Shown here: piece after piece, positions 1-64,000 of the stretch
How the letters are laid out: each line of letters begins with the position of its first letter
Numbering within the stretch: position 1 is the first letter of the stretch
Assembly: GCA_963819655.1 (NCBI GenBank)
Contig: CAWFXA010000001.1
Coordinates: 327,155-391,154, forward strand
Direction of reading: 5' to 3'
Length of the DNA stretch: 64,000 nt
From: an uncultured Chloroflexia bacterium
GTDB lineage: Bacteria; Chloroflexota; Limnocylindria; Limnocylindrales; CSP1-4
The notes under the pieces: model-generated
Told to the model about the DNA's origin: nothing
The model's input: the letters and a program-made list of their open reading frames with translations, nothing else
The model's database searches: none
Translations under genes and position numbers: made by a program

Positions 1-1084
1 CGCGGCCGTGACCGAGCGCGGCTTCGGGGCGAATGTCGTGTCGCGCGGGGAGTGGGCGCTGGCGCGCCGAGCCGGTGTCCCGAATGAGCGCATCACGCTC
101 GAGGGGATCGGCAAGACCCCGGCCGACCTGCGCGCCGCCGCGCGCGCCGCACGCGACGGCGAGCCGCTGCGCTGGATCGCCCTCGAGTCGCCGGAGGAGG
201 CCGAGGCGCTCGCGACGGAGGCAACCCGCGTCGATGCGCCGCGCATGGACGTCCTGTACCGGCTCAACCCCGATGTTGCGCCCGAGACGTTGACAGGCCT
301 CGCGGTCGGAGCCGGGGCAACGAAGTTCGGCATGACCGAGACGGAGATCGGGACGGCGATCGAGGCCGGGGGCGGGCCCGACGGCCCGCTCCGCTCGCGC
401 GGCATCCACCTCCATGTCGGGTCGCAACTGGGTGCGGTCGATGCGTGGCGCGACGCGGTGCGCAAGACGCTGGCGCTGGCCGCCCTCTGGCGCGGCTCGA
501 TCGAGTCGTTCGACACGGTCGATCTCGGCGGCGGGTTCCCGATCCGTCCGACCGACGAGCCATCACCGAGCCCGGAACGCTTCGCGCGCGAGCTCGGCCC
601 GTTGCTGGCGGCGGTCCCCGAGGACCGTCGCCCGACACGCCTGGCGATCGAACCCGGACGCGCGCTCGTGGCGAGGGCCGGGTGGCTCGTAGCGCGCGTC
701 CTCCATGTGCGCGACCGCGCCGGACCCCAGGTGATCCTGGACGCGGGTATGACCGAGCTGATCCGTCCCGCGCTGTACGGCGCGCGTCACCCGATCGTCG
801 CGTTGACGTCAGGCGGCCGTCCGGTCGATGCGACACCTGGACCGGACGCGATGTCCCCGGTGCGTGTCGAGGGCCCGATCTGCGAATCGACCGACTCGCT
901 CGGGACGCACGACCTCCCTCTTCTGCGGCGCGGGGACATCGTGGCGATCGCCGACGCCGGCGCGTACGCGGCGTCGCTCGGTTCTGCGTACAACGGGCGC
1001 CCGCGGCCACCGCAGGTCCTCCTCGCCCCGGACGGGGGTCTGGCCCTCGGCCGGCGGCGTGGCACGCTCGCCGCCCTCGGCTGA
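1..1084 (+). CDS. lysA: Diaminopimelate decarboxylase, C-terminal ~360 aa; 5' end lies upstream of the window
   Basis: Fold-type III PLP decarboxylase motifs GIHLHVGSQ, EPGRALVA and GPICESTD are present. The frame is open from base 2 with no plausible start codon inside the window. Confidence 0.7.
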   Translation, partial: AAVTERGFGANVVSRGEWALARRAGVPNERITLEGIGKTPADLRAAARAARDGEPLRWIALESPEEAEALATEATRVDAPRMDVLYRLNPDVAPETLTGLAVGAGATKFGMTETEIGTAIEAGGGPDGPLRSRGIHLHVGSQLGAVDAWRDAVRKTLALAALWRGSIESFDTVDLGGGFPIRPTDEPSPSPERFARELGPLLAAVPEDRRPTRLAIEPGRALVARAGWLVARVLHVRDRAGPQVILDAGMTELIRPALYGARHPIVALTSGGRPVDATPGPDAMSPVRVEGPICESTDSLGTHDLPLLRRGDIVAIADAGAYAASLGSAYNGRPRPPQVLLAPDGGLALGRRRGTLAALG

Positions 1085-1093
1085 CGCGCCGCT

Positions 1094-3340
1094 ATGCTGC
1101 GGGCCATGGAGCGCCCCGTCCGTCGCCGGCCCCACGCGGCCGGCCTCGCTTTTCTGGCCGTGCTCGGCCTGGCGTTGCCCAGCGCCGCCGCGGCCGCCGG
1201 CCCGCCGTTCCCCGATCCCGTCGACGGCCAGGCGGTCTACGACACGGCCGAGCTGTTCACACAGGAAACGCGCGAGCAGGCCGAGCTCATCATCGACGCG
1301 ATCGAGGCTCAGACGAAGGCCGAGGTCGTCGTCTACACGCAGGGTCTCGGCCGCGACGACATCACGACCGATGAGGCCGAATCAGACGCCGAGGCGCTCA
1401 TGGACCAATGGGGCGTCGGCCGGATCGGGCTGAATGACGGGCTGGTCATCCTGTTCGACCTCGACACCACCATGCGCCACGGGCAGGTCCAGCTGTATGC
1501 CGGCCCGGGCTTCTCGTCGTCGTACCTGTCGAACGAGGAGCGCCAGGCGATCTACGAGGGGACGATGCTCCCGCTCCTGGCTGACGGGAACTTCGACGAC
1601 GCGCTGCTCGCGGCTCTCGCGGAGGTCGTCAACGCGACGTTCGACGGGTCGCCGCCGGGGTCGCCTGAGCAGCCGAGCGGCCCGGTCATCGCCCCCGGGC
1701 CGCCGTTCCCGGAACCCGAGGTCGATCGCGCCGTGTACGACTTCGCCGGCATCCTGTCGGCCGACGCGATCGTCCGCGCCGAATCGACGATCGATGCCAT
1801 CGAGGCGCGGACCGCGGCCGAGATCGTCGTGTATACCGAGCTCGTCGACTACGGCGGGTCGCCGGGGGAGACCGAGTCCCGCGCGATCGCGCTGATCGAT
1901 CAATGGGGCGTCGGCCGGCAGGGCTTCGACGACGGCCTGGCGATCTTCTTCGACATCGATCCCTCGCTCGAGCACGGCCAGGTCCAGCTGTATGCCGCGC
2001 CCGGCTTCGAGGCGACCTATCTGTCGAACAGCGAGCGCCAGCGGATCTTCGAGGACGACATGGTCCCGCACCTTCGGGAGGCGGATTTTGACGGTGCGTT
2101 GGATGCCGCGATGGCCAAGATCGATGCCGTGGCCACGCCCGGGAACGCGGCACGCCTGCAGGCGGGTCGGCAGTTCAACGCGGTGCTGGGGCTGATCGGC
2201 GCACCGATCGTGTTGCTCGGGCTGGCGGGCTGGGCGTTCTTCTCCTGGCGGCGCTTCGGCAAGGACCCCGTGTACCTCGACGACCCGTCGATCCTGATGC
2301 CCGCTCCACCGCCCGACCTGACCGCCGCGTCCGGCGCGTTCGTGATGGACGGCGGCACATCCCGGCGCGCGCTCACGACCGCGATGCTCGACCTCGCGTC
2401 GCGTGGCCTCATCTCGTTCCGCGAGGACAAGGGTCTGCTCGGCCTGTCGCACAAGGTCGGCGTCGACACCGATCCCGAGCGAGGCGGCGACGTCGAGGAG
2501 GCGCAGCGGGCCCGTAACGCCCGCCGGCCCATCGGTCCCGCGGAGGACCACGCGCTCCGCCACCTCCGGAGCCTGGCCAAGGACGAGGGGTTCATCGAGC
2601 CCGACGAGCTCCCGTCGTTCGGGGCCTCGGTCAGCGACTTCGACAGGAAGCTCGAGGATCACGTCGTCCATGGCGGCTGGATGGTCGAGCAGCCGCGCAG
2701 GGTCATCGCGCGCTGGGTCGCCAAGGGGATCCTGGCGATCGCGGCCGGTGCGGTCGCGATCTTCCTCGGCGTCAACGTGCCGATCTCGGGGCTCGTGCTC
2801 ATTGGCGTGGCGGCCATCGCCGGCGGAGTGGTGATCATCGTTTTCGCGCGGAGCATGCCGACCGTGACGATGGCAGGGTCGATGATCCGGGCCATGCTGG
2901 CGGCCTACCGGCGGACGCTGCACAAGACGATGGAGCAGGCGCGCTCGATGCAGCAGGTCGTCGACCAGGCCGGTCTGACCTGGCTCGAGACGCCGGACCA
3001 GGCGGTCGTGTGGGGCACGGCGCTGGGGCTGCAGAACGACATCGAGGATGTGCTCAAGCGCTCGCTCGAGGACGTGCGCGAATCGCCGAACCTCGCGTCG
3101 TCGACGTATTTCCCGATCTGGTACAGCTCGTCCGACGGCTCGTCGGTCGCGAGTGGCATGGCGAGCAGCGGCGGGTCGATCTTCTCGGGATCGGCCGTGC
3201 CCGACCTCGGCGGGATGATGTCGGCGCTCGGCACCATCGGGAACTCCCCGTCGTCGTCGGGGGGTAGCGGCAGCGGTGGCGGCGGGTTCGGCGGCGGCTC
3301 CTCGGGCGGTGGCGGCGGAGGCGCCGGCGGCGGGTTCTAG
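1094..3340 (+). CDS. Secreted/membrane protein with two tandem TPM (TLP18.3/Psb32/MOLO-1) domains, a DUF2207-like transmembrane region and a Gly/Ser-rich C-terminal tail
   Basis: N-terminal signal peptide. An internally duplicated ~155-aa module (GPPFPDP...VVVYT...DQWGVGR...HGQVQLYAGPGF...YLSNEERQ versus GPPFPEP...IVVYT...DQWGVGRQ...HGQVQLYAAPGF...YLSNSERQ). Hydrophobic helices in the C-terminal half. The tail ends GGSGSGGGGFGGGSSGGGGGGAGGGF. Confidence 0.7.
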   Translation: MLRAMERPVRRRPHAAGLAFLAVLGLALPSAAAAAGPPFPDPVDGQAVYDTAELFTQETREQAELIIDAIEAQTKAEVVVYTQGLGRDDITTDEAESDAEALMDQWGVGRIGLNDGLVILFDLDTTMRHGQVQLYAGPGFSSSYLSNEERQAIYEGTMLPLLADGNFDDALLAALAEVVNATFDGSPPGSPEQPSGPVIAPGPPFPEPEVDRAVYDFAGILSADAIVRAESTIDAIEARTAAEIVVYTELVDYGGSPGETESRAIALIDQWGVGRQGFDDGLAIFFDIDPSLEHGQVQLYAAPGFEATYLSNSERQRIFEDDMVPHLREADFDGALDAAMAKIDAVATPGNAARLQAGRQFNAVLGLIGAPIVLLGLAGWAFFSWRRFGKDPVYLDDPSILMPAPPPDLTAASGAFVMDGGTSRRALTTAMLDLASRGLISFREDKGLLGLSHKVGVDTDPERGGDVEEAQRARNARRPIGPAEDHALRHLRSLAKDEGFIEPDELPSFGASVSDFDRKLEDHVVHGGWMVEQPRRVIARWVAKGILAIAAGAVAIFLGVNVPISGLVLIGVAAIAGGVVIIVFARSMPTVTMAGSMIRAMLAAYRRTLHKTMEQARSMQQVVDQAGLTWLETPDQAVVWGTALGLQNDIEDVLKRSLEDVRESPNLASSTYFPIWYSSSDGSSVASGMASSGGSIFSGSAVPDLGGMMSALGTIGNSPSSSGGSGSGGGGFGGGSSGGGGGGAGGGF

Positions 3341-4037
3341 GCTCCTGCTCCGGCCGCGCGCTCCGGCCGCGCTCGCAGGTCGCACTCGACCCGCGAATCA
3401 CCGCTGCCCGGTGCTATCGACCACGAAGACCCACTCAGTCCGCACGTTTACACCGCCCAACGACGAGATCGACCGCCGCCGAGGACCTCCGCCGTCGGAA
3501 TCACCGGCCGGCGGTGGATCTGCCGACGTGCTTCGCTGGTATCACCTCACAGCGGTGGTCCGCGTGCGGCAATGTCCCTCGCCGGGACTATGTCTGCTAC
3601 TCCTCGCGAACGGAGGAGTGACCTCCCGCAGGGACGCCTCGCAGTCGGCGACATCCTCTCGTGGGCACGACAGCCGTAGCGCCCACGGTCCCAGTTCCGT
3701 GGCGATGTAGTACTGCAGGTGGACGATGTCGTCGCCACCTGGCTCCGCGTTCATCATCTCCAGGCGGAGCGCTTCGCCGAGCTGAAGGTGGACGCGCCCA
3801 AGGGAGCGGATCCGCATCTCGGTCGCATTCGGATGGATGCCATATCGCCATCGGCTGAGCGGCGACGCAAGCGACTCGGTCTTCTCCGCCTCCCGTCCGA
3901 GGACCATACGCCGGGTCGCCAGCTTGGCAGGATCGATGTCACATCGGGCCGCCACCGACTCCGGCCCGCAGATGGAACGGTTCGAGGATGAGACTGCCCT
4001 AGTCTGTGAGCGCGGCGACAACCGTCGCGCCGCATGG

Positions 4038-4601
4038 ATGACGAGGATGGATCGAACACTCGTCGAACGGGCACGTCAGGGCGATCACGCCGCCTTCGCC
4101 ATCCTGGCGGAGTCGGCGACCGATCGGCTGTACGGCGTCGCGACGCTCATCCTTCGGGATCCTGACCGCGCCCAGGACGCGGTCCAGGAGGCGCTCATCT
4201 CCGCCTGGAGAGATGTGCGGGCCCTGCGGGATCCCGATGCGTGGGACGCGTGGATCCATCGACTCGTGGTCAGAGCGTGTTACCGAGAGGCCGACCGACA
4301 CCGTCGGCGGCGATTGATCGTCGACACGTTCGATCCGACCCCGCCGAGCATCGGCGATGCGTCGGCAGATCTCGCCGACCGCGACGAGATCGAGCGCGGC
4401 TTCCGACGGCTGACCGTCGAGCAGCGCGCGATCCTCGTATTGCACTTCCACGGCGGGCTATCGGCGGCCGAGACCGGCAACGTCCTTGGGATCCCCGAGG
4501 GCACGGCGAAGTCTCGGCTCAATCGGGCACTGCATGCGATGCGTGCGGCGCTCGAGGCCGACGCCCGATCCACTCAGCTCAATCCGGGGCGACTGGCATG
4601 A
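4038..4601 (+). CDS. ECF (sigma-70 family) RNA polymerase sigma factor
   Basis: Region 2 (DAVQEALISAWRDVRALRD) and region 4 (LTVEQRAILVLHFHGGLSAAETGNVLGIPEGTAKSRLNRA) are recognisable. Start taken at the internal ATG MTRMDRTLVERARQGD; the ORF upstream of that in the same frame looks non-coding. The stop overlaps the next gene's start (ATGA). Confidence 0.85.
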   Translation: MTRMDRTLVERARQGDHAAFAILAESATDRLYGVATLILRDPDRAQDAVQEALISAWRDVRALRDPDAWDAWIHRLVVRACYREADRHRRRRLIVDTFDPTPPSIGDASADLADRDEIERGFRRLTVEQRAILVLHFHGGLSAAETGNVLGIPEGTAKSRLNRALHAMRAALEADARSTQLNPGRLA

Positions 4602-5857
4602 ACGCGTCGCACGACATCGAACGAGACCTCGCACGGTGGATGGAGGCCGTCGCGCCGTCGCGGGCGCCCGACAACCTCGCGCCTGGGATCGTCGAACGAA
4701 CACGCTCGTTGCGGCCGCGTCCAGGTTGGCTCGCCCGCCTCATGGAGCCTCCGATGCAGACGCAACTTTCGTTGAGGAACTACTTTGGCTTCGGCCGATC
4801 CGCGCGGTTGATCCTCGTCGGCCTGCTGATCCTCGCCCTCACGGTCGGTGGGATCGTCGTGGGAAGCCAGCTCTTGCAGCAGCGACCCCTACCCCCTCCG
4901 TTCGGCCTCGCCGGCAATGGGTTGCTCGCAGCGAACGTCAACGGCGAGATCGTCCTCATGGAGCCTGACGGGTCGACCGCACAACCTCTCGTGCTGCCCT
5001 TCGAAGGCGTCACCGGGACCTCGTTCTCGCGCGACGGAACCAGGATCGCCGCGTGGGCGACTCCGGACACCGGTCGCGGGAGTCAGAAGTCGCTGATCGT
5101 CGCGAACGCAGATGGATCCGAGGCCTTCGAGGTCGACACTGCCAAGCTCGTCGGCGACCCTGGTTTTCGGATCGCCTGGTCACCGGACGATCGACGTCTG
5201 GCCTTCAGCGGGTCAGGCAATCGGCTGTACGTCGCCGACATCGACGCCCGAACGATCAGTGAACTCGGACCGGACGAGTCGATCAAGTTCCGCAAGGATC
5301 CCGCTTGGGCTCCGGACGGACGGCTCGCCTACCAATGCACGACCAGCGGCGTGCCGCACCTCTGCGTCATGAGTGCGGATTTTCAAGTCGAGCAGATGCT
5401 GCAGACGTCGGCCGGAACCGAGTTTGCGTTCCACGCCCCGTCGTGGTCACACGATGGCAGGTCGATCGCCTACCAGGTCGACGATACGATCGATCCCCAG
5501 CCTGGCGGCGGCTTCGGTTGGGACGTGGCCACGATCGACGTCGTCACCGGGAAAGAGAAGGTCCTCACGCGCGGCTTTGCGGACCACACCATCCTGCCGG
5601 TCTGGAGCCCGGACGACCGGCATCTGCTGTTCCTGACGGAAGGCGGTCCGGGTGTCGTGCGGTCCGACGGAACGGACCTGCGACTATTCGGGCAGACGGC
5701 GTGCCCATGGATCGAGCCGTCGCCCGATGGCGCATTTGCGACCTGCCCATCTGGCAACGAAGTCGTGCTGTACCCGATCGAGAGTGGCGGCCAGCCAACG
5801 GTCATCGAACTCGGAGGTCCGGTCGAATCCGTCAACTGGCAGCGCGTGGCCAACTGA
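4598..5857 (+). CDS. Anti-sigma factor: cytoplasmic N-domain, one TM helix, periplasmic TolB-like PD40 beta-propeller
   Basis: ATGA overlap with the upstream sigma gene. TM segment LILVGLLILALTVGGIVVG. Repeated W(S/A)PDxR(R/L)(L/A)(A/F) motifs (WSPDDRRLAF, WAPDGRLAY, WSHDGRSIAY, WSPDDRHLLF, PSPDGAFA). Confidence 0.75.
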   Translation: MNASHDIERDLARWMEAVAPSRAPDNLAPGIVERTRSLRPRPGWLARLMEPPMQTQLSLRNYFGFGRSARLILVGLLILALTVGGIVVGSQLLQQRPLPPPFGLAGNGLLAANVNGEIVLMEPDGSTAQPLVLPFEGVTGTSFSRDGTRIAAWATPDTGRGSQKSLIVANADGSEAFEVDTAKLVGDPGFRIAWSPDDRRLAFSGSGNRLYVADIDARTISELGPDESIKFRKDPAWAPDGRLAYQCTTSGVPHLCVMSADFQVEQMLQTSAGTEFAFHAPSWSHDGRSIAYQVDDTIDPQPGGGFGWDVATIDVVTGKEKVLTRGFADHTILPVWSPDDRHLLFLTEGGPGVVRSDGTDLRLFGQTACPWIEPSPDGAFATCPSGNEVVLYPIESGGQPTVIELGGPVESVNWQRVAN

Positions 5858-5877
5858 CTCCGCGATCCGGGCTTGGA

Positions 5878-5921
5878 ACGGCTGCGGCTCGGCTGCAGCC
5901 GTTTCTCGCTTTTCGTTTCGG
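5878..5921 (+). terminator. Rho-independent terminator candidate downstream of the anti-sigma gene
   Basis: GC-rich hairpin ACGGCTGCGG-CTCG-GCTGCAGCCGT followed by the T-rich tract TTCTCGCTTTTCGTTTCGG. Confidence 0.5.
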
Positions 5922-5996
5922 CCTGGCCTGATCCCCGACGGACTCGAGCGAGAACGCCCAAGGTACAGCCGGGCGACCTGGCTAGGCGTCCGAATG

Positions 5997-6203
5997 TCAC
6001 CGGCGATAGTCGGCGCCGATCGACCGGGGAACGGCGAACGGCATCTCGTCGTGCGAGTGGATGCCAGCCTTGGCGAGGTCCATCAGCGCCAGCAGGTCGT
6101 CGTCCGTCGGCAGGCGGAGCACCGGGCGCTCCGAGCGGATCCGCAGCCCGTAGATCGGCCAGGCAGCGGCGAGTGACGTGGCCACGGGCTCGACGGCGTG
6201 CAT
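5997..6203 (-). pseudogene. Possible remnant of a GNAT-like N-terminus (68-aa ORF) in a 370-bp gap
   Basis: The sequence ...LRLPTDDDLLALMDLAKAGIHSHDEMPF resembles the N-terminal strand/helix of RimJ/RimL-type acetyltransferases but stops after 68 aa. Weak support. Confidence 0.2.
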
Positions 6204-6228
6204 GGGCGCCCGACGCTACACTCCGGCC

Positions 6229-6558
6229 ATGGGTGCTGTCGAGACGATGGAAGACTTCTTCGAGAAGCTGAATGCCGGCGATCGCCAGGGCGCGGTCGAC
6301 CTGATGGACGAGAAGACCGAGATGCGCGTCCACGTCGGCGACAACGTCCAGACGCTCCGCGGGGTCGAGCGGGTGGGTGGTTGGTTCCTGCGCGGCGACG
6401 CAGGCCTCCGGATGATCCCGGGCGAGATCCGTGACACCGGCAACACCTATGAAGCCGACCTCCTGGTCGTGCGCCCAGGCGCGCCGACCCAGCACATCGA
6501 CGCCACGTTCCGGGTCGAGGCAGGACGGATCACAGCGATCAACATCGCGCCGCGCTAA
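6229..6558 (+). CDS. NTF2/SnoaL-like (ketosteroid-isomerase-like fold) small protein
   Basis: About 110 aa with the composition typical of SnoaL/DUF4440 domains (MEDFFEKLNAGDRQGAVDLMDE...RVEAGRITAINIAP). Start chosen at the internal ATG; the upstream extension is Arg-rich and looks non-coding. Confidence 0.5.
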   Translation: MGAVETMEDFFEKLNAGDRQGAVDLMDEKTEMRVHVGDNVQTLRGVERVGGWFLRGDAGLRMIPGEIRDTGNTYEADLLVVRPGAPTQHIDATFRVEAGRITAINIAPR

Positions 6559-6566
6559 GACGGCCG

Positions 6567-7853
6567 CTACGACGGCGAGGGCGACGCCTCGGCCGGGACC
6601 TCCTCGGTCACCGGCACCGGGATGATGATCTCGTCGCCGACCTTGATCCGGTTCGGGTTCGAGATGCGGTCCTTGTTGGCCTCCAGCAACGCGTCGAGCG
6701 TCACATTGAACTCGCGCGCGATCCGCGACAGCGTGTCACCCGCCTTGATGACATAGGTCTGCGGGGTCGGGTCCGGGATCGGGGTTGGCTCAGTCGACGG
6801 GGTCGCCACCGCGACGGACGGGCTCGCGCTGGACGCGCCGCCGCCACCATTCGGACCGCCGACGCCGAGCAATGCCGGCAGGAAGAACAGGATCAGCGCG
6901 GCAAGAACCACGCCGCCGAAGAGGATCCCCACGGTCGGGATCGCCGGGAGACCCGAGAGCCCGGCCCGCGTCTTGATCGACGGGTACGCCTCATTGCGAC
7001 GCTGGCGCTCCCAGAGCGGCCCATCGTTGTCGGCTCGATCGGCCGCTCGATCGCGAGTGCGACCGCCGTCGCGCGTCGAACTGACGGTCGGGCGCCGCGC
7101 CGGTCGCGTCGGCGGTCGCACGACCGGATGGGCTTCGTCCTCCTCGGCCTGGCGCGCTGTGCGCCCGACGAGCCCGGCCAGGTCCGGGTCGGCGGGGACG
7201 GCCGGGCTGTCCTGCGGGGGCGACGGTGGGCGCGGCGATGAGCGCTGGCCCCACTCATCTGTGACGGCACCGCCTAGCGCCAGCCGGTCCGCGGCGCTGC
7301 CGGCCAGGCCCTGTCCCTCTGCCGGGACGGGCTGTCGATCGGCAGCATCGTCGGGGCGCGGCCCTTCGCGCCGCGGCCCACCGCCGCCCGGGCCAGACGC
7401 CCACGGTGGCGGGGCGGCCCAGTCGCGGGGCGGATTGCGCCGAGGGGGATCCTCGAGCGGCGGTTCCGGCCTGGCCTGGCCCCAGAGATCGGCGTCGGCG
7501 TCGGCATCCCCGTCGTCGGCGGCGCTCAGGATCGCTCCGGCCGCGACCGCATCGGCAGGCCCCACATCAGCGAGCCCCGCCCCGTCGTCATCTGTAACCG
7601 CAGCGACGGCCGCGCCCGGGATGGCACGAGCGGCCTCCCGCCGCGCCCATTCCTGGAAGGTCGGGCAGACGGGGAACGCGGACGAGAGGCAGTACGCCTC
7701 CTGGTGGGCGAGGGCGCGCGGTGCCGGCTCCGTCTCGGCGAAGCACCGGTGGCGGTGATCCGGCCGATCGGCGCGCTCGTCGCGATCGTCCTCGAATGCG
7801 ACGAACGGGCAGGCCGATGAACCGTCCGCGCTGGGCAACCCTCGGTCCGTCAT
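6567..7853 (-). CDS. LysM peptidoglycan-binding domain membrane protein with an N-terminal Cys4 motif and a Pro/Ala-rich linker
   Basis: C-terminal LysM (YVIKAGDTLSRIAREFNVTLDALLEANKDRISNPNRIKVGDEIIIP). One TM helix (ILFGGVVLAALILFFLPALLGV). N-terminal CPF...HRC...C...CP. Start taken at MTDRGLPSADG. Confidence 0.7.
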   Translation of the reverse strand: MTDRGLPSADGSSACPFVAFEDDRDERADRPDHRHRCFAETEPAPRALAHQEAYCLSSAFPVCPTFQEWARREAARAIPGAAVAAVTDDDGAGLADVGPADAVAAGAILSAADDGDADADADLWGQARPEPPLEDPPRRNPPRDWAAPPPWASGPGGGGPRREGPRPDDAADRQPVPAEGQGLAGSAADRLALGGAVTDEWGQRSSPRPPSPPQDSPAVPADPDLAGLVGRTARQAEEDEAHPVVRPPTRPARRPTVSSTRDGGRTRDRAADRADNDGPLWERQRRNEAYPSIKTRAGLSGLPAIPTVGILFGGVVLAALILFFLPALLGVGGPNGGGGASSASPSVAVATPSTEPTPIPDPTPQTYVIKAGDTLSRIAREFNVTLDALLEANKDRISNPNRIKVGDEIIIPVPVTEEVPAEASPSPS

Positions 7854-8000
7854 CCGGTCGATGATACCCGCGGTGCTGCCGATGTTCCGGTGCGTCGACA
7901 CCCCAACCCTTCCGTGCCACCCCGCGAGAGGCGGTTGCCACGCAACACGTGGTAACCGGTCGTTGCCCGGGCAGAAATACGTCGCCAGCACGCTTGGTCA

Positions 8001-8825
8001 ATGGAATCATCGACGCTCACCCTGCACACCGCCGATCGGATCGAGCCCTCCACGGCCGCCGTGCCGGTCGGCCCTGGTCTCGACCCCGGATCGGCCAAAC
8101 CGCGGTCCGCCGAGATGCACCCGGGCCCGGGCTTCAGGCTCCGCTACGACATCGACCGGCCGAGCCCGGCGATCCTCGAGCGCCTCGGCCGTTTCGACAC
8201 CCCATCGATCTCGGACCAGCTGAACCGGCTGTTCACGATGTCGGCGGCGATCCAGCTCCAGACAGATCCGCAGCATCGGATCCTCGGGCCGGCCGTCACG
8301 GTGAAGGTGTTCCCCGGCGACAACCTCATGGTCCACAAGAGCCTGGACATCGCCAGGCCCGGCGACATCCTGGTGGTCGACGCGAGCGGCTCCGCGCTGA
8401 CGGCGGTGCTCGGCGACCTCATCTCGACGAAGGCGCGGCACCGCGGCATCGCCGGCGTGGTGATCGACGGCCTGGTGCGCGACCTCCCGGCCATCCAGGC
8501 CCTCGGCGACTTCCCGGTCTTCGCACGCGGCGTCACCCCGATCGGTCCGCTCCACCGCGGACCCGGCGAGGTCAACTTCCCGATCTCGGCCGGAGGCATT
8601 GTGGTCAATCCCGGTGATGTCATCTCCGGCGATCTCAACGGCGTCGTGGTAATCCCGCGCGACGTGCTGCCCGCGATCCTGCAGCGGCTCGAGATCCGAG
8701 AGGCCATCGAGGCCGAGTACCACGCCGCCGTCCAGCGCGGCGACTTCTCCAACGCGTGGGTCGACCAGACCCTCGAGGAGGCCGGCGTCGCGGTCGCTCC
8801 GGACCCGACGATCGGCCTTCGGTGA
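8001..8825 (+). CDS. RraA-family protein (4-hydroxy-4-methyl-2-oxoglutarate aldolase / oxaloacetate decarboxylase-like; regulator of RNase E activity A fold)
   Basis: Family signature GIAGVVIDGLVRD and overall RraA/MenG-like topology. An alternative start at the internal MHPGPGF (~8115) would give 237 aa. The stop overlaps the GTG start of the next gene (GTGA). Confidence 0.8.
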   Translation: MESSTLTLHTADRIEPSTAAVPVGPGLDPGSAKPRSAEMHPGPGFRLRYDIDRPSPAILERLGRFDTPSISDQLNRLFTMSAAIQLQTDPQHRILGPAVTVKVFPGDNLMVHKSLDIARPGDILVVDASGSALTAVLGDLISTKARHRGIAGVVIDGLVRDLPAIQALGDFPVFARGVTPIGPLHRGPGEVNFPISAGGIVVNPGDVISGDLNGVVVIPRDVLPAILQRLEIREAIEAEYHAAVQRGDFSNAWVDQTLEEAGVAVAPDPTIGLR

Positions 8826-10030
8826 GCCTGCGTCACCTGCCGCCGGCCGTCCTTCTGGGCGGCAACGCGAACACGGTCTCGGTCGCGCGAAGCCTGGGCC
8901 GTCGTGGTGTCGACGTCACGGTCTACGGCAACGGCCACCCGCACGTCCGCTACTCGCGGTTCTGTACACGCTACGTGGACGTCGGGCGTGGACCCGACAT
9001 CGGCGATCGCTGGCTACGCCATCTGCTCGACCGGCCACGGGACGCCGTCATCCTCCCGTGCGATGACGATGCGTTGGCAATGCTGGCTCGCAGCCGGAGC
9101 GCGCTGGCCCAAGCCGGCTACAGCCCGTTCGAGGCGCGTGACGATGTCGTCCTCTCGATGCTCGACAAGGCTCGGACCTACGAGCTGGCGGCTGCCGCCG
9201 GCGTCCCGGCACCGTGGTTCCTCCGACTGACCGACGCGGCCTCGGTCGATCGAGCGATCGAGGAGATCGGGTTCCCGAGCGCACTCAAGCCGGTCAGCTC
9301 GCATGCGTTCGCGCGTGTCTACCGCGGGCGCAAGGCGTTCATCGTCAAATCGGCCGACGAGATGCGCCAGCGCAAAGCCGAGACGGCCGAGTACGGGCTC
9401 GCGATGATGGCCATCGAGATCATCCCGGGCCGGGATGACCGCCTGTGCTCCTACTACGCCTACATCGATGAGCACGGGCGGTCGCTGGTCACGCTGACGA
9501 AGCGCAAGATCCGCCAATACCCGACAGGGTTCGGGCTGGGCTCCTTCGAGATCACCGACGAGGCCCCCGATGTCGCCGCGGCCGGTGCGGCCTTCTTCGC
9601 GTCGGTCGGGATCCGTGGCCTTGCGAACGTCGAGTTCAAGCGCGACGACCGCGACGGGACCCTCCGATTGATCGAGTGCAATCACAGGTTCACGGCGTCC
9701 AATGAGCTCGTGCGCGTGGCGGGCGTCGACCTGGCGTGGCTCGCTTATGCCCGGCTGGCCGGCGTGACCCCACCGCCGCTCGATCGATACCGGCCGGGCG
9801 TGACGCTCTGGAACCCATCGCGCGACCTGCGCGGGATCGCGAGCGCGACGCGTCGGGGGCAGACGCGCGTCGACGAATGGCTGCCGGGTCTGCTGCGCCG
9901 CCACGTGCTGCCCGTGTTCCGCTGGGACGACCCGGCTCCGACCATCGCGTATCACGCATCGACCCTCGCGCGCATCCCGGCCAAGGTGGGTTTTCGGGCA
10001 GAGATCGGTCCCGCCGTCTCGGCCTCCTGA
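8822..10030 (+). CDS. ATP-grasp carboxylate-amine ligase (COG3919 / D-aspartate-ligase-like family)
   Basis: ATP-grasp core motifs (SALKPVSSHAFARVYRGRKAFIV, ANVEFKRDDRDGTLRLIECNHRF). The GTG start overlaps the upstream stop. The next gene follows 10 nt downstream. Confidence 0.8.
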   Translation: MSLRHLPPAVLLGGNANTVSVARSLGRRGVDVTVYGNGHPHVRYSRFCTRYVDVGRGPDIGDRWLRHLLDRPRDAVILPCDDDALAMLARSRSALAQAGYSPFEARDDVVLSMLDKARTYELAAAAGVPAPWFLRLTDAASVDRAIEEIGFPSALKPVSSHAFARVYRGRKAFIVKSADEMRQRKAETAEYGLAMMAIEIIPGRDDRLCSYYAYIDEHGRSLVTLTKRKIRQYPTGFGLGSFEITDEAPDVAAAGAAFFASVGIRGLANVEFKRDDRDGTLRLIECNHRFTASNELVRVAGVDLAWLAYARLAGVTPPPLDRYRPGVTLWNPSRDLRGIASATRRGQTRVDEWLPGLLRRHVLPVFRWDDPAPTIAYHASTLARIPAKVGFRAEIGPAVSAS

Positions 10031-10039
10031 GGCGTCCGG

Positions 10040-11167
10040 ATGTCCATCGCGCGGGACGCCGTGCTCCCCTCGCCGCCACGTGTGACGTTCATCCCGGGCG
10101 ATGGCATCGGGCCCGACGTGATGGGCGCGGCGCTGGCCGTGATCGAGGCGTCCGGGGCCACCATAGAGTGGGACGTGCGCCAGGCGGGTGCCGCAGCGGC
10201 CACTGACGGAGGTGAGAGCCTGCCCGACGACGTGGTCGAGGCGATCCGCGCGACGCGGGTCGCGCTGAAGGGCCCGACCGCGACAGCCACCCGCGGCGAA
10301 CGGGCCGTGAGCGTCCGCCTGCGTGCCGCGCTGGACCTCGAGCTCGGCATCCGGCCGGTGCGGAGCTGGCCAGGGGTCGTCGGGGCGGTCAACTCGGTGA
10401 CGTCGTCGAACCTCGACATCATGCTCATCCGGATGCTCGGGGAGGACCTGTACGCCGGCCTCGAGTTCGAAGCTGACGATCCGGCCGCCGTCGATCTCCG
10501 CCGGCTCTGGGCGTCCCGTGGTCGAGCCCTCCCAAAGGACACGGCCTTCTCATTGAAGGTGTTGTCGGACCGGGCGATCGAGCGGTTCGCCCGAGCCGCC
10601 CTGACGCAGGCGCGGATCCATGGCCGGCGGCGCATCACGATCGTCCACAAGGCGACCGTCATGCGGGCGACCGACGGTCGGTTCCGATCGATCGTGGAGG
10701 AGGTGGCGCGCAAGGTCGGGGGGTTCGAGGTCGACGACCGTCTCGTCGACACGGTCTGCCTCGACCTCATCCGTCACCCGGAGCGCTTCGACGTGCTGCT
10801 CGCGCCGGTGATGTACGGCGACATCCTGTCGGACGTGATCGCCGGGCTCGCCGGCGGGCTCGGCCTGGCGCCGGGCGCCAACATCGGGCGGCACGCCGCC
10901 GTCTTCGAGCCGGTCCACGGGACCGCGCCATCGCTCGCCGGACTCGACCGAGCCGACCCCATCGCGGCGATCCTGACGGGCGCCATGCTGCTACGACACC
11001 TCGACCTGCCGGTCGAGGCACAGCGGATCGAGACCGCGGTCCGCTGCACCCTGACGACCGGCAGCGTGCTGACCTATGACCTGGCAGGCGTCCCGCGCGA
11101 CCACGAACGCGCTGCGAGCACCCATGCCATGACCGACGCCGTGATCGCTGCGCTGCCTCCGGGGTGA
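10040..11167 (+). CDS. Isocitrate/isopropylmalate dehydrogenase family beta-decarboxylating dehydrogenase (tartrate/homoisocitrate DH-like)
   Basis: Family signature around MYGDILSDVIAGLAGGLGLAPGANIG, and N-terminal VTFIPGDGIGPDV. The stop overlaps the next gene's GTG (GTGA). Confidence 0.85.
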   Translation: MSIARDAVLPSPPRVTFIPGDGIGPDVMGAALAVIEASGATIEWDVRQAGAAAATDGGESLPDDVVEAIRATRVALKGPTATATRGERAVSVRLRAALDLELGIRPVRSWPGVVGAVNSVTSSNLDIMLIRMLGEDLYAGLEFEADDPAAVDLRRLWASRGRALPKDTAFSLKVLSDRAIERFARAALTQARIHGRRRITIVHKATVMRATDGRFRSIVEEVARKVGGFEVDDRLVDTVCLDLIRHPERFDVLLAPVMYGDILSDVIAGLAGGLGLAPGANIGRHAAVFEPVHGTAPSLAGLDRADPIAAILTGAMLLRHLDLPVEAQRIETAVRCTLTTGSVLTYDLAGVPRDHERAASTHAMTDAVIAALPPG

Positions 11168-13866
11168 ACGACGGGTCGGTCCCCGAGGTCGATGGCGACG
11201 CCACGCGCGAGAGTGCTGCGCACGTCCGCGGCTCCACATTGCTGGTCGTCGGCCGGTTCGTGTCGCTCGGGATCAACTTCGCGACCCAGGTCCTCATCGC
11301 CCGTCACCTCGGCCAGACCGAGTTCGGAGCGTTCGCGCTGGCATTCGCGATCGCGGGCCTCTGCCAGGTGCTCATCACGCTCGGGCTGCATCGGGGTGTT
11401 ACGCGCTTCCTGACCGCCGACCTCGAGCGTGGCGACCACCCGCGGTTCGTCGGGACGATCGTGCTCAACGTCGCCGTCATCGTCGTCCTGGGGGCGATCC
11501 TCGTCGGCCTTGTAGCTGTCGCCCAGCAGGGCCTGACCGCTGCCGGCATCCTGCAGCCTGCCGCGACGGGCCTGCTCCTGATCCTGGTGCTGCTGGCCCC
11601 GATCGACGCCCTCGACGATCTGCTGATCTCGCTGTACGCGATCTTCGACAGCCCACGCTCGATCTTCGTCAGGCGTTACATCCTCGGGCCGGCGTTGCGG
11701 CTCGGCGTGGCTGTGGCCGTGGTCCTCGCGAGCGGCGGGGCGATCGAGCTCGCGGTCGGCTACGTCGCAGCCAGCCTGTTCGGTCTGGCGCTCTACGGCG
11801 CGCTGTTCATCCAGATGCTGATGCGGTCCGGCATCGTGAAGGCGGTGGGCGGCAGGCCGCTCGTCATCCCGGCCCGAGAGGTCATCGGCGCGTCGGTCCC
11901 GCTGCTGTCGACGGATGCCGTGTGGCTGCTCATCAACACGTTCCCGATCTTCGTCCTGACGGCGGCCAGCGGCCTGGCCGACGTCGCGGCATACCAGGTC
12001 ATCCGCCCAGCCGCCGCGCTCAATCTCCTCGTCGCGGCCAGCTTCCACGTCCTCTACCTGCCGCTGGCGACACGTCTGGCGAACCGGCGCGACATCGCTG
12101 GCTCGAACGAGCTGTACTGGCGAACGACGATCTGGGTCGCCGTCCTGACGTTCCCGATCTTCGCGGCCACGTTCGCCCTCGGGCGACCCCTGACGACCTT
12201 CGCGTTCGGGGAGCGTTACGAGGCGTCGGGAATGTACCTGAGCGTCCTCGCCGTCGGCTACATGGTCCACGCGGCGCTTGGCTTCAACGCCACGACACTG
12301 GCCGCGCACGGCTATCACCGAACGGTCGCCATCGCCAACGGGGTGACGGCGGGCATCAGCGTCGTCGCGGCGCTCGTCCTGATCCCGCCGTTCGGCGCGC
12401 TCGGTGCGGCCGTGGCGTCGACCGCGACGTTGTTCGCCCAGAACGCTCTCCTGCAGGTCGGTCTGAAACGGCGCATCGGTATCGCTCTGGTCCACCGGGA
12501 CGCCGTGCGGGTCTACGCGGTCATCGCCCTTGCCGCGGGCACCCTCTTCGCGATCGAATCGTTCGCGTCGCTCGGTCTCTGGACGCTCGCGCTTGCAGCC
12601 GTCGAGGCGGTGGGAGTCCTCTATCTCGCGCGCCACGCCATGCAGGTCACGACGATCTTCCCGGGCATCAACCCCCAGATCATCCGGCTGCTTGCATCGG
12701 CGGGTCCGGCGGGCCGGCGGTTGGCATCTGGTCTCGATCTGCTTCGCTCGATCCGGCCGGACGATGCCGCCCGACGCTTCCGTCAGGCACATCGATGGGC
12801 CGCGCAGGACGGGGTCGCGCGTGCTGCGATCTACCGGTCGATCTGGATGGAGGCAGGTCGCGCCATCGGGGCGGACGTCACGGAGGTCGCGCGCGGTACG
12901 TTCGAGCTCCGCGCGGGCCCGCGCCGAGCGATCGTCACCGACCACCTCCTGCGCCTCGACTCGGATGCTGCCCTCGGCCGCGCGATCGACAAGCCGGCCG
13001 TCAGCCGGATGCTCCGGGCAGAGGGCCTCCCGGCCCCCGCCCATCTGGCGTTCTCGTTCGCCGATTTCGGCGCGGCCGTCGCGTTCCTCGCGGCGGCTCC
13101 CGGGCCGTGCGTGGTCAAGCCGGCGCACGGCCGCACGGGGTCTGGCGTCACGACCAACGTCCGGACGCCCGAGGACCTGCTTCGTGCCGTCGTTCGGGCC
13201 GGCGCCGACAGTGACGATCTGCTCATCGAGCACCAGCTCGACGGTGCGGTCTACCGGCTGCTCTTCCTCGACGGGCAGCTCCTGGATGTCCTCGAACGGA
13301 GGCCACCCGGCGCCGTCGGTGATGGACGATCGAGGATCGGCTCGCTGATCGCGGCGGAGAACGAGCGTCGGCTGGGGGCCGCTGGTCGCGTCGGCCTGTC
13401 GTTGCTCAAGGTGGATCTGGATTGCCTGCTGACGCTGGCCGGAGCCGGTATGGACCTGCGCTCCGTGCCGCCGGCGGGCACGGTCGTCGTGGTCAAGACC
13501 GCGACGAACCAGAACGGGGCGCTCGAGAATCGCTCCGTCCTCCACGCCGTGGGCGCCGATCTGGTCGAGGAATCACGGCGGGCGGTCGAGCTCGTCGGGC
13601 TCAGGCTCGCAGGGGTGGACGTCGTGACGCTGGATCCCGTAGCTCCGCTGGCTGGCAGCGGCGGTGCGATCCTCGAGGTGAACGGCTCGCCGGGCATCCA
13701 CTACCACTACCTGGTCCACCCCGACAGCCCCCGCCGGCCCGTGGCGATCCCGATCATCGAGGCACTGCTCGACCTTGGGCCGGGTCCGTCGGTCGCACGT
13801 CCGGAGGTCGATCGGGCAGCCACGGGTTCCGCGTCGCGCACGCGCGAGCCGGGCACGGCCTCGTAG
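11164..13866 (+). CDS. Fusion protein: N-terminal Wzx/MOP-superfamily polysaccharide/oligosaccharide flippase-like membrane domain (~500 aa, ~12-14 TM) plus C-terminal cyanophycin-synthetase-N-domain-like ATP-grasp domain (~350 aa)
   Basis: The N-terminal half is multi-TM with PST/MOP-like features (VVGRFVSLGINFATQVLIARHLG...). The C-terminal half carries ATP-grasp motifs (CVVKPAHGRTGSGVT, ILEVNGSPGIHYHY) and a CphA-N-like arrangement. Confidence 0.8.
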   Translation: MNDGSVPEVDGDATRESAAHVRGSTLLVVGRFVSLGINFATQVLIARHLGQTEFGAFALAFAIAGLCQVLITLGLHRGVTRFLTADLERGDHPRFVGTIVLNVAVIVVLGAILVGLVAVAQQGLTAAGILQPAATGLLLILVLLAPIDALDDLLISLYAIFDSPRSIFVRRYILGPALRLGVAVAVVLASGGAIELAVGYVAASLFGLALYGALFIQMLMRSGIVKAVGGRPLVIPAREVIGASVPLLSTDAVWLLINTFPIFVLTAASGLADVAAYQVIRPAAALNLLVAASFHVLYLPLATRLANRRDIAGSNELYWRTTIWVAVLTFPIFAATFALGRPLTTFAFGERYEASGMYLSVLAVGYMVHAALGFNATTLAAHGYHRTVAIANGVTAGISVVAALVLIPPFGALGAAVASTATLFAQNALLQVGLKRRIGIALVHRDAVRVYAVIALAAGTLFAIESFASLGLWTLALAAVEAVGVLYLARHAMQVTTIFPGINPQIIRLLASAGPAGRRLASGLDLLRSIRPDDAARRFRQAHRWAAQDGVARAAIYRSIWMEAGRAIGADVTEVARGTFELRAGPRRAIVTDHLLRLDSDAALGRAIDKPAVSRMLRAEGLPAPAHLAFSFADFGAAVAFLAAAPGPCVVKPAHGRTGSGVTTNVRTPEDLLRAVVRAGADSDDLLIEHQLDGAVYRLLFLDGQLLDVLERRPPGAVGDGRSRIGSLIAAENERRLGAAGRVGLSLLKVDLDCLLTLAGAGMDLRSVPPAGTVVVVKTATNQNGALENRSVLHAVGADLVEESRRAVELVGLRLAGVDVVTLDPVAPLAGSGGAILEVNGSPGIHYHYLVHPDSPRRPVAIPIIEALLDLGPGPSVARPEVDRAATGSASRTREPGTAS

Positions 13867-13977
13867 CCGTGGTCGACCCTGAAGGCGTTTTGACACGCTC
13901 TCTGTGCACCCGGACACGTCACGGTCTTTCTCGAGACGGTAGGGTGGTGTCCCCGACCCAGTGTGAGAAGGAGTCCC

Positions 13978-14409
13978 ATGTCTCGCCTGACCCGTTGGCT
14001 CGCGCCGACAACGACAGCCCGCGCCCATTGCGACCTCCCCTGCGGCGTCTACGACCCCGAGCAGGCGCGCATCGAGGCCGAGTCCTGCCACAGGATCAAC
14101 GAGAAGTACGCCGCCAACCAGGATGCCACCTTCCGGACCCGCGCGGTGGCGATCAAGGAGAACCGGGCCGACCTGGTCAAGCACCACCTCGACGTCCTGT
14201 GGCACGACTATTTCAAGCCGGAGCACCTGGAGGCCGTGCCGAACCTGCACGAGCTGTTCTGGAACGCGACCAAGCAGGTGTCGAAGGTCAAGGCATCGAC
14301 CGACGCCGCCGACTCGAAGGCGCTGCTCGACATGATCGACGAGATCGACGCCGCGTGGAAGAAGACCGGCGGCGAAGAGAAGACCCGCGTCGCGGGCCGG
14401 CCTTCCTGA
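13978..14409 (+). CDS. sodN: Nickel superoxide dismutase precursor
   Basis: The Ni-hook HCDLPCGVYDP sits immediately after a 16-aa propeptide MSRLTRWLAPTTTARA. Strong RBS GAAGGAG 7 nt upstream of the ATG. A possible TTGACA -35 hexamer lies ~85 nt upstream. Confidence 0.9.
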   Translation: MSRLTRWLAPTTTARAHCDLPCGVYDPEQARIEAESCHRINEKYAANQDATFRTRAVAIKENRADLVKHHLDVLWHDYFKPEHLEAVPNLHELFWNATKQVSKVKASTDAADSKALLDMIDEIDAAWKKTGGEEKTRVAGRPS

Positions 14410-14420
14410 TCTCCACCGAG

Positions 14421-14909
14421 ATGCGAATCCCGAGGCCCCGCCGGTCGGCGGGGCCTCGTCGTACCGAGTCGCTCCGGCATCGGCTGCGCGGTCCGTGGCG
14501 GATCGCGGTCATGCAGGCGAGCATGGAGCCCGCGATCCGCGAGGGCGACTGGCTGCTGGTCGACCCCACCACGACGCGCTGGCCCCGGCGTGGCTCGGTC
14601 GTGGCATTTCACGAACCCGACGGCGGCGTGTTGTCGATCAAGCGCGTGGCCGGCACGCCCGGCGATCGGGTGCCGTTCCGCGACGGCTACATCGAGTTGG
14701 CCGACGACGAGGCCTGGCTCGTATCGGACGCGGACGCAGCGGTTGCCGCCGAGGCGGGCCTCGGCGAGCCGGTCGACTCCAACCGCTATGGACCGGTGCC
14801 GGTCGCGCTCCTCGTGGGCAGGGTCTGGTTCCGCTACGGCCCGCTGCGCCGAATCGGGCGGCCCGGACCTTCGAGCCGTGGACGAACCGGACCTCAGACG
14901 GTACGGTGA
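14421..14909 (+). CDS. sodX: NiSOD maturation protease SodX (S26 signal-peptidase-like)
   Basis: Begins 11 nt after the sodN stop. S26 motifs SMEPAIREGD (catalytic Ser), GSVVAF and SIKRVAGTPGDRV. Confidence 0.8.
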   Translation: MRIPRPRRSAGPRRTESLRHRLRGPWRIAVMQASMEPAIREGDWLLVDPTTTRWPRRGSVVAFHEPDGGVLSIKRVAGTPGDRVPFRDGYIELADDEAWLVSDADAAVAAEAGLGEPVDSNRYGPVPVALLVGRVWFRYGPLRRIGRPGPSSRGRTGPQTVR

Positions 14910-14946
14910 CATCTCCCGATCCGACCCTTGGAAGGAACCATTTGCC

Positions 14947-15663
14947 GTGACTTCGACGCGCTCTCGCCGGCTGGCCTTCGCGCTCTGCAGCGCAGTCCTG
15001 ACATTCAGTCTCGCTTCGTGCGGCGGCACGCCAACGGCTGCCACGTCGGCGCCGACCTCGGCAGCTACCGCGAGCCTCGCGCCGTCCGCTGGAACCGCGA
15101 GCCCATCAGCCGCAGCGTCGGCATCGGCCTCGGCCGGAGCGAGCCTCGCCACGACCGGACGCATCGAGGTCCCCGAGCACGGCTTCGCGATCACGCTGCC
15201 GGCAGGCTGGACCAGGATCGATCTCCAGGCGGGTGATCTCGAGCAGATCATGGCCGCCGCGGGGGCCGACAACCCCGAGATGGCCGAGCTTTACTCCGCG
15301 CAGATCCAGACCATGCTCGCGAGTGGTCTCGTGATCTTCGCCTTCGGACCGGATATCACGACCGGGACCAATCTCAACGTCTTGTCGCTTCCGAGCATGG
15401 GCATGAACCTGGACCTGCTCGAGCAAGCCAACCTGGCTCAACTCAAGACGCTAGCCGAGGGTGAGGTCTCGACCGAGCGGGTCACCCTCCCGGCCGGCGA
15501 GGCCCTCCACCTCCGCTACAGCATCAAGTCCGCGAACCAGCCCGCGCCGCCCACGATCGATCAGTACCTCGTACTCATGGGCGACCGGCAGCTGATGGTC
15601 AGCGTGACCAACGCCAGTGCCGCCGATGCGGCCGCGATCGCGGGGTCGCTCGAGACGCTCTAG
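14947..15663 (+). CDS. Lipoprotein of unknown function (Ala/Ser-rich linker, C-terminal globular domain)
   Basis: GTG start. Lipobox FSLASC after a hydrophobic leader. Low-complexity ATSAPTSAATASLAPSAGTASPSAAASASA linker. Confidence 0.55.
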   Translation: MTSTRSRRLAFALCSAVLTFSLASCGGTPTAATSAPTSAATASLAPSAGTASPSAAASASASAGASLATTGRIEVPEHGFAITLPAGWTRIDLQAGDLEQIMAAAGADNPEMAELYSAQIQTMLASGLVIFAFGPDITTGTNLNVLSLPSMGMNLDLLEQANLAQLKTLAEGEVSTERVTLPAGEALHLRYSIKSANQPAPPTIDQYLVLMGDRQLMVSVTNASAADAAAIAGSLETL

Positions 15664-15974
15664 CGCGACCGCCGCCTCCGTCGACTGGCTGATTCCCGCT
15701 GCGCGCTGGTTGGTTCAGGAGAAGCACGGCCGGTGAGTGGGCGGGGCGGCGGTCGGCGGACGGCGGGCGGCGAGGAACCATGAAGTACGCGCATTGGACC
15801 AACCTTAAGTCCGGTCCAGCGGCCGCCACGGGACTCCGACCGTGCACACCCGCATGGCCGAGCGTGCGATCCGTCGTGTCGTCGAGTATCTCGTCCGCGC
15901 AAACCGATTCTCTGCCTCGGAGGACGACATTAGGTTGCGCTGACGCGCATCGTTCATGGCCGCGCTGCGCCGGG

Positions 15975-16078
15975 GTCGCCGAGTCGCGCCGCGATGCGCA
16001 GGCCGCGCGGAGTCGCGGCCGGTCGCGCCGAGTCGCGCCGAGTCCCGCCGAGTCGCATCGCCCGCGCGCGCCGAGCCG
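15975..16078. repeat. Degenerate tandem array of a ~10-bp unit CGCCGAGTCG (three perfect adjacent copies at 16026-16055 plus diverged copies) inside a 450-bp gene-free gap
   Basis: Direct reading: cgccgagtcg cgccgagtcc cgccgagtcg ca, preceded by gtcgccgagtcgcg and cgcggagtcgcgg. Confidence 0.6.
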
Positions 16079-16115
16079 CACCCAGTCGCTGCCACTCTTC
16101 GGTGACTCGGGCCGG

Positions 16116-17027
16116 TCAGGCGCCGGCGATCGCCGCCGCGCCTGTCGACAGGTTGATCCCCGCGGCGCGGCAGTCCTCGGCGAAAGCCGCCTGGGCGTCG
16201 AGCGTCGGTGACCAGCGCGTCGGGAAGGCGATGAGCCGGTCCAGTCCGATCTCGGCAAACCGCGCCAGCCGGTCGACGCGTGCTCGCCCCGCGTCCCGCA
16301 TCTGCTCGTCGCGCTCATATAGCGAGAAACGCATCGTGGCGGGGTCGCGTCCCTCGGCCTCACAGCGCGCGCGGACGTCCCGCATCCGGTCGACGATGTC
16401 GTCGGCCTCGATGAACACGAAGTTCAGCTCGTCCGCGTAGCGGATCGCGTAGCCGGCCGTTCGCTGGCGGCCGTTTCCGCCGACGATGATCGGGATGCGC
16501 GGCTCCTGGAGGCCCTGTGGCACATTGATGGCGCCGCGGACGTGGGCGTAGCGACCCTCGTACGACGAGCGACCCGGCTGGAACATCCTCGTGATGATCT
16601 CGAGGTGGTCACCGAAGGCGCCCATGCGGTCGGCCAGCGGCGGGAACCCGTAGCCGTAGGCGACCCACTCGTCCTCCTTCCAGCCGGCACCTATGCCGAG
16701 CTCGAACCGGCCGCCGCTGATGACGTCGACGGTCGACGACAGCTTGGCGGTGAGCGCCGGGTTCCGGAAGCCCGTGCACACGACCATGTGACCGAGGCGG
16801 ACGCGCTCGGTCACCATCGCGAGGGCGGCAAGTACGGAGAAGGACTCGAACGTGATCTCGTCGGTCGGTACGGGCACGGTGTGGAAGTGGTCGAACACCC
16901 ACAGCGACTCGAAGCCGAGCTCCTCGGCCTGACGCGCGAGCTCGACGGTCCGCGCCCACGCATCGGCCGGCGGCCAGCCGTCGTAGTCGCCTTTCCAACC
17001 TTGTGGTGCCATCAAACCGACCTGCAT
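16116..17027 (-). CDS. LLM-class F420-dependent oxidoreductase (luciferase-like monooxygenase fold)
   Basis: Bacterial-luciferase-like TIM barrel. Motifs FESLWVFDHF and GGRFELGIGAGW. Confidence 0.85.
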   Translation of the reverse strand: MQVGLMAPQGWKGDYDGWPPADAWARTVELARQAEELGFESLWVFDHFHTVPVPTDEITFESFSVLAALAMVTERVRLGHMVVCTGFRNPALTAKLSSTVDVISGGRFELGIGAGWKEDEWVAYGYGFPPLADRMGAFGDHLEIITRMFQPGRSSYEGRYAHVRGAINVPQGLQEPRIPIIVGGNGRQRTAGYAIRYADELNFVFIEADDIVDRMRDVRARCEAEGRDPATMRFSLYERDEQMRDAGRARVDRLARFAEIGLDRLIAFPTRWSPTLDAQAAFAEDCRAAGINLSTGAAAIAGA

Positions 17028-17127
17028 CGTCGCCTCCGATCATCTGTGTGTCGTCGCAACCATTGTCACCGGTCAAGGCGATCGTCGCGTCCGCCGGGAT
17101 GCCGGCCGGCGGTCCTGCCCGGCCCCT

Positions 17128-18357
17128 ATGCTCATCGACATGGATATGACCGCGTTCGACCCGACCGCTCCGCTACCCGGTCCGCCCGACCCGTGGGCGT
17201 CGACCTCACGTCCGAGCACGCGCTCCGGACCGCCGTATCACATGACGGAGATGATCGAGGCCGAACCGGCACTCGCGGACCGGATCCTGACCCGCCACGA
17301 GCCCGTCGGCAGCGGAGCGGCCGAGCTCGCGCGGGTCATCCGCCGGACGATCCGCGCTGGGGACCCGGTCGTCGTGACCGGCTGCGGGACGTCCGAGCAC
17401 GCCGCCTACGGGGTCGCCGAGATCCTGCGCGAGGCCGTGCGCTCAGCTGAGATCAGGGCGCCCGGGCACGCGACGCGCCACGAGCCCGTTGCCGCCCAGG
17501 CGTTCGAGCTATCACTCGACCCACCGTCGACGGGCCTGGTCATCGGCATCTCGCACGAGGGCGGCACGACCGCCACGAACGCGGCTCTCGACGCCGCGCG
17601 CGCGGCCGGTGCCCGCACGGCGATCGTCACGGTGTCGGACCGCTCCCCCGGCGCGGCACTCGCCGATATCGTCGTGGAGACCGACGAGCTCGATCAGAGC
17701 TGGTGTCACACGGTCGGCTATCTGAGCCCCCTGGTCGCGGCGACCGCGGTCGGGGCGCACATCGCGGGCCGCCCCGTGGATGCGGCCTTGCGCGCAGCCG
17801 CACGCGACCTGATCCAGGCCGGCGTCGACCGGGCCGGGATCGCGGAGCCCGTCGCGACCAGGTTGTCGGAGGCGCGCTCCATCATCGCCATCGCGTCCGG
17901 CGCCGATCGCACGGCCGGTCGCGAGCTCGTCCTCAAGATCGAGGAAGGGACGTGGATCCCGGCGGCCTACCGGGACCTCGAGAGCTTCCTGCACGGGCAT
18001 CTCGCCGCCACCGACGAGGCGATGGGGCTCGTTCTCATCCTCGCCGATCGGGACCGACGCGCCGAGCGGCTGGCGCGCGCGACGGGTGCGCTACGGGCTG
18101 CTCGCGGCGTCGGGATGGTCGCCGCGGCGATCGTCGCCGCCGATGCGGCCGTCGACCTGCCGACCGACCTCACCCCCGCGGGGCGGATCGTGATCCCCGA
18201 GGCGCCGGCGCTCCCCGCGTCGGTCGCCGCGCTGCTCGGCACCGCGACGCCGCTCCAGATGCTGACCGAACGGCTGGCGCGGGCACGTGGTGTCAACCCA
18301 GACCCGATCCACCGCGACGTCGACCGATACCGCGAGGCGGCCGAGTCGGCCGAGTGA
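17128..18357 (+). CDS. SIS-domain sugar-phosphate isomerase/deaminase family protein (AgaS / GlmS-C-terminal-like)
   Basis: SIS motif VVVTGCGTSEHAA and a second SIS-like half. The true start may be the internal MTEMIEAEP (~17242). Confidence 0.65.
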   Translation: MLIDMDMTAFDPTAPLPGPPDPWASTSRPSTRSGPPYHMTEMIEAEPALADRILTRHEPVGSGAAELARVIRRTIRAGDPVVVTGCGTSEHAAYGVAEILREAVRSAEIRAPGHATRHEPVAAQAFELSLDPPSTGLVIGISHEGGTTATNAALDAARAAGARTAIVTVSDRSPGAALADIVVETDELDQSWCHTVGYLSPLVAATAVGAHIAGRPVDAALRAAARDLIQAGVDRAGIAEPVATRLSEARSIIAIASGADRTAGRELVLKIEEGTWIPAAYRDLESFLHGHLAATDEAMGLVLILADRDRRAERLARATGALRAARGVGMVAAAIVAADAAVDLPTDLTPAGRIVIPEAPALPASVAALLGTATPLQMLTERLARARGVNPDPIHRDVDRYREAAESAE

Positions 18358-18361
18358 GAGG

Positions 18362-19348
18362 TCAGATCCGGCCGACGAGCTCCTGGCCCATGACATCGAC
18401 CATGTCGAGGTCCCACGGGATGAAGTCCTGGAACATGATCCGCTCGATGCCGGCTTCCGCGAAACGCTCGACCTGAGCGCGGGCGTCATCGGGCGTGCCG
18501 TAGATCCACCGGAGCCGACGCTCCTCGAGCCACGCCTCGCCGGTCTCGGCGTCGGCGCCGAAGGTATCGAGGAGTGTCCGCTCGCGGTCCTCGACCTCGG
18601 CCTGCGTGCGTCCGACGAGGATCCCCGCCATCGTCGAACGGGCCAGCGTCGACGGGTCGCGGCCGATCGCCCGGCACGCCTCGTCGAGTTTTACGCGGAC
18701 CTCCGCCGCACGCGCTGGCGACGCTGAGCTGAGGTTGTACTCGTCCGCATAGCGGGCCGCCAACCTGAATGACCGCGGCGAGCCGCCACTGCCGACGATG
18801 ATCCGCGGACGCCGCCCTCCGGCAGGCGTGGTGGGACGACCCTCCGTCTCGACCGGCCTCGGCCGGAAGAGCGCATCCCGGACGCGGATCCCGGTGATGC
18901 CCTCGAACGACCAACCGTCGGGCTCGCCCCACAGCCCGTGGAGGATCGCGAGCTGGTCCTCGAGCATGTCCGCCCGTCGTTCGATGGGCGGGAAGTCGAG
19001 ACCGAGCTGGCGGTGCTCCTCGTCGTTCCAGCCGGCGCCAACGCCGACCTCGACGCGCCCGCCGCTCATCTCGTCGACGGTCGCGACGACCTTGGCGAAC
19101 ACGCCCGGATGGCGGAACGTCACCGGTGAGACCAGGGCGCCGAGGGTGATCCGCTCCGTCTCGCGCGCAAGCCCGGCGAGCACGGTCCACGCGTCCGTCG
19201 TCGGCTGACCCGACTCGCCCGGGAAGCTCGCAAAATGGTCCGAGCGGAAGAATGCATCGAAGCCGTTCGCTTCGGCGCGCCTCGCCGATGCGAGCTGGTC
19301 GGCGTAGCTCATCCCCTGCTGTGGCTCGAGCATCAGCGCGTATCGCAT
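18362..19348 (-). CDS. LLM-class F420-dependent oxidoreductase
   Basis: Luciferase-like fold (FDAFFRSDHF, GGRVEVGVGAGW). Start taken at MRYALMLEPQQG. Confidence 0.85.
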   Translation of the reverse strand: MRYALMLEPQQGMSYADQLASARRAEANGFDAFFRSDHFASFPGESGQPTTDAWTVLAGLARETERITLGALVSPVTFRHPGVFAKVVATVDEMSGGRVEVGVGAGWNDEEHRQLGLDFPPIERRADMLEDQLAILHGLWGEPDGWSFEGITGIRVRDALFRPRPVETEGRPTTPAGGRRPRIIVGSGGSPRSFRLAARYADEYNLSSASPARAAEVRVKLDEACRAIGRDPSTLARSTMAGILVGRTQAEVEDRERTLLDTFGADAETGEAWLEERRLRWIYGTPDDARAQVERFAEAGIERIMFQDFIPWDLDMVDVMGQELVGRI

Positions 19349-19366
19349 CGGGCACTCCTGCACTCG

Positions 19367-19411
19367 GCGTCAATCATTCCGCTTGACGCGATATTCCATT
19401 CGATTATAGTA
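19367..19411 (+). promoter_or_regulatory. Divergent promoter/operator between the LLM and MarR genes: inverted repeat GCGTCAA-N9-TTGACGC overlapping a sigma-70-like -35 TTGACG and -10 TATAGT (16-nt spacer)
   Basis: Direct reading of an AT-richer island in a 70% GC background. The -10 ends 8 nt before the MarR GTG, so the transcript may be leaderless. Confidence 0.4.
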
Positions 19412-19417
19412 ATTCAC

Positions 19418-20008
19418 GTGACACGAACTATCGCACCCCAGCGACCCACGCCGTCCGTGGCTCCCACGTCGTCGCGCGACCCGTACGCCCCCATCATCGC
19501 CGACTTCCAGGCAGCGATGACGATGATGAGGTGCGCGTCGAGCGAGCGGGTGCTCCGGCTCGGCATCAGCGTCGCCCAACTCCATATCCTGTACACGCTG
19601 AGGCGGAACGGCCAGATGCCGATGAGCCGCCTCGCCGAGGTGCTGAACGTCTCCCTTTCGAATGCGACCGGTCTCATCGACCGGATCGAGGAGCGAGGAT
19701 TCGTCGACCGCACGCGCGTCCCGGAGGACCGCCGGATCGTCCTGATCCGGGTCACCGAGGCCGGCGAGCGGATGCTCACTGAGATCGACGCCCTGAGCGA
19801 TGAGCTGCTGCGCTCGGTCCTCGGGCACCTCGATCGATCGAAGCTTGCGGGTGTCGGCCAGGCGGTCGCCGCGCTGCGCGACGCACTCGGTGTCGCGACC
19901 GGGAGCGAGGCGGCGGATCGCCACAGCGGCTCCATCCCCTCTCCACGATCCTCGTCGACCCTCCGGGGTGTCGAGCGCCCGACCCAGACACACCCACAGA
20001 AGGACTGA
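19418..20008 (+). CDS. MarR-family transcriptional regulator
   Basis: Winged-HTH MarR core (LGISVAQLHILYTLRRNGQMPMSRLAEVLNVSLSNATGLIDRIEERGFVDR..DRRIVLIRVTEAG). GTG start chosen; an alternative ATG lies at 19517. Confidence 0.75.
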   Translation: MTRTIAPQRPTPSVAPTSSRDPYAPIIADFQAAMTMMRCASSERVLRLGISVAQLHILYTLRRNGQMPMSRLAEVLNVSLSNATGLIDRIEERGFVDRTRVPEDRRIVLIRVTEAGERMLTEIDALSDELLRSVLGHLDRSKLAGVGQAVAALRDALGVATGSEAADRHSGSIPSPRSSSTLRGVERPTQTHPQKD

Positions 20009-20012
20009 CCTC

Positions 20013-21698
20013 ATGGAATCTTTCCCCGACGCGAACGGGCGAGGGCCCACGCTCGCCGAGGACCCGGCACTCGGGCTGAGCCACCGCGCGAAGATGGAGA
20101 TCCTCTTCGCAGTCTTGCTCGGTCTGTTCCTGGGTGCACTCGATCAGACGATCGTCGGCCCCGCGCTCCCGACGGTCGTGACCGAACTCTCCGGCAACGA
20201 CCTCTATGTCTGGGCCGTGACGATCTACCTGCTCACGAGCACGATCAGCGTCCCGTTCTGGGGCAAGCTGTCCGATCTGTATGGGCGCAAGCCGATCTTC
20301 ATGATCGGCATCAGCATCTTCCTCGTCGGCTCTGCCCTGTCCGGCCTGAGCCAGAACATGGAGATGCTCATCGTGTTCCGCGGGCTGCAGGGCATCGGCG
20401 CCGGCTCGCTGTTCCCGGTCGCATTGGCAGTCATCGGTGACCTGTTCACTCCGGCCGAACGTGGCAAGTACCAGGGCCTGTTCGGAGCCGTCTTCGGCAT
20501 CGCCTTCATCGTCGGCCCGCTGGTCGGCGGCTTCCTCACCGAACAGATCAGCTGGCATTGGATCTTCTACGTCAACATCCCGATCGGCCTGGTCTCATTG
20601 TTCTTCATCAATCGGCTGCTGCCGACCGTGAAGAACCCACGGGCGACGCGGAACTTCGATGTCCTCGGTGGCGTGATCTTCACCGTCGCGATCTCGTTCC
20701 TGCTCGTCGGGTTGACGAACAAGCAGTTCGGCGAGTGGACTGACACGACGGTCGGTGGATTCATCCTCGTGGGTCTGATCGGCACGGTCCTGTTCGTCCT
20801 CGCAGAAGCGCGGGCCAAGGAGCCGATCATCCCACTCAGCCTGTTCAGGATCCGGACCTACACGACGTCGATGATCGCGACGTTCTTCGCCAGCTTCGCG
20901 TTCTTCGGGGCGATCATCTTCCTGCCGCGCTGGTTCCAGATCGTCGAGGGTTTCAGCCCGACGAACTCCGGTCTCGCGGCACTGCCGCTGATGGTCGGAC
21001 TGATCGCCAGCTCGATCGGCTCGGGCCTGATCGTGGCGCGGACCGGTCGCTACAAGTGGCTCCTCGTCGGAGCGATCGTCCTGATGGGCGTGTCGAGTGC
21101 GCTGATGACGCAATTGACGGCGACGACTCCGCTCGCGCTGGTCTGGTTCTGGATGTTCCTGTCCGGCCTCGGCGTCGGCCCGACGTTCTCGGTCTTCACG
21201 ATCGTCGTGCAGAACGCCGTGCCCTTCCACGAGCTCGGCGTCGCGACCAGCAACCTGACGTTCTTCCGCCAGATCGGCGGCACGGTCGCGCTCGCCATCG
21301 TGGGCACCATCTTCGGGACCACGTTCACGGAGCAGATGGCGCCGCAACTCGCCGCCGCTGGCGTGCCTGCCCAGGTGGTCCAGGGCTTCACCCAGGCCAG
21401 CAATAGTGGTCAGCTGGACTTCAACCAGCTGACGGGCGTCGGTGATCTCGGCGCGACGATCCTGGCCAGCATCCCGGCCGAGGCCAGGCCGTTCATCGAG
21501 CCGTACATCGCCAACATCGTGGCCGGCATCCATCAGGCGTTCAGCCTGGGCGTCGCACAGACGTTCTGGATCGGCGTCGCGGCGGCGATCGTCGCGGCCC
21601 TGGCGGCCGCCGGGATGCAGGAGCTGAGGCTCCGTACGTCAGCGGCGCCCGCTCCTGAGGCACGGCCTCGACTCACGAGTGCACCGGCGGCCGACTGA
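20013..21698 (+). CDS. MFS transporter, DHA2 (EmrB/QacA, 14-TMS) drug-efflux family
   Basis: Motifs LDQTIVGPALP and GKLSDLYGRKPIF. 14 predicted TM helices. RBS AAGGA upstream. Immediately downstream of the MarR gene. Confidence 0.85.
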   Translation: MESFPDANGRGPTLAEDPALGLSHRAKMEILFAVLLGLFLGALDQTIVGPALPTVVTELSGNDLYVWAVTIYLLTSTISVPFWGKLSDLYGRKPIFMIGISIFLVGSALSGLSQNMEMLIVFRGLQGIGAGSLFPVALAVIGDLFTPAERGKYQGLFGAVFGIAFIVGPLVGGFLTEQISWHWIFYVNIPIGLVSLFFINRLLPTVKNPRATRNFDVLGGVIFTVAISFLLVGLTNKQFGEWTDTTVGGFILVGLIGTVLFVLAEARAKEPIIPLSLFRIRTYTTSMIATFFASFAFFGAIIFLPRWFQIVEGFSPTNSGLAALPLMVGLIASSIGSGLIVARTGRYKWLLVGAIVLMGVSSALMTQLTATTPLALVWFWMFLSGLGVGPTFSVFTIVVQNAVPFHELGVATSNLTFFRQIGGTVALAIVGTIFGTTFTEQMAPQLAAAGVPAQVVQGFTQASNSGQLDFNQLTGVGDLGATILASIPAEARPFIEPYIANIVAGIHQAFSLGVAQTFWIGVAAAIVAALAAAGMQELRLRTSAAPAPEARPRLTSAPAAD

Positions 21699-21719
21699 CC
21701 TCGCACCGCTCCTCCTCCA

Positions 21720-21759
21720 CGCCCCCGGTGGTTTCGCCGCCGGGGGCGTTCCTCGTTCC
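21720..21759 (+). terminator. Rho-independent terminator candidate after the MFS gene
   Basis: A 12-bp GC stem CGCCCCCGGTGG / CCGCCGGGGGCG with a 5-nt loop, followed by TTCCTCGTTCC. Confidence 0.5.
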
Positions 21760-21860
21760 CGGCTAGGATTCGCTCGATGCCTCCGGTCCCCGCTCCGTTC
21801 CCCGCTCCGTTCCCGCCCCGGCTCCAGGCGGTCGGGACCGTCGACGCGCCCTATCGGCCG

Positions 21861-22268
21861 ATGCTCGATGTCGCCGACCTGCCCGAGGGCTCGATGCGCC
21901 GAGTGACGGTCGGCGAGCTCGACGTGCTGCTGGCCCACACCGAACGCGGGGTCTTCGCGACCGACGATCGCTGCCCTCACATGTCCGCGCCGCTATCGAT
22001 CGGCGAGCTCGACGGTTGCATCGTCGCCTGCCCACTCCACGACGGTCGGTTCGACCTCGTGAGCGGCGACACCGCGCAGATGCCGACCACGGGTGGACTC
22101 GATGCGGACGGGGTCTACCACCCGACCTGGTCACCGGCCGGAAGGGACCCCAAGGTCGACCCGCCCGGCAAGAAGGCTGAGGCTCGCCGGCTCACGCGCG
22201 TCCGTCGGTTTCGCTACTACCCGGTGCGGGTGGTGGATGGGGTCATCGAGGTGGCGCTGCCGGTCTAG
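21861..22268 (+). CDS. Rieske [2Fe-2S] ferredoxin-like protein
   Basis: Rieske ligand boxes CPHMSAPLS...CIVACPLHDGRF. Start taken at MLDVADLPEGSM; the upstream Pro-rich stretch is probably not translated. Confidence 0.65.
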   Translation: MLDVADLPEGSMRRVTVGELDVLLAHTERGVFATDDRCPHMSAPLSIGELDGCIVACPLHDGRFDLVSGDTAQMPTTGGLDADGVYHPTWSPAGRDPKVDPPGKKAEARRLTRVRRFRYYPVRVVDGVIEVALPV

Positions 22269-22495
22269 GCGCCCCGCCCCGGACGAAGGCCGCGGCCGGT
22301 GTCAGTCTCAGTTGCAGATCCCGAATGAATGAGCACGGGCCAGATACCGAGACTGCAGGTCGCTGCGATCTGGGCGATCGATCGTGCACGGCTGTGCGAA
22401 ATGTGCATCTGGGGCTGACACCCCGGATCGAAAAGACCGGGACAGGCCCTCCGACTGGGGAGGCGGACAGGACCCGCCGTCCCGGCCCGCGGAGC

Positions 22496-23329
22496 CTAAC
22501 TCTCCCCCTGCTCCACGTTCGTCGGCGGCTCGACCGCAGCGGCCGCCGCCCGGTGCCTCTCCTTGTACGTCCCGATGATCGTCACAGCCTCCTCGGGGTC
22601 ATCGGTAAGCCGGAGCAGGTCGACGTCCTCGGGGTCGATCGCCGCCTCCTCGAGGAGCGAGCCGCGGATCCAGTCGATCATGCCGGTCCAGTAGTCGGTG
22701 CCCATGAGGATCACCGGGAAGTCCTGGACCTTCTTGGTCTGGATCAGCGTCAGCGCCTCGAACAGCTCATCGAGCGTCCCGTAGCCGCCCGGGAAGATCA
22801 CGAACGCATCGGCGTACTTCACGAACATGACCTTGCGCGCGAAGAAGTAGCGGAATTCGACGCCGAGATCGACGTATGCGTTGAGCCCCTGCTCCATCGG
22901 CAGCTCGATGTTGCACCCGACCGACAGACCTCCGCCGTCCTGGCAGCCGCGATTGGCGGCCTCCATGATCCCGGGCCCGCCGCCGGTGATGACCGCGTAA
23001 CCGGCCTTGGCGAGCCGCCGACCGAGCTCGCGCGCCTGGCTGTAGTAGCGATGGTCCGGCTTGGTCCGCGCGGATCCGAAGACGCTGACCGCCGGACCGA
23101 CCCCGGCCAGCGCATCGAACCCGTCGACGAACTCGGACAGGATCCGCAGGGAGCGCCACGGGTCCGAGTCGAGAAACTCGGGGCGAGTCGGCCGCTCGAG
23201 AAGGGCTTCGTCCTCGGTGCGCGCCATCCTGCCGGCGAGGTGCGACGCTTCAGGGCGGATCGTCAGGCGGCCGCTCCGGCGGCGATCGGGCTTGTCGGTC
23301 ACGATAGGAAGGATGCCACTCGACGACAT
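22496..23329 (-). CDS. LOG-family protein (cytokinin riboside 5'-monophosphate phosphoribohydrolase / TIGR00730)
   Basis: Motifs VSVFGSAR, ITGGGPGIMEAANRG and IFPGGYGTLDELFE. An alternative start is MARTEDEALL (23227). Confidence 0.85.
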   Translation of the reverse strand: MSSSGILPIVTDKPDRRRSGRLTIRPEASHLAGRMARTEDEALLERPTRPEFLDSDPWRSLRILSEFVDGFDALAGVGPAVSVFGSARTKPDHRYYSQARELGRRLAKAGYAVITGGGPGIMEAANRGCQDGGGLSVGCNIELPMEQGLNAYVDLGVEFRYFFARKVMFVKYADAFVIFPGGYGTLDELFEALTLIQTKKVQDFPVILMGTDYWTGMIDWIRGSLLEEAAIDPEDVDLLRLTDDPEEAVTIIGTYKERHRAAAAAVEPPTNVEQGES

Positions 23330-23344
23330 GCATGAGAGGCCACG

Positions 23345-23530
23345 ATGCGCAGCCGACTGATCGCAGGGATCTTGCTCGCGCTGGTCGGGGCGGTATGGAT
23401 CGGCCAGGGCCTCGGCCTGCTGCGCGGCTCCAGCTTCATGGTCGATGACATTCGCTGGGCCGTGTTGGGAGCCGTGGTGCTGGTCGCCGGCGTCGTGCTC
23501 ATCGTTGCCGCACGACGCCGACGGACCTGA
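23345..23530 (+). CDS. Small two-TM membrane protein (61 aa)
   Basis: Two hydrophobic helices (LIAGILLALVGAVWIG and AVLGAVVLVAGVVLIVAA) ending in RRRRT. Divergent from the LOG gene. Confidence 0.35.
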   Translation: MRSRLIAGILLALVGAVWIGQGLGLLRGSSFMVDDIRWAVLGAVVLVAGVVLIVAARRRRT

Positions 23531-23543
23531 CCAGCGTCTGCGG

Positions 23544-24905
23544 CTAGGACAGGGTCATCGCCACGATGTCGGACCCTGGCTCGTCGTCCACCCACGTGCT
23601 GCCCACCAGCAGGAAGTGGCCATTGGTGGAGTCCTGGCGAAGAGTGACCTCATCCAGGCGAGCGGTCCGTGGGACGCGCTCATTCGTCCAGAGGCCGCCG
23701 GCGTCCCTGACAAAGTGGCGGATCGAGCTGCGATCCTTGAAGACCACGTGCACGGTCCCGTTGTCGAGATCCACTACCAGGGAGGCTGGGGCGATGTGGC
23801 TTGCCAGCCGCTTGACCTGCCAGGATCCGCCGGAATCCGTCGCGAAATAGGTCCCGGGCCTGGGCATCGGTCGTTCTGTGTCGGCACAACCCCCGCCCGA
23901 TGGCTGATGGGCCGCCCATGAGACATAGGCCTTGTTGTCCGGACCGAGAACCAGGTTCGGCCACGAGACCTGCATGCTGCGGCCGTCGAACACGGTTCGG
24001 GTCGAGAGTCGGCCATCCGCCCGCACGACGGCAAAGCGGAGCTTGTTGCCCGTCGAGAACGCGATCCGAGCGAGGCCATCGTCCCCGATCCGCAGCGATG
24101 TTTCGACCGCGCCCGGGATCGGCACCGAGCGGAAACGCGCGCCGGTCAGCCGGCCGTATGAGACGGGTCCCTGGCCATCCTCGGACACGAACGTCTCGTG
24201 GATCACGCCGTCCACGACGCGGAATGATTGCAAGCGGTCGCCGATGGCACCGATCCGCACGGGTGCCGACCAGGCGCCGTCGGGGAGCCGACGCGTTCGG
24301 TAGTACACGCCGACATCGGCGAGCCCATCGTCACCGCAGCCCCCGTCGGTCGGCCGGAGCCGGGTGAACGCCACATAGAGCGTCGATCCGTCCACCGCGA
24401 CCTGGGGATCGACCTCGAAGCGGCGGGCCGGATGCCTGAGCGTCGTGGCGACCCAGGTTCGACCATCCTTCGACGTCGCGTAACGGATACCCATGCCACA
24501 TCGGGCGACGACGTGGAAGCTGCCGGCACCATCGATGGTCGCGACGGGCGCCCAGCACGAACCATCGATGACCGTGCGGGCCTTGGACCACACGGCCGGC
24601 TTGACCACGGCTGGCGGCTTGGGAGTCGGTTTCGGCACAGGGTCCGCGACGACCGGCGCGGACGGCCCCGCGCTGCCGGGTGGTTCCGGCGACGGCTCCG
24701 GATCGACCGCTGCCGTCGAGGGCGACGGGACGCCGGGCGATGGGAGGGGAGGCGTTGCGTCGGGCGCCGACCCGCGGCCTGCGACGGCCGTCTGGCCGCC
24801 GCAGGCCGCAGTCATGACGACCGCCAGAAGGAGCAAGGTCGCCCGCGATGGAGCGAGTGCGTGAGACACGATGACCACCAGTCGTTGTCGGGTGGTCGAC
24901 GCCAT
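23544..24905 (-). CDS. Lipoprotein with BNR/Asp-box (sialidase-like beta-propeller) repeats
   Basis: Lipobox VMTAAC. Pro-rich linker. Asp-box motifs SKDGRTW and TDSGGSW. Confidence 0.65.
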   Translation of the reverse strand: MASTTRQRLVVIVSHALAPSRATLLLLAVVMTAACGGQTAVAGRGSAPDATPPLPSPGVPSPSTAAVDPEPSPEPPGSAGPSAPVVADPVPKPTPKPPAVVKPAVWSKARTVIDGSCWAPVATIDGAGSFHVVARCGMGIRYATSKDGRTWVATTLRHPARRFEVDPQVAVDGSTLYVAFTRLRPTDGGCGDDGLADVGVYYRTRRLPDGAWSAPVRIGAIGDRLQSFRVVDGVIHETFVSEDGQGPVSYGRLTGARFRSVPIPGAVETSLRIGDDGLARIAFSTGNKLRFAVVRADGRLSTRTVFDGRSMQVSWPNLVLGPDNKAYVSWAAHQPSGGGCADTERPMPRPGTYFATDSGGSWQVKRLASHIAPASLVVDLDNGTVHVVFKDRSSIRHFVRDAGGLWTNERVPRTARLDEVTLRQDSTNGHFLLVGSTWVDDEPGSDIVAMTLS

Positions 24906-24959
24906 CGCCGACCTGGTGGAGAAACGCGCATGCCCGGCGTCCTGTTGCGCCGGTGTCGG

Positions 24960-25322
24960 TCAGTTGACAGCCGACTCGGACAGCCACGCCTTCCACACCG
25001 ATTCCGCCCTGCCCGAGGTCACCTCGTTGCCGTGCCGGACCAGCGGCAGGCGGAGCAGGCGGACGTCCACGAGAAGACGCTCGACGATCGCGGCATCGTC
25101 CATCGACAGGTAGGCCAGACCACCATCCCGATAGGCCCTGGATCCCTCGTCGATCAGGGCACGAGCGCCCAACCGGTCGACGAAGCGGCGCAGCTCGGCA
25201 GGTGCGATCCGTCGCTTGCGCAGGTCGACGAAGGACACGACGATGCGCCGCTCGCGGAAGAACCGTTGTGCGGCACGCGTCCCCGGATCGTTGTCGAGCC
25301 CGAAGACCTGGATGTCCGGCAT
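24960..25322 (-). CDS. ArsC/Spx/YffB-family thioredoxin-fold protein, Cys-less variant
   Basis: Family topology IQVFGLDNDPGTRAAQRFFRERRI...LGARALIDEGSRAYRDGGL...LLRLPLVRHG. The N-terminal catalytic Cys is replaced (LDNDPGT). Confidence 0.55.
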   Translation of the reverse strand: MPDIQVFGLDNDPGTRAAQRFFRERRIVVSFVDLRKRRIAPAELRRFVDRLGARALIDEGSRAYRDGGLAYLSMDDAAIVERLLVDVRLLRLPLVRHGNEVTSGRAESVWKAWLSESAVN

Positions 25323-25420
25323 CTTCCGTGTCGGCGTCCGCCCGAGGGGTGCAGGCATGGCCGCGAGCGTATCGCACCGTCGCGACCGGGTACCATCGAC
25401 CGACCACAGGAGGTGTCCGC

Positions 25421-25708
25421 GTGACGGTCTGGTTCACGGTCCAGCTCGCCGATCAGCCCGGCTCGCTCGCGCGTGTCGCGGTCGCGCTCGCGGAACGCAA
25501 CGTGAACATCACCGGGATCGTGGGCGTGGCCGAGGACACCGACGGGGCGTTGATGCTGACGACATCAGATGCCGCCGCCACCCGGTCGGCCTTCGAGAGC
25601 CTGGGTCTGGCCTTCGAGGAGCACGATCCGGGCGGCGACGTCCAGCCGGAGTCGATGACCGTGGGCGACCTGCGACCCGGGGCCGCCGGACGCGGCTCGC
25701 TCGGCTGA
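25421..25708 (+). CDS. Stand-alone ACT-domain protein
   Basis: AGGAGG RBS 8 nt upstream of the GTG. The ACT beta-alpha-beta-beta-alpha-beta signature is VWFTVQLADQPGSLARVAVALAERNVNITGI. Confidence 0.6.
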   Translation: MTVWFTVQLADQPGSLARVAVALAERNVNITGIVGVAEDTDGALMLTTSDAAATRSAFESLGLAFEEHDPGGDVQPESMTVGDLRPGAAGRGSLG

Positions 25709-25725
25709 CCCGCGACGACCGCGCG

Positions 25726-26403
25726 ATGCCCCGACGCCAGGTCGCGCCGACCGCCGCGATCCGGTTCGACATCGTCGATGGGCCGGACTCGACGGTGACG
25801 GTCGGAGGCGCCGTGTCGGCGATCGGCGGCCGAATCCGGACCCTGGCGACGGTCCGCCCGATCGAGAGTGACCCGCCGCAGGTCGAGATCGAGCTCGAGG
25901 TCGAAGGCGTCACCGAGGATGCGTTGGTCGAGGCCTTCGACGACTTGCCTCAGATCCGCGCCATCCACCGGACGCGCGCGCTCGGCACGGTCTTCGGCAA
26001 GCGCATCATCGTCGTCGGCGGAGGCGCACAGGTCGCCCAGGTCGCGCTCGGTGCTGTTAGCGAGGCGGACCGCCACAACCTGCGCGGGGAGCGGATCTCG
26101 GTCGACACGATCCCGTTGGTCGGCGAGGCGGACATCGCGGCCGCGGTCCGGGCCGTAGCCGACCTGCCGCGGGCCCGGCTTCTTGTCCTTGCCGGCTCGA
26201 TCATGGGCGGCGACATCAGCGCGGCGGCCGACGAGCTGCGCGCGGTCGGCATCCCGATCATCGCGCTGAACATGGTCGGCTCGATCACGGATCACGTGGA
26301 TCTCGTGGTGTCCGACCCGGTCCAGGCCGGGACGATGGCGGTCATGGCTGTGGCCGATACCGCGACGTTCGACCTCGAACGCCAGCGCGGCCGGCGCTAC
26401 TGA
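25726..26403 (+). CDS. Hypothetical protein: ACT-like N-terminal region plus a Gly-rich Rossmann-like C-terminal domain
   Basis: GKRIIVVGGGAQVAQVALG followed by LLVLAGSIMGGD. Co-directional with, and 17 nt downstream of, the ACT gene. Confidence 0.5.
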   Translation: MPRRQVAPTAAIRFDIVDGPDSTVTVGGAVSAIGGRIRTLATVRPIESDPPQVEIELEVEGVTEDALVEAFDDLPQIRAIHRTRALGTVFGKRIIVVGGGAQVAQVALGAVSEADRHNLRGERISVDTIPLVGEADIAAAVRAVADLPRARLLVLAGSIMGGDISAAADELRAVGIPIIALNMVGSITDHVDLVVSDPVQAGTMAVMAVADTATFDLERQRGRRY

Positions 26404-26411
26404 GGACTGGG

Positions 26412-27362
26412 ATGCGGATCGCGACCTGGAACGTCAACTCGCTGAAGGCCCGCCAGGAGGCCGTCGACAAGTGGCTGGAGCGCGCCGAACCGGACATCCT
26501 CCTCATGCAGGAGACCAAGCTGTCCGATGAGGACGCCCCGCTGATGCAGTTCCAGATGGCCGGCTACGACCTGCTGCATCACGGCGAGGGTCGCTGGAAC
26601 GGCGTCGCGATCGCCGCGCGCGAGGGTCTGACCTTCGATGACGTGGTGACCAACTTCGGCGACGGGCCCGTTCGCGACAGCGGTGCCGGCGCGGGCGGTC
26701 TCCAGGAAGACGACTTCGACCCGTTCGACGAGGCCCGGATGCTGACCGCGGTCTCGAATGGGGTCCGCTTCGTCTGCCTGTATGCCCCGAACGGTCGGGT
26801 CGTCGGCAGCCCGTTCTATGAGGGCAAGCTGCGCTGGTTCGAGCGAGTTCGCCGATGGCTGGACGAGACGCGGTCGCCCGATGAGGCGCTCGTGCTTGCC
26901 GGTGACTACAACGTGACGCCGGCCGACGAGGACGTGTGGGATCCGGTCAAGGCACACGGTGGGACACATGTGTCGGAGCCGGAGCGAGAGGCGCTCGCCA
27001 CGCTGCGCGAGTGGGGCCTCACGGATGCGTACCGGCTCCAGGAGCAACGCGGCGGCCGCTTCAGTTGGTGGGATTACCGGGCGGGGATGTTCCATCGCAA
27101 CGAGGGGATGCGCATCGACCTGCTGTACGTGACCGAGTCGGTCGCGAGCCGGGTCGAGTGGGCGGAGATCGATCGCGAGGCGCGCAAGGGGCCGCCCGTC
27201 CCGTCCGATCACGCTCCGGTGGTGGTCGATCTCGACGCTCCCGGGAAGGCGTTCGACGCGGGCTGGGATGAGGCCCTTGCCCGGATCCAGGCCCGGACCA
27301 GACCCGGTGGCCGGAAGAGTCCAGCCCAGGTGCGCTACGAGGAAGAGCGACGACCACGCTGA
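26412..27362 (+). CDS. xthA: Exodeoxyribonuclease III (AP endonuclease, EEP family)
   Basis: MRIATWNVNSLKAR...DILLMQETK...GDYNVTP...PSDHAPVVVDL. Confidence 0.9.
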   Translation: MRIATWNVNSLKARQEAVDKWLERAEPDILLMQETKLSDEDAPLMQFQMAGYDLLHHGEGRWNGVAIAAREGLTFDDVVTNFGDGPVRDSGAGAGGLQEDDFDPFDEARMLTAVSNGVRFVCLYAPNGRVVGSPFYEGKLRWFERVRRWLDETRSPDEALVLAGDYNVTPADEDVWDPVKAHGGTHVSEPEREALATLREWGLTDAYRLQEQRGGRFSWWDYRAGMFHRNEGMRIDLLYVTESVASRVEWAEIDREARKGPPVPSDHAPVVVDLDAPGKAFDAGWDEALARIQARTRPGGRKSPAQVRYEEERRPR

Positions 27363-27441
27363 GGCGGCAGGCACCGCCCCGTTGCGGTGGCCGAAACGGC
27401 GTGCGCCGAGTCCCACGGGCCGAACGTAGGCTCGCCCCCGG

Positions 27442-28563
27442 ATGATGGCCCCCAGCGACGCCTCGGCAGAGATTCGCCTGATCGGCCTGGAGAAGCGCTT
27501 CGGCGAGATCCGGGCGGTCGACGGCGTGACGCTCGACATCCGGACCGCGGAGTTCTTCTCGCTCCTCGGCCCGTCGGGCTGTGGCAAGACCACGACCCTC
27601 AGGATGATCGGCGGCTTCGAGCGACCGACGGCGGGCCGGATCCTTCTCCGTGACCGCGACGTCACCGACGACCCGCCCGACAAGCGCCCGGTCAACATGG
27701 TCTTCCAGCAGTACGCCCTGTTCCCGCACCTCGACGTCGCGGCCAACATCGGCTTCGGGCTGCGACGCCGCAACGTCGCTCGGACCGAGATCGCGCGGCG
27801 TGTCGGGGAGGTGCTCGAGCTCGTGCGGCTGGAGGGCTACGACCGCCGCAAGCCGTCCGCGTTGTCGGGCGGTCAGCAGCAGCGCGTGGCGCTCGCCAGG
27901 GCGCTCGTGAACAGGCCGAACGTCCTCCTGCTCGACGAACCGCTCGGAGCGCTCGACCTGAAGCTCCGGCGCCAGCTCCAGGTCGAGCTCAAGCGGATCC
28001 AGGCTGAGGTCGGCATCACGTTCGTCTACGTGACGCACGACCAGGAAGAGGCACTCACGATGAGCGACCGGATCGCGGTCATGCACGCCGGCCGTGTCGA
28101 GCAGCTGGGGACGCCGGAGGAGCTGTACGAGCGGCCAGCGACTCGCTTCGTCGCCGATTTCATCGGGACGACGAACCTCCTGTCCGGGTCCGTCGAGTCG
28201 ACAGCCGGCGGAACCGCGATCGTCCGCCTCGAAGGCGGCGATACCTGCGCCGTGGCCGGCACTGACCTGCGCGCCGGCCGGACGGTCGAACTCTCGATCC
28301 GACCGGAATCGATCGTCCTGAAGCGGTCCAATGGCACCGCGCACGACGGCCACGCACCGCTGCGCGCCCAGGTCGAGCAGGTCGCCTATCTCGGGGGAAC
28401 CGTCCAGTACCAGGTCCGCACGCGCGGCGGCCTGGCAATCACCGTGCTCGCGCCGAAGTCCGGGGAGCGGCACCAGATCGGAAGCGACGTCGACATCGTC
28501 TGGCCGCCTGCCGAGGCACTGGTCCTCGACGCGGCCCCCGCCGAGGAGGAGGTCACGACATGA
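27442..28563 (+). CDS. ABC transporter ATP-binding protein, PotA/spermidine-putrescine-type
   Basis: Walker A GPSGCGKTT. Signature LSGGQQQRVALARAL. Walker B LLLDEPLGALD. C-terminal TOBE-like domain. Confidence 0.85.
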   Translation: MMAPSDASAEIRLIGLEKRFGEIRAVDGVTLDIRTAEFFSLLGPSGCGKTTTLRMIGGFERPTAGRILLRDRDVTDDPPDKRPVNMVFQQYALFPHLDVAANIGFGLRRRNVARTEIARRVGEVLELVRLEGYDRRKPSALSGGQQQRVALARALVNRPNVLLLDEPLGALDLKLRRQLQVELKRIQAEVGITFVYVTHDQEEALTMSDRIAVMHAGRVEQLGTPEELYERPATRFVADFIGTTNLLSGSVESTAGGTAIVRLEGGDTCAVAGTDLRAGRTVELSIRPESIVLKRSNGTAHDGHAPLRAQVEQVAYLGGTVQYQVRTRGGLAITVLAPKSGERHQIGSDVDIVWPPAEALVLDAAPAEEEVTT

Positions 28564-29768
28564 ACGAAAGGCACGATGGATCGAGCATCGATCTCGAGAA
28601 GGCTCTGGTCCGCTACATGGTGGAGCGCCGCGTCACACGCCGGGAGCTCCTCGAGCGCATCGCGCTGGTGGGCGGTGCGGCGGCGCTCGCGCCGGTCATC
28701 GCCGCCTGTACGTCGAGCGGCACGGCGAGCCCGTCGGTCTCGGCCGCCGCCGCGCCCTCGTCGGCCGCTCCGTCGGCGTCCGCGGCACCGACGCCTGTGC
28801 CATCGCCCGAGGCGGAGCTGAACATCCTCAACTGGGTCGACTACCTCGCCGACGATGTCATCAAGTCTTTCGAGGACCAGCACAACGTCAAGGTCACCCA
28901 GAGCTTCTTCTCGAATACCGACGAGATGTACGCCAAGCTCGGGACGGACGGTGGCGACTACGACATCAGCTTCCCGATCTCGGTCGACGTCCCGAAGATG
29001 ATCGAGGGTGGGGTCATCGCGAAGCTCGACCCGTCCTTCCTGACGAACATCGGCAACCTTGGCGCGGAATGGGCCAACCCGGGATACGACCCCGGCAACC
29101 AGTACACGGTCCCGTACATGTGGTGGACGACGGGTGTCGGCTACGACCCGGCGCGCATCAAGGAAGAGCCGACCAGCTCGAAGGCGCTCTGGGATGACCG
29201 CTGGAGCCAGCACATCGCGATGCTCGACGACTGGCAGGAGGTGTTCGGGCTGGCGCTGATCCAGCTCGGACATTCCGCGAACACCGAGGATGAAGCCCAA
29301 CTCGATGCGGCGCTGGCCCTCCTCAAGCAGCAGAAGCCGCTTGTCCGGACCTACTCGACCGACACGATCGCGACGATGACCTCGGGCGACGTGTGGATCG
29401 GTCACATCTGGGGTGCGGACCGCTTCGCCATCCAGGAAGCGATCCCGGACTTCGCCTACTACATCCCCGCGGAAGGCGGCGTGAAGGGCTCTGACACCGT
29501 CGCCACTTTCACGGGGTCGCCACATCCGATCGCATCGCAGATGTTCATCAACCACCTGCTCGACGCTCAGAACAGCGCCCTCAACACCAACCTCATCTAC
29601 TACATGGGCCCGAACGCGGCCGCGAAGGAGTTCATCGATCCGGCGATCCTGAGCGACCCGACGATCAACCCCGACCAGGAGATCGTCGACAAGCTCGAGG
29701 AGCTGCTCAGCCTCAGCGGTTCCGTCCGCGACGCGTACCTGTCGCGCTGGCAAGAGCTGCGAGGCTGA
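28560..29768 (+). CDS. ABC transporter substrate-binding lipoprotein, PotD/PotF (polyamine/opine) family
   Basis: ATGA overlap with the ATPase gene. Lipobox IAACTSSG. Family-typical WVDYLADDVIKSFE...GHIWGAD. Confidence 0.8.
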   Translation: MNERHDGSSIDLEKALVRYMVERRVTRRELLERIALVGGAAALAPVIAACTSSGTASPSVSAAAAPSSAAPSASAAPTPVPSPEAELNILNWVDYLADDVIKSFEDQHNVKVTQSFFSNTDEMYAKLGTDGGDYDISFPISVDVPKMIEGGVIAKLDPSFLTNIGNLGAEWANPGYDPGNQYTVPYMWWTTGVGYDPARIKEEPTSSKALWDDRWSQHIAMLDDWQEVFGLALIQLGHSANTEDEAQLDAALALLKQQKPLVRTYSTDTIATMTSGDVWIGHIWGADRFAIQEAIPDFAYYIPAEGGVKGSDTVATFTGSPHPIASQMFINHLLDAQNSALNTNLIYYMGPNAAAKEFIDPAILSDPTINPDQEIVDKLEELLSLSGSVRDAYLSRWQELRG

Positions 29769-29776
29769 CCGGGCAC

Positions 29777-30679
29777 ATGGGCGCGGCGGTCGGCACAGTC
29801 GAGGCGACCGCCGCTGCCACACCCGGTCGATTGGCGCGACTGCGCGCCGCGTGGCTGGTCCTGCCCGGGGTGGGCTGGCTGATCGCGTTCTTCATCGTCC
29901 CGCTGGCGATCATCTTCGTGGTCAGCCTGGGCTCGCGCGACGCGCTCGACCGCATCACGCTCGAGCGGCTCTCGCTCGACAACTACGTCCGGGCGTTCGA
30001 TCCGGTCTTCCTGCCGACGTTCCTCAACTCGCTTCGCTACGCGGCGATCACGACGATCCTGTCACTCGCCATCGGCTACCCCGTCGCGTACTGGATCAGT
30101 CGATACGGCGGGCGGCACAAGGTCCTGCTGCTCATCCTCGTGATGCTCCCGTTCTGGACGAGCTATCTGATCCGGACGTACTCCTGGATCATCCTGTTGC
30201 GCGACAACGGTGTCGTGAACTCGGTCCTCCAGACGATCGGGCTGACCCAGGAGCCGATCATCCTCATGAACACGGACATCTCCGTGATCCTCGGGATGTC
30301 GTACGGGTTCCTGCCGTTCGCGATCCTGCCACTGTTCGTCTCGATCGACCGGCTCGATCCCGACCTCGTCGCGGCCGGACGCGACCTGTACGCCTCAGGT
30401 CGAGGCGCGTTCCTCCACGTGACTCTGCCGCTCACGATGCCCGGGATCATCGCCGCGGCATTGCTGACGTTCATCCCGGCGCTCGGCGACTTCGTGACGC
30501 CCGACCTGCTCGGCGGACCGCAGACGACAACGATCGCCAAGAACATCCAGGTCCTGTTCCTGGCGGGACGTGACTGGCCATACGGTGCGGCGCTCGGTTT
30601 CGTGCTGATGATCGTGACGCTCACCGGGACGCTCATCGCGTTGCGGACTCTCCGGCGAGAGGTTGTCGGTGGCGACTGA
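29777..30679 (+). CDS. ABC transporter permease (PotB-like)
   Basis: Six TM helices. EAA-like loop DLYASGRGAFLHVTLPLTMPGIIAAAL. Confidence 0.85.
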   Translation: MGAAVGTVEATAAATPGRLARLRAAWLVLPGVGWLIAFFIVPLAIIFVVSLGSRDALDRITLERLSLDNYVRAFDPVFLPTFLNSLRYAAITTILSLAIGYPVAYWISRYGGRHKVLLLILVMLPFWTSYLIRTYSWIILLRDNGVVNSVLQTIGLTQEPIILMNTDISVILGMSYGFLPFAILPLFVSIDRLDPDLVAAGRDLYASGRGAFLHVTLPLTMPGIIAAALLTFIPALGDFVTPDLLGGPQTTTIAKNIQVLFLAGRDWPYGAALGFVLMIVTLTGTLIALRTLRREVVGGD

Positions 30680-30703
30680 GACTGTCGGCGAGGCCGGCCC
30701 GCC

Positions 30704-31513
30704 ATGATCCGCGAGGGCAACCGCTGGCTGTCGGCCTACGCGGTCCTCGTGTACGCGTTCCTGTTCGCGCCGATCCTGGTCCTGATCATCTACTCGTTCA
30801 ATCGGGCCCGACGGGGACTCGTGTGGCAGGGGTTCACGCTCGACTGGTACCCGAAGCTGCTCGCGAACGACGAGCTGCTCGATGCGCTCATCGTCACGCT
30901 CCAGGTGGCGGCCGTCGCGGTCCTCGTGTCGACCGTTCTTGGCGCACTGCTCGGTCTCGGGCTGGCGCGGCTGCGGTTCCGCGGCCGTGGCGCGACCGAG
31001 ACGCTACTCCTCGTCCCGATGATCACGCCCGAGATCGTGATGGGTCTGTCGCTGCTGCTGTTCTTCGTCCAGCTGTTCGACGTCCATGGCTCGATCGCCC
31101 AGCTGTGGGTGGCGCACATCACGTTCTGCGTGTCATACGTTGCGATCGTCGTGCGCGCGCGAGCGGCGAACATGGACCCGCATCTGGAAGAGGCCGCGCG
31201 CGACCTCGGGGCGTCGGCCTGGGGCGCATTCCGTTTCGTGACGCTGCCGCTCATCGCACCGGCGGTGCTGGCCGGGGCGCTGCTGGCCTTCTCGCTGAGC
31301 TTCGACGATTACGTCGTCTCGACCTTCAACTCCGGGGTCGGCAGCTCGACCCTGCCGCTGTACATCTACGGCAAGATCAAGTTCGGCGTGACGCCCGAGA
31401 TCAACGCGATCTCGACGATCGTTGTCGCCGTCACCGCCGTCGCGATCCTCATCGCCTGGCGAGCCGGCGCGTTCAGCCCCGCGACCGAGCGGCGGGTCGC
31501 GGACGACCGCTGA
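30704..31513 (+). CDS. ABC transporter permease (PotC-like)
   Basis: Six TM helices. EAA loop EEAARDLGASAWGAFRFVTLPLIAPAVL. Confidence 0.85.
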   Translation: MIREGNRWLSAYAVLVYAFLFAPILVLIIYSFNRARRGLVWQGFTLDWYPKLLANDELLDALIVTLQVAAVAVLVSTVLGALLGLGLARLRFRGRGATETLLLVPMITPEIVMGLSLLLFFVQLFDVHGSIAQLWVAHITFCVSYVAIVVRARAANMDPHLEEAARDLGASAWGAFRFVTLPLIAPAVLAGALLAFSLSFDDYVVSTFNSGVGSSTLPLYIYGKIKFGVTPEINAISTIVVAVTAVAILIAWRAGAFSPATERRVADDR

Positions 31514-31547
31514 CCGACTCTGCCTCGAGCGGCGTCGACCGGCTTCG

Positions 31548-32852
31548 TCAGGTCCTGGTGGCCGCCTTGGCCCTGGCCGCGGACCGTGACGAGGCGTCCG
31601 GCGTGGCGCGCGGGAGGCGGACGCCGGCGATGTCCCCCTCGAAGACGTCGCCGTCCTTCGGCGTCGGAACGTCGTACCGCAGACGGATCGTTCGCTGCGA
31701 GTTCATGCCGTCGTTCGCATAGCGGTCGACAGCCATCAGGTCGAAGGCGTGGACGCTCGGCTCCTGGTTCGAGAAGCGACCCGCCGTCCAGCTCTGCGAC
31801 TTGGTCCCGCGCTGCTGGAGCTCGCAGACGTGCCAGTCCTGGCGGTTCGTCAGGTCCCAGAACGCGATCGCATCGGATGGGTCGAAGCCGGGGGCCGCAA
31901 TCGTCTCGGGTTCGAACATCCACTCGCAGGTGATCCGCGTGTGGGCCGGGCCGGCCGGCTGCAACCGATGAACGAGCAGGTAGTCGGGGTGGATCGACAG
32001 GAAGGTCATCGGCCAGATGAGGTAGTAGTAGATCCGCCGTTCATCGATCGGCGTGATCCCGGGGATCGCCGGGCGGCCGCCACGATGGCCGCCGTCGATC
32101 GCCATCGTCTCGGCGCTGTCGACGAGCTCCATCCAGCCACCCTGCCACGGTCCGGTTGGTGCGAAGTCGCCGCCGATGTCGTACGGCGTCAGCCTGTTCA
32201 GCTGCGGGTGGATGCCAGGGCAGTGGTAGCACTCGCTGTAGTTCTCGCCGACGAACTTCCAGTTCGTGTCGACCTCGTACGTGACCGTGTGCGCGACACG
32301 GAGACGGGCGAAGTCGAACCGCGCGAGGTGCGGCGGCAGGTCGCCCAGCCACTCGATGAGTGGCGGTGTCTCCGGGGAGAGACAGACGAAGACGAAGCCC
32401 TGCCAGGTCTCCATCCGGACCGCGACCAGCCCGAAGTCCTTGCGGTCGAAGTCGTCGAGGTCGTCGGTGTGCTTGGCCCGGATGAGTGACCCATCGAGGT
32501 CGTAGATCCAGGCGTGATACGGGCACTGGAACCGGACGGCGGGCCCGCACGGATCCTCGACGACCGCCGTCCCGCGGTGGCGGCAGACGTTGTAGAACGC
32601 CCGGAGCTGGCCGTCGCGACCGCGGGCGATCAACAGCTGCTCGTCGTCGAGGGTCGCCAGGAAGTAGGTGCCCGGCGTTGGCGCGTCCTCCTCCCGCCCG
32701 ACGACCATCCACTCGCGCCGGAACCATTCCTGTCGCTCGAAATCGTGGATCGCCGGGTCGTGATAGGCCCGCCCGGGCAGCAGGGACGCGGCCCGGTACG
32801 GCTTGCGGACGGCGGCGATCTCCTCCGCGGTGAGCGGTCCGGTCGTAGTCAT
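31548..32852 (-). CDS. Rieske non-haem-iron oxygenase alpha subunit (aromatic-ring-hydroxylating / GbcA-CntA-like family)
   Basis: Rieske box CRHRG...CPYHAW. Mononuclear iron site ENYSECYHCPGIHP. Start MTTTGPLTAEE with an AAGGAC RBS. The start overlaps the stop of the upstream GcvT-like gene (ATGA). Confidence 0.8.
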   Translation of the reverse strand: MTTTGPLTAEEIAAVRKPYRAASLLPGRAYHDPAIHDFERQEWFRREWMVVGREEDAPTPGTYFLATLDDEQLLIARGRDGQLRAFYNVCRHRGTAVVEDPCGPAVRFQCPYHAWIYDLDGSLIRAKHTDDLDDFDRKDFGLVAVRMETWQGFVFVCLSPETPPLIEWLGDLPPHLARFDFARLRVAHTVTYEVDTNWKFVGENYSECYHCPGIHPQLNRLTPYDIGGDFAPTGPWQGGWMELVDSAETMAIDGGHRGGRPAIPGITPIDERRIYYYLIWPMTFLSIHPDYLLVHRLQPAGPAHTRITCEWMFEPETIAAPGFDPSDAIAFWDLTNRQDWHVCELQQRGTKSQSWTAGRFSNQEPSVHAFDLMAVDRYANDGMNSQRTIRLRYDVPTPKDGDVFEGDIAGVRLPRATPDASSRSAARAKAATRT

Positions 32853-34021
32853 GTCTTGGGAACGTCCTTCTTCGGGTCGAGGAACGGGATGGCCGCGGTT
32901 CGTGCCGGCCAGCGGCCACCGTCGGGCGCCTCGATCTCGAGTGGTGTCCTGGCCCCGGCGAGGCCGATCGGCATCCACACGTAGCCGATGTTCCGCTCGA
33001 GGCGCGGCGACCAGATGAGGTCCGTGACGGTGCCGACCGGTTCCCCGTCGTGGAACGCGCGGCACTTGCGCGACAGCTCGAACGGAAGCGCCTCCCCGTC
33101 CATCTCGATGCCGACGAGCTTGCGGTCGACGCCGGTCCGCCGGATCTCCTCCAGCGCCGCCTTGCCGATGTAGTCGGCGTCCTGCTCCTCCACGAGCCGC
33201 TCCAGACCCATGACGTGGAACGGGCTGTCCGCGATCGTGATGTCGGAGCCGTAGTTGAAGATGCCGGCTTCGATCCGACGCGCCTCGCACGGTGCGATCG
33301 GCCGGATGCCGTGCGGGCGGCCGGCTTCCATGATCCGGTCCCACAGCTCGCCACCCCGGGACGGGTCGCGCAGATAGATCTCGTAGCCGACCTCGCCGGT
33401 CCAGCCGGTCCGCGAGATGACGACGGGGATCCCGTCCAGCTCGGTCGTCAGCGTCCAGTAGTACTTGATATCGAGCACCTGCGGCCCGAACAGAGAGGCG
33501 AGGGTGTCTTTCGACTTGGGACCCTGGACCTGGACCGGGTAAACCTCCGGTTCGCGCACCGTGACGTCCATGCCGCTATGGATCGCGACGCCGCGCGCCC
33601 ACAGGCCCGCGTCCGAGTCGGCCAGGGCCAGCCACCAGCGATCTGCCTCGACCCGCAGCAGCACCGGGTCGTTGACGATGCCGCCGTCCTCGGCGGTGAT
33701 CAGCACGTATTTACCCTGGCCGACCGCGCACTTCGTCAGGTCGCGACAGGTCAGCGTGTTGACGAACGCCGACGCGTCGGGCCCGGTGATCTCGACGATG
33801 CGCTCGACCGACACGTCCCACAGCGTCACGTCGTTGAGCAGCGCCCAATACTCCTCGACGGGGTCGGCGTAATAGCCCGGCAGATACATGTGGTTGTAGA
33901 TGTCGTACGCGCTGCAGCCTGCCTCGAGGGTCTTCTCGAAGAACGGCGAGCGCCGGTACCACGGCCCGAAATAGAGGGTCGACGACTCGGTCGTCGCAGG
34001 TGTCGCGAGCGGCATGGCCAT
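32849..34021 (-). CDS. Aminomethyltransferase (glycine-cleavage T-protein / DmdA-LigM-like) family folate-binding protein
   Basis: GcvT-family fold (ISRTGWTGEVGYEIY, and YYAD...YWALLNDVTLWDVS). 390 aa. Translationally coupled to the Rieske alpha subunit. Confidence 0.8.
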   Translation of the reverse strand: MAMPLATPATTESSTLYFGPWYRRSPFFEKTLEAGCSAYDIYNHMYLPGYYADPVEEYWALLNDVTLWDVSVERIVEITGPDASAFVNTLTCRDLTKCAVGQGKYVLITAEDGGIVNDPVLLRVEADRWWLALADSDAGLWARGVAIHSGMDVTVREPEVYPVQVQGPKSKDTLASLFGPQVLDIKYYWTLTTELDGIPVVISRTGWTGEVGYEIYLRDPSRGGELWDRIMEAGRPHGIRPIAPCEARRIEAGIFNYGSDITIADSPFHVMGLERLVEEQDADYIGKAALEEIRRTGVDRKLVGIEMDGEALPFELSRKCRAFHDGEPVGTVTDLIWSPRLERNIGYVWMPIGLAGARTPLEIEAPDGGRWPARTAAIPFLDPKKDVPKT

Positions 34022-34336
34022 GGACGGCGGACCTCCTGGCAGGGTGGCGAACCGGTCCGATCGTGCAGCCTTGGGATCCTATTGCCTGTCGTGTTCCACC
34101 AGACGGCCCGGGTGGTGCAGCAGGTGCGACCGGGTCGTCCGATGGTCCCTCGGGCGTTCCCACCAGACGTGGCGATGCCCGGCTGCGATAACGCAACCGG
34201 GCATCTGTTCGGCCGATCTCCCCCCAGGATGAGGCCAAGTCGAACAGTACCCGGTACGTGGGTCCTATTCAAGGGGTAGGACCTTACAACTGGTGCAAAT
34301 TCGCACCGAATCGGGACGTTCGACAGGCCGCGCGCG

Positions 34337-35968
34337 CTACGACAGCGTCACGCGCTCGTGCCAGTGCGGGACGTGGGTCTCGAAGCCGAGCGCCCGGACC
34401 TTGGGCTCCAGCGCGAGCTGGGCATCCGGGTCACCGTGGACCAGGAAGATGCGCCGCGGATAGCCGGCCTGGCCCGCTACCTTGCCGTCGCGAAACCGGC
34501 CGATCCAGTCGAGCAGCTCGCTCTCGTCGGCGTGCGCCGAGAAGCCGGCGATCGAGCGGACCGTGCAGCGGACCTCCCGAGGCTGGCCGTCGATGCGGAC
34601 GGTGCGCACCCCGGCCTGCAGATGCGCCCCGAGCGTCCCCTCGCCCTGGTAGCCGACGAACAGGATCGTCGCGTTCGGATCGTCGATCAGGTTCCGCAGG
34701 TGGCCCACCACCCGGCCGCCCGTCAGCATCCCGTTGGACGCCACGATCATGTACGGCCGAGTCGCGAACTTGATCGCCTGGGACTCCTTCGGGCTGTTCG
34801 TGACGATCTGCGCCGGGTAGTCGAGCGGAGTGTCGCCCTCGCGGAGGAGCCGTGCGGTCTCCTCGTCGTAGTACTCGGCGTAGCGGCGATAGACGTCCGA
34901 CGCCTTGCGGGCCATCGGCGAGTCGAGGTAGAGGGGCAGTAACGGGATCTCGCCGCGGTCGATGAGCCGGTCGAGCTCCCACACCACCTCTTGCGTCCGG
35001 CCGATCGCGAAGGACGGCACGAGCAACACGCCTTCCGACTCGGCGACGAGGCGGACCGTCTCGGCGAGGATCCTGATGGCCTCTTCGTGCGGTTCGTGTT
35101 CGCGGCCACCGTACGTGGACTCGACGAGAACGTAGTCCGCGGCCGTGAGGTAGGTCGGGTCGCGGATGATCGGCGTCCCGGGCCGGCCGAGGTCACCCGA
35201 GCACACGATGATGCGCTCCTCACCGCCCTCCTGGACGCGCAGCCGGATGATCGCGGAACCGAGGATGTGACCAGCGTCGAGGAAGGTCGCCCAGACGCCC
35301 GGCGCGACCTCGCGCTCCTGGTCGTAGTCGATCGGCCGGAAATGCTCGAGCGTCCGCTCCGCATCCTTGACCGTGTACAGAGGCAGGTCGAGGTCGATGT
35401 CGATCGCCGGCGGCTGCGTCCGGAGCTCGACCTCCGGATCGGGCGGCCAGGCGTGAGGCGGCTCTGGTTCGATCGTCGTCTCGACGTGCTCACCGGCGTC
35501 CTGCGCGAGCAGCGCCTCCGCGAGCAGCGCCTCCGCCGAACCGCCCGCAGCCGCAAGATCGACCGCCGCCTGGTAGGCCTCCGCCTCGGCTCGGTCATCT
35601 GCCGCGACGAGATGCGGATGGCGCTTCTCCCAACGCGCCTCGCGTTTGGCGAACTCCTCGTGCAGATGTCCCGAGTCGAGCATGACAAGCGTCGCCAGCT
35701 CGATGGTCCCGGCGGTCGCGTGGATGGTGCCCTGGTAGCCGGCCTTGACCAGCAGCGGTAAGCGACCGCAATGGTCGAGGTGCGCATGGGTCAGCACGAC
35801 CGCGTCCAGCTCCGCCGGATCGAACCCGAACGGGATCCGGTTCCGGACCGACTCGTTGGGGCTGCCCTGGAACATCCCGCAATCGACCAGGACCTTCGCT
35901 CGATCGGTGGAGATGAGGAACTGGGAGCCGGTGACAGTGGTCGCGCCACCCAGGAACTGGATCTGCAT
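34337..35968 (-). CDS. MBL-fold metallo-hydrolase with a beta-CASP/RNA-metabolising domain (RNase J / CPSF-like)
   Basis: Metallo-beta-lactamase motif LTHAHLDHCG. Beta-CASP region with SAHAD. Start taken at MQIQFLGGATTVTGS. Confidence 0.8.
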   Translation of the reverse strand: MQIQFLGGATTVTGSQFLISTDRAKVLVDCGMFQGSPNESVRNRIPFGFDPAELDAVVLTHAHLDHCGRLPLLVKAGYQGTIHATAGTIELATLVMLDSGHLHEEFAKREARWEKRHPHLVAADDRAEAEAYQAAVDLAAAGGSAEALLAEALLAQDAGEHVETTIEPEPPHAWPPDPEVELRTQPPAIDIDLDLPLYTVKDAERTLEHFRPIDYDQEREVAPGVWATFLDAGHILGSAIIRLRVQEGGEERIIVCSGDLGRPGTPIIRDPTYLTAADYVLVESTYGGREHEPHEEAIRILAETVRLVAESEGVLLVPSFAIGRTQEVVWELDRLIDRGEIPLLPLYLDSPMARKASDVYRRYAEYYDEETARLLREGDTPLDYPAQIVTNSPKESQAIKFATRPYMIVASNGMLTGGRVVGHLRNLIDDPNATILFVGYQGEGTLGAHLQAGVRTVRIDGQPREVRCTVRSIAGFSAHADESELLDWIGRFRDGKVAGQAGYPRRIFLVHGDPDAQLALEPKVRALGFETHVPHWHERVTLS

Positions 35969-36037
35969 GCCCCGCATGGTGACAGGCCACACAGGGTGGC
36001 GGACCTCGCCGCCCGAGGGCACGCCCTCGCGCGGTCG

Positions 36038-37876
36038 TTACGTTACGAGGACGAGGGCGTCGACTGCGATCGCGACGAACAGCAGCGACAGGTAGCTGAT
36101 CGAGTAGCGGTAGAGACTGATCGCCCCCTGGGTCGATGCCTCCTCGGACGATCCACGCCGCCACAGGGCGTACGCCTGCCAGATGAACACCGCTCCCAGG
36201 CCCACGGCGGCTCCGAGATAGATGAGACCCATCCGCGCGACGGGCCACAGGACGAGCGAGATCGCGACCATGAGCAGGGTGTACAGCCCGATCTGACGGG
36301 TCGTCTCGGGGATGCCCCGGACGACGGGCAGCATCGGCACACCCGCAGCGGCGTAGTCCTTGCGAATGCGCAGCGACAGCGCCCAGAAGTGGGGCGGCGT
36401 CCAGTAGAACACCAGCGCGAAGAGGATCAACGCCGGGATCCCGACGTCGCCGGTGACGGCCGCCCAGCCGATGACGGGTGGAAGCGCCCCGGCGGCGCCG
36501 CCGATGACGATGTTCTGGGGTGTCGATCGCTTGAGCAGCATGGTGTAGACGACGACGTAGAAGGCGATGGCCAGAAGCGTGAGGAACGCCGCGAGGAGGT
36601 TGATCGTCCAGGCCATCAGCACGAACGAGATGACGCCAAGGACGACTCCGAAGATCACGGCGTTCTCGGGCTCGACCTGGTGGGCCGGCAATGGTCGTCG
36701 CCTGGTGCGGGTCATGAGCGAGTCGATGTCGCGGTCGAGATAGCAGTTGATGGCGTTGGCGCTCCCCGCCGCGAGCGTGCCGCCGATGAGCGTCCAGGCG
36801 ACAGTCCAACCCCAGTCGCCCCAGTCGATGCCGGGCACCCAGCGGGTGGCGAGCACCATCGCGGGCACGGTCGTGACGAGCAGCAGCTCGATGATCCGCG
36901 GCTTGGTCAATGCGATGTAGGCGCGGATGCGGTCGCCGGTCGTCGGTGGGACGGCTGTCCCCGCTTCGGGCTCGCGCAGGCCGCCGGTGCGGACGGTGCG
37001 GGCCAAGTAGTAGCTCGTGACGGTGAGCCCCACCAGCGTCGCGAGGATCAGGGCACCGAGCGCAAGGTGCAACGTCTGAGTCCAGGCCGACAGTCGAGTC
37101 AGCACCTGCAGCCCGCCGATCGCGACCTGGATCGCGAACAGCAGCGCCGCGCCGACAGCCAGCCTGACGATCGCTGGCTCGTCTCGCTGGGTTCGCCAGG
37201 CGACGATCGCGAGGGCGACGACGATGGCACCGACGACTGCCGCCACCCATCGATGCAGGACATGGGCCGAGGTGACCTCGGTCAGCGGCGGGACGAGCGA
37301 CCCGTTCATCAGGGGCCAATCCGGGAAGACCAACGCGGTGTCGGTCGCGGTGACGTGGGACCCGAAGAGCAGCAGGGCGAACGTCGCCAGCGTCGCGAAT
37401 GCCGCGAGCAGAGTGAACCGCTGGCTACCGCCCCAGCCGCCGACACGGGCCGGGAAACTGGCACGGACCGTGACGTACACCAGCAGTGCCACCAGCAGCA
37501 TCGCCGCGGCCAGGTGCGCGGTGACCGACTCCCCGCTGTTCCCGAGGCGGACCGTCTCGCGTCCGAGCCAGGCCTGGAACCCGACGAGGACCACGGCACC
37601 GAGCGTCGGCCAGAGCAGCGACCGACGGTCGCGATGGTCGACCCAGGCGAGCACCGCCAGGGCCAGGATCTCGAAGCCGATGATCGCCGCGACGGTTCGA
37701 TGGATCCATTCGATCCAGGCCTTCGGATCGTCGAGCGGCGGGAACAGCTGCCCGTGGCACAACGGCCAGTCCGGACAGCCGAGTCCAGAATCGGTGGCGC
37801 GGACGATGACCCCGATCGTCACGAGCAGGATGGCCGTCCCGAGCGTGGTCGCGGCGAGCTTCTGGAAGCGGGTCAC
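36038..37876 (-). CDS. ctaAB: Fused haem A synthase (CtaA/COX15, N-terminal ~300 aa) and haem O synthase / protohaem IX farnesyltransferase (CtaB, C-terminal ~300 aa)
   Basis: CtaA motifs CPDWPLCHG and DWPLMNG with His-containing helices. CtaB motifs YIALTKPRI, NCYLDRDID and YWTPPHFWAL. A single 612-aa ORF with no internal stop. Confidence 0.8.
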   Translation of the reverse strand: MTRFQKLAATTLGTAILLVTIGVIVRATDSGLGCPDWPLCHGQLFPPLDDPKAWIEWIHRTVAAIIGFEILALAVLAWVDHRDRRSLLWPTLGAVVLVGFQAWLGRETVRLGNSGESVTAHLAAAMLLVALLVYVTVRASFPARVGGWGGSQRFTLLAAFATLATFALLLFGSHVTATDTALVFPDWPLMNGSLVPPLTEVTSAHVLHRWVAAVVGAIVVALAIVAWRTQRDEPAIVRLAVGAALLFAIQVAIGGLQVLTRLSAWTQTLHLALGALILATLVGLTVTSYYLARTVRTGGLREPEAGTAVPPTTGDRIRAYIALTKPRIIELLLVTTVPAMVLATRWVPGIDWGDWGWTVAWTLIGGTLAAGSANAINCYLDRDIDSLMTRTRRRPLPAHQVEPENAVIFGVVLGVISFVLMAWTINLLAAFLTLLAIAFYVVVYTMLLKRSTPQNIVIGGAAGALPPVIGWAAVTGDVGIPALILFALVFYWTPPHFWALSLRIRKDYAAAGVPMLPVVRGIPETTRQIGLYTLLMVAISLVLWPVARMGLIYLGAAVGLGAVFIWQAYALWRRGSSEEASTQGAISLYRYSISYLSLLFVAIAVDALVLVT

Positions 37877-37972
37877 CTGATCTCCTGGGGCGCTGGGACG
37901 AGGAGCACGGGCATTCTAGCGCGAGGCAGGCCGCCGACTGCCCCGAACGGGCGCCTCGGCTACGCTTCCGGC

Positions 37973-38929
37973 ATGACCCGATCGACCGCCGTGGTGTTCC
38001 TGTGCGTCGCTCTGTTCGCTGTCCTGGCGTGCGGGCCATCGACGGGCCAGGCGGGCGACGCGTGCCGGACGACGCCGCCGCCGCAGGGGACGCCCGCGGG
38101 GTGGGATGTCGGCTCGCAACGCCCATCGATCTTCCCGTCCGTCATCAACCCTGCCGGCACCGTCGCGTGCGGCCCGAATCGCCTGATGTTCGCGTTCCTC
38201 GACGCGCAGAACGTGCCGGTCGCAGCCCCGGACCGGACCGTCGAGGTCAAGCTCTTCGATCTCGGGGCGGACCCGGCCAGATCGGTCGCGCAGGGTACGG
38301 CGAAATTCATCTGGGCGATCGAGCCGCGGGTCGGTGTCTACGTCGTCGATGTCGACCTGCCGACCGCCGGGAGCTACGGCATCGAGTTCACGACGGCGAT
38401 CGGCGGTGGCTCGCCCGAGGTCATCCGCACCACCCAGGACGTCCAGCCCACCTCGAGCGTCGTCCGGGTCGGCGACAAAGCCCCAGCTTCGGACACGCCG
38501 ACCCTCGCCGACGTGGGCGGTGACGTGTCCAGGATCGCGACCGATCCGGCGCCGGTCGCGGCGTTCTACGAAACATCGATCGCGCAGGCCATCGCCGACA
38601 AGAAGCCGTTCGTGGTGGCATTCGCCACGCCGAAGTTCTGTGCGAGCCAGCAATGCGGCCCAACGCTCGATCGCCTGAAGCCCATTGCCGCCCGGCACCC
38701 CGGCGTGACGGTCATCAATGTCGAGCCGTATGAGCTCGAGCTCCAGGACGGTCAGCTCCAGCCGGTTCTCACCGACAACAACCTGACGCCGGCGGCGTCG
38801 ACGAACGAGTGGCGTCTCCCGACCGAGCCATGGGTGTTCGTGGTGAACCGCGACGGACTCATCACCGCGTCATTGATGATGATCTTCAGCGACGAAGAGC
38901 TCGAGGCTGCTATCACGGCGGTCGAGTGA
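37973..38929 (+). CDS. Thioredoxin-fold lipoprotein (TlpA/SCO-like) with a CxxxC motif
   Basis: Lipobox AVLACG. KPFVVAFATPKFCASQQCGPTLDRLKPIA resembles a thiol-disulfide oxidoreductase or copper-chaperone Trx fold. Confidence 0.5.
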   Translation: MTRSTAVVFLCVALFAVLACGPSTGQAGDACRTTPPPQGTPAGWDVGSQRPSIFPSVINPAGTVACGPNRLMFAFLDAQNVPVAAPDRTVEVKLFDLGADPARSVAQGTAKFIWAIEPRVGVYVVDVDLPTAGSYGIEFTTAIGGGSPEVIRTTQDVQPTSSVVRVGDKAPASDTPTLADVGGDVSRIATDPAPVAAFYETSIAQAIADKKPFVVAFATPKFCASQQCGPTLDRLKPIAARHPGVTVINVEPYELELQDGQLQPVLTDNNLTPAASTNEWRLPTEPWVFVVNRDGLITASLMMIFSDEELEAAITAVE

Positions 38930-38967
38930 CGGCGTCGCGCATCGCGGCTGGGGGCGCCCGCCAACGA

Positions 38968-39185
38968 CGTTGATGCACATTTTCGACGTCCGGACGGCGC
39001 CTTGCCTGGTGATGCGCATGGGCCGCATCAGGTCCGTCCGTGAACGGTCCGATCACGTCTGGTCGCTAGAAGGGATCGCGCCCAGGTCATGCGCTCGAGC
39101 TGCGGGCGCGATCGGGCCCGTTGATGCGGCCTGTGCGCATCAAGGACCAAAGGTCGGCCGCGTAGCGGCCGGCCGCGCCGCTACG
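38968..39185. repeat. Cluster of related inverted repeats in a convergent intergenic region: TTGATGCA half-site, TGATGCG-N7-CGCATCA and TTGATGCG-N7-CGCATCAA, plus a GC hairpin CGTAGCGGC-N7-GCCGCTACG at the 3' end of the minus-strand gene
   Basis: Direct reading at 38970-38977, 39010-39030, 39121-39143 and 39161-39185. Confidence 0.5.
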
Positions 39186-39546
39186 TCGGGGCGTCCTCGA
39201 GGCGGATCGCGAGTCGGTCCGCGCCGTCCAGCCGCCACCAGACGCGGACCGGTTCGGCCGTTGCCTGGTGCTCGGCGAGGTGGCCTGGGGCGAACTCGGT
39301 CCCGTTCGCGAGCGCACGAAGGCTGAACTCGACCAGTTCACCGCCGGCGAGGCGGAGCGTGAAACCACGCACGTCGGCGAGCCCGCTGCTGTCGACGCCG
39401 ACGACGACCCCGGTCATGTCGGTCGTGCCGCCCGGTCGGTCCGGATCGACGACGCCGGTCTCACTCAGCAAGATCGCAGCCACGACGGTCAAGACCACGA
39501 TCGCGGCAAAGAGCGTCGCGAACAGGACGCGAGTCCGGCGATCCAC
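39181..39546 (-). CDS. Small membrane-anchored hypothetical protein (121 aa)
   Basis: N-terminal TM helix VLFATLFAAIVVLTVVAAILL followed by a soluble domain. Confidence 0.4.
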   Translation of the reverse strand: MDRRTRVLFATLFAAIVVLTVVAAILLSETGVVDPDRPGGTTDMTGVVVGVDSSGLADVRGFTLRLAGGELVEFSLRALANGTEFAPGHLAEHQATAEPVRVWWRLDGADRLAIRLEDAPT

Positions 39547-39549
39547 GGC

Positions 39550-40265
39550 TCAGGCTCCGGCCGGGATCCCGCTGGCGACGGTGCTGCCGACGGCTCCTGT
39601 GCTCCCGGGCGCATAAACAGGCTCACCCGCCGCACAACGCGGACAGGTCGCCTCGCCGGGTTCGAATGTCGGGAGGTCGAGCTGCCAGAGCGATCGCACT
39701 GGGTATGTTCGCCCGCTGGTCGGTGAGGTCAGGGTCGCTCGGCCGCCGCTCCGGTCGACGAGGACCGCGCACTCGACGATCTCGCCACCGAGCGCTTCGA
39801 CGGCGGGGATCATGGCGAGCAGCGAGCCGCCGGTCGTGAGGATGTCGTCGACGAGATAGACGCGCTCGGCGGGCCGGATCGTGAACCCGCGCCGGAATTC
39901 GCGGTGCGTGGCGCCGTCGTCGTCGCGCACCTCCTCCGCGAAGATGCCGCGTGTCCCGAGCTGCCGTGCCGTTTCGAACGCGAGGACGATGCCGCCGGTC
40001 GTCGGGCCGGCCACGAGGTCGACGAGCGGCGGGGCTCCATCTCCGGCCAGGCCGCGGATCCGGGCGACCCAGAACCCACACAGCTCGCTGGTCGCGGCCG
40101 GGTCGGACAGCACCGCGAACTTCTCGACGTAGGCGTCGCCGTGCCGGCCACTCTTCAACAGGAAGTGGCCTTCGCGGAACGCGCCAGAGGCCCGGAACAG
40201 TTCCTCGGTCCGTGCCGCGACGGCGGCTCGAACGGCAAGGTCGACAGCGGGCTTGATCGTGGTCA
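39550..40265 (-). CDS. pyrE: Orotate phosphoribosyltransferase
   Basis: PRPP-binding loop VYLVDDILTTGGS. GTG start VTTIKPAVDL. C-terminal extension with CPRC. Confidence 0.8.
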
Positions 40266-40309
40266 CGGGACCAGTGTAGGCGGGGTGACCTCTGAGCCGG
40301 AGCAACGGG

Positions 40310-41302
40310 TCAGGGTCGATACTCGACGCCCTTGGCCGACGGAGCGGCCGCCCGCTTCGGCAGGGCCGTCCCGACGAGATCGCGATGCGAACCGACCGCG
40401 ACGCGGCGACACTCCGCCGCCAGCTCGTCGATGAGGCGGACCGGGAGGGTCGGGTCGGCGAAGATCGCGGTCCCGACCTGGACCGCGACCGCCCCGACGG
40501 CCAGGAAATCCAGGACGTCGGCGAGCTCGGTGACGCCGCCGATCGCCACGATCGGGATGCGGACCGTCTGTGCCGCCTCGTACACGACCCGCAGCGCGAT
40601 CGGCTTGACTGCCGGGCCACTCAGCCCGCCGTAGATGTTGCCAAGGAGCGGCCTGTGCCGGTCGGGCGCAACGGCGATCCCGGACAACGTGTTGATCGCG
40701 GTCAGTGCGTCAGCGCCCGCATCCTCGATGGCGCGGGCGATCGGGCGGATGTCGGCGACGTTCGGGGAGAGCTTGACGAGGAGCGGCAGGTCGGTGGCAC
40801 GCCGGACCGCGGCGGTCACCTCGGCCGCAGCGTCTGGATCGATCGCGAACTGCAGCCCATCGCGACCGACGTTCGGACACGAGATATTGAGCTCGATGCC
40901 GGCGATGCCGGGCACGCCCTCGAGTCGACGCGTCACGGCGACGTAATCGCCGACCGACTCACCGGCGACATTGACGATGACCGGCACCTTCCAGCCGGCC
41001 CAGGTCGCGGCGTACTTCTCGACGACCGCGTCGACGCCCGGGTTTTGGAGGCCGATCGAGTTCAGCATCCCGCCCGGTGTCTCCGTGACGCGCGGCGTCG
41101 GGTTGCCGATGCGCGGCTTGAGCGTCGTTCCTTTGCAGCAGATCGCCCCGAGCCGATCGATCTCGACGACCTCGCCATATTCGACGCCATAGCCGAACGT
41201 CCCCGACGCCACGAGGATCGGGTTGCGCAGCACTAGCCCGCGGCCGAGGTCGACTGTCAGGTCGATGTCGGTGGCTTCCGGCGCCGACGACCCGGCGACC
41301 AT
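40310..41302 (-). CDS. pyrD: Dihydroorotate dehydrogenase, class 1B catalytic subunit
   Basis: LRNPILVASGTFGYG, NSIGLQNPG, IELNISCPN and IVAIGGV. Start taken at MVAGSSAPE; the in-frame upstream extension is Arg-rich. Confidence 0.8.
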   Translation of the reverse strand: MVAGSSAPEATDIDLTVDLGRGLVLRNPILVASGTFGYGVEYGEVVEIDRLGAICCKGTTLKPRIGNPTPRVTETPGGMLNSIGLQNPGVDAVVEKYAATWAGWKVPVIVNVAGESVGDYVAVTRRLEGVPGIAGIELNISCPNVGRDGLQFAIDPDAAAEVTAAVRRATDLPLLVKLSPNVADIRPIARAIEDAGADALTAINTLSGIAVAPDRHRPLLGNIYGGLSGPAVKPIALRVVYEAAQTVRIPIVAIGGVTELADVLDFLAVGAVAVQVGTAIFADPTLPVRLIDELAAECRRVAVGSHRDLVGTALPKRAAAPSAKGVEYRP

Positions 41303-41436
41303 CGCCGACGGCGCGACCGACGCGACTCGGGGGCGCGGCGTGGCCTGCACGATCGCCGGGCGCACCCGACGCACCGTCGGTGTCCGCTTGGCACCCGCCG
41401 GCCGGCCGTTGCCCGTGACGACGCGGCGTTTTGCTC

Positions 41437-42306
41437 TCACGACCAGGCGCCCTCCCAGGCCAGCTCCTCGCTCGCGAAGACCGGGCCTTCGCGGCACACG
41501 CGTTGCGGCGTGCCGGTCACGCTCATCACGACGCAGCCGAGGCACGCCCCCACCGCACATCCCATGTTCTGCTCCATCGACACCTGGAGGTACGCCTTCC
41601 GGCGCGCGGCGGGTGACCCGAGAGCTGCAGTCCGGCCCGCGCCGCGCTTGCGGCCGAGCTTCGCCACCCCGAGTCGCTGCCGGCGACCCTCGGCCTGCTT
41701 CGCGAGCGCCTTGAGCATCCCGGTCGGACCGCAGGCGAACGCCTGGTCGGCCCAGCCCTCGTAGTCCGGCACGAGATCGGTGACGAAACCGTGATGGCCC
41801 AGCGAGCCGTCGTCGGTCGCGACCACGTACTCGACCTCGTCGGGCAGGAGATTCGATGGATACACCTCGCGGGCGCTCGACGCTCCGAACAGCAGCGTCA
41901 CCTGGCGGCCGTCGCGGATCGCCTCATCGGCCAGCATCCGGACCCCGGCCATCCCGAGGCCACCGGCGATGAGCAACAGATGGCGGCTCCGCGGATCGAC
42001 TTCGAACGGGCGCCCGAGAGGACCCAGCAGGTCGATGGCGTCGCCCGGCCGCAGCCGGGTGAACCACTCCGTGCCGCGGCCGATGACGCGGAAATGGATC
42101 GTGACGATGCCGGTGGCAGGGTCGGCTGTGTTCAACGAGAAGGGGCGCCGAAGGACGAGGCCCGAGAAGTCGCCCGTGCGAACGTGGACGAACTGGCCGG
42201 CGCGCGACCCGTTCGCGAGATCGGGTGCGTGATACGCCTGGAGCCACTGACCCGGCAGGATCTCGCGACTCTCGACAAGCTCGGCCGCGGCGAGCCGCAT
42301 CGTCAC
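41437..42306 (-). CDS. pyrK: Dihydroorotate dehydrogenase electron-transfer subunit (FAD/NAD-binding, 2Fe-2S)
   Basis: Ferredoxin-reductase-like fold (RPFSL, LIAGGLGMAGV) and a C-terminal Cys cluster MGCAVGACLGCVV...C. Contains an Arg/Lys-rich insertion (KQAEGRRQRLGVAKLGRKRGAGR) before the Cys cluster. Confidence 0.75.
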   Translation of the reverse strand: MTMRLAAAELVESREILPGQWLQAYHAPDLANGSRAGQFVHVRTGDFSGLVLRRPFSLNTADPATGIVTIHFRVIGRGTEWFTRLRPGDAIDLLGPLGRPFEVDPRSRHLLLIAGGLGMAGVRMLADEAIRDGRQVTLLFGASSAREVYPSNLLPDEVEYVVATDDGSLGHHGFVTDLVPDYEGWADQAFACGPTGMLKALAKQAEGRRQRLGVAKLGRKRGAGRTAALGSPAARRKAYLQVSMEQNMGCAVGACLGCVVMSVTGTPQRVCREGPVFASEELAWEGAWS

Positions 42307-43328
42307 GCGGTCGGGCGGCCCTCCGTGCCCTCGTCGGCGGCGGACTCGTCCTCGGCCTCGTCCTCAGCGCTTTCGCCGTCGTCCTCGGCGGTTTCGCCGT
42401 CGCCCTCGGCGACCTCGGTCTCGGCGGCGGCGGTGTCGGCCTCAGCGCCGGGCGTGGCCTCCTCGTCGTCGATGTCACTCCCGGCGGCGGCGGCCGCGAA
42501 CTCAGGGGCGACCGACGGGTAGGCATCGGCCAGCGCGTCGGCGAGGTCCCCGAAGACATCGGTCGGGTCGTAGAACTCGACCAGCTCGTCGGGCCCCGTG
42601 AGGGTCCGCCACGAGCCGTCGGCCTCCTCGGGCACGACCTCCGCGCGGAACTCCCCGGTCGAGGTCAGGATGAGTCGCTCGTCGTCGTCGTCGACGATCA
42701 CGAGATCACCGATGAGGTTCGAGGCGGTCGCCGCGGCCGTCTCGAAATCGTCGAGCAGTCGCGCCTCGGTCCGCTGGCTGCGCTCCTGGTACTCGAGAGC
42801 CAGGTCGTACAGCCGCCGGGACGCTGCCTCGTCGTCGGCCAGATCGACATCGGCTGGCTGCCCCGCTGCCCACGAGTCGGCGGCGGCGGCGTAGGGGTCC
42901 TCACCACCCAGGCTGACGGTCTCTTCGGGGGCGATGCCCGCGGCCTCGAGCATCTCGTCGGTGGCGGTCGGTTCCTCGGTGAGACCGGCGGCCTCCTTGG
43001 CGGCCTCGGTGAAGGCTGCGTAGACGTCGGCCGGGTTGTACAGCTCGACCAGCTCCGAGGCCGTTTCGATGACTTCGGTCTCGCTCACCCAGTCGCCGGT
43101 CAGGTCGTCGAGGAAGCGCGTGCGGCTGCGGAACGTGCTGTCGGGTGCGATCGACAGGTAATCGGGCTCCTCATCGATCAGCGTCAGCCCGCCATAGGCG
43201 GCGATGCGCTCCTTGTGGCGGTCCAGGAACCGGCGCAGCTGGTCGGTCGACTGGACGAGGAAATCGGACCGCTCGAGGGCAGCGTCAGCCGCGATCTCGC
43301 CGAGCAGGTCGTTGCGGCCCGTATCCAT
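42303..43328 (-). CDS. Acidic hypothetical protein with two internal ~110-aa repeats and a poly-acidic C-terminal tail, translationally coupled (ATGA) to pyrK
   Basis: GGAGG RBS 6 nt upstream of ATG MDTGRNDLL. Repeats end ELVELYNPADVYAAF and ELVEFYDPTDVFGDL. The tail is AEGDGETAEDDGESAEDEAEDESAADEG. Confidence 0.55.
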   Translation of the reverse strand: MDTGRNDLLGEIAADAALERSDFLVQSTDQLRRFLDRHKERIAAYGGLTLIDEEPDYLSIAPDSTFRSRTRFLDDLTGDWVSETEVIETASELVELYNPADVYAAFTEAAKEAAGLTEEPTATDEMLEAAGIAPEETVSLGGEDPYAAAADSWAAGQPADVDLADDEAASRRLYDLALEYQERSQRTEARLLDDFETAAATASNLIGDLVIVDDDDERLILTSTGEFRAEVVPEEADGSWRTLTGPDELVEFYDPTDVFGDLADALADAYPSVAPEFAAAAAGSDIDDEEATPGAEADTAAAETEVAEGDGETAEDDGESAEDEAEDESAADEGTEGRPTA

Positions 43329-43408
43329 GGTTCGCCTCCTGTTCGGTTCGTCGCCCGGTGGCAGGACTTCGCGTCGAATTCCCAATGGTGCTCCTCGCTT
43401 GGCCTGGG

Positions 43409-43744
43409 TCAGGGATGGTATTCGAGGTCGGGGCCCATGCGCTCGCGCAGGAACATCGAATGATGGCGCTCGAAGATCCATTCGCCGGCCCGATGGCCGA
43501 GGGCGCGGGTCCCTTCGTCGGCCTCGAGCTTGTCGAGGGTCGCGTAATCGGGCAGATCGAGGAGGATGACGTTGTCGAAATCCCAGCCGTGCGCGACGTT
43601 GTACCAGCCGATGAACCGGATACCGAACCGCTCCTCGTACTCCTTCAACTGGCGCGGGAACAGAGTCTTCATGAAGAACTTGAAGAACGGGTCGCGGCCG
43701 CGGCGGACGGAGAAGTAGGTCGCGAGCACGGGCATGTGACCCAT
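43409..43744 (-). CDS. Small conserved hypothetical protein (~110 aa)
   Basis: Well-formed sequence MGHMPVLATYFSVRRGRDPFFKFFMKTLFPRQLKEYEERFGIRFIGWYNVAHGWDFDNVILLDLPDYATLDKLE... The longer in-frame upstream extension runs through a tandem repeat and is Arg/Pro-rich. Confidence 0.45.
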   Translation of the reverse strand: MGHMPVLATYFSVRRGRDPFFKFFMKTLFPRQLKEYEERFGIRFIGWYNVAHGWDFDNVILLDLPDYATLDKLEADEGTRALGHRAGEWIFERHHSMFLRERMGPDLEYHP

Positions 43745-43753
43745 TGTGTCATG

Positions 43754-43998
43754 GGGTCGCCGGCCCTCGCGGGGCCGCCCGGGTCGCGCCCCGGGTCGCG
43801 CCGGCCCTCGCGGGGCCGCCCGGGTTGCGCCCCCTGGTCGGTCACCGGGTGACCGAACGAGCGGATGAACCGCCACGATCGGTTCGTCCGAGGCCGATCG
43901 TTCGTCGATCCGGTCACGGGGTGACTGAACGGGCCTCTACCGCCCGGTCAGAGAGTCGCTGGAGCCGGGGCGTTCGTCGGTTCGGTCACCGGGTGACC
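43754..43998. repeat. Repeat cluster: two tandem copies of a ~40-bp unit (GGGTCGCGCCGGCCCTCGCGGGGCCGCCCGGGTYGCGCCCC) followed by three copies of the 15-bp palindrome GGTCACCGGGTGACC
   Basis: Direct reading. Palindromes at 43840-43854 (perfect), 43912-43926 (GGTCACGGGGTGACT) and 43984-43998 (perfect). Copies 1 and 2 share the extended unit GGTCACSGGGTGACYGAACGRGC. Confidence 0.6.
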
Positions 43999-44387
43999 CG
44001 TCGACCACCGAAGTCGCCTCGTCCTCGAGCTCGCCGACTGTCCGCGTGGCACTGCCCATCGGTCGTCGCCGGCTGCGGCGATCAGCCGCGACCAGGCGGA
44101 GCAGGAAGATGATCGTCTGCCCGGTCGTAAGGAGCAGGCCGATGACCGCGAACAGCAGCGCGGCGCTCACGGCCTCCGGCCAGCGCCACGCGACGCTCAG
44201 CGGCGTGAGGACGACGAACACAGCCAGCACCGCGAGCTGGAATCGGAAGCAACCCAATCCGGGACCACGCTGGGCCTCCAGGTCCGCCCCCTTGTACTGA
44301 ACCGGGCCCGACGGCCGCGGTGGCCGTGGCGGAGTCGGGTCGGTGTCGGTCGCGGCGGTCGCGTCGATCTGCGGGTCGGTCTCGGTC
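43937..44387 (-). CDS. Hypothetical membrane protein (~150 aa)
   Basis: Hydrophobic segments FRFQLAVLAVFVVLTPL and AALLFAVIGLLLTTGQTIIFLL. GTG start assumed. The C-terminal tail runs through palindrome copy 3, so the 3' extent is uncertain. Confidence 0.35.
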
Positions 44388-44409
44388 ACGAGCGGGAACG
44401 ATACGGGAG

Positions 44410-44958
44410 TCAGGCGGCAGGCGGATCCGTGGCAAGGCCGTCGACGACCTCGACGCCCGGGAGGGCGAGCAGGATCGACGGTGCGGCAAGCACCTTCCAC
44501 GACCTTGACCCGCCACCGAGCACGATCCGCTCGCGCTGCATGACGCGGCGGTCGACCCAGATCGGCAGCGAGGCCGGCAGCCCGAACACCGTGACGCCAC
44601 CGATCTCCATCCCGGTGATGTCGCGGGTCGACTCCGACGGAGCGAATGACGCCTTCCGCGTACCCAGCCGGTCACGCACCGCGCGGTTGACGTCGAGCCG
44701 GTTGGGGGCGAGCACGACACAGGCCGCATAGCGCGGTGGGTCGCTCTTGCCGATGACGAGGATCGTGTTGGCCGAGTCCTCGGGATCGAACCCGTAAGCG
44801 GCACAGAAGGCGGCGGTATCGGCCAGGGCGGGGTCACACGGGAACAGTTCGTAGTCGACACCGATCGGATCCAGAGCCGCGACGAGCCGGTGGCGACCCT
44901 CGGGATCGTGGCTGGCGAGATCGACATCGGACATCGGCCCAAGCGTAGTCGGTACCAT
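44410..44958 (-). CDS. YbaK/ProX-family aminoacyl-tRNA deacylase domain protein
   Basis: YbaK/EbsC-type domain (ANTILVIGKS...VVLAPNRLDVNRA...ITGMEIGGVTVFGLP). Confidence 0.6.
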   Translation of the reverse strand: MVPTTLGPMSDVDLASHDPEGRHRLVAALDPIGVDYELFPCDPALADTAAFCAAYGFDPEDSANTILVIGKSDPPRYAACVVLAPNRLDVNRAVRDRLGTRKASFAPSESTRDITGMEIGGVTVFGLPASLPIWVDRRVMQRERIVLGGGSRSWKVLAAPSILLALPGVEVVDGLATDPPAA

Positions 44959-44966
44959 CGCGGTCG

Positions 44967-46589
44967 ATGACCGACCGAACCACCCTCCAGCCACCGACCG
45001 ATGTGCCGGACATCGACGCCTACCTGAGGCGCTTCGACTGGCACCCGGAACCCGAGCTCATCGGCTATCGCGACGAGGCGACATCCCGGGCGGCCCTGGC
45101 CTCGTTGGGCGCCAAGACCTGGCACGAGGCACTGGCGTTCCTGTACGGCATCGCATCCCGGCGAGCCATGGGTGACGCGTCGCCTTATCCCGAGGCGAGG
45201 CGACGGTATTACGGGTCCGATCCCGCCGGTCCGCGCGACGGCCCGGGCGCCGCTCCGGATGGCCCCCTGCGAGCCGCCGAGGTGCTCGCCGAGTTCTCCG
45301 ACCGCCTCGCGGGCGGGCTCATGAACGCGCAGCATCCCCGCCAGTTCGGCTATTTCACACCGCCGCCGCTGCCGATGTCGATCATGGGAGAGCTGCTCGC
45401 CCAGATCGCCAACCAGGGCGTGGACGTCTGGCACGCCGGCCCGTTCGCGGCCTTCGCCGAGGAGGAGGTCGTCCGCTGGCTGTGCGACCTCGTCGGGTAC
45501 GGCCCGGGATCGTTCGGGCTGCTGACGAGCGGCGGGGTCATGGCCAACTTCATGGGCATGGCCCTGGCTCGCGACCTGCACCTTGGCCGCGCCCGCGGAC
45601 TCGCGGCGCCGCCGCGCGGCAAGGATCTCGAGGCTGCCCGTGTCTACACCAGCGACCAGACCCATTTCTCGATCGCGCGAGCGCTCGACGAACTGGGGTT
45701 CCCGCCCGAGACCCTGGTCGTGCTGCCATCCGACGACGACTTCCGCCTCCGCGGAGCCCCCCTCGCTGAGGCCGTGGCACGTGATCGGGGCGCCGGGCTG
45801 ACGCCATTCGCCATCGCCGCGGTCGCCGGTTCGACGAACACCGGCTCGGTCGATGCCATCGGGGAGCTGGCCGACGTCGCCGATGCCGAGGGTCTGTGGC
45901 TCCACGTGGACGCTGCATACGGCGGCGGGGCCCGCCTGTCCGAGCGGGACCGTGATCGCGTCCCCGACCTGGAGCGCGCGCATTCCGTCACGGTCGATCC
46001 CCACAAGTGGTTCTTCCAGGCATATGACATCGGGGGCCTGCTGGTCCGCGACGGCCGGGCGCTGGCTGCGGTATTCGGCGGCCGGGCTCCCGAGTACTAC
46101 CGCGGCGGGGAGACTCCAGGGAGCGGCGTCCTGGACTCCTTGCCTGACGATGAGCACGACCAACACGCCGACCAGCTCAACTTCTACAAGCTGTCATTCG
46201 AGGGAACTCGCCGGTGGCGGGCGCTCAAGCTGTGGATGACCTGGAAGCACCTCGGGACGCGCGGCTTGGGACGGCTCGTCGAGGCCAATGACGACCTCGC
46301 CGCCTACCTCGCCGCGCGCTGTGCGGCGGACGACGATCTGGAGGCGCTGCCGGCCGTGCCGGAACTGTCGGTGGTGTGTTTCCGGCATGTCCCTGCGGGC
46401 CTCGCTGGGGAGGCGCTCGACGCCCACCAAGACCGACTCCAGGCTGCGCTGGAGGTGTCCGGTGACGGCTGGCTGACGACGACCCGCCTGCGTGGCGCCA
46501 CCTGGCTCCGTGCCGGGATCGTCAACTACCTCTCTACTGAGGCCGACATCGACCGATTGCTCGACACGCTGCGACGACTCGCGGGATGA
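44967..46589 (+). CDS. Pyridoxal-phosphate-dependent group II amino-acid decarboxylase (DABA/tyrosine/glutamate decarboxylase family)
   Basis: PLP-lysine motif SVTVDPHKW. Gly-rich loop SGGVMANFMGMALAR. HVDAAYGG. Confidence 0.85.
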   Translation: MTDRTTLQPPTDVPDIDAYLRRFDWHPEPELIGYRDEATSRAALASLGAKTWHEALAFLYGIASRRAMGDASPYPEARRRYYGSDPAGPRDGPGAAPDGPLRAAEVLAEFSDRLAGGLMNAQHPRQFGYFTPPPLPMSIMGELLAQIANQGVDVWHAGPFAAFAEEEVVRWLCDLVGYGPGSFGLLTSGGVMANFMGMALARDLHLGRARGLAAPPRGKDLEAARVYTSDQTHFSIARALDELGFPPETLVVLPSDDDFRLRGAPLAEAVARDRGAGLTPFAIAAVAGSTNTGSVDAIGELADVADAEGLWLHVDAAYGGGARLSERDRDRVPDLERAHSVTVDPHKWFFQAYDIGGLLVRDGRALAAVFGGRAPEYYRGGETPGSGVLDSLPDDEHDQHADQLNFYKLSFEGTRRWRALKLWMTWKHLGTRGLGRLVEANDDLAAYLAARCAADDDLEALPAVPELSVVCFRHVPAGLAGEALDAHQDRLQAALEVSGDGWLTTTRLRGATWLRAGIVNYLSTEADIDRLLDTLRRLAG

Positions 46590-47026
46590 GGTCGGTATTC
46601 GCCCTGGTCCTGATCATCGCGCTGGCGACGATGGCGATCGTGGCGTGCTCGGCCGTCCCGGTCTTCGGGCGGTGCGATGTGATGCTCACGGCCCTGCCCC
46701 CGGGAACGCTCATCGACGAGACTGCCCCGTTGCCGGCCGACGCCGTCGTGCTCGCTGGCCCGGCGGATTTCGATCCGGACGCCACGAGCCTCGAGCGTTT
46801 CGAGGACAGCTTTCGGCTTTCGCTCCAACTCCGGGGCGACGCGGTGGGTCGGGTGGCCGCGCATACGGCGGGCCACCCTGGAGACCAGGTGGCGATCGCG
46901 ATCAATGGCCAAGTCGTGCTCGTGCCGATCATCCAGGAGCCCATCCTCGACGGCGTCATCGAGGTATTCCCCGGGGGGCTCGACCCGGATGGGTTCGAGC
47001 AACAGTTCGCGGGCTGCATTCGCTAG
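46586..47026 (+). CDS. Small lipoprotein (146 aa)
   Basis: ATGA overlap with the decarboxylase stop. Lipobox AIVACS. Confidence 0.5.
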   Translation: MRSVFALVLIIALATMAIVACSAVPVFGRCDVMLTALPPGTLIDETAPLPADAVVLAGPADFDPDATSLERFEDSFRLSLQLRGDAVGRVAAHTAGHPGDQVAIAINGQVVLVPIIQEPILDGVIEVFPGGLDPDGFEQQFAGCIR

Positions 47027-48117
47027 GCGGTCGGACCTTCACCCAGCGGCGCCGGTCGATAGCACCGGGACGTGACGGCCTCGACGCGACCTGACGAGGT
47101 CGCCGACTCGATCGCCAGCAGCACGTCGAGCACATGGAAGGCGAGCTCGCCGCTCGCCCGATGCGGCTCCTTCGATCGGATCCCGGCGATGAGGTCCGCG
47201 AGCCCGATCCCCCGGCCGACCGAAGCGTCGAAGCGGAGCGGTATCAGCTCCCAATCGCGGGCGCCGAGTGGCCGATAGCGCACCTCCCCGTCGAACTGAT
47301 CCGGATCGCCGAGGATCAGCGAGCCCGCGGTCCCGTGGATCTCGAAATGCGGCGCCTCACTACCCACGACATCGAACGACGCCGTCAGCCCGCCGACAGC
47401 GCCCGACTCGAAGGCGAGCGCCGCGATCGCCGTGGTCGGGACCTCGGCCGTGACGGTTCCTCCAGCACGCGGCCCAGACCCGATCGGCCGCTCGGTACCC
47501 ACACCGCGCCCGACCGCGGACGCGGCGACGATCGGGCCGAGGAGCGATACCAGCGCCGTCGCGTAGTACGGCCCGACATCGAGCAACGGCCCACCGCCGG
47601 TCGCATAGAAGATGCCCGGGTTGGAGTGCCAGGACTCCGGCCCGAGGTGGGCCACGGATGCGGTCGCCGCGATCGGAGTCCCGATGGCCCCTTCGTCGAT
47701 GAGTGCCCGCGCCGTCTGCAAGCCGCCGCCGAGAAACGTGTCCGGAGCGGCACCGACGCGGACGCCCGCGTCACGCGCCTCGGCAAGGACCGTCCGCGCG
47801 TCGTCGAGCGTCGTTGCGAGCGGCTTCTCCGAGTAGACGTGCTTGCCGGCCCGGATGGCCGCCAGCGACACGGCGGCGTGGGCTGCCGGGGGCGTCAGGT
47901 TGAGGACGATGTCGATGGTCGGGTCGGCCAGGAGGGTGTCGATGTCGACGGCCGGGAAGCCACCGGCGGTCGCGACCGCCTCGGCGCGGGTCGAGTCGAG
48001 GTCCGCGCACGACGCCAGCTGGATGATCGGCAGGCGCGCCATGGAGGGCAGGTACAAGCCTGTGACATCGCCGCAACCGACCATCCCGACCCGGGCCGGG
48101 CGTTCCTCCACGATCAC
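47023..48117 (-). CDS. Gfo/Idh/MocA-family NAD(P)-dependent oxidoreductase
   Basis: Rossmann N-terminus ARVGMVGCGDV...IRAGKHVYSEKP. GTG start overlaps the upstream gene's stop (GTGA). Confidence 0.75.
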   Translation of the reverse strand: MIVEERPARVGMVGCGDVTGLYLPSMARLPIIQLASCADLDSTRAEAVATAGGFPAVDIDTLLADPTIDIVLNLTPPAAHAAVSLAAIRAGKHVYSEKPLATTLDDARTVLAEARDAGVRVGAAPDTFLGGGLQTARALIDEGAIGTPIAATASVAHLGPESWHSNPGIFYATGGGPLLDVGPYYATALVSLLGPIVAASAVGRGVGTERPIGSGPRAGGTVTAEVPTTAIAALAFESGAVGGLTASFDVVGSEAPHFEIHGTAGSLILGDPDQFDGEVRYRPLGARDWELIPLRFDASVGRGIGLADLIAGIRSKEPHRASGELAFHVLDVLLAIESATSSGRVEAVTSRCYRPAPLGEGPTA

Positions 48118-48935
48118 GTGCCGCGGCTGCGGGCGAGCCCTCGAGCCGTCAGGTTTGCGAGGCTCTGCCGGGTCGCCGTGATGGCGGACCCCTCGACGTG
48201 GTCGAACTCGACGATGAGCCACTCGACCGATCCCTGGGCCTCCGCCGCGGCGATGGCGGGACCCGGATCGACCACTCCCGTCCCGACGGGCACGTTGACG
48301 AACGGTTCGTCGGCATAAGCCGACCGTGGCAGCTCGATCCCGTCCTTGACGTGCAGCGACACAACGCGCTCGCCGAGTCGGCTGATCACTGTCGCCGGGT
48401 CGGCCCCGCCGACGACCACCCAGAAGATGTCGACCTGGAAGTCGACGGCGTCGCCGAGGCCAGCAGCGAGGCGATCGATGACCGACGTCCCATCGACGTC
48501 GGTCATCTCCGTGTCGTGGTTGTGGTACGTCAGGCGGAGGCCGTGCGTCGCAGCCACCCCGGCGACAGTCCCGACCTGGTCGATGAGCGCACTGACCCCG
48601 CCCAGCGTCGCAACAGCACGCGGCGTGACCACCACGCGCGGCGACCCGAGCTCCGCGATGGCCGCCGCGGCCCGCGCGAATGCCATGGGATCCGCGAGAT
48701 CGGCCCATGTGTGTGAGCTCGTGACGGCGAGCCCCAGGTCCGCCAGGAGGCGCCGCGCCCCGACCGCATCACCACCCGGGACGTCGACCGTCTCGACCCC
48801 GAGATAGCCGCTGGCCGCGATCGCATCGAGCGTCACGATGTCCAGGCCCATACCCGCGCCCCCGAACCGGACCGGATCGCGGAACGTGTAGAGCTGGACG
48901 GCCAGCGGCGGCGGTTCGCGGTGCGGCTCAACCAT
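48114..48935 (-). CDS. Sugar phosphate isomerase/epimerase (xylose-isomerase-like TIM barrel)
   Basis: Family-typical LAVQLYTF...LGVETVD...LTYHNHDTEM...VSLHVKD. Confidence 0.7.
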   Translation of the reverse strand: MVEPHREPPPLAVQLYTFRDPVRFGGAGMGLDIVTLDAIAASGYLGVETVDVPGGDAVGARRLLADLGLAVTSSHTWADLADPMAFARAAAAIAELGSPRVVVTPRAVATLGGVSALIDQVGTVAGVAATHGLRLTYHNHDTEMTDVDGTSVIDRLAAGLGDAVDFQVDIFWVVVGGADPATVISRLGERVVSLHVKDGIELPRSAYADEPFVNVPVGTGVVDPGPAIAAAEAQGSVEWLIVEFDHVEGSAITATRQSLANLTARGLARSRGT

Positions 48936-49332
48936 GTCCGTGGAGCAACCCGCCGACGTGTTCGAGCAGCTTCCAGGCGACCTCGGCATCACCCTTCACG
49001 AACGCTCGGAAGTCCCAGAACGTCATGACCAGCGTCCGCAGGTCGGTCGTCGCGGTGATGGTCGCGGTCCGGACGCGGTCGCTGATGAGGGCGACCTCGC
49101 CGAAATAGCTGCCAGGCCCCACCGTGTCGACCTCTTTGCCCCCGACGCTGACGACCCCCTCGCCCTCAACGACGACGAAGAAGCCCATCCCATGGGTGTC
49201 GCCTTCGCGCACGACGACACTACCGGCAGGGAACGTGCGTTCGGTGAAGTCGCGTGCCAGGCGCTCGAGTTCTTTCCTGTCGAGGCTCGAGAGCAACGGC
49301 ACCTTGGCCAGGAGTTCGACGGACTCGGACAT
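48928..49332 (-). CDS. Stand-alone cyclic-nucleotide-binding (cNMP/CAP-effector) domain protein (134 aa)
   Basis: cNMP-binding signature GDTHGMGFFVVVEGEGVV...GSYFGEVALISDRVRTATITA. GGAGAC RBS upstream of the ATG. Confidence 0.7.
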   Translation of the reverse strand: MSESVELLAKVPLLSSLDRKELERLARDFTERTFPAGSVVVREGDTHGMGFFVVVEGEGVVSVGGKEVDTVGPGSYFGEVALISDRVRTATITATTDLRTLVMTFWDFRAFVKGDAEVAWKLLEHVGGLLHGHG

Positions 49333-49370
49333 GACGGTCTCCACCTGCGGATGATCGACGTTCAGTTGGA

Positions 49371-50690
49371 CTATCCACCGTTGCGCGAGCGCGCGGCCAG
49401 CCGGTCCTGCAGGCGGAACCACTCCCCGGCGAACGGCATGAACCAGGGCCGGCCTTCGTAGGGTGCCGGCACGAGCGGGAACCGCAGGCGCGTGAGGGCC
49501 GGCGCCTCGCCACCGGCCAGCCAGGCACCGACCTTCGTGCCGAGGTTGGTCATCAGGGCGACACCCGTTCCGCAACAGCCCATCGCGTAGGTGACGCCGT
49601 CCTTCGTCCGCCCGACGTGCGGCATCCGGTCGAACGTGAAGCCGACGTTGCCGCCCCACGCGTACTCGATGCGGTAGTCGGCCATCTGCGGGTGGACCTC
49701 GACGAGACCCTTCCACAGGATCGCCGCCGTCTTGTCGATGGTCGTGGGCATGAACGACGCTCGACCGCCGAAGACCATCCGACGGTCCGCCGACACGTGC
49801 CAGTAGTACAGGAAGTTCTTCGTGTCGAAGAAGGCGCGCCCCTTGGGCGACAGCTCGTGGGCGATGTCCTCCGGGAGCTGCTCCGAGGCGATGATGAACG
49901 AGCCGATCGGGATGATCCGTCGGCGGAGCGATGGCACGACGCCGTCGGTGTAGCCGTTGGTCGCGACGAAGACATCGCGAGCGCGGATCGCGCCGCGCGT
50001 GGTCTCGACCCTGAACGTGCCATCCCCCTGGCGCCGGATCGAGCGGGCACGCACGCCCTCGTGCAGGTCTGCGCCGGCTCGGTCTGCGGCGGCGGCCAGG
50101 CCAGCGAAATACCGACCCGGATGCAGCAGCCCGGTGGCCTCGACCACGAGCGCGCCGTAATACGCATCGCTGCCGATCTCCTCGCGGATGCGCTCGCGGG
50201 GCACGACCGTCGAACTGACACCGACCGACGCCAGGCTCTCACGCGCATGCTCGAGCTCGGGCGCGTGAGCGGGCGCGTATGCAAGCTCGAGGTGCCCGAT
50301 CTCCCTGAAGTCGCAATCGATGGACTCCTCATCGATCAACCGCTTCACGAGCCGGTAGGAATCGAGCGTCTCCTGGTAGAGCGCCTTGCCGGTCTGGATC
50401 CCGTAACGCTTGATCAGCTGGCTGGCGCTCCACTTGTAGCCGGCGTGGACGATGCCGCCATTCCGCGTCGACGCGCCCCATCCCAGGGTATGGGCCTCGA
50501 GCAGCGTGACGGCGACGCCCCGGCGTGCCAGCTCGCGGGCGGCCATGACGCCCGCGTAACCACCACCGATCACGACGACGTCCGCCTCGGCGGGCAGATC
50601 GCGGCCGGACCGGTCTGGGAGTGGTGCCATCGACGCCTGCCAGAAGGCGCGGCGTTCGAAGTCGGTGTTCAGAGGCGGGGTCGCGGCCAT
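49371..50690 (-). CDS. FAD-dependent oxidoreductase (DadA/PuuB/glycine-oxidase-like amine oxidase family)
   Basis: Dinucleotide-binding motif DVVVIGGGYAGVMAARELARRG. DAO-family C-terminal region. Confidence 0.8.
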   Translation of the reverse strand: MAATPPLNTDFERRAFWQASMAPLPDRSGRDLPAEADVVVIGGGYAGVMAARELARRGVAVTLLEAHTLGWGASTRNGGIVHAGYKWSASQLIKRYGIQTGKALYQETLDSYRLVKRLIDEESIDCDFREIGHLELAYAPAHAPELEHARESLASVGVSSTVVPRERIREEIGSDAYYGALVVEATGLLHPGRYFAGLAAAADRAGADLHEGVRARSIRRQGDGTFRVETTRGAIRARDVFVATNGYTDGVVPSLRRRIIPIGSFIIASEQLPEDIAHELSPKGRAFFDTKNFLYYWHVSADRRMVFGGRASFMPTTIDKTAAILWKGLVEVHPQMADYRIEYAWGGNVGFTFDRMPHVGRTKDGVTYAMGCCGTGVALMTNLGTKVGAWLAGGEAPALTRLRFPLVPAPYEGRPWFMPFAGEWFRLQDRLAARSRNGG

Positions 50691-50750
50691 GGTCGCGAGC
50701 GTAGCCGAGGCGAGCGCGACCCCGCACGACGTCGCGCCGGATGGCCCGGT

Positions 50751-50957
50751 CTAGGCGGTGTGAGGAAGCTCCCAGCCCGGCTCAGGGACGATCACCCGGT
50801 TCGCGGTTTCGCCGTGCGTTTCGGCGAGGTGTGCGAAGAACCGCGCGCGACGATGGGAGACGATCCGGGCGTCCCGGCACGGACAACCCTCGGCCAGGCA
50901 ACCCGATCGAGGCTCGCGTCCTGCCCTCTGCTCGGTCCTGGTCTCGTTGGTGTCCAT
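50751..50957 (-). CDS. Small Cys-containing ORF (68 aa), possible
   Basis: GGAGACGAGGA RBS upstream of ATG MDTNETRTEQ. CLAEGCPC motif. Sits in a 550-bp divergent intergenic region. Weak support. Confidence 0.25.
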   Translation of the reverse strand: MDTNETRTEQRAGREPRSGCLAEGCPCRDARIVSHRRARFFAHLAETHGETANRVIVPEPGWELPHTA

Positions 50958-51239
50958 GGTCCTCGTCTCCGCACCTTCTATGGCGCTGCGGCTCAGGATT
51001 TCGTTCGATGTTCCTGACGACTCTGGTACGAAGATGACGTCGGGTCGGACGATTCCGTTGCAGCGCTAGAGCCCGTTGTCCGAAATCGGACATGCGACGG
51101 CACGCACGACCGAACCTGGACGTCCTGACCGGCATCAGATGATCGAACGCGCCGCAGGAGGGAGCCGATCTCACCCGCGACAGACCGATCGCTCGTCGAA
51201 CGGGCTCGCAACGGCGACCTCGACGCGTTCGAGGAGATC

Positions 51240-51719
51240 GTGCGTGTCCGGATGGATGGCGTATACCGACTGAGCGTCGCGATCCTCGGCGACGAGGCCG
51301 ATGCGCGCGATGCCGCCCAGGACACGTTCATCACGGCGTGGCGGCAGATCCGAGCCGTGCGCGATCCGGGCAAGTTCGACGCGTGGCTCCAGCGCGTGGC
51401 GGTCAACGCGGCGCGGATGACGCATCGCTCGCGGCGACGTCGTGGCGTCCGCGAGATCCCGCTAAGCCGGCTCGGAGAGGCGCCGACCTCCGGGCCGTCT
51501 GTCGAGCTGGCGGACACCGATGGCCGCGTGCTCGATACCGCGATGCGGGCCCTCGAGATCGACCAGCGATCGATCCTCGTCCTGCACCACCTCGAGGGCC
51601 GATCGATCGTTGAGCTGGCGGCGATCCTCGATGTCCCGACGGGGACCGTGAAGTCTCGTCTGCACGCCGCTCGGCGGGCGCTCCAAGCGGCGATCGACGC
51701 CGAAGCGATCGATCGATGA
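51240..51719 (+). CDS. ECF sigma factor, paralogue of the 4038-4601 gene; N-terminus unresolved
   Basis: Regions 2-4 are clear (DAAQDTFITAWRQIRAVRD; LHHLEGRSIVELAAILDVPTGTVKSRLHAAR). The conserved N-terminal LVERARNGDLDAFEEIV is encoded upstream of the first in-frame start codon. The only upstream ATG (51139) is in another frame. Confidence 0.75.
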   Translation: MRVRMDGVYRLSVAILGDEADARDAAQDTFITAWRQIRAVRDPGKFDAWLQRVAVNAARMTHRSRRRRGVREIPLSRLGEAPTSGPSVELADTDGRVLDTAMRALEIDQRSILVLHHLEGRSIVELAAILDVPTGTVKSRLHAARRALQAAIDAEAIDR

Positions 51720-54700
51720 CGTCTCCGATCGCTCCGCGCGAGCCTTGGGACGACCGACGGCTGGCGGCGGCGTTCACGGCCCGTGCCGCGAAGACCCGGA
51801 CGCCCAACGAGCTGGTCGGGGATGTCGTGGCGCGCGTGCGGACCGAGGATCCGCCGATGCCCGTGTGGCGCCGGTGGCTGCCAGCCGCCGCGGTCGTGGT
51901 CCTCGCGCTCGGCGTGGTCGCGGGTGGGGTCGCGTTGTCGGGCGACGTTCGCGGCCAAGGTCTGTTCCGAGAAGGCCCGAGGGCCGACCTGAAGACGCTC
52001 GCAACGGGCGAGTTCGCCTTCGATTATCCAGCCGCATGGCACGGATACGACGCGTCGGCTGCGGGCAGCGGAATCTCGTCGGTCGCCGTGCTTGGCACGC
52101 AATCGGTGGAGCGGCGCTGCGGCAACGAGCGGCATGTCGACCTCAACTGCGTCTACGAGCAACGCCTCGAGGCAGGGCAGATCCGTCTGTTCGTCGGGAC
52201 CGGCGCCTATCGAGGCCAGACGATCGAAGACCGGGCGCCCATCGAGAACGGGACTAGCTCTCGGGTCCGGGTGGGAGGCATGCCGGCCATCTTCGACGAG
52301 TTCGACGCTCGACCGGACTCCTTCTACGGTGAAGACACGCTGATCCATTGGGAGATCGCACAGCCCGGGTCGGCCGGCACGAACGTCGTCCGCCTCGAGG
52401 CGATGCTCAGAGAGCCTGGCGTCACTGAGGGCCGAAGGCAGCTCGAGGCGTTGGTCGCGAGCTTCCGCTTCACGAACGGCCCCGACCCGTCCCCGCCGCC
52501 GACACCCGAGCCGACGCCGACCGCGACTCCGCCACGCCTCGCCGACCTGCGAGTGATGACTGTGGAGGAGCTGATCACCGCCACGGAGTCGCCGACGCCG
52601 GAGGAGGTCATCGTCCGCGGCTGGCTGGGACGCTCGAATGCCATCTTCGACTGCAACATCGAACCCGACCCGCATCCGCTGATCCCGCGTTGCGAGGAAT
52701 TCGGCCTGTCCCTGTTTCAGGATCCGCCGTTCGTCGAGCGCGGAACCCTCGAGCCTAGCTTGCCTCATGTCGTGCCCATGCTGCGGATCGACGCCCACGC
52801 GGACGTACCAGCCATGCCGGGAATCGCTGTGGAGGTCTTGGCAGTGGGCCACCTCCTCGACCACCGCTGGACGACGTGTCCGGAGGCCCAGCAGGCCGAC
52901 TGCAAGGCGCGCTTCGTGATCGATCGGGTGGTCGCCGCCGACCAGCCATTGTGGGACGACCTTCCGACTCCGTGGGCGAGCCCGGATGGCTTGCCCGTGA
53001 GTGGGCCGTCCGAGGCGGTCGGGGTCCTGTCCTCCATCGTCGGTGGTGTGACTGTCGTGTCGATCGGCGTCGCCGACGCCGATGCTCTCCGATCGATCGA
53101 GTGGCAGACGCGCGCCAAGCCGGATCTGCAGACGTCGTGGGTGATCCGCGCCCTCATCGGAAGGGACGCCGAGCCGATCGCGCGAACGTTCCTGGTCGGC
53201 GACGAGGGCCACTCGACGGTGCTCGAGGTGACCGAGACGGGCCTCGTCGACTTGATCGGCCAGCCCGCGTCCGCCCCGCCGACCGAGGTGCTCGGCCTCC
53301 CGGTCATCTCCGTCGAGGAGGCGATCGCGATCCGCGATGCCGGCCGCGACGACCGCGAGATCGCGGTCCGTGGCTGGTTCCCGCCGTCGAGGTCACTCCG
53401 CTGCGCCTACCCAAGCCCCCCGATCACGTTCTTCCTAGAGCCGTATTGCCAGGACGGATTCTCGGTGCTCATGGCAGGTCCGGAGACCTTGGCCACCGGC
53501 CTGCCTGGAGGACCCCATATATCGGTGGACCTCCATGACCTTGAAATGGCCTGGTATCCCACGGCCGACTCAGTCGAAATGGTGGCGATCGGCCACTTCG
53601 ACGACCGGCGCTCGAACTGGTGTGATGCGTCTCGGGTCGACGCGTGTCGTGACCGCTTGGTCGTCGATCAGGTCGCGTGGGCGGCGGGCGCGGCGCAGCC
53701 GCTGAGCGTCGTCATGAGGACAGGGACGGGCGATCCGGCGTTTGGTCCCGTCGACGCCGCGATCACCGCCACGACTGAGGCCGCGATCCTGTCATCGGCT
53801 GCGTATCGAGCGTGGGAACTCATGGAGATCGAGCCGTCCTTGCGCGATGGGCGGCCCGGCATCACCGACGAGCCGATCCTGTGGAGCGTTCAGGTCCTGG
53901 AGGACGAGCGCGCCGCTACCTACGTCGTGGTCGATGGAACCGATCGGGTCTATCGCGTGGAGACGGACGGACAGACGGTCCAAGTCGGTGGCACGCCGCT
54001 CGAAGATCCGGCGCGCTCGTGGCCGCCAGAGGGTGTCCTGGACGTGCCGATGCCGGAAGGTGGTACGGGCCTCACACCCAAGGCTGGCGTCATCGACCGG
54101 AGCGGGTTGCTCGTGGAGGCACGAGCCGCAGGCGAGGCAGATCCGGGTCGGCCCATCACCGAGCTGGACCCCGGGGAGATGGCGATCGTGCAGGCGGCGC
54201 CGGATACGGTCGTCGCCTACTGGAACGGCTCGCTGTGCGACGATCGGTTCGTCCTGACCCTTTACGGTCGCGGTCCATCCGAGGCGCCCGATCGACTCGA
54301 GTTGCGCGGCGAGCGCGCCGATCTGTGCCGCCTGGCCCTCGTCCGCTACGGGATCCGGCTCCGCTTCAGCCAGCCAGTCGACGCGGCCTCCATCCGCGGC
54401 TGGGACCGTGTCGGCACACCGTTCGAGGCATTCCCGCCCGTCGACTCCACGGTCGTCTTCCTCCCGAAGGACGGCGGGTTCGAGCTTCCCAAGGTACGTG
54501 CGGCGCTGATCGACCTGAGCGGCCGGGTCACTGCCGTGCGTGCGATCGGGCCAGATGACCCGAGAGTGCTGGACCTCGAAGCCCAAGGGAAGGTCGTCTG
54601 GATTCGTGACCGGCAGCTCGTCGGGCGCTACCACCTCTACTGGACCGGCGGCATCTGCGACGGCGACTCGGTGGTGACGATCGACGCGACGTTGTCGACG

Positions 54701-54838
54701 GTCAGCGTCCACGCGACGCGGCAGGAGCCGTGTGATCTCACGGGCGTTGAGCGCCGCTTGGTGATCGACGTCGACGGCGCCCTGGACCCCAACGCCATCG
54801 AGACGATCTATACCGAGACCGTCACCGGCGCCTCATAA
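51716..54838 (+). CDS. Anti-sigma factor (1040 aa): N-terminal anti-sigma domain, one TM helix, large Cys-containing repeat ectodomain
   Basis: ATGA overlap with the sigma gene. The N-terminal 55 aa are paralogous to the anti-sigma at 4598. TM helix LPAAAVVVLALGVVAGGVAL. Internal ~130-aa repeat (aa ~276-410 versus ~524-655). Confidence 0.7.
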   Translation: MTSPIAPREPWDDRRLAAAFTARAAKTRTPNELVGDVVARVRTEDPPMPVWRRWLPAAAVVVLALGVVAGGVALSGDVRGQGLFREGPRADLKTLATGEFAFDYPAAWHGYDASAAGSGISSVAVLGTQSVERRCGNERHVDLNCVYEQRLEAGQIRLFVGTGAYRGQTIEDRAPIENGTSSRVRVGGMPAIFDEFDARPDSFYGEDTLIHWEIAQPGSAGTNVVRLEAMLREPGVTEGRRQLEALVASFRFTNGPDPSPPPTPEPTPTATPPRLADLRVMTVEELITATESPTPEEVIVRGWLGRSNAIFDCNIEPDPHPLIPRCEEFGLSLFQDPPFVERGTLEPSLPHVVPMLRIDAHADVPAMPGIAVEVLAVGHLLDHRWTTCPEAQQADCKARFVIDRVVAADQPLWDDLPTPWASPDGLPVSGPSEAVGVLSSIVGGVTVVSIGVADADALRSIEWQTRAKPDLQTSWVIRALIGRDAEPIARTFLVGDEGHSTVLEVTETGLVDLIGQPASAPPTEVLGLPVISVEEAIAIRDAGRDDREIAVRGWFPPSRSLRCAYPSPPITFFLEPYCQDGFSVLMAGPETLATGLPGGPHISVDLHDLEMAWYPTADSVEMVAIGHFDDRRSNWCDASRVDACRDRLVVDQVAWAAGAAQPLSVVMRTGTGDPAFGPVDAAITATTEAAILSSAAYRAWELMEIEPSLRDGRPGITDEPILWSVQVLEDERAATYVVVDGTDRVYRVETDGQTVQVGGTPLEDPARSWPPEGVLDVPMPEGGTGLTPKAGVIDRSGLLVEARAAGEADPGRPITELDPGEMAIVQAAPDTVVAYWNGSLCDDRFVLTLYGRGPSEAPDRLELRGERADLCRLALVRYGIRLRFSQPVDAASIRGWDRVGTPFEAFPPVDSTVVFLPKDGGFELPKVRAALIDLSGRVTAVRAIGPDDPRVLDLEAQGKVVWIRDRQLVGRYHLYWTGGICDGDSVVTIDATLSTVSVHATRQEPCDLTGVERRLVIDVDGALDPNAIETIYTETVTGAS

Positions 54839-56180
54839 GCGACCCGCCCCGCGGCCATCGTTAGCAGCACCCGGCCTGCGAGGTCCATCCCGAGCAACGG
54901 CGTGTTCTTGCCCTTCGAGAGCAGCGCGTCGGCGGACGGCGACCAGCGCTCCGAGCGATCGAAGACGACAAGGTCCGCCTGCACCCCTTCGACCAGCCCG
55001 CGCGACCGGCCGATCACAGCCGCCGGCCCCACCGTAAGTGCCGCCACCGCCCGGCTGAGCGTGAGCTCGCCCGCGTCGACGGCCGCAAGCACGAGTCCGA
55101 GGGCCGTCTCGATGCCACCGATCCCATTCGCGGCGAGCCCGAACTCGACGGCCTTGTCGACCTCGGTGTGCGGTGCATGGTCGGTGGCGATCGCATCGGC
55201 GGTCCCATCGGCGAGGGCCGCGAGGCACGCCAGGGCATCGGATGGGCTACGCAATGGCGGATTGACCCGGAGCGAGGACGCGTACGGCGACGCGACGATC
55301 GCTTCGTCGCGCCACGGATCGCCGTCCGCACCTGGCTCCCATGCGAACCGCCGCGCCCCAGCGACCCACTCGTCGGTGAGGGCGAGATGGTGGGGCGTCA
55401 CGTCGCATGTCACGGGGAGTCCGGCAGCCTTCGCGCGACGGATCAGCTCCAGGGCGCCGGATGTCGAGACATGGGTGAGGTGGAGCCTTGTCCCGGGCAC
55501 GTCACGGCGCACGTCAGCGAGGATCGCGAGATCGCGGGCCACCGCGGCCTCCTCGGCCGACGCGGGCCAGCCGCGCAGCCCGAGCACGGTCGCGACGATC
55601 CCGTCGTTCGCCTCGGCGCCGTCGGTCTGGGTCGCGTCCTCCGGGTGATCGACCACAGGCAGTCCGAGCGCTCCCGCGTACGCGAGCGCGTTCCGCAGGA
55701 TCTGCGCGGAGCGGACTGGCGAGCCGTCGTCGGAGAAGCCGACGACCCCGGCATCCGCCAGCTCGCCGAGCGCCGCGAGCGTCTCCCCTGCCCGACCGAC
55801 GGTCACCGCGCCATGCGCCAGCAACTCGACCGGCGATCCGGACGACGCGGCGGCCCCGCGGATCGCCGCGAGCACGCCCGGCTCGTCGAGCGCCGGGGTC
55901 GTATTCGGCATTGCGCAGACCGTCGTGAAGCCGCCGTGCGCGGCGGCGGCGAGACCAGTGGCGACCGTCTCGGCATCCTCGTTGCCCGGCTCCCGGAGGT
56001 GCGCGTGCAGGTCGATGAAGCCCGGGGCGACCACGACGCCGGTGGCGTCGACGCCGTCGGCGTCCGAGCCCTCGAGCCAGGTGACCGCCTCGAGAATCCC
56101 GTCGCGCACGACGATCTCGCCCGGCCCCTCACGGCCGCTCGCCGGATCGACGACCCAGACCCGGCTCAGATCGAGGTCGG

Positions 56181-56184
<4 letters not shown>
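54808..56184 (-). CDS. pyrC: Dihydroorotase
   Basis: Metal-binding motifs FIDLHAHLREPG and DHAPH. GTG start overlaps the pyrB stop (GTGA). Confidence 0.85.
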
Positions 56185-57845
<1,661 letters not shown>

Positions 57846-57896
57846 AGGGTCAGGGAGAAGAATACCGCGCGACGCGACGGAGTTGGGCGGGACCCC

Positions 57897-58454
57897 TCAG
57901 TAGACGTGGACGGTGACGTTGGTGATGCCGCTCCACGACGGGCAGCCGCAGATCCTGAAGAAGTCCGGCCGGTAGAGGTCGACGATGCGCCGTTCGAGCT
58001 GCGGGCCGTAGTCGTTGACGACACGCTCGATGCAGCCGGCAGCGCCGCATATGACCACGGTCGTGCCGCGTGGGAGCCGCATCGCCGTGAAGCCCGCGTC
58101 GTAGAACGTGGCCTCGCCGGTCAGCGAGTACCTGGCGGGCTTGCGGTTCGAGCCGGCAACGCCATCCGGCTGGTCGACCGTGGTCCTGCGCGTCGGGCCG
58201 GCATCTCCGGGTATACCGGGTTCGAAGATCGTCGTCCCGGCACCGAAGACGCCCTCCGAGCGATGGGCATCGTCAAGGCCCGCGATCTCGATAGGCGATC
58301 GCGAGTCGAGCGCGGGGACCGAGTACGGCTGGAACGCTCCAACGGGGACCGGCTCCACGGCGCTGGGGACGCGGGAGCCTGCCAGACCCGGCAGCGAGAC
58401 CAGGGCGAGGGCGGTGCTGATCACCGACCCTACGACCAACCATCTTGGTCGCAC
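57897..58454 (-). CDS. RlpA-like double-psi beta-barrel (DPBB) domain protein (septal ring lytic transglycosylase RlpA family)
   Basis: Signal peptide, then LTGEATFYDAGF...GTTVVICGAAGCIERVVNDYGP...IVDLYRPDFFRICG. Confidence 0.7.
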   Translation of the reverse strand: MRPRWLVVGSVISTALALVSLPGLAGSRVPSAVEPVPVGAFQPYSVPALDSRSPIEIAGLDDAHRSEGVFGAGTTIFEPGIPGDAGPTRRTTVDQPDGVAGSNRKPARYSLTGEATFYDAGFTAMRLPRGTTVVICGAAGCIERVVNDYGPQLERRIVDLYRPDFFRICGCPSWSGITNVTVHVY

Positions 58455-58526
58455 GATAAGGCGGGAACGATACGCTGCCGGACCCCGATGTGCATAGCCC
58501 CGCCCACCACGCGGTGGCCGGCATGA

Positions 58527-60263
58527 TCAGCGGATGACCACCAACTGGGAGCCCGGACCGCTCTCGGCGACGCCGACGCCGTCGTCCGACCATGCGGCGA
58601 TCTGGATGCGGCTGCCCTCTCCACTTTCGCCCGGTGGCGTGGCCCACGCGAGCCGGCCCGCGCCCATCGAGAAGCCAGGCAGCGCCGATTCCCGGGTCGG
58701 CGCGCCGTCGGCGCGTTCGAGGCGGACGTTGGCCTGATCCACGCGATACAGCGTCAGCTGGCCGACCTGCGAGTCCGGCGTCTCGGCGACCCAGACCGCG
58801 ACCCATTCGCCGGCTTCGTCCCAGCGAACGTCGAAATCGCCGGCGGCCTCATCGGCCGCGAGCCGGGATGCCTTCGATCCGATCGCGTCGAGCGGACCGT
58901 CGTCTCTCCAGCGTCGGAGCTCAAGACTCCCGCGTGCCGGCATCCATGTCCCATCGGCATCGGAACGGGCAAGCGAGCCATCCCATGCGATCGCGAAGCG
59001 GCCGGTCGGGTCGACCACGGGCCGCCACAGGTCGCCCGCATCGGCCTCGGCGTGCGTCGCCGGATCGATCATGACGGAGACCGGGCGTGCATCATCGGAC
59101 CCGGGCTGGCTCGGCCGGCTGGCGATGATCTCGTTGCCGGACCACGACGCGAAGTACGACGCGCCGTCGTTCGTGACCTTCGCCGCCTGCTCGTCGCCGA
59201 CGCGCCAGACATGGACGTCCGGACCACCGGAGCCGTCGGCCGGGCGCGCCGTGAACGCGAACCAGGTCCCATCCGGCGAATACGCGGCCGACTCGCCCAC
59301 GACGTCGATGCCGCTCGCGATCGCCACCTTCGCGGCGACGGTCGGTTCGGGTGACACCGTCGGGCTGGCGGATGGCTCGACCGATGGTTCGGTCGCGGCG
59401 CTCCGCGTGGGCGCGAGCGAAGCGGTCGCGCTCGACGGACTGGGCGTCTCCGGCGCGGGCGTCTTGCTCGGTGGGGAAGCAGCCGCTGACGGCTCATCGG
59501 TGCCTTCCGGCATCGTGACGACGACGACCTCGTCGCCCGTGGTCTCGGACTTTGCGATCGCGATGGCCTGACGACGCGTCGGCGACCCGACGATCGTCTT
59601 CGTCGCCCGGTTGAAGGCCACGGCATGGTCCTGGCTCGCGAGCAGCGGCGGACAATCGGCGGCGCCCTTGACCGGGCACACCTCGTCCACCGTCGCGGTG
59701 TGGTGGCCGCCCTCGGGCCCCTGATCGATCCACCCCACGGGACCAACGCTCCCGACCGCGAACGGTGTGGGTTCCACAGCTGCCGATCCGGGCGTCGCGC
59801 TGGCCAACGACGGGCCGTCGCCCGCCGGATCCTCACCCTTCACGCCACTGCCGGTATCCGGATAGATCGAGATGCTCCCCGACAGCAGGCTGACGCCCAC
59901 GACGAGTGCGACGACCGTCAGCCCCGACAAGGCCCCGATCGGCAGCGCACCCAGGCGCCCACGCCGAAAGCGGGCCCGAGAGGCGACAGGTGACTCGGCC
60001 TCGATCGCCGCCGCGGTCCGCGCCCACAGGTCGCGCGGCGGGTCCGGTCGTTCGTCGCGCAGAGAGCGCAGCGCGAGCCGGTCGTCCTCGTATCCCGTGG
60101 CGATCGCCGCACACGCCGGACAACCTGCGACGTGCTCGTCGAGCCAGCTCGACTCCGCGAGCCCGAGGGGGCCGTCAAGCCGTTCGGCGAGCCGCATCCT
60201 GGCGTGGGCATGGGGGTCGGACCACTGATCCTGGCGGCGACGGAGACGCGGGAAGCGGCTCAT
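58527..60263 (-). CDS. Zinc-binding (ZAS-type HxxxCxxC) anti-sigma factor with a TM helix and a large extracytoplasmic PD40-like domain
   Basis: EHVAGCPACAAI motif. TM helix LSGLTVVALVVGVSLL. Pro/Ser/Thr-rich linker. C-terminal YSPDGTWFAF-type repeats. The start overlaps the sigma stop (ATGA). Confidence 0.7.
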   Translation of the reverse strand: MSRFPRLRRRQDQWSDPHAHARMRLAERLDGPLGLAESSWLDEHVAGCPACAAIATGYEDDRLALRSLRDERPDPPRDLWARTAAAIEAESPVASRARFRRGRLGALPIGALSGLTVVALVVGVSLLSGSISIYPDTGSGVKGEDPAGDGPSLASATPGSAAVEPTPFAVGSVGPVGWIDQGPEGGHHTATVDEVCPVKGAADCPPLLASQDHAVAFNRATKTIVGSPTRRQAIAIAKSETTGDEVVVVTMPEGTDEPSAAASPPSKTPAPETPSPSSATASLAPTRSAATEPSVEPSASPTVSPEPTVAAKVAIASGIDVVGESAAYSPDGTWFAFTARPADGSGGPDVHVWRVGDEQAAKVTNDGASYFASWSGNEIIASRPSQPGSDDARPVSVMIDPATHAEADAGDLWRPVVDPTGRFAIAWDGSLARSDADGTWMPARGSLELRRWRDDGPLDAIGSKASRLAADEAAGDFDVRWDEAGEWVAVWVAETPDSQVGQLTLYRVDQANVRLERADGAPTRESALPGFSMGAGRLAWATPPGESGEGSRIQIAAWSDDGVGVAESGPGSQLVVIR

Positions 60264-60850
60264 CGATCGACCTCGGCCGGACGTCCGGCCTCGCGCGCCG
60301 CATCACGCGCCACCTCGGCTGCGGTCTCGGCTTCCCGTTCCGCCGCGAGCGCCTGGCGCAGCGATTCGCGTGCCCGTGTCAGCAGTGCGCGTGCGGCAAC
60401 GTGGCTGACCCCGAGCGCGGCAGCGAGCTCGAGCCCGGTCAGATCGTGGAGCTCGGCGAGTAGCAGCGCGGCGCGCTGGCGTTCCGGGATCCGGGCGAGA
60501 GCGCGCTGGAGGTCACCGGACAGCCGCGCATCCATGACGAGGTGCTCGGCGGATGGCGCCGACCCCTTCGACTCGCCGGTCCACGGCAGGAAGCGGATGA
60601 TCTTGCGCCGTCGGATCTCATCGAGCGCGACGCGGTGGGCGATCTGGTACAGCCACGCGCGGGCGTTCTCGGGCTTCTCGAGCGTGTCGTAGTTCTTGTA
60701 CGCCTTGATGAACGCGTCCTGCGTCATGTCCGCCGCGACCTCCGGGTCGCGCATCATGCGGAACAGGTAGGCGTAGATCTCGCCGTGGTGCTTCGAGAAG
60801 ATCTCCTCGACGAAGATCGCGGCCTCGTCGCGATCCCAGACGCCGCTCAT
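60260..60850 (-). CDS. ECF sigma factor (SigE-like)
   Basis: Region 2 (EIYAYLFRMMRDPEVAADMTQDAFIKAY) and region 4 (LLLAELHDLTGLELAAALGVSHVAARALLTRAR). Confidence 0.85.
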   Translation of the reverse strand: MSGVWDRDEAAIFVEEIFSKHHGEIYAYLFRMMRDPEVAADMTQDAFIKAYKNYDTLEKPENARAWLYQIAHRVALDEIRRRKIIRFLPWTGESKGSAPSAEHLVMDARLSGDLQRALARIPERQRAALLLAELHDLTGLELAAALGVSHVAARALLTRARESLRQALAAEREAETAAEVARDAAREAGRPAEVDR

Positions 60851-61049
60851 AGGGTTGCCTCGATCGGCCCCGATGACGGTCGGACGGCCGAATGGGTCGC
60901 GTAGGTCGGCGGTTGAAGGGTCGAGGACCACGGCGGCTCCGAGCGGATGGGATCGACGTGCGCACGGAATGGGCCATGCACGCTCGATGCGCCAGAGACG
61001 AGGCATCTCCCCCACATGTGACGCCCGACGTGCCCGGGCACCGCCCGAA

Positions 61050-62051
61050 TCAACCCGATCCACCTCCCTCCGGATCGGCGCGGCCAAGGAGTTCCTCCAC
61101 CGCGTCCTCCGGTGAGACGGGGTTCACAGGCAGGCCGGTTCCCAACTCGAGGCCGGCGATCTCGCGCAATCGAGGATGGATCTCCCAGTGCCAGTGGTAC
61201 GTGCCATCGACCTGCTCGCGCAATGGCGCGGTGTGGAGGACGAGGTTGTAGGGCGGCCCATCGAGCGCCCCCGCGAGCATACCGAGCACCTGGCGCAGCG
61301 CCTCCGAGGTGGCCTTGATGGCGCTCGTATCTGCCCGGCCGAAGTCGGCATCGTGGCGGCGCGGCACGATCCAGATCTCGAACGGGGAACGCGAGGCGTA
61401 TGGCGCGAAAGCCACGCTGTCGTGATCCTCCCAGACGAGTCGGTCGGGTCGCTGCGACTCCTCGCGAACGAGGCGGCAGAACGGGCACTCCCCCTCGCGG
61501 ATCACGAACCGCGCCGCGCCGCCGAGCTCCTCGGCGATCCGATGTGGGATCTGGGGCAGGTCGTACAGGTCGAGACACAGGTGGTTGGTCCGTGCCCCCG
61601 CCTGCGCGCCCCAGTTCTGCACGACGGTCAGGTACTCGGTCTGCGGGTCGTCGCGGGCGGCACCCAGCGCGTCGCGCGCGCCAGCGACCAGTCCTTCGAT
61701 GAGATCCGTGCCGACCGCGTGGAGGGGCCGATGCTCGCCCTCGGGCGCGATCACGGTCCGCCACGAGCCGGTCGCCCGGGCCTGCGCCAGCGAGACCTGC
61801 GCGAGACCGTGGTCACGATCGAGCTCACGGGCCTCGGTGTCCGTGCCGACGACATGGAATGCGAACTCCTTCAGCACACGCGTCCGCACGCCGTCGCCCG
61901 TTGCCGAGCAATTCCCGCAGCCGAACAGACGGTCGTCGACGATTTCCGCCGCACGCGCGAATCGATCGCGGTGGAAGGCGCGGTCGACGACCGTCGCGAC
62001 CCACCAGCTCGTGATCGGGTCCTTTCGAAGCTCGAACAGGCCGCTGGCCAT
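61050..62051 (-). CDS. galT: Galactose-1-phosphate uridylyltransferase-family (HIT-superfamily nucleotidyltransferase)
   Basis: Zinc/active-site region CPFC. Histidine motif HWHWEIHP. Two half-barrel repeats. Confidence 0.7.
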   Translation of the reverse strand: MASGLFELRKDPITSWWVATVVDRAFHRDRFARAAEIVDDRLFGCGNCSATGDGVRTRVLKEFAFHVVGTDTEARELDRDHGLAQVSLAQARATGSWRTVIAPEGEHRPLHAVGTDLIEGLVAGARDALGAARDDPQTEYLTVVQNWGAQAGARTNHLCLDLYDLPQIPHRIAEELGGAARFVIREGECPFCRLVREESQRPDRLVWEDHDSVAFAPYASRSPFEIWIVPRRHDADFGRADTSAIKATSEALRQVLGMLAGALDGPPYNLVLHTAPLREQVDGTYHWHWEIHPRLREIAGLELGTGLPVNPVSPEDAVEELLGRADPEGGGSG

Positions 62052-62059
62052 CGGTCGGG

Positions 62060-62791
62060 TCAGGCCTCGACCGTCAGCGGCGCGGCGATCGCCGCAGCGA
62101 ACGACCGCGCGAAGAACCAGGCGGCCTCCTCGACGGAGTCCGTGGTCGGCCGGGCGCCGGGTCGTCCGAGCTCGCGCGCGATCGACGTCGAGACACTGCC
62201 CGGGATCCCGCACGCGTCGATGAGCGTGAAGTCGTCGAGGTCCACCGTGATGTTGAGCGCGATGCCGTGGTAGCTCACGCCCCGTTCGACCCGCAGGCCG
62301 AGCGCCCCGATCTTGCGCGGCTCGGGGCCGTCGACATCGCACCAGCAGCCCGGATGGCCATCGCGCCGGGCCGCGGTCACGCCGAGGGATCCGCAGGTCG
62401 CGACGAGGGCCGCCTCGAGCGCGCGGACGAAGGGTCGGACCAGCAGGCCTCGCTCGTGGAGTCGGACGATGGGGTACGCCACGAGCTGACCGGGCCCGTG
62501 GTAGGTGACCTCGCCGCCGCGCTCGATCCGTTCGACCGGGATGCCCTTCGCTTGGAGTTCGTCGGCCGTCGCGAGGATGTGGGCCGGATCCGAATTCTTG
62601 CCGAGAGTCAGGACCGCAGGATGCTCCAGCAGGAGGAGCTGGTCCTCGATGCGGCCTGCCGCTCGCTCGTCGACGAGCCGCTTCTGGAGGTCGTGCGCCT
62701 CGCGATAGGCGACCCGACCGAGCCACCGGGCGTGCAACGGCGCGGGCTCGCCGAGCGTGCCCGAGAACGGTTCTGTGAGGGTCGCCTCCAC
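62060..62791 (-). CDS. lipB: Octanoyltransferase (lipoyl(octanoyl) transferase)
   Basis: BPL/LipB domain (LLLLEHPAVLTLG, RGGEVTYHGPGQLVAYPIV, KIGALGLRVERGVSYHGIALN). GTG start assumed; the long upstream in-frame extension is Arg-rich. Confidence 0.8.
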   Translation of the reverse strand: MEATLTEPFSGTLGEPAPLHARWLGRVAYREAHDLQKRLVDERAAGRIEDQLLLLEHPAVLTLGKNSDPAHILATADELQAKGIPVERIERGGEVTYHGPGQLVAYPIVRLHERGLLVRPFVRALEAALVATCGSLGVTAARRDGHPGCWCDVDGPEPRKIGALGLRVERGVSYHGIALNITVDLDDFTLIDACGIPGSVSTSIARELGRPGARPTTDSVEEAAWFFARSFAAAIAAPLTVEA

Positions 62792-63196
62792 GTTCGCACG
62801 ATAGCAGGGGCGCCAGTTCGGCCCGTTGCAGGGGTCCAGCGGATGGCCCAACGGTACGGGGTGGCGCGCAGCCGACCGGGTCGCTGCAGATTCGGCCCAG
62901 ACCGGGTAGCGTTCGCCACGCTCACCGTCACGACACGAAGATCGGGTCCCTACTGCATGTCTGCGTACTTCGTTCGCCCGCGCTCGTCCATCGCCGATCC
63001 CGAGCTCGCCCGAGCTCGCGGTCGTCGATCTGCCAGTCGCCCGGGTGTACCGGACTCCGCGTCCGCCGCAGGCACTCATCGACGCTATCGCATCGATGCG
63101 CCGCCCGGTCGAACCCGAGCTCCCTATCGTCCTCACCCTGGCGCCCGTTCCCGCTCGCTCGAGGCGCTGACCGCGACTAGGCGGGCGACCGTCCGT

Positions 63197-63961
63197 TCAG
63201 GCGACTGGCGGCGCCCCGCTCGTCGATGACGCGCTGACCTGACCTGTGACCACAAGAAACGCCACGACGGCGACAAGCGCGACGAGCCCGATCACGACCA
63301 CAAGTCGAATGAAGAGATCGACTCTGCTCCGGGCACCAAGGGTGCCGCTCTGTTGTTCCTGGTCGATCGGTTCGTCCGATGCGGTGACGTCGGCGGCCTG
63401 GTCGGGAACGCTCTCCTCGACATTCGGGACTGCTGGCTGGCTGACGACGCCAGGGTCCATCACGCCGACGAGATCGGTGCCCGCGGAGGCTTTGTCGTCG
63501 GCCGCCTCCGAACGCGACAACTCTGCGATCGCCTGAGCACGTGCTGCCGACGCGATCTCTTCGACGCGGGGCGGTTCCGGCAGCTGGCTGGCCAATTGGG
63601 CGATCTCGGTCGGCTCCCGTTCGCCGGCCAGACGGCCGACAAAACGGTCCAATTCGGCCTGGTACTCCTCGACCGCCTGGCTGGCCCCGGAGATCTCGCG
63701 CTCAACGAGGGCGTCGTGCTGGGCCAGGTGCCGTTCGAGGTCCTCCCGGCGTGCGCCGATGCGACTTTCGGTCTCTCGACGGAGTCGCTCGCTTTCGGCA
63801 GCTGACCATTCATGGATGTGGCCCACGTCCTCTTCCGCGAGCCGCCTGAGCTCCTCCGCCTCGGTCGAAGCGCGGATGCGGACCTTTTGGACATGCGCGT
63901 CGAGGCTGTCTACTGTCTCTGCGGAGATGCGCCCGCGCTCGCGGTCGACGGCTTCCTGCAT
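63197..63961 (-). CDS. Coiled-coil, tail-anchored membrane protein (C-terminal TM helix); the N-terminus may extend beyond 63961
   Basis: Charged heptad-like repeats (EELRRLAEED...ERLRRETESR...LERHLAQHDALVERE). C-terminal hydrophobic LFIRLVVVIGLVALVAVVAFLVV. Confidence 0.45.
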   Translation of the reverse strand: MQEAVDRERGRISAETVDSLDAHVQKVRIRASTEAEELRRLAEEDVGHIHEWSAAESERLRRETESRIGARREDLERHLAQHDALVEREISGASQAVEEYQAELDRFVGRLAGEREPTEIAQLASQLPEPPRVEEIASAARAQAIAELSRSEAADDKASAGTDLVGVMDPGVVSQPAVPNVEESVPDQAADVTASDEPIDQEQQSGTLGARSRVDLFIRLVVVIGLVALVAVVAFLVVTGQVSASSTSGAPPVA

Positions 63962-64000
63962 CTGTCGCGCGATCTCGTGGAGGAAGATCGGGACCGTGCC

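Follow-up and report, generated by a model that had tools for sequence, protein, structure and literature searches.

A candidate quaternary-amine demethylation locus with a DmdA-like protein, a Rieske oxygenase and a PotABCD-type importer in a soil Chloroflexota genome

Organization of the locus

The locus was analyzed within a 64-kb stretch of DNA (64,000 nucleotides, hereafter the window) from a Limnocylindria-like Chloroflexota MAG from soil, and was compared with 160 related loci; motif and reductase scans were run on 83 loci, and adjacency counts refer to 80 species-level loci. All six genes (Table 1) lie where a preliminary description had placed them, and its account of a GcvT-fold gene (GcvT1) and a Rieske alpha subunit gene that share an ATGA overlap and converge on a complete importer is confirmed. 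The overlap reads ...aag aca tga / ATG ACT..., the Rieske gene starts with the ATG at 32852-32850 (MTTTGPL...), and the plus-strand pot genes (27442-31513) converge on its stop. A local codon bias (GC3 0.89-0.91) is common to all six genes. The reported lack of an adjacent reductase or beta subunit also holds: no beta-subunit gene lies between the Rieske gene and potC, and a search for a YeaX/CntB-type reductase found none in the whole 64-kb window, nor at distances of up to 10 kb from the homologues in the 83 related loci.

Table 1. Coordinates of genes and non-coding elements at the locus (positions in the window)
Feature	Position	Strand	Domains or basis
GcvT1, GcvT-fold, DmdA-like, 390 aa	32849-34021	minus	PF01571 (GCV_T) + PF08669 (GCV_T_C)
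Rieske alpha subunit, Group V, 434 aa	31548-32852	minus	PF00355 (Rieske) + PF00848 (Ring_hydroxyl_A)
PotA-like ABC ATPase (potA)	27442-28563	plus	ABC_tran + TOBE_2 domains
PotD/PotF-family substrate-binding lipoprotein, 402 aa	28560-29768	plus	SBP_bac_8 domain
PotB-like permease (potB)	29777-30679	plus	BPD_transp_1 domain
PotC-like permease (potC)	30704-31513	plus	BPD_transp_1 domain
ATGA stop/start overlap, GcvT1/Rieske	32849-32852	minus	direct sequence reading
Operon-specific promoter/operator motif	34079-34106	minus	palindrome CCGTCTGGTGG overlapping TGGAAC-N6-AGGCAATAG
Conserved 160-nt non-coding block	34151-34312	minus	~79% nucleotide identity, 15 species

The promoter/operator motif precedes the GcvT1 ATG by ~60-75 nt. 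It occurs once in the 64-kb window and, again as a single copy, in 56/83 related loci, always upstream of the first operon gene, which is GcvT1 or, in relatives, MttB; it has no consensus RNA fold and no Rfam match. The 160-nt block, which holds several hairpins or palindromes, sits between the stop of a beta-CASP gene and the motif, and shows compensatory changes in five predicted pairs. The covariance model R1 places this block at this position only, in the window and in 22 loci, 23 sources in all, and it may represent a terminator, regulator sites or a leader.

The surrounding genes (a ctaA/B fusion, beta-CASP and an exonuclease) are largely a matter of plain conserved synteny. Two more distant genes, a PLP decarboxylase (44967) and an FAD oxidase (49371), had been suggested to extend an amine-catabolic theme. 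Housekeeping genes separate them from the locus, at a distance of 11-16 kb, and no link to it was found; the best match of the former is diaminobutyrate decarboxylase and that of the latter, a DAO-family oxidase, is pipecolate oxidase.

Family assignment of the encoded proteins

The Rieske protein contains the ligands C90, H92, C110 and H113 (motif C90-x-H92...C110-x-x-H113) and the iron-site box N204-Y-S-E-C-Y-H-C-P-G-I-H215 (Y205, E207, C208, H210, C211), kept in 59/59 homologues where it was read, whereas the third iron ligand, D339, is assigned by alignment. It has Group V features, including the CxxC pair, the bridging Glu and the equivalent of CntA Tyr203; the CxxC pair is characteristic of this quaternary-ammonium group (PMC10952381). 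GbcA is the highest-scoring NCBIfam model (211 bits; cut-off 670) and outscores the aromatic dioxygenase models HcaE, AntA and BenA roughly twofold; the nearest PDB entries are Stc2 (3vca), 3n0q and CntA. The nearest cultured homologue, at 35% identity, comes from Priestia, where it is clustered with a DMGO-like flavoprotein, solA, a BCCT transporter and gcvPHT. As judged by sequence, the protein is a Group V alpha-only oxygenase of the GbcA/Stc2/CntA type, in line with its initial description as GbcA/CntA-like and not a beta-requiring aromatic dioxygenase.

For GcvT1, the DmdA model ranks first in NCBIfam with 311 bits, short of its cut-off of 410, followed by the C-terminal domain of Tdm (216 bits; PDB 9q59), while the GcvT models give 173 and 137 bits against cut-offs of 300 and 236. 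In the PDB, the closest hit is DmdA 3tfh (E 6e-65). In neighbor-joining trees built with few reference sequences, GcvT1 falls inside a DmdA-containing clade with 84% bootstrap (18-32% for branches within it), leaving E. coli GcvT, Tdm, the DMGO-like domain and GcvT2 outside. The GcvT1 clade itself has 99% bootstrap, and the true DmdA clade, which excludes GcvT1, has 98%. This placement bears out the earlier reading, in that the protein is not a bona fide glycine-cleavage T protein. Residues D118, W207 and E214 align with the tetrahydrofolate (THF) residues Asp101, Tyr197 and Glu204 of human GcvT, of which Asp101 is catalytic. Family placement identifies GcvT1 as a putative DmdA-like THF-binding methyltransferase/demethylase.

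Homologues of GcvT1 in cultured organisms are found in varied contexts. In Lichenihabitans (51% identity) the gene lies between metF and purU-folD and adjoins a PotD-like ABC system; in Haloarcula (41%) its neighbors are DHFR, metF, creatininase and two DMGDH-like flavoproteins; and on plasmids of Phaeobacter and Loktanella (49%) it stands beside acyl-CoA synthetase/enoyl-CoA hydratase genes resembling dmdB and dmdD. The adjacency of metF, folD and purU to relatives at 40-51% identity indicates that GcvT1 may transfer methyl groups to THF. MetF is required for 5-methyl-THF, not for methylene-THF.

Among the importer components, PotA passes the cut-off of the polyamine-ATPase subfamily TIGR01187 (375.8 versus 355.6), whereas the PotB, PotC and PotD models give 235, 263 and 162 bits against cut-offs of 348, 326 and 582. 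The binding protein has a TAT-like RR motif and a lipobox Cys. E. coli PotD is its closest structure in the PDB (E 3e-46), and all of its nearest solved relatives are polyamine binders. Of 12 spermidine contacts of PotD that were checked, seven are identical (W34, Y37, D168, E171, W229, D257, Y293), and the five that differ are T35V, E36D, S83I, Y85V and W255G, one of them conservative. Most of the polyamine box of PotD is thus kept, which leaves some probability to a plain polyamine importer.

Conservation and variation in related loci

GcvT1 is the constant core of the locus, with 80-98% identity across the 80 species, which exceeds that of the neighboring genes. The Rieske gene adjoins the GcvT1 gene in 61/80 species-level loci, in both gene orders, and this adjacency is more than chance. 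The ATGA overlap is kept only in the closest relatives (L004 and L005 being nearest); elsewhere the spacer reaches ~130 nt, and 385 nt in one locus. In the 160 related loci, genes for an MtgB-like MttB, the DmdA-like protein and the Rieske protein occur at one site in nearly every combination: each combination and order tested was seen except MttB alone, to which the search design is blind. MttB, whose nearest solved structure is a glycine betaine methyltransferase, is present in 28/80 loci and its gene overlaps the GcvT1 start in the relative L001; no MttB remnant was found in the window. Some relatives add at the same site a BetA choline dehydrogenase (equivalog, 806 bits versus cut-off 732) or a BetI-type TetR repressor. 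No MtgC or MtgD genes were found nearby in any locus.

This free assortment implies that GcvT1 and the Rieske protein do not form an obligate unit. The suggestion that their tight coupling reflects sequential demethylation of one substrate gains no support from the comparison, given such assortment and an overlap confined to close relatives. The link to the importer fared better for one gene than for the other: PotC was detected beside GcvT1 in 69/80 loci, some of them outside the usual synteny, but in only 1/9 loci that have the Rieske gene alone.

Proposed function and alternative explanations

In our view, the locus somewhat probably serves as a module for the catabolism of methylated 'onium' compounds, among which glycine betaine or a related quaternary amine derived from choline is the likeliest substrate. 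The PotABCD-type ABC importer, with its lipid-anchored PotD-family binding protein, would take up a cationic amine. GcvT1 would move a methyl group of this substrate to THF, probably yielding 5-methyl-THF, and the Rieske protein would hydroxylate an N-methyl group of the quaternary amine or its demethylated product, followed by formaldehyde release, with O2 and with electrons supplied by a reductase or ferredoxin encoded elsewhere. Both would act as independent demethylases, in parallel or sequentially, and not as an obligate complex. In related genomes a corrinoid-dependent MtgB-like methyltransferase would be a third demethylase at the same site, so that as many as three demethylases of different chemistry would be combined in the lineage under a single conserved promoter/operator. 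Aerobic use of MtgB is documented (PMC12478193). The quaternary-amine demethylation label given to the locus at the outset is independently supported by the relatives that add MtgB-like MttB, true BetA and BetI-type TetR.

Several observations count against this assignment. The DmdA-like, GbcA-like and PotD-like proteins miss the curated thresholds of the characterized families; the binding protein retains most polyamine-contact residues, whereas known glycine betaine importers depend on OpuAC-type binding proteins or are BCCT carriers, and are not PotD-type; and the Limnocylindria loci all lack metF, folD, purU, a corrinoid protein and a Rieske reductase within 10 kb. Co-transcription also looks redundant if both enzymes take the first methyl of the same betaine, and the largely conserved synteny of the neighborhood weakens arguments from adjacency.

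That same synteny, in which the flanking genes are housekeeping genes, leaves some room for an ordinary importer of spermidine or putrescine that is functionally unlinked to the demethylases, its convergence being inherited. We regard this as unlikely but worth serious attention: it accords with the PotA score, the polyamine-binding relatives and the seven retained contacts, but not with a GcvT1-pot adjacency that outlasts other synteny (L072, L074, L080, L082), the near absence of pot from Rieske-only loci, the PotD-like system flanking the Lichenihabitans homologue, or the five changed contacts and low PotD score.

Rather improbable is a scheme in which the Rieske protein is the sole demethylase and GcvT1 with THF traps formaldehyde or a carbinolamine as 5,10-methylene-THF, making the pair a split version of the oxidase/demethylase-GcvT-like fusions (dimethylglycine oxidase, sarcosine oxidase SoxA, TMAO demethylase Tdm). 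The ATGA overlap, the second-best match to Tdm and the retention of the catalytic Asp as D118 fit this scheme, as do L073, where an MSOX/SolA-like oxidase directly follows GcvT1 in place of the Rieske gene, and relatives with a clear split pair of a CrtI-like FAD oxidase and GcvT2. However, GcvT1 has no adjacent oxidase in many species (e.g. L072, L074, L080), in others the sole oxidase nearby is the partner of GcvT2 on the opposite strand, and there are loci without GcvT1 in which the Rieske gene stands alone or has only MttB beside it; moreover, GcvT1 groups with DmdA, away from Tdm and the other GcvT-fold references, and its closest cultured relatives adjoin metF.

We give still less credence to GcvT1 as a terrestrial demethylase of DMSP, S-methylmethionine or another sulfonium compound, with the Rieske protein merely co-located and acting on an unrelated quaternary amine. 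DmdA is indeed its closest characterized enzyme and the Phaeobacter/Loktanella relatives have dmdB- and dmdD-like neighbors, but no dmdB-, dmdC- or dmdD-like genes are present in any Limnocylindria locus, the variable accessory genes are betaine- or choline-related, and GcvT1 stays outside the true DmdA clade and below its equivalog cut-off. Finally, a reading as a glycine-cleavage T protein and an aromatic ring-hydroxylating dioxygenase follows the generic names used in Pfam and in many annotations in databases ('glycine cleavage system aminomethyltransferase T', 'aromatic ring-hydroxylating dioxygenase subunit alpha'). We disfavor it as hardly conceivable: the GcvT models score far under their cut-offs and under DmdA, the tree separates GcvT1 and E. 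coli GcvT, no gcvH or gcvP was found among the scanned window ORFs, and the Rieske protein has a doubled GbcA score, the Group V CxxC pair and no beta subunit.

Comparison with known systems

The locus contains known enzyme families in an undescribed combination. With the Group V systems GbcAB/BmoAB, Stc2 and CntAB, which provide its best HMM and PDB matches, the Rieske protein shares the alpha-only architecture of Rieske and catalytic domains, the Rieske and 2-His-1-carboxylate ligands, the bridging Glu and the iron-side CxxC pair, and with CntA the Tyr that contacts carnitine. In contrast, it is only ~30-35% identical to any cultured or solved member, is far under the GbcA equivalog cut-off, and has no adjacent counterpart of the gbcB, cntB/yeaX or stc3/4 reductase genes. 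To our knowledge, co-transcription with a DmdA-like gene has not been reported for these systems.

DmdA of Pelagibacter and Ruegeria/Phaeobacter, the closest characterized homologue of GcvT1, matches it in fold, length and the clade markers E73, N117 and P119, and is likewise stand-alone, not oxidase-fused. GcvT1 differs in being 33-37% identical to true DmdAs, in lacking dmdBCD neighbors, and in its terrestrial host. The fusions represented by dimethylglycine oxidase/dehydrogenase, SoxA and Tdm similarly combine an oxidative N-demethylase with a THF-binding GcvT-fold module, whereas the window pair consists of separate proteins, often found apart, whose oxidative partner is a Rieske protein instead of a flavoprotein or DUF1989 domain and whose GcvT-fold part groups with DmdA.

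MtgBCD, the cobalamin-dependent glycine betaine methyltransferase of aerobes (Ruegeria pomeroyi; PMC12478193), is represented in relatives by the MtgB-like MttB and would share the overall logic of passing betaine methyl groups to THF; the window itself has no MttB, and GcvT1 is not a pterin-binding TIM-barrel methyltransferase. Like E. coli PotABCD, the importer has four components, with an ATPase of the PotA subfamily and a PotD-fold binding protein that retains most acidic and aromatic contacts. Unlike that system, its gene order is A-D-B-C, its lipoprotein-type binding protein carries a long Ala/Pro/Ser linker and five altered contacts, and it is associated in the genome with a demethylase gene.

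Gene organization of the locus

The preliminary description had drawn six genes here, a GcvT-family gene and a Rieske oxygenase alpha subunit gene joined by an ATGA overlap and a complete importer converging on them, and this account proved accurate in each respect. The four pot genes on the plus strand converge on the stop codon of the Rieske gene. The G+C content of the window is 66-73%, and GC3 is 0.89-0.91 in all six genes, matching the local codon bias. The database relatives of the window proteins belong to 'Candidatus Limnocylindrales' or to uncultured Chloroflexota soil MAGs; an identical Rieske protein has no database record. A PLP decarboxylase and a DAO-type oxidase elsewhere in the window had also been drawn into an amine-catabolic theme. 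We found nothing that links them to the locus: housekeeping genes intervene, and the best matches of the two proteins, diaminobutyrate decarboxylase and pipecolate oxidase, are both far below cut-off. Another part of the window holds a SIS-domain gene flanked by two luciferase-like monooxygenase genes.

Positions of the features of the locus and of other window genes mentioned in the text (window coordinates)
Feature	Position	Strand	Length	Remarks
gcvT1	32849-34021	-	390 aa	GCV_T and GCV_T_C domains
Rieske alpha subunit gene	31548-32852	-	434 aa	Rieske (PF00355) and Ring_hydroxyl_A domains
ATGA overlap	32849-32852	-		shared by GcvT1 stop and Rieske start
potA	27442-28563	+		
PotD-family binding protein gene	28560-29768	+		
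potB	29777-30679	+		
potC	30704-31513	+		
Promoter-proximal motif	34079-34106	-		palindrome CCRYCWGRYGG overlapping [T/C]GG[A/G]AC-N6-[A/G]GCAAT[A/G]G
Upstream block	34151-34312	-	160 nt	non-coding, starting ~25 nt past the beta-CASP stop codon
CtaA/CtaB fusion gene	36038-37876	-	612 aa	one ORF; COX15/CtaA (heme A synthase) and UbiA/CtaB (heme O synthase)
MFS transporter gene	19797-21698			
HcaC-like Rieske-type ferredoxin gene	21699-22268	+	~150 aa	directly after the MFS transporter gene
Luciferase-like monooxygenase gene	16116-17039	-		flanks SIS-domain gene
Luciferase-like monooxygenase gene	18362-19369	-		flanks SIS-domain gene

GcvT1 is a DmdA-related protein

GcvT1 scores 311 bits with the DmdA model NF009133 (cut-off 410) and 216 bits with the model of the C-terminal domain of the TMAO demethylase Tdm, and falls below the cut-offs of both GcvT models (172.7 against 300 and 136.9 against 235.85 bits). 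Its best solved relative is the Pelagibacter DmdA (E 6e-65), followed by Tdm. In a neighbour-joining tree with 200 bootstraps, the GcvT1 sequences from ten loci form a single clade (99%) that lies outside the clade of the DmdAs of P. ubique, Marinovum and P. inhibens (98%). Both fall into a wider clade (84%) together with plasmid-borne relatives, a Haloarcula protein and a Limnocylindria paralogue, and this split sets apart E. coli GcvT, the C-terminal domains of Tdm and of a DMGO-like protein, and GcvT2, a second GcvT-fold protein of Limnocylindria; the branching order within the DmdA-containing clade is not resolved by this tree. The possibility that GcvT1 is a bona fide glycine-cleavage T protein, which the preliminary description had named as a counter-hypothesis, is thus opposed by both the model scores and the separation from E. 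coli GcvT. Genes for gcvH and gcvP are absent among the scanned ORFs of the window.

The residues E73, N117 and P119 of GcvT1 are invariant across the DmdA-containing clade and differ in the other group of the tree. Tetrahydrofolate (THF) in human GcvT is contacted by Asp101, Tyr197, Glu204 and Met56 (PMC9551070). GcvT1 keeps the first three contacts as D118, W207 (aromatic) and E214, and Met56 is replaced by E73, as in all members of the DmdA clade. A suspected loss of the catalytic Asp of GcvT in the DmdA clade was dismissed, as Asp101 is the second Asp of a DD pair and is kept as D118. The Trp of the TGW motif, considered as a DMSP-specific marker (PMC7487153), is Tyr in the roseobacter DmdAs and hence not diagnostic. 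As to the reading of GcvT1 as a sulfonium demethylase, the protein is related to DmdA and stands outside the clade of true DmdAs, and no dmdB, dmdC or dmdD neighbours occur in the window or the related loci.

Two candidates for GcvT1 domain fusions were considered. The first, P0195, looks like a gene-calling or assembly artefact. At the locus of the second, P0146, a fragment of an FGE-sulfatase gene replaces the Rieske gene; on the metagenome contig L096 (8001-9716), the GcvT1 frame runs into a partial FGE-sulfatase domain at the place of the Rieske gene, which may reflect a genuine fusion or else an artefact of assembly or of a frameshift.

The neighbourhoods of distant relatives bear on the reaction. 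The gene of the Lichenihabitans homologue (51% identity) has metF on one side and purU-folD on the other, with a PotD-like ABC system alongside, and the Haloarcula homologue (41%) is encoded with dihydrofolate reductase, metF, creatininase and two DMGDH-like flavoproteins. The homologues on Phaeobacter and Loktanella plasmids (49%) are found with acyl-CoA synthetase and enoyl-CoA hydratase genes, resembling dmdB and dmdD. The oxidation of 5-methyl-THF in cells requires metF. The reported product of DmdA is 5-methyl-THF, and that of GcvT is 5,10-methylene-THF (PMC7487153). Since relatives adjoin metF and DmdA, in distinction to GcvT, yields the methyl form, we infer that GcvT1 is methyl-transferring rather than methylene-forming. 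Near the operon itself, no reductase, metF, folD, purU or corrinoid protein gene was found within reach.

The Rieske protein resembles Group V oxygenases

The [2Fe-2S] ligands of the CxH...CxxH motif are present as C90, H92, C110 and H113. The iron-site box reads N204-Y205-S-E207-C208-Y-H210-C211-P-G-I-H215 and, with D339 assigned via alignment, provides the mononuclear iron triad H210, H215 and D339. It aligns with the ECYHC...H and TN..D boxes of Stc2 and CntA, E207 being the bridging Glu, and NYSEC(Y/L)HC occurs in all 59 homologues in which the box was read. Beside the iron site is a Cys-x-x-Cys pair, C208/C211, equivalent to C206/C209 of CntA and C202/C205 of Stc2. Glycine betaine, carnitine, benzalkonium and other quaternary ammonium compounds are the substrates of Group V Rieske oxygenases, some of which have a Cys-x-x-Cys beside the iron (C206/C209 in CntA), a bridging Glu205 and a Tyr203 contacting carnitine (PMC10952381). 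All three features, the Cys pair, the bridging Glu and the carnitine-contact Tyr, are found in the window protein.

The best curated family is GbcA (NCBIfam NF058607), matched in two stretches with 211 bits, far under the equivalog cut-off of 670, and models of aromatic dioxygenase alpha subunits score about half as much. Among solved structures, Stc2 (3vca/4qup), a Ruegeria homologue (3n0q) and CntA are nearest, with enzymes of biphenyl and naphthalene type ranking later. The Rieske gene is flanked by gcvT1 and the convergent potC, and no ORF with a Ring_hydroxyl_B domain encodes a beta subunit; tblastn with YeaX and Priestia reductase queries gave no match to a reductase of GbcB/CntB/YeaX type in the window or in 83 related loci. 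ORF domains and tblastn therefore confirm the earlier remark that neither a reductase nor a beta subunit is adjacent, and a place among the beta-dependent aromatic dioxygenases, another counter-hypothesis raised with it, is contradicted by the preference for GbcA, Stc2 and CntA and by the missing beta subunit.

The nearest cultured homologue (35% identity), on a Priestia megaterium plasmid, is encoded between genes for a DMGO-like flavoprotein and solA on one side and a BCCT transporter on the other, adjoining gcvPHT; such a cluster is typical of glycine betaine catabolism. As a redox partner, the window offers only the HcaC-like ferredoxin gene at a distance of 9 kb, which is syntenic in more than 20 loci at ~9-10 kb from gcvT1. 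It also occurs in L066, the one locus without the Rieske oxygenase that was checked. The ferredoxin is a possible electron donor of the oxygenase.

The importer

The importer is complete, with an ATPase, two permeases and a binding protein. On the reading of a plain polyamine importer, PotA passes the polyamine-ATPase subfamily TIGR01187 (375.8 against a cut-off of 355.6); PotB, PotC and PotD are under the respective equivalog cut-offs (161.8 against 582 for the PotD model). Besides a twin-arginine-like signal and a lipobox Cys, the binding protein has a long Ala/Pro/Ser linker; it aligns with E. coli PotD (E 3e-46). For the 12 spermidine contacts of PotD, which we take to be W34, T35, E36, Y37, S83, Y85, D168, E171, W229, W255, D257 and Y293, seven residues are identical (W34, Y37, D168, E171, W229, D257 and Y293), one is conservative (E36 to D) and four are different (T35, S83, Y85 and W255 to V, I, V and G). 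Because most of these presumed contacts are kept, the ligand is likely a cationic amine. The last counter-hypothesis of the preliminary description, a transporter with polyamine-specific binding residues only, is neither borne out nor contradicted by this mixture.

Comparative anatomy of the locus

A scan with one genome per species gave 80 loci, nearly all labelled Chloroflexota, onto which eleven marker proteins were mapped. The usual frame consists of the ctaA/ctaB fusion, a beta-CASP nuclease gene, a variable site, potCBDA on the opposite strand and an exonuclease gene; the fusion of COX15/CtaA and UbiA/CtaB is kept in related loci. The variable site is most often GcvT1-Rieske-pot as in the window (24 loci) or the same preceded by an MttB homologue (MttB-GcvT1-Rieske-pot, 23 loci). 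A further arrangement has a TetR gene, gcvT1 and pot with a divergent pair of GcvT2 and FAD oxidase genes, either without (9 loci) or with the Rieske gene (5 loci). The remaining loci fall into smaller classes, among them MttB-GcvT1 without Rieske, loci of another genomic context with GcvT1-pot alone, loci where Rieske is upstream of GcvT1, and a tandem DmdA-like paralogue. Altogether, the Rieske gene is adjacent to gcvT1 in 61 of the 80 loci and MttB is present in 28.

A reciprocal metagenome scan with the Rieske protein as query found this gene alone with beta-CASP and exonuclease genes on its sides, with MttB in the absence of GcvT1, and upstream of GcvT1. All subsets of MttB, GcvT1 and Rieske were seen except MttB alone, a class that is undetectable in loci fetched by GcvT1 and Rieske queries only. 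The importer co-occurs with GcvT1 across loci: PotC was detected beside it in 69 of 80, including four without the usual synteny, and in one of nine well-flanked loci having the Rieske gene alone. Of the proteins encoded in this neighbourhood, GcvT1 is conserved best, as illustrated by the identities to locus L040 (GcvT1 87%, ctaA/B fusion 78%, beta-CASP nuclease 73%, binding protein 44%).

Conserved non-coding DNA upstream of the operon

Conservation is unusually high in the 315-nt gap that precedes gcvT1. The promoter-proximal motif of this gap, recorded as the palindrome CCRYCWGRYGG overlapping TGGAAC-N6-AGGCAATAG, has a single copy in the window and likewise a single copy in each of 56 of the 83 related loci (for example, L019 9930-9949 and L050 8304-8323). 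It is always found upstream of whichever gene comes first in the (MttB)-GcvT1-(Rieske) operon and shifts with that position. Where gcvT1 is the first gene, the motif is 70-110 nt upstream of its start; where MttB is first it precedes MttB, at ~125 nt from the start in L050, the sole locus in which the start was read. The 45-nt motif next to gcvT1 has no consensus RNA fold and its palindrome is of DNA type, so we read it as a putative promoter/operator. The motif marks MttB, GcvT1 and the Rieske gene as a single regulated unit.

Several other explanations of this DNA were discarded. For a riboswitch or leader RNA at gcvT1, Rfam searches were empty at gathering and relaxed thresholds, and the motif has no fold and a DNA-type palindrome. 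The -24/-12 spacing (GG-N10-GC) matches a sigma-54 promoter, but GG is changed to GC in several species. In a 43-aa small ORF across both conserved blocks, third-codon positions are equally conserved and the middle is hypervariable in length. A remnant of an MttB pseudogene was sought in the 315-nt gap of the window and none was found.

The upstream block is ~79% identical across 15 species and comprises a 14-bp hairpin and two palindromic hairpins with a few compensatory changes. Its covariance model matched 23 sources (the window and 22 loci), in each case solely at this position, and candidate roles of the block are a terminator, a set of regulator sites or a structured leader.

Accessory genes in related loci

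The genes joining the site elsewhere give it a betaine/choline flavour that is independent of the two window genes. The nearest solved structure of the MttB homologue is glycine betaine methyltransferase (9yce, 2qne), above trimethylamine methyltransferase. Aerobic bacteria demethylate betaine via MtgB enzymes, with MtgC and MtgD encoded elsewhere (PMC12478193). No corrinoid protein was found near the MttB genes, and the window is devoid of a PF06253 (MtgB/MttB) gene. In L001, the MtgB-like MttB gene (7406-8809) overlaps the start of gcvT1 (called gene 8806-9978), and MttB is directly upstream of gcvT1 in other MttB loci, e.g. at 7242-8804 in L003.

Locus L044 has an MttB-GcvT1 pair without the Rieske and pot genes. 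Located 3-7 kb downstream of it (14161-15870 and 17226-18941, both on the minus strand) are a bona fide BetA and a second MttB paralogue; the GMC oxidoreductase of this locus passes the equivalog cut-off of BetA choline dehydrogenase (806 against 732). In L073 (11158-12294), an MSOX/SolA-like FAD oxidase gene begins at the gcvT1 stop codon, the usual position of the Rieske gene.

The C-terminal domain of the TetR regulator is of BetI type. Divergent from its gene and gcvT1 is the GcvT2/FAD oxidoreductase pair, in which a CrtI/CrtO-like FAD oxidoreductase gene overlaps the GcvT2 gene (L019 6323-9266, minus strand, and 15 other loci). GcvT2 resembles Tdm, SoxA and GcvT, and together with the CrtI-like FAD oxidase it looks like a split pair for amine oxidation and folate capture.

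Discussion

The evidence on families, neighbourhoods and regulation suggests a locus for the demethylation of quaternary amines, in line with the original proposal. GcvT1 would transfer a methyl group from an onium compound to THF, and the Rieske enzyme would oxidatively demethylate a quaternary amine or its product with electrons from a carrier encoded elsewhere. The substrate would be glycine betaine or a close relative. Under a competing scheme, the Rieske oxygenase demethylates and GcvT1 traps the formaldehyde. The free assortment of the three genes argues against an obligate GcvT1-Rieske complex, and hence against such capture; a pathway of three strictly ordered steps encoded at the locus alone is disfavoured by it as well. 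Demethylases that work in parallel or with partial redundancy, each with a cofactor of its own (corrinoid, folate, and O2 with iron), would agree with this assortment.

We tentatively propose, with low confidence, that GcvT1 is an uncharacterised DmdA-related methyltransferase, independent of cobalamin and O2, that passes a methyl group from glycine betaine or another quaternary ammonium compound to THF, and that the Limnocylindria site is a cassette swapping or stacking three betaine demethylases of different mechanism behind one regulated promoter. Should this reading be right, the lineage carries a modular 'demethylase cassette' with the DmdA-like folate enzyme as its constant part. If the substrate is instead a polyamine or a sulfonium compound, the locus would still offer enzymologists a well-defined target.

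In soil and water, carbon, nitrogen and one-carbon units circulate to a major extent as glycine betaine, choline and related methylated osmolytes. Soil metagenomes yield large numbers of Limnocylindria-like Chloroflexota, which are still uncultured. A betaine:THF methyltransferase activity of GcvT1 would give betaine catabolism a further way to begin, and the enzyme would be common among abundant soil Chloroflexota, with more distant relatives in haloarchaea and in Lichenihabitans and other Alphaproteobacteria. The identity of its substrate would give a function to thousands of proteins labelled 'glycine cleavage T protein' and would possibly add a new, cofactor-cheap route of betaine demethylation. 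The marker genes (DmdA-like, Group V Rieske and MtgB-like) would then be correctly readable in soil metagenomes. For this abundant uncultured soil lineage, the locus provides a clear target that can be tested, with a function that we infer from comparison.

In the literature searched, we found no Rieske-GcvT-MttB combination, no account of co-transcription of a DmdA-like gene and a Group V Rieske gene (with or without MtgB) and no GcvT-family betaine demethylase, which is not proof of absence. Every component of the locus belongs to a known family, and the cassette, if true, would bring together three mechanisms, corrinoid, folate and Rieske/O2, at one site.

Follow-up and report, generated by a model that had tools for sequence, protein, structure and literature searches.

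Upstream of a small conserved gene in the genome of an uncultured Chloroflexia bacterium, a perfect palindrome recurs at even intervals, and the question arises whether these sites are operators that control the gene or members of a repeat family, both of which had been offered as readings by a first-pass annotation of the same DNA. The stretch analysed (referred to as the window) was 64,000 nucleotides in length. A pattern search of the window located GGTCACCGGGTGACC without mismatches at 43840-43854 (copy 1) and 43984-43998 (copy 3), and GGTCACGGGGTGACT, with two mismatches to it, at 43912-43926 (copy 2). As had been annotated, the sites were evenly spaced: start-to-start distances were exactly 72 and 72 nt. 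The pattern GGTCACSGGGTGAC, with one mismatch or fewer, gave five strand-matches in the 64-kb window, all of them on the three palindrome sites, compared with 0.15 ± 0.39 matches in dinucleotide shuffles, of which 0 in 100 reached five; no other copy of the palindrome was found elsewhere in the window. The 7-1-7 symmetry ascribed to the sites was correct for copy 3, whereas copy 1 was really a 9-1-9 palindrome, TCGGTCACCGGGTGACCGA (43838-43856), with its core at 43840-43854. The 19-mer form of the array palindrome is written TCGGTCACCSGGTGACCGA.

A longer unit, GTTCGGTCACC-S-GGTGACCG-nnn-CGACGAACGAG, has the palindrome as its core. The whole array (43838-44006, minus strand) consisted of three such units in direct orientation, which aligned with 11 more from three other loci (L056, L081, and L082), and the alignment of these 14 units gave the consensus GTTCG-GTCACC-S-GGTGAC-CG-nnn-CGACGAACGAG, in which the cores were near-invariant. 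Both flanking genes have their sense sequence on the minus strand, and on this strand the order within a unit is 5' box, palindrome, and 3' box; in the gene sense, copy 3 belongs to unit 1 and copy 1 to the last unit. The 3' box (sense CGACGAACG) was found on the minus strand at 43971-43979 in unit 1, where the plus strand reads CGTTCGTCG, and at 43899-43907 in unit 2. The 5' box of unit 2 (43927-43934, minus strand; sense GCCCGTTC, plus strand GAACGGGC) was complementary to the 3' box, and that of unit 3 (43855-43862, minus strand) had the sense sequence GCTCGTTC. The conserved unit measured approximately 34 nt, with the 15-19-nt palindrome inside, and was followed by a less conserved linker of 26-37 nt. 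The extended unit previously noticed around copies 1 and 2 was confirmed, with agreement at 21 of 24 nt (family D1). The 72-nt period of the array was not reported by Tandem Repeats Finder, because only the cores of approximately 34 nt are alike.

A metagenome scan with the pattern GTCACNNNGTGACCGNNNCGACGAACG located two further places at which the unit occurs (L082/L084 and L081), and the genomic contexts of the unit number three, each from a different assembly. In L082/L084 (L082 is GCA_016307145.1), six units with spacings of 61, 61, 71, 61, and 61 nt were found between a beta-lactamase-family gene and a convergent ORF of 123-160 aa, and the TGA codon of the former lay inside the last palindrome. 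In L081, convergent MFS transporter and M20-peptidase genes leave 125 nt between their stops, and this space holds two units 72 nt apart. L082 was assigned to Chloroflexota on the basis of its MsrA, which clustered at an identity of at least 90% with Chloroflexota proteins from metagenome-assembled genomes (MAGs). The unit is not confined to the window, and is found in other Chloroflexota contigs too. Units were arranged head to tail with a period of 61 or 71-72 nt, in arrays of 2, 3, 3, and 6, and all units in every array faced one way, as judged by the flanking 5' and 3' boxes. Of the four arrays, three (those of the window, L056, and L081) ended in a unit that had no 3' box, and those of the window and L056 began with a unit that had no 5' box. 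One short-read assembly (L085) ended inside the array. No further copy of the unit was found in the 64-kb window, in 20.8 kb of the L082/L084 contig, or in approximately 0.9 Mb of related loci, and no transposase or other mobilising gene was identified, the ORFs scanned in part of the window including no transposase. A scan of viral contigs with TTCGGTCACCNGGTGACCG gave one match (L083; GNSRGHRVTEMPY), a chance hit within the coding sequence of an unrelated contig. Among 676 word candidates from a search for more arrays through spurious ORFs (152-aa query; words FGHRVT, SPGDR, and GHPVTE), none had E ≤ 10, and repeat-encoded peptides were present in none of the N-terminal extensions of 21 close homologues.

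These results suggested, with a probability of roughly 0.6, that the three palindromes form the cores of repeat units, and that these units belong to an interspersed, modular family of Limnocylindria-type Chloroflexota that resembles REP, BOX, or MIRU. The REP/MITE-like reading was supported, in a modular tandem form in which a unit of approximately 34 nt is arrayed in unrelated contexts, and the check that had been proposed (copies elsewhere, and a comparison of orthologous loci) came out in favor of a repeat over an operator; overall, the interpretation of the first-pass annotation was partly supported. REPs in Enterobacteria and Pseudomonas are thought to work as hairpins in mRNA or single-stranded DNA; they have a conserved GTAG-type 5' tetranucleotide, and in the REP/REPIN-RAYT system are dispersed at tens to hundreds of sites per genome, with REPs flanking the cognate RAYT (a Y1 transposase). 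REPs resemble the array as hairpin-capable palindromes, imperfect or perfect, of 20-40 nt that are extragenic, located at 3' ends, and either solitary or clustered at even spacing. On the other hand, no conserved GTAG-type tetranucleotide adjoins the array palindromes, and a REPIN is an inverted doublet, whereas the array units are direct; membership in REPIN/RAYT is not claimed. MIRUs are direct tandem units of 40-100 bp with a variable copy number, which are intergenic and overlap the stop or start codons of flanking ORFs; they have no perfect-palindrome core, occur mostly between co-directional operon genes, and bear no sequence relation to the array. The likeness to MIRU is that the 61-72-nt units supply stop codons in the window and L082. 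Evenly spaced tandem REP arrays, spacings of approximately 71-72 bp, and 71-bp REP doublets have been described in P. fluorescens (PMC3116915). BOX of Streptococcus pneumoniae has the structure boxA-(boxB)n-boxC, is over-represented between convergent genes, and varies in length by the gain and loss of modules (PMC3049150). BOX shares with the array interspersed modules with distinct ends and variable tandem internal modules, an extragenic location, and predicted stem-loops: the arrays contain 2, 3, or 6 units with truncated ends, and are located between convergent genes in two of the three contexts. However, the phylum differs (the array host has 70% G+C), each array unit, unlike those of BOX, contains a perfect palindrome, and truncated units simply take the place of end modules; only the architecture is claimed to be alike.

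Genes neighboring the array are all on the minus strand, except for that of a PLP-dependent decarboxylase, and their order on this strand is a YbaK-like editing domain (44410-44994), a membrane-protein ORF without a family, the array, the small gene, an acidic 341-aa protein, PyrK, and PyrD. Copy 3 does lie within the membrane-protein ORF, as annotated; the frame runs from 43937 to 44389 (minus strand), and copy 3 is in a non-conserved 3' tail, because the conservation in orthologues covers only residues 1 to approximately 125 (44015-44389). The repeat array supplies the final 25 codons of this ORF (43940-44014) together with its TAG stop (43937-43939), and the tail had no codon-position conservation pattern (0.96/0.88/0.88 between the window and L056).

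The small gene (43409-43735, minus strand) encodes 108 aa without a Pfam or NCBIfam family. Its start had been placed at 43744, and was corrected to the ATG at 43735 (MPVLATYF...), the conserved start in most homologues. The protein was 80-98% identical in hundreds of metagenomic proteins, the named sources of which were Candidatus Limnocylindrales/Limnocylindria or Chloroflexota. Searches of PDB sequences, NCBIfam, and Pfam returned nothing, and an AlphaFold model (mean pLDDT of 67.5) gave only weak ferredoxin-like matches in a fold search, with E values of at least 0.095.

A conserved -10-like box was located at 43743-43752 on the minus strand, 7 nt before the ATG at 43735: its sense sequence, ATGACACAAT, consists of TG, one base, and CACAAT. 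A box of the GTGCGACAAT or ATGACACAAT type was present upstream of the small gene in all 80 syntenic loci compared (see below) as well as in the window, the ATGACACAAT form being found in the window and eight relatives, and this may be read as an extended -10 element: TG, one base, and then GACAAT or CACAAT. Since the box is conserved at every locus, the small gene has its own promoter-like element, with the array upstream of it; the likely promoter is this box, and not the array. In the window and 15 loci, 6-9 nt separated the end of the box from the ATG, suggesting a leaderless mRNA, and a leader of 20-99 nt with GGAGG followed it in the remaining loci; the mRNA of the small gene is probably leaderless in the window, judging from this distance. 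A scan of 43300-44500 for promoter and terminator consensus sequences called none, the -10-like box included, nor any stem with a U-tract; such a scan demands 9 or more matches out of 12 in the hexamers, as well as a U-tract, and is ill-suited to a host with 70% G+C.

The loci compared were 80 syntenic ones from Limnocylindrales. The membrane-protein ORF preceded the small gene in all 80, and the distance between its conserved end (residue ~125, 44015 in the window) and the small gene ranged from 23 to 1077 nt. The array was found at only one of them, L056 (CAVRFH010000004.1), again with three palindromes at 72/72 spacing; palindrome copy 2 is perfect there, and copy 3 is identical, together with approximately 50 surrounding nt. 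The other 79 had no array, yet retained the small gene, synteny, and the -10-like box. The closest relatives of the window, L001 and L002, had a different element of approximately 180 nt in the spacer. Descent of the array from this element was considered and rejected, since an nhmmer profile of nine such elements matched nothing in the window. Identity between the window and L001/L002 was 93-97% from 43,600 down to 37,700 and over 48,100-49,600, and only approximately 80% over roughly 43,750-48,050, as it was with all other relatives. The window is thus a mosaic with a tract of approximately 4.3 kb, one breakpoint of which lies at the spacer and the start of the small gene. The promoter region was of the leader type in L001/L002 and of the leaderless type in the window and L056; together with the mosaic tract, this indicates that a recombined segment either brought the array in or has it at its margin. 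The divergence of the spacer was too great for a target-site duplication or a clean empty site to be defined at the array.

The array (43838-44014) was 88.7% identical between the window and L056, with linkers at 84-90%, compared with 59-76% at the third codon positions of six flanking genes; divergence was approximately 3% in the cores against approximately 35% at synonymous sites. Conservation in excess of the synonymous level may point to a function specific to this locus, which counts against the repeat reading. Of 195 aligned positions, 28 carried substitutions; these avoided the arms and boxes, and L056 folded at -101.3 kcal/mol, a value that 0 of 100 sets of randomly placed substitutions reached (-88.8 ± 5.5 kcal/mol); the antisense strand gave the same outcome as the sense strand. 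The cores have therefore been kept, by selection or homogenisation, and their conservation fits recognition by a protein as well as hairpin structure. No compensatory variation was observed in the palindrome arms of the 14 units.

Operators for a dimeric regulator of the TetR, MarR, or GntR type, controlling the promoter of the small gene (43409-43735), were the main reading of the first-pass annotation, and arrays of such operators also repeat a two-fold symmetric site of approximately 15 bp. The symmetry of the sites is perfect, they lie upstream of the -10-like box, their spacing of 72 nt amounts to roughly 7 helical turns, and a comparison of the window with L056 shows strongly conserved arms around variable center bases, as in operator half-sites. 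However, in L081 and L082 the unit forms arrays between convergent genes, a setting in which a promoter would not be expected, and the array is missing at the 79 loci that keep the gene and its promoter box. The distance between the -10-like box and the center of the nearest palindrome is 99 nt for the window but 76 nt for L056, and the operator geometry is therefore not kept; two of the three sites are 170-250 nt upstream, and one is in the ORF tail. No HTH regulator or family of such regulators was found among the 15 neighboring ORFs scanned, although a cognate regulator may be encoded by ORFs without a Pfam match or by distant genes. We consider an operator array improbable, and a dedicated on/off switch for the small gene very unlikely because arrays of the unit are located at the ends of unrelated genes. 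Much the same low probability is given to a locus-specific structured RNA of approximately 170 nt, either the 3' UTR of the membrane-protein gene or a small RNA, with helices formed by the palindromes. The minus-strand RNA of the region did fold at -97.1 kcal/mol (z = -2.2), comparison with L056 revealed one compensatory change from U-A to C-G and three one-sided changes that keep pairing, and relatives hold the different, helix-closed element of approximately 180 nt in the same spacer. In spite of this, the units recur in different numbers at unrelated loci, and the antisense strand scored equally, so that the fold signal comes from the palindromes themselves. The palindrome partners also disagreed, with P3-P1 in the single-sequence fold and P3-P2 in the two-sequence fold, and the consensus of the window and L056 had only one compensatory pair; two sequences give almost no covariation power. 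Rfam 15 gave no match at the gathering score over the whole window, and only chance-level matches (E values of at least 0.46) over 43300-44500 when E was allowed up to 10. A reading in which P3-P1 closes the region into a single RNA was rejected, given the preference of the two-sequence consensus for P3-P2 and the similar antisense strand.

Two further alternatives concern the array as a repeat. Repeats of approximately 34 nt that are partly palindromic, with spacers of 26-40 nt, have lengths within the CRISPR range, as would be expected of a degenerate or orphan CRISPR-like mini-array. On the other hand, the "spacers" were homologous mutually and between unrelated loci (z = 5.5-6.1 within L082, and z = 4.2 between window linker 2 and the L081 linker), and a CRISPR-like array is therefore excluded, the whole 61-72-nt unit being the repeated entity; moreover, the terminal repeats were truncated in a modular fashion, no Rfam CRISPR repeat matched at the array, no cas genes were present among the ORFs examined, and the arrays overlap ORF ends, which together make this alternative scarcely conceivable. 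A purely local, neutral tandem duplication without relatives elsewhere is suggested by unrelated tandem repeats in the same spacer of other lineages (L044, L069, L063, L057, and L006) and by a neighboring 41-nt duplication of this kind; however, the unit is present in other genomic contexts, and the cores have diverged far less than synonymous sites, so that we regard this origin as highly improbable. A DNA-level role deserves more weight, although we still consider it unlikely: the array may be a phased scaffold on which a dimeric DNA-binding protein is loaded or bound, for example one that is nucleoid-associated, of the partition type (sopC/parC-like), or REP-recognising. Plasmid centromeres consist of direct repeats, each with a palindrome (sopC of F is 12 x 43 bp), and the array is built like them. 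The arms are nearly invariant in the 14 units from at least three genomes, without compensatory variation; the low divergence of the cores relative to synonymous sites points in the same direction, as do the unit lengths of 61 and 71-72 nt, which differ by approximately one helical turn. However, no candidate protein was identified and no par genes were found nearby, the arrays are small and located in ordinary chromosomal gene neighborhoods, an equal conservation is expected of REP-type elements, and the analyses do not separate DNA binding from a hairpin function in RNA or single-stranded DNA.

The interspersed modular repeat family remains our preferred reading. Its arrays occupy the DNA immediately past stop codons and can furnish the adjacent ORF with its stop and last codons; that of the window is located in a hypervariable spacer, where it has replaced the native tail of the membrane-protein ORF, upstream of the -10-like box of the small gene. 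The family may spread and be maintained in the manner of REP, BOX, or MIRU, through some enzyme or by recombination, the copy number within an array would shift by slippage or unequal exchange, and the DNA just past stop codons may be a location that it tolerates or prefers. A perfect palindrome would form an identical G+C-rich hairpin on either strand, and, because the hairpin is the same on both, it would suit spacers between convergent genes as a two-way barrier at RNA 3' ends. When transcribed, such hairpins may act as this barrier either by termination without a U-tract or by shielding the RNA from 3' exonucleases; in the window, the array would then insulate the transcript of the membrane-protein and YbaK-like genes from the separately promoted and probably leaderless small gene. 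Against such a barrier, single hairpins were modest (-8.6 to -16 kcal/mol) and not exceptional compared with shuffles of G+C-rich sequence. The cores may double as the recognition site of a protein that maintains the family. The array probably works at the 3' ends of transcripts, as a hairpin or by binding a protein. We also propose, as a tentative and rather doubtful extension, that the arrays are the DNA half of an undescribed repeat-protein partnership in Limnocylindria, in which a dimeric protein would recognise the GGTCAC/GTGACC arms; candidates are a RAYT-like enzyme and a nucleoid-associated or partition-type protein. Such a protein may be loaded on phased sites, given the difference of one helical turn between the unit lengths, and the strong conservation of the cores is compatible with this proposal. 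If it is true, the arrays would serve to insulate or organise the chromosome at the ends of genes, and would not be passive selfish repeats.

Interspersed palindromic repeats such as REP, BOX, and MIRU have been described chiefly in cultured members of the Proteobacteria, Firmicutes, and Actinobacteria, and Limnocylindria is an abundant, uncultured class of Chloroflexota in soil and freshwater. No publication in the library searched contained the array sequence or linked Limnocylindria to palindromic repeats. Recognition of the family prevents the arrays from being misannotated as operators, CRISPR arrays, or coding sequence, and explains assembly breaks in short-read metagenome-assembled genomes; the arrays also offer variable-number markers for strain typing, and the family provides a handle for finding the protein that maintains it. 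As for the small, extremely conserved gene, it appears to be driven by its own conserved box, the putative promoter, and not by the palindromes.

The tandem duplication of approximately 40 bp that had been annotated next to the palindromes was also confirmed: it spans 43754-43835 and adjoins the array, and its copies (43758-43792 and 43799-43833) had a period of 41 and were 97% identical across 35 nt. L056 had a single copy at the corresponding place, and the duplication is therefore recent and specific to the lineage of the window. A 12-nt direct repeat (family D7) flanks it, indicating, together with its absence from L056, a recent slippage event; the duplication is probably neutral, having arisen by slippage between these 12-nt repeats. 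Each 41-nt copy contained the G+C-rich hairpin CGGCCC-TCGCG-GGGCCG (43761-43777 and 43802-43818).

The identity of the window to L001 and L002, two syntenic loci of other Limnocylindrales, was 93-97% in the flanks on both sides of about 43750-48050, but dropped to about 80% within this interval of about 4.3 kb: the same level as that found across it against all other relatives. This identity profile indicates that window 43750-48050 (approximate limits) is a mosaic tract. It contained the palindrome array, the membrane ORF, a YbaK-like gene, a PLP decarboxylase gene, and the ORF at 46.5-47 kb, and one of its breakpoints coincided with the small gene's start.

The small gene (window 43409-43735, minus strand) encodes a 108-aa protein belonging to an orphan family; no match was detected in Pfam, NCBIfam, or PDB sequences. 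Identity across Limnocylindrales was 80-98%, 46 of the 108 alignment columns were invariant, and relatives were encoded on at least 533 genome stretches. The AlphaFold model was of moderate confidence (pLDDT of 67.5), and gave only weak matches (E of 0.095 or higher, TM of about 0.5) to ferredoxin-like dimeric alpha/beta-barrel proteins, including NIPSNAP, ABM monooxygenases, and rhamnose mutarotase.

A conserved box, GTGCGACAAT or ATGACACAAT, was found 5' of the small gene in the window (43743-43752, minus strand) and, at the equivalent position, in all 80 syntenic loci (L001-L080); it resembles an extended -10 element. The box ended only 6-9 nt before the ATG in the window and in 15 of the loci, and this short distance suggests a leaderless mRNA. 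In the remaining loci, the box was followed by a leader of 20-99 nt with a hairpin and GGAGG. Box position thus predicts that one and the same highly conserved gene alternates between leaderless and leadered expression inside a single order.

In many relatives, the spacer between the membrane ORF and the small gene, which carries the array in the window, was occupied by an element of approximately 150-200 nt with a long closing helix: L001 (5688-5866), L002 (5692-5868), L008 (5731-5895), L021 (5733-5894), L013 (5750-5916), L014 (5776-5920), L060 (285-472), L063 (5441-5638), L069 (5528-5727), and L026 (about 5626-5792). The helix arms of the L001 element were CCGCCAGATACTCGCC and GGCGAGTATCTGGCGG, inside which TTAGGCGC is predicted to pair with GCGCCTAAC. 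In an alignment of nine elements, two-sided changes that kept the pair were found in 11 of the 22 predicted pairs of the closing helix. The element had no match in Rfam, even at E values up to 5, no further copies outside the spacer in about 0.9 Mb of the loci, and no homologue in the window. These elements may represent either a structured RNA not yet described or a family of insertions that form hairpins.

In other lineages, too, this spacer is a hot spot. Tandem repeats were present in L044 (about 8 repeats of a 30-nt unit), L069 (about 7 repeats of a 22-nt unit), L063, L057, and L006. Inserts of 0.8-1.1 kb were observed in L009, L037, L049, L058, and L026, and these probably contain extra ORFs. 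The orthologous spacer of L035 had one degenerate palindrome copy, GGTCATCGGGTGATC (5836-5850; 2 mismatches), the flanks of which (GAACG...CGTTG) differed from those of the array units; this copy may be a relic or due to chance.

Concerning the six-unit array of another Chloroflexota locus (L082), a short-read assembly of this locus (L085; Logan contig SRR14001467_228) ended at 10945, inside the second unit, as is typical of assembly-breaking repeats. The acidic 341-aa ORF of the window (42303-43328), to which no Pfam or NCBIfam family was assigned, contained a 21-nt tandem repeat at 42358-42411 (2.6 copies, 90% matches). The perfect palindromes at 43840-43854 and 43984-43998 each comprised two overlapping GGTNACC sites, GGTCACC and GGTGACC; GGTNACC is the sequence recognised by restriction enzymes of the BstEII type.

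Follow-up and report, generated by a model that had tools for sequence, protein, structure and literature searches.

Among the main routes by which bacteria signal across the membrane are ECF sigma/anti-sigma pairs, and to our knowledge neither the sensed signal nor the sensor domain has been established for most ECF groups. In a 64-kb stretch of DNA from an uncultured Chloroflexia bacterium (the window), an ECF sigma factor gene is followed by a gene for a 1040-aa membrane protein. This arrangement raised the question of whether the large protein is an anti-sigma factor, as originally predicted, and what its repeated, cysteine-containing ectodomain might do. The features considered are shown in Table 1. 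With moderate confidence, we favor the interpretation that this locus encodes an ECF sigma/membrane anti-sigma pair with a disulfide-stapled OB sensor ectodomain, belonging to the Chloroflexota (Limnocylindria-like).

Table 1. Positions of the observed and proposed features in the window, with residues numbered on the 1040-aa protein.
Feature	Position	Strand	Remarks
Conserved block GAACC-N16-CATCA, candidate ECF-type autoregulated promoter (-35/-10)	51112-51137	+	
Shine-Dalgarno AGGAGGG then ATC, proposed non-canonical sigma start	51156-51170	+	
ECF sigma factor gene	51168-51719	+	183 aa if start is ATC; Pfam Sigma70 domains
Membrane-protein ORF, probable anti-sigma	51716-54838	+	1040 aa, uninterrupted
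Cytoplasmic N-terminal tail, residues 1-54	51716-51877	+	W-D-D-x-R-L-x-A-A-F; two predicted helices; no Cys
Single transmembrane helix, residues 55-73	51878-51934	+	Hydrophobic run 57-74; AlphaFold model helix 55-73
Domain X, residues 84-250	51965-52465	+	PsbP/MOG1/DcrB-like α/β domain; one Cys pair (135, 145)
OB-Cys module copy 1, residues 271-412	52526-52951	+	Proposed disulfides Cys 313-326, 388-396
F-type small α/β domain copy 1, residues 416-515	52961-53260	+	Cys-free; iterated HMM
OB-Cys module copy 2, residues 521-660	53276-53695	+	HMM domain E 1.4e-46; proposed disulfides Cys 563-578, 636-644
F-type small α/β domain copy 2, residues 662-765	53699-54010	+	Reciprocal HMM convergence with copy 1
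C-type all-β domain copy 1, residues 786-902	54071-54421	+	Cys pair 841, 871; repeat z = 7.9
C-type all-β domain copy 2, residues 908-1040	54437-54835	+	Cys pair 981, 1006; all-β in model
Convergent 3'-end overlap, anti-sigma gene/dihydroorotase (pyrC-like) gene	54808-54838	.	31 bp

The product of the sigma gene matched the Pfam families Sigma70_r2 (1.1e-12), Sigma70_r4_2 (3.6e-14) and Sigma70_ECF (5e-5), and, like ECF sigma factors in general, it consists of σ2 and σ4 only, within a length of about 160-200 aa. Its NCBIfam scores were computed on the 159-aa ORF that a mechanical ORF list begins at GTG 51240, not on the 183-aa protein beginning at ATC; on that ORF, the best model, TIGR02983 (SigE-family), reached 100.7 bits, below its cut-off of 141.55, and the superfamily model TIGR02937 alone passed. 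Neither TIGR02983 nor any other NCBIfam equivalog therefore assigned the protein to an ECF subgroup above a curated cut-off. We propose that translation begins instead at the non-canonical ATC. The sigma frame holds no ATG, GTG or TTG between the stop codon at 51126-28 and position 51240, the conserved coding sequence begins at this ATC, and the indels among five loci all lie upstream of it. An ATG at 51139 was rejected as the start, being out of frame in the window and missing in locus L004. The block GAACC-N16-CATCA, common to the window and loci L001, L002, L004 and L005, may tentatively be taken as an ECF-type autoregulated promoter. It matched once in the 64-kb window (0.21 expected), where we found no further promoter-motif matches, and at least one match occurred in 17 of 100 shuffles. 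The -35 assignment is uncertain because the spacing of the block is not kept in locus L010.

The stop codon of the sigma gene overlaps the start codon of the membrane-protein gene by 4 bp (ATGA), and this overlap was found in all seven loci with a complete upstream gene (the window, L001, L002, L004, L005, L006/L007 and L010). It is kept despite identities of just 38-75% or less among the membrane proteins. The sigma factors are the more conserved partners, with identities of 90, 86, 68 and 72% compared to 75, 66, 38 and 47%, respectively, for the membrane proteins. This gene arrangement couples the two genes translationally and fits the adjacency to, and co-transcription with, an ECF sigma gene that is generic to membrane-bound anti-sigma factors. 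No thioredoxin- or Dsb-like gene adjoins the pair.

The original prediction allowed that the membrane-protein ORF might prove to be broken in a corrected assembly. The ORF is intact, and it is not an assembly artefact, because full-length orthologues of 1045-1055 aa are present in independent assemblies. A genome scan using the single 1040-aa protein as query returned two genomes only. One apparent sigma-anti-sigma fusion (P0031) was discarded, since its contig contained many split genes, suggesting frameshift errors, and a second protein (P0222) looked chimeric in the same manner. The 31 bp shared by the convergent ends of this gene and the dihydroorotase gene, previously described as an unusual overlap, are real. 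The identical overlap is present in the orthologous loci L001 and L002, and a 22-bp gap takes its place in the more distant L004; the feature is lineage-conserved but unremarkable. No terminator-like site was found within the overlap.

With its N terminus inside the cell, the 1040-aa protein crosses the membrane once and has an ectodomain of ~965 aa; all of its 14 cysteines lie beyond its one hydrophobic segment. Among 182 family members that we examined, 149 share the order of a cytoplasmic tail of ~35-70 aa, one transmembrane helix and then the modules described below, and nearly all place the transmembrane segment at a similar position (roughly residues 45-57). The tail motif WDDxRLxAAF is conserved across these 149 members, and we propose that the tail is the sigma-binding region. 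However, the tail had no match in Pfam or NCBIfam, and a PDB profile search with it yielded chance matches only (E >= 0.13), with none to solved anti-sigma chains. A class I anti-sigma domain (ASDI, including ZAS) was likewise not matched in Pfam or NCBIfam at E <= 1 anywhere in the 1040-aa protein, nor was one found in 73 further members, for which Pfam returned nothing useful. Class I domains are four-helix structures of at least 50 aa (mean 101), with the motif Hx3Cx2C in ZAS, whereas this tail has ~54 aa, two predicted helices and no Cys. Thus the designation of a giant anti-sigma factor holds for the single-pass architecture and the coupling to an ECF sigma gene, but the tail matches no known anti-sigma domain. 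From gene context and architecture, we conclude that the protein is probably an anti-sigma factor.

We then evaluated the proposed repetition of a ~130-aa module in the ectodomain. Alignment of residues 266-420 with residues 511-670 gave a Smith-Waterman score of 124, compared to 31.5 ± 5.1 for 500 shuffles (z = 18), none of which reached this score. BLASTP of the whole protein against itself did not report the repeat, which was detected by the segment-wise alignments and shuffles. The HMM bounds of the two modules (Table 1) are near those predicted earlier (276-410 and 524-655), and the copies are about 30% identical. In the full-length model, their secondary-structure elements follow one another in the same order. 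The spacers that follow each copy are also homologous to one another, as iterated HMMs started from them converge and their predicted topology is the same. The duplicated unit is therefore larger than was first thought: it comprises ~245 aa and two domains, the Cys module and a small Cys-free α/β domain. The 64-kb window contains no additional copies of the module.

The module had not been recognized as a described domain family, a view that would fail if the repeats proved to be a well-known domain. At the family level this view was correct, as the module had no match in Pfam or NCBIfam at E <= 1 and none by PDB profile search at E <= 10. At the fold level it was not: the module is a variant of the OB fold, for which we looked for a small, closed barrel of some five β-strands, a capping helix and structural similarity to bona fide OB proteins. 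The OB fold is among the commonest folds, and the module is not a new one.

The module family contains at least 727 clusters at 50% identity; the details given here come from the 182 members examined, with 300 module copies. It has been seen so far in Chloroflexota (Limnocylindria) genomes, a range that is taken from four named records, and wherever its members have a source name on record, that name is only "hypothetical protein". The number of modules per protein varies from one to three, and because two is the commonest state (121/182), duplication is not special to the 1040-aa protein. Across the family the ectodomain is modular and mosaic, as expected for a sensor. Shorter forms include a protein of 425 aa with two OB modules (O-O) and single-module proteins of ~200 aa. 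At least 44 small membrane-anchored proteins have the OB module but lack the proposed sigma-binding tail, and one of them is encoded at a sigma-free locus. The module is therefore not confined to anti-sigma factors and does not by itself imply anti-sigma function.

These small proteins bear on whether the 1040-aa protein might instead be an envelope protein that is coexpressed with the sigma factor, which would simply drive its production, and that serves in cell-wall or surface binding or in scaffolding, with the sigma factor being regulated in some other way. Single-module paralogues that lack the cytoplasmic tail occur at the same locus both in the presence and in the absence of sigma, suggesting a sigma-independent envelope role for the module, and the lack of a detectable anti-sigma domain would fit such a role. 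However, a tail of ~45 aa is conserved in exactly the sigma-coupled forms and is missing from the sigma-independent short forms, the 4-bp coupling was found in all loci examined, and the neighbourhoods of these loci contained no other conserved candidate regulator. We consider this envelope role improbable. We can also envision, as a possibility that we hold only tentatively and consider doubtful, that the OB module is a new, lineage-expanded extracytoplasmic sensor domain, and that the WDDxRLxAAF tail represents a minimal anti-sigma domain of a new class. The module would have begun as a small membrane-anchored envelope protein, which still occurs alone at this locus; recruitment into anti-sigma factors, with duplication and shuffling, would have come later. 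The short paralogue would act in some genomes with the anti-sigma factor, as a co-sensor or decoy, making a three-part signalling unit. A search of the 480-bp gap that precedes the sigma gene revealed no remnant of the short OB gene.

Each module copy had been described as having two conserved Cys pairs, consistent with stabilization by disulfides, and the wider family agreed well with this view. In a first alignment of 53 copies from 37 homologues, the four columns corresponding to Cys 313/326/388/396 (copy 1) and Cys 563/578/636/644 (copy 2) were Cys in 53, 52, 53 and 53 copies. Over all 300 copies in 182 proteins these match positions were 94-99% Cys; all four were present in 280 copies, the second pair had been lost together in 15, and the Cys count was even in 298. 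The number of ectodomain Cys was even in 145 of 149 proteins, with the cytoplasmic and transmembrane part free of Cys in 147 of them. One module copy has its second Cys replaced by a new Cys nearby, and extra Cys in inserts are always paired. These sequence patterns indicate that the four Cys form two independent structural disulfides, as is usual in exported proteins, rather than a Cys4 metal site. We accordingly consider it very unlikely that the module is a metal sensor in which the four Cys, perhaps together with the invariant His, coordinate a metal or cluster in the manner of MCM or RPA70, whose OB folds carry zinc. A single metal site would call for conservation of the four Cys as a set, but here the second pair can be lost while the first is kept, the second Cys can be exchanged for a neighbour, insert Cys are paired, and the location is extracytoplasmic, with even Cys counts throughout the ectodomain.

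The same observations allowed us to weigh whether the disulfides might be the signal itself. Thiol or reductant stress, or failed oxidative folding, might reduce or isomerize the OB-module disulfides, destabilizing the ectodomain, giving access to a site-1 protease and releasing the sigma factor. Nothing in the module is more conserved than the four Cys, and there are precedents among single-pass regulators, as the redox state of extracytoplasmic Cys affects proteolysis of ToxR, as with TcpP, in Vibrio cholerae (PMC6242745) and of PdeC in E. coli (PMC5897775). Those proteins, which are not anti-sigma factors, carry a single Cys pair within a domain of an unrelated type, whereas here the Cys appear to be general structural staples in several domain types. 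Paired Cys are found in every type of ectodomain module that contains Cys, the PsbP-like and C-type domains among them, which is what structural disulfides generally look like and does not point to a dedicated switch. Moreover, the rest of the module is kept in the 15 copies that lack the second pair, and the sigma/membrane-protein pair has no thioredoxin- or Dsb-like neighbour. We therefore regard a redox switch as unlikely, and structural disulfides as the preferred explanation.

The remaining parts of the ectodomain were examined by similar means. Domain X is an α/β sandwich with a fold similar to that of PsbP; it had no sequence-level family match in Pfam and is present in just 36 of the 182 family members. 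The iterated F-type HMM recovered 222 copies from 145 proteins, one of these copies being residues 661-757 in the 1040-aa protein. Both F-type copies have the predicted element order α-β-α-β-β-β (AlphaFold model) and the motif LS...G..L...EP...W.VR.L...T.LV.DG, and the best PDB profile hit, to the N-termini of M23 peptidases, was not significant (E 0.2). A related pair of C-terminal sequences had been suggested to represent a third, diverged element. This suggestion was not borne out, as hhalign gave a probability of 0.4%, with no profile similarity; instead, the region is a tandem of an unrelated β-domain, the copies of which align with a Smith-Waterman score of 69, compared to 28.4 ± 5.2 for shuffles (z = 7.9). 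The HMM for this C-type domain found 109 copies in 87 proteins, with two Cys in 107 of the copies; the best value from a PDB profile search was E 1.3, which is not significant.

We infer from these data a model in which the two-helix WDDxRLxAAF tail would hold the sigma factor inside the cell, while an array consisting of the PsbP-like domain, two units of a disulfide-stapled OB domain and small α/β domain, and two β-domains is displayed outside. The OB modules, which are the family-defining element, may be the sensor units that bind a ligand or respond to envelope status. Sensing of a signal outside the cell would then switch off the anti-sigma factor, most probably through regulated proteolysis, and the freed sigma factor might also drive its own conserved upstream promoter.

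No general principle is changed by these findings. Rather, they define an unannotated family whose domain boundaries are clear, whose fold is assigned with confidence and whose disulfide pattern can be tested, in an uncultured and poorly studied lineage of soil and freshwater (Limnocylindria). Four new domains (the OB-Cys module, the F-type and C-type domains and the cytoplasmic tail) are thereby defined for use in curation. The 425-aa O-O and ~200-aa single-module forms provide a compact model in which to search for a ligand and to ask whether a two-helix tail of ~45 aa is sufficient to hold an ECF sigma factor.

The 1040-aa protein, with its large fused ectodomain, differs from CnrY, which is nearly devoid of an ectodomain and depends on a separate sensor, CnrX. 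CnrY of Cupriavidus metallidurans has a short sigma-binding part followed by one transmembrane helix and is encoded beside its own ECF sigma gene, and class II anti-sigma factors in general have two α-helices in fewer than 50 aa (PMC7406223). The tail may resemble class II members such as CnrY and NepR in its size and in its predicted number of helices, which the AlphaFold model places at residues 13-26 and 31-43 with a pLDDT of only 62-67, and no similarity was detected between the tail and class II or solved anti-sigma sequences.

Single-pass proteins with large extracytoplasmic ligand-binding modules are also found among the RsgI-type anti-σI factors and RsiV of Firmicutes, and for RsiV the binding of a ligand sets off regulated intramembrane proteolysis (PMC6066255, PMC6582324). 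These systems differ from the one described here in their sigma families, anti-sigma domains and sensor folds (CBM, PA14 and the RsiV fold, as opposed to OB, PsbP-like and other folds). A precedent for an OB fold outside the cytoplasm is a protein of the YgiW family that binds antimicrobial peptides (PMC6370654). The module had no Pfam match to the YgiW/BOF family at E <= 1, and PDB profile searches gave 0 hits at E <= 10 and did not recover 1nnx. YgiW/BOF proteins (E. coli YgiW, 1nnx; V. cholerae SipA) have ~90 aa, whereas the module has ~140 aa with two insertions that would be closed by disulfides, as well as VRGW and GH(F/L)DDR motifs and an N-terminal helix, and it is tethered to the membrane and repeated. 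Finally, compared with PsbP/MOG1/DcrB/LpqN-like domains, domain X is distinguished by its position as the membrane-proximal domain of an anti-sigma-like protein.

The 1040-aa membrane protein is encoded directly downstream of an ECF sigma gene (Pfam σ2 and σ4 domains), whose stop overlaps its start by 4 bp. The same arrangement was found wherever the upstream gene is complete (the window and the related loci L001, L002, L004, L005, L006/7 and L010), in L008 an upstream ORF that is truncated but sigma-like in sequence also overlaps by 4 bp, and the coupling holds across membrane proteins of 292 to 1051 aa with identity down to 38%. These genes form a translationally coupled pair in which sigma is better conserved (90/86/68/72% identity) than its membrane partner (75/66/38/47%). 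A cytoplasmic tail of 35-70 aa followed by one transmembrane helix was present in 149 of 182 family members, and the tail carries a conserved motif, W-D-D-x-R-L-x-A-A-F, followed by P-x-x-L. Yet the tail matched none of the Pfam and NCBIfam anti-sigma models and none of the solved anti-sigma chains. With the corrections given below, the originally predicted anti-sigma factor with disulfide-stabilised sensor modules is the best available interpretation; we describe the protein as probably an anti-sigma factor, class II-like but unclassified, and assign it to neither class I nor class II.

Features of the locus of sigma and the probable anti-sigma factor, and domains of the 1040-aa protein
Feature	Position	Strand	Remark
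Non-coding gap, divergent DAO gene to sigma gene	50691-51167		480 bp
Conserved block upstream of sigma	51112-37		GAACC-N16-CATCA
Shine-Dalgarno sequence	51156-62		AGGAGGG
Proposed sigma start	51168		ATC
Sigma gene	51168-51719	+	
Large ORF	51716-54838	+	1040 aa; GC3 0.83, on par with adjacent genes
Convergent overlap	54808-54838		31 bp
Longest dihydroorotase ORF	54808-56607	-	599 aa
Carbamoyltransferase gene	56181-57227		
Hydrophobic segment	residues 57-74		
Domain X (PsbP/MOG1/DcrB-like)	residues 84-250		
OB-Cys module (O), copy OB1	residues 271-412		HMM limits
F domain, first copy	residues 416-515		
OB-Cys module (O), copy OB2	residues 521-660		HMM limits
F domain, second copy	residues 662-765		
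C-type domain, first copy	residues 786-902		
C-type domain, second copy	residues 908-1040		

The protein has a single hydrophobic segment, to which all 14 of its Cys residues are C-terminal, and its order from N to C terminus is cytoplasmic tail, transmembrane helix, X, [O-F], [O-F], C, C. The internally duplicated Cys module that had been proposed at residues ~276-410 and ~524-655 was recovered, as Smith-Waterman alignment of residues 266-420 with 511-670 gave a score of 124, against 31.5 ± 5.1 for shuffled sequences (z = 18). The regions that follow each module are also homologous to one another, iterated HMMs from either retrieving the other, and they have in common the motif LS…G..L…EP…W.VR.L…T.LV.DG and are predicted to have their secondary-structure elements in the same order. 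What was duplicated is thus a unit made of the Cys module and a small Cys-free α/β domain, ~245 aa in all and longer than the original prediction described. The C-terminal pair, suggested there to be a diverged third copy, is a genuine repeat as well (z = 7.9, with reciprocal HMM matches), but belongs to a separate, all-β domain type whose profile does not resemble that of the Cys module (hhalign probability 0.4%).

That the Cys module is not a described domain family was borne out by the sequence searches: it had no match in Pfam or NCBIfam at E ≤ 1, was not recognised by Pfam in 73 further family members, and, when its profile was run against all PDB sequences, stayed unmatched at E ≤ 10. 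AlphaFold modelled the module confidently from 39 copies (pLDDT 90.3, pTM 0.84). The modelled module begins with a strand and a helix; Cys 1 and Cys 2 close a 14-residue loop that follows the first, long strand of the barrel (…VRGW…), and Cys 3 and Cys 4 close a helical hairpin that separates the final two strands (…GH(F/L)DDR…C…C..RFV(V/I)D…). The best-conserved residues other than Cys are a His (100%), two Asp (99% and 96%), two Gly (98% each) and an Arg (88%).

All four Cys positions were occupied in 280 of 300 module copies. The second pair had been lost together, with the first retained, in 15 copies, and a single Cys was missing in only 5, one of which (in protein P0013) has a new Cys close by; two others have an additional Cys pair within an insert. 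Cys counts were even in 298 of the 300 modules and in the ectodomains of 145 of 149 complete family proteins, 147 of which have a Cys-free cytoplasmic and transmembrane part; domain X and each C-type domain hold exactly one Cys pair, and F-type domains none. Such a pattern is the one that structural disulfides show in exported proteins, suggesting that the two Cys pairs noted in each copy act as two independent structural disulfides, and it speaks against four Cys serving as a single metal site (Cys4). A single-pass, N-in topology is supported by the absence of Cys before the ectodomain and by their occurrence in pairs within it. It is possible that the disulfides instead form a redox switch whose reduction triggers proteolysis, as the precedents of ToxR and PdeC (PMC6242745, PMC5897775) might suggest, but this is less likely than a structural role because Cys pairing is general to all Cys-bearing ectodomain types and some modules manage without the second pair. 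The ectodomain is modular, disulfide-stabilised and built around OB folds.

An exhaustive profile search over 1.84 billion representative proteins placed 727 clusters in the module family at E ≤ 0.001 (395 at E ≤ 1e-10), whose members, where named on record, are always called 'hypothetical protein'. Among 182 proteins examined, 121 had two modules, 55 had one and 5 had three; as two is the usual state, the duplication is no peculiarity of the window protein. Architectures included O-F-O-F (29), O-F-O-F-C (24), O-O (21), O-F-C (14) and O-F (13), others besides, with the window layout X-O-F-O-F-C-C being the largest type (7 cases). Neither of two apparent sigma-module fusions supports a natural fusion: P0031 (L003, 4001-6382) lies on a contig where many genes are broken up, pyrC and pyrB included, indicating frameshift errors, and P0222 is joined at a common 'REI' motif and looks chimeric. 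Identity between the window protein and its orthologues P0002-P0007 ranged over 61-89% for X, 56-83% for OB1 and 49-75% for the second C-type copy, and the best-conserved domain differed from pair to pair. Within the orthologue set, first module copies match first copies and second match second, so the duplication is old. Domain identities are mosaic (OB1 83% and X 67% in one orthologue, OB1 56% and X 89% in another), pointing to recombination, domain exchange or modules that evolve at different rates.

A second search recovered at least 44 proteins of 172-211 aa, each consisting of an N-terminal membrane anchor (residues ~5-25), a linker and a single OB-Cys module; the WDDxRL tail was found in none of the 44. 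In locus L009, such a short OB gene (4001-4591) has the DAO gene and pyrC as its direct neighbours, with no sigma gene, at the position of the sigma/anti-sigma pair in the window, and in L010 (4001-4618) and L011 (68-685) it occupies the DAO/pyrC place upstream of sigma and a 503-aa anti-sigma-like O-O-F protein. The window has a non-coding gap where these relatives have the short gene, and tblastn detected no remnant of it there. The OB-Cys module is not restricted to anti-sigma factors, and since the short forms are tail-less and one occurs at a locus without sigma, it probably has an independent function related to the envelope; two histories would fit, recruitment of the module into anti-sigma factors or origin of the short form as a derived paralogue.

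The large ORF converges on a dihydroorotase-type amidohydrolase gene, followed by genes for aspartate carbamoyltransferase and a PyrR-like phosphoribosyltransferase; its divergent 5' neighbours encode a DAO-type FAD oxidoreductase, a xylose-isomerase-like TIM-barrel protein and a GFO/IDH/MocA oxidoreductase. The nearest genomes are MAGs labelled Candidatus Limnocylindrales and 'uncultured Chloroflexia', and one further family member likewise comes from Ca. Limnocylindrales. The order DAO / (short OB) / sigma / anti-sigma / pyrC-pyrB-pyrR was retained in the window (44967-50690 and 54808-57790), L004, L009 and L010 although the anti-sigma proteins are only ~38% identical, and is a stable landmark for locating orthologous loci except in L005 to L007, where it was not retained. 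The upstream flank differs, with a pyridoxal-dependent decarboxylase in the window and L009 and sugar-type oxidoreductases in the window and L004. The convergent overlap, initially thought unusual, is real and exactly as long in L001 and L002, but it is absent from L004, and a search for a terminator-like structure within it found none. The overlap is a lineage trait of a compact locus, and nothing further is apparent in it. The longest dihydroorotase ORF is extended at its N terminus by an Arg/Gly-rich stretch of ~140-190 aa that matches no domain. Because its orthologues in L009 and L010 are called as 484 aa, the true start is probably near 56260, overlapping the end of the upstream carbamoyltransferase gene.

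The sigma ORF as mechanically called starts at GTG 51240, but conserved coding sequence extends further upstream (…PATDRSLVERARNGDLDAFEEIV…), and no in-frame ATG, GTG or TTG occurs between this GTG and the stop at 51126-28. Five loci have in common GGAGGG-N4-5-ATC followed by indel-free coding sequence, with indels confined upstream of the ATC; three loci have a nearby ATG that is not in frame, and a fourth lacks it. As no canonical start is in frame and indels lie only upstream of the ATC, the simplest reading of this alignment is that the sigma gene starts at a non-canonical ATC behind a strong Shine-Dalgarno sequence. The conserved block further upstream (GAACC-N16-CATCA…TCGAACGC), whose spacing is not kept in L010, may be an autoregulated ECF-type promoter.

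We propose a model in which the two-helix tail would sequester sigma, while the OB units, possibly with the PsbP-like and C-type domains, would bind an extracytoplasmic ligand or envelope component. Extracytoplasmic OB folds do bind envelope-stress ligands, one example being SipA of the YgiW family, a binder of antimicrobial peptides (PMC6370654). A signal would then eliminate the anti-sigma factor, the simplest route being cleavage at site 1 and site 2 of the kind known from RsiV-/RseA-type systems, and the released sigma would transcribe from its own upstream region.

What is new here, in an uncultured lineage, is a sensor family of OB type that had not been described, together with a minimal cytoplasmic tail that is so far unclassified. 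These can help domain annotation and offer a way into ECF signalling in Chloroflexota. A specialist would not be surprised, since anti-sigma ectodomains are commonly modular and specific to a lineage. Ahead of the membrane helix, two helices are predicted at residues 13-26 and 31-43 with low confidence (pLDDT 62-67), and the tail as modelled would resemble class II anti-sigma factors, CnrY among them, in size and helix count (PMC7406223).
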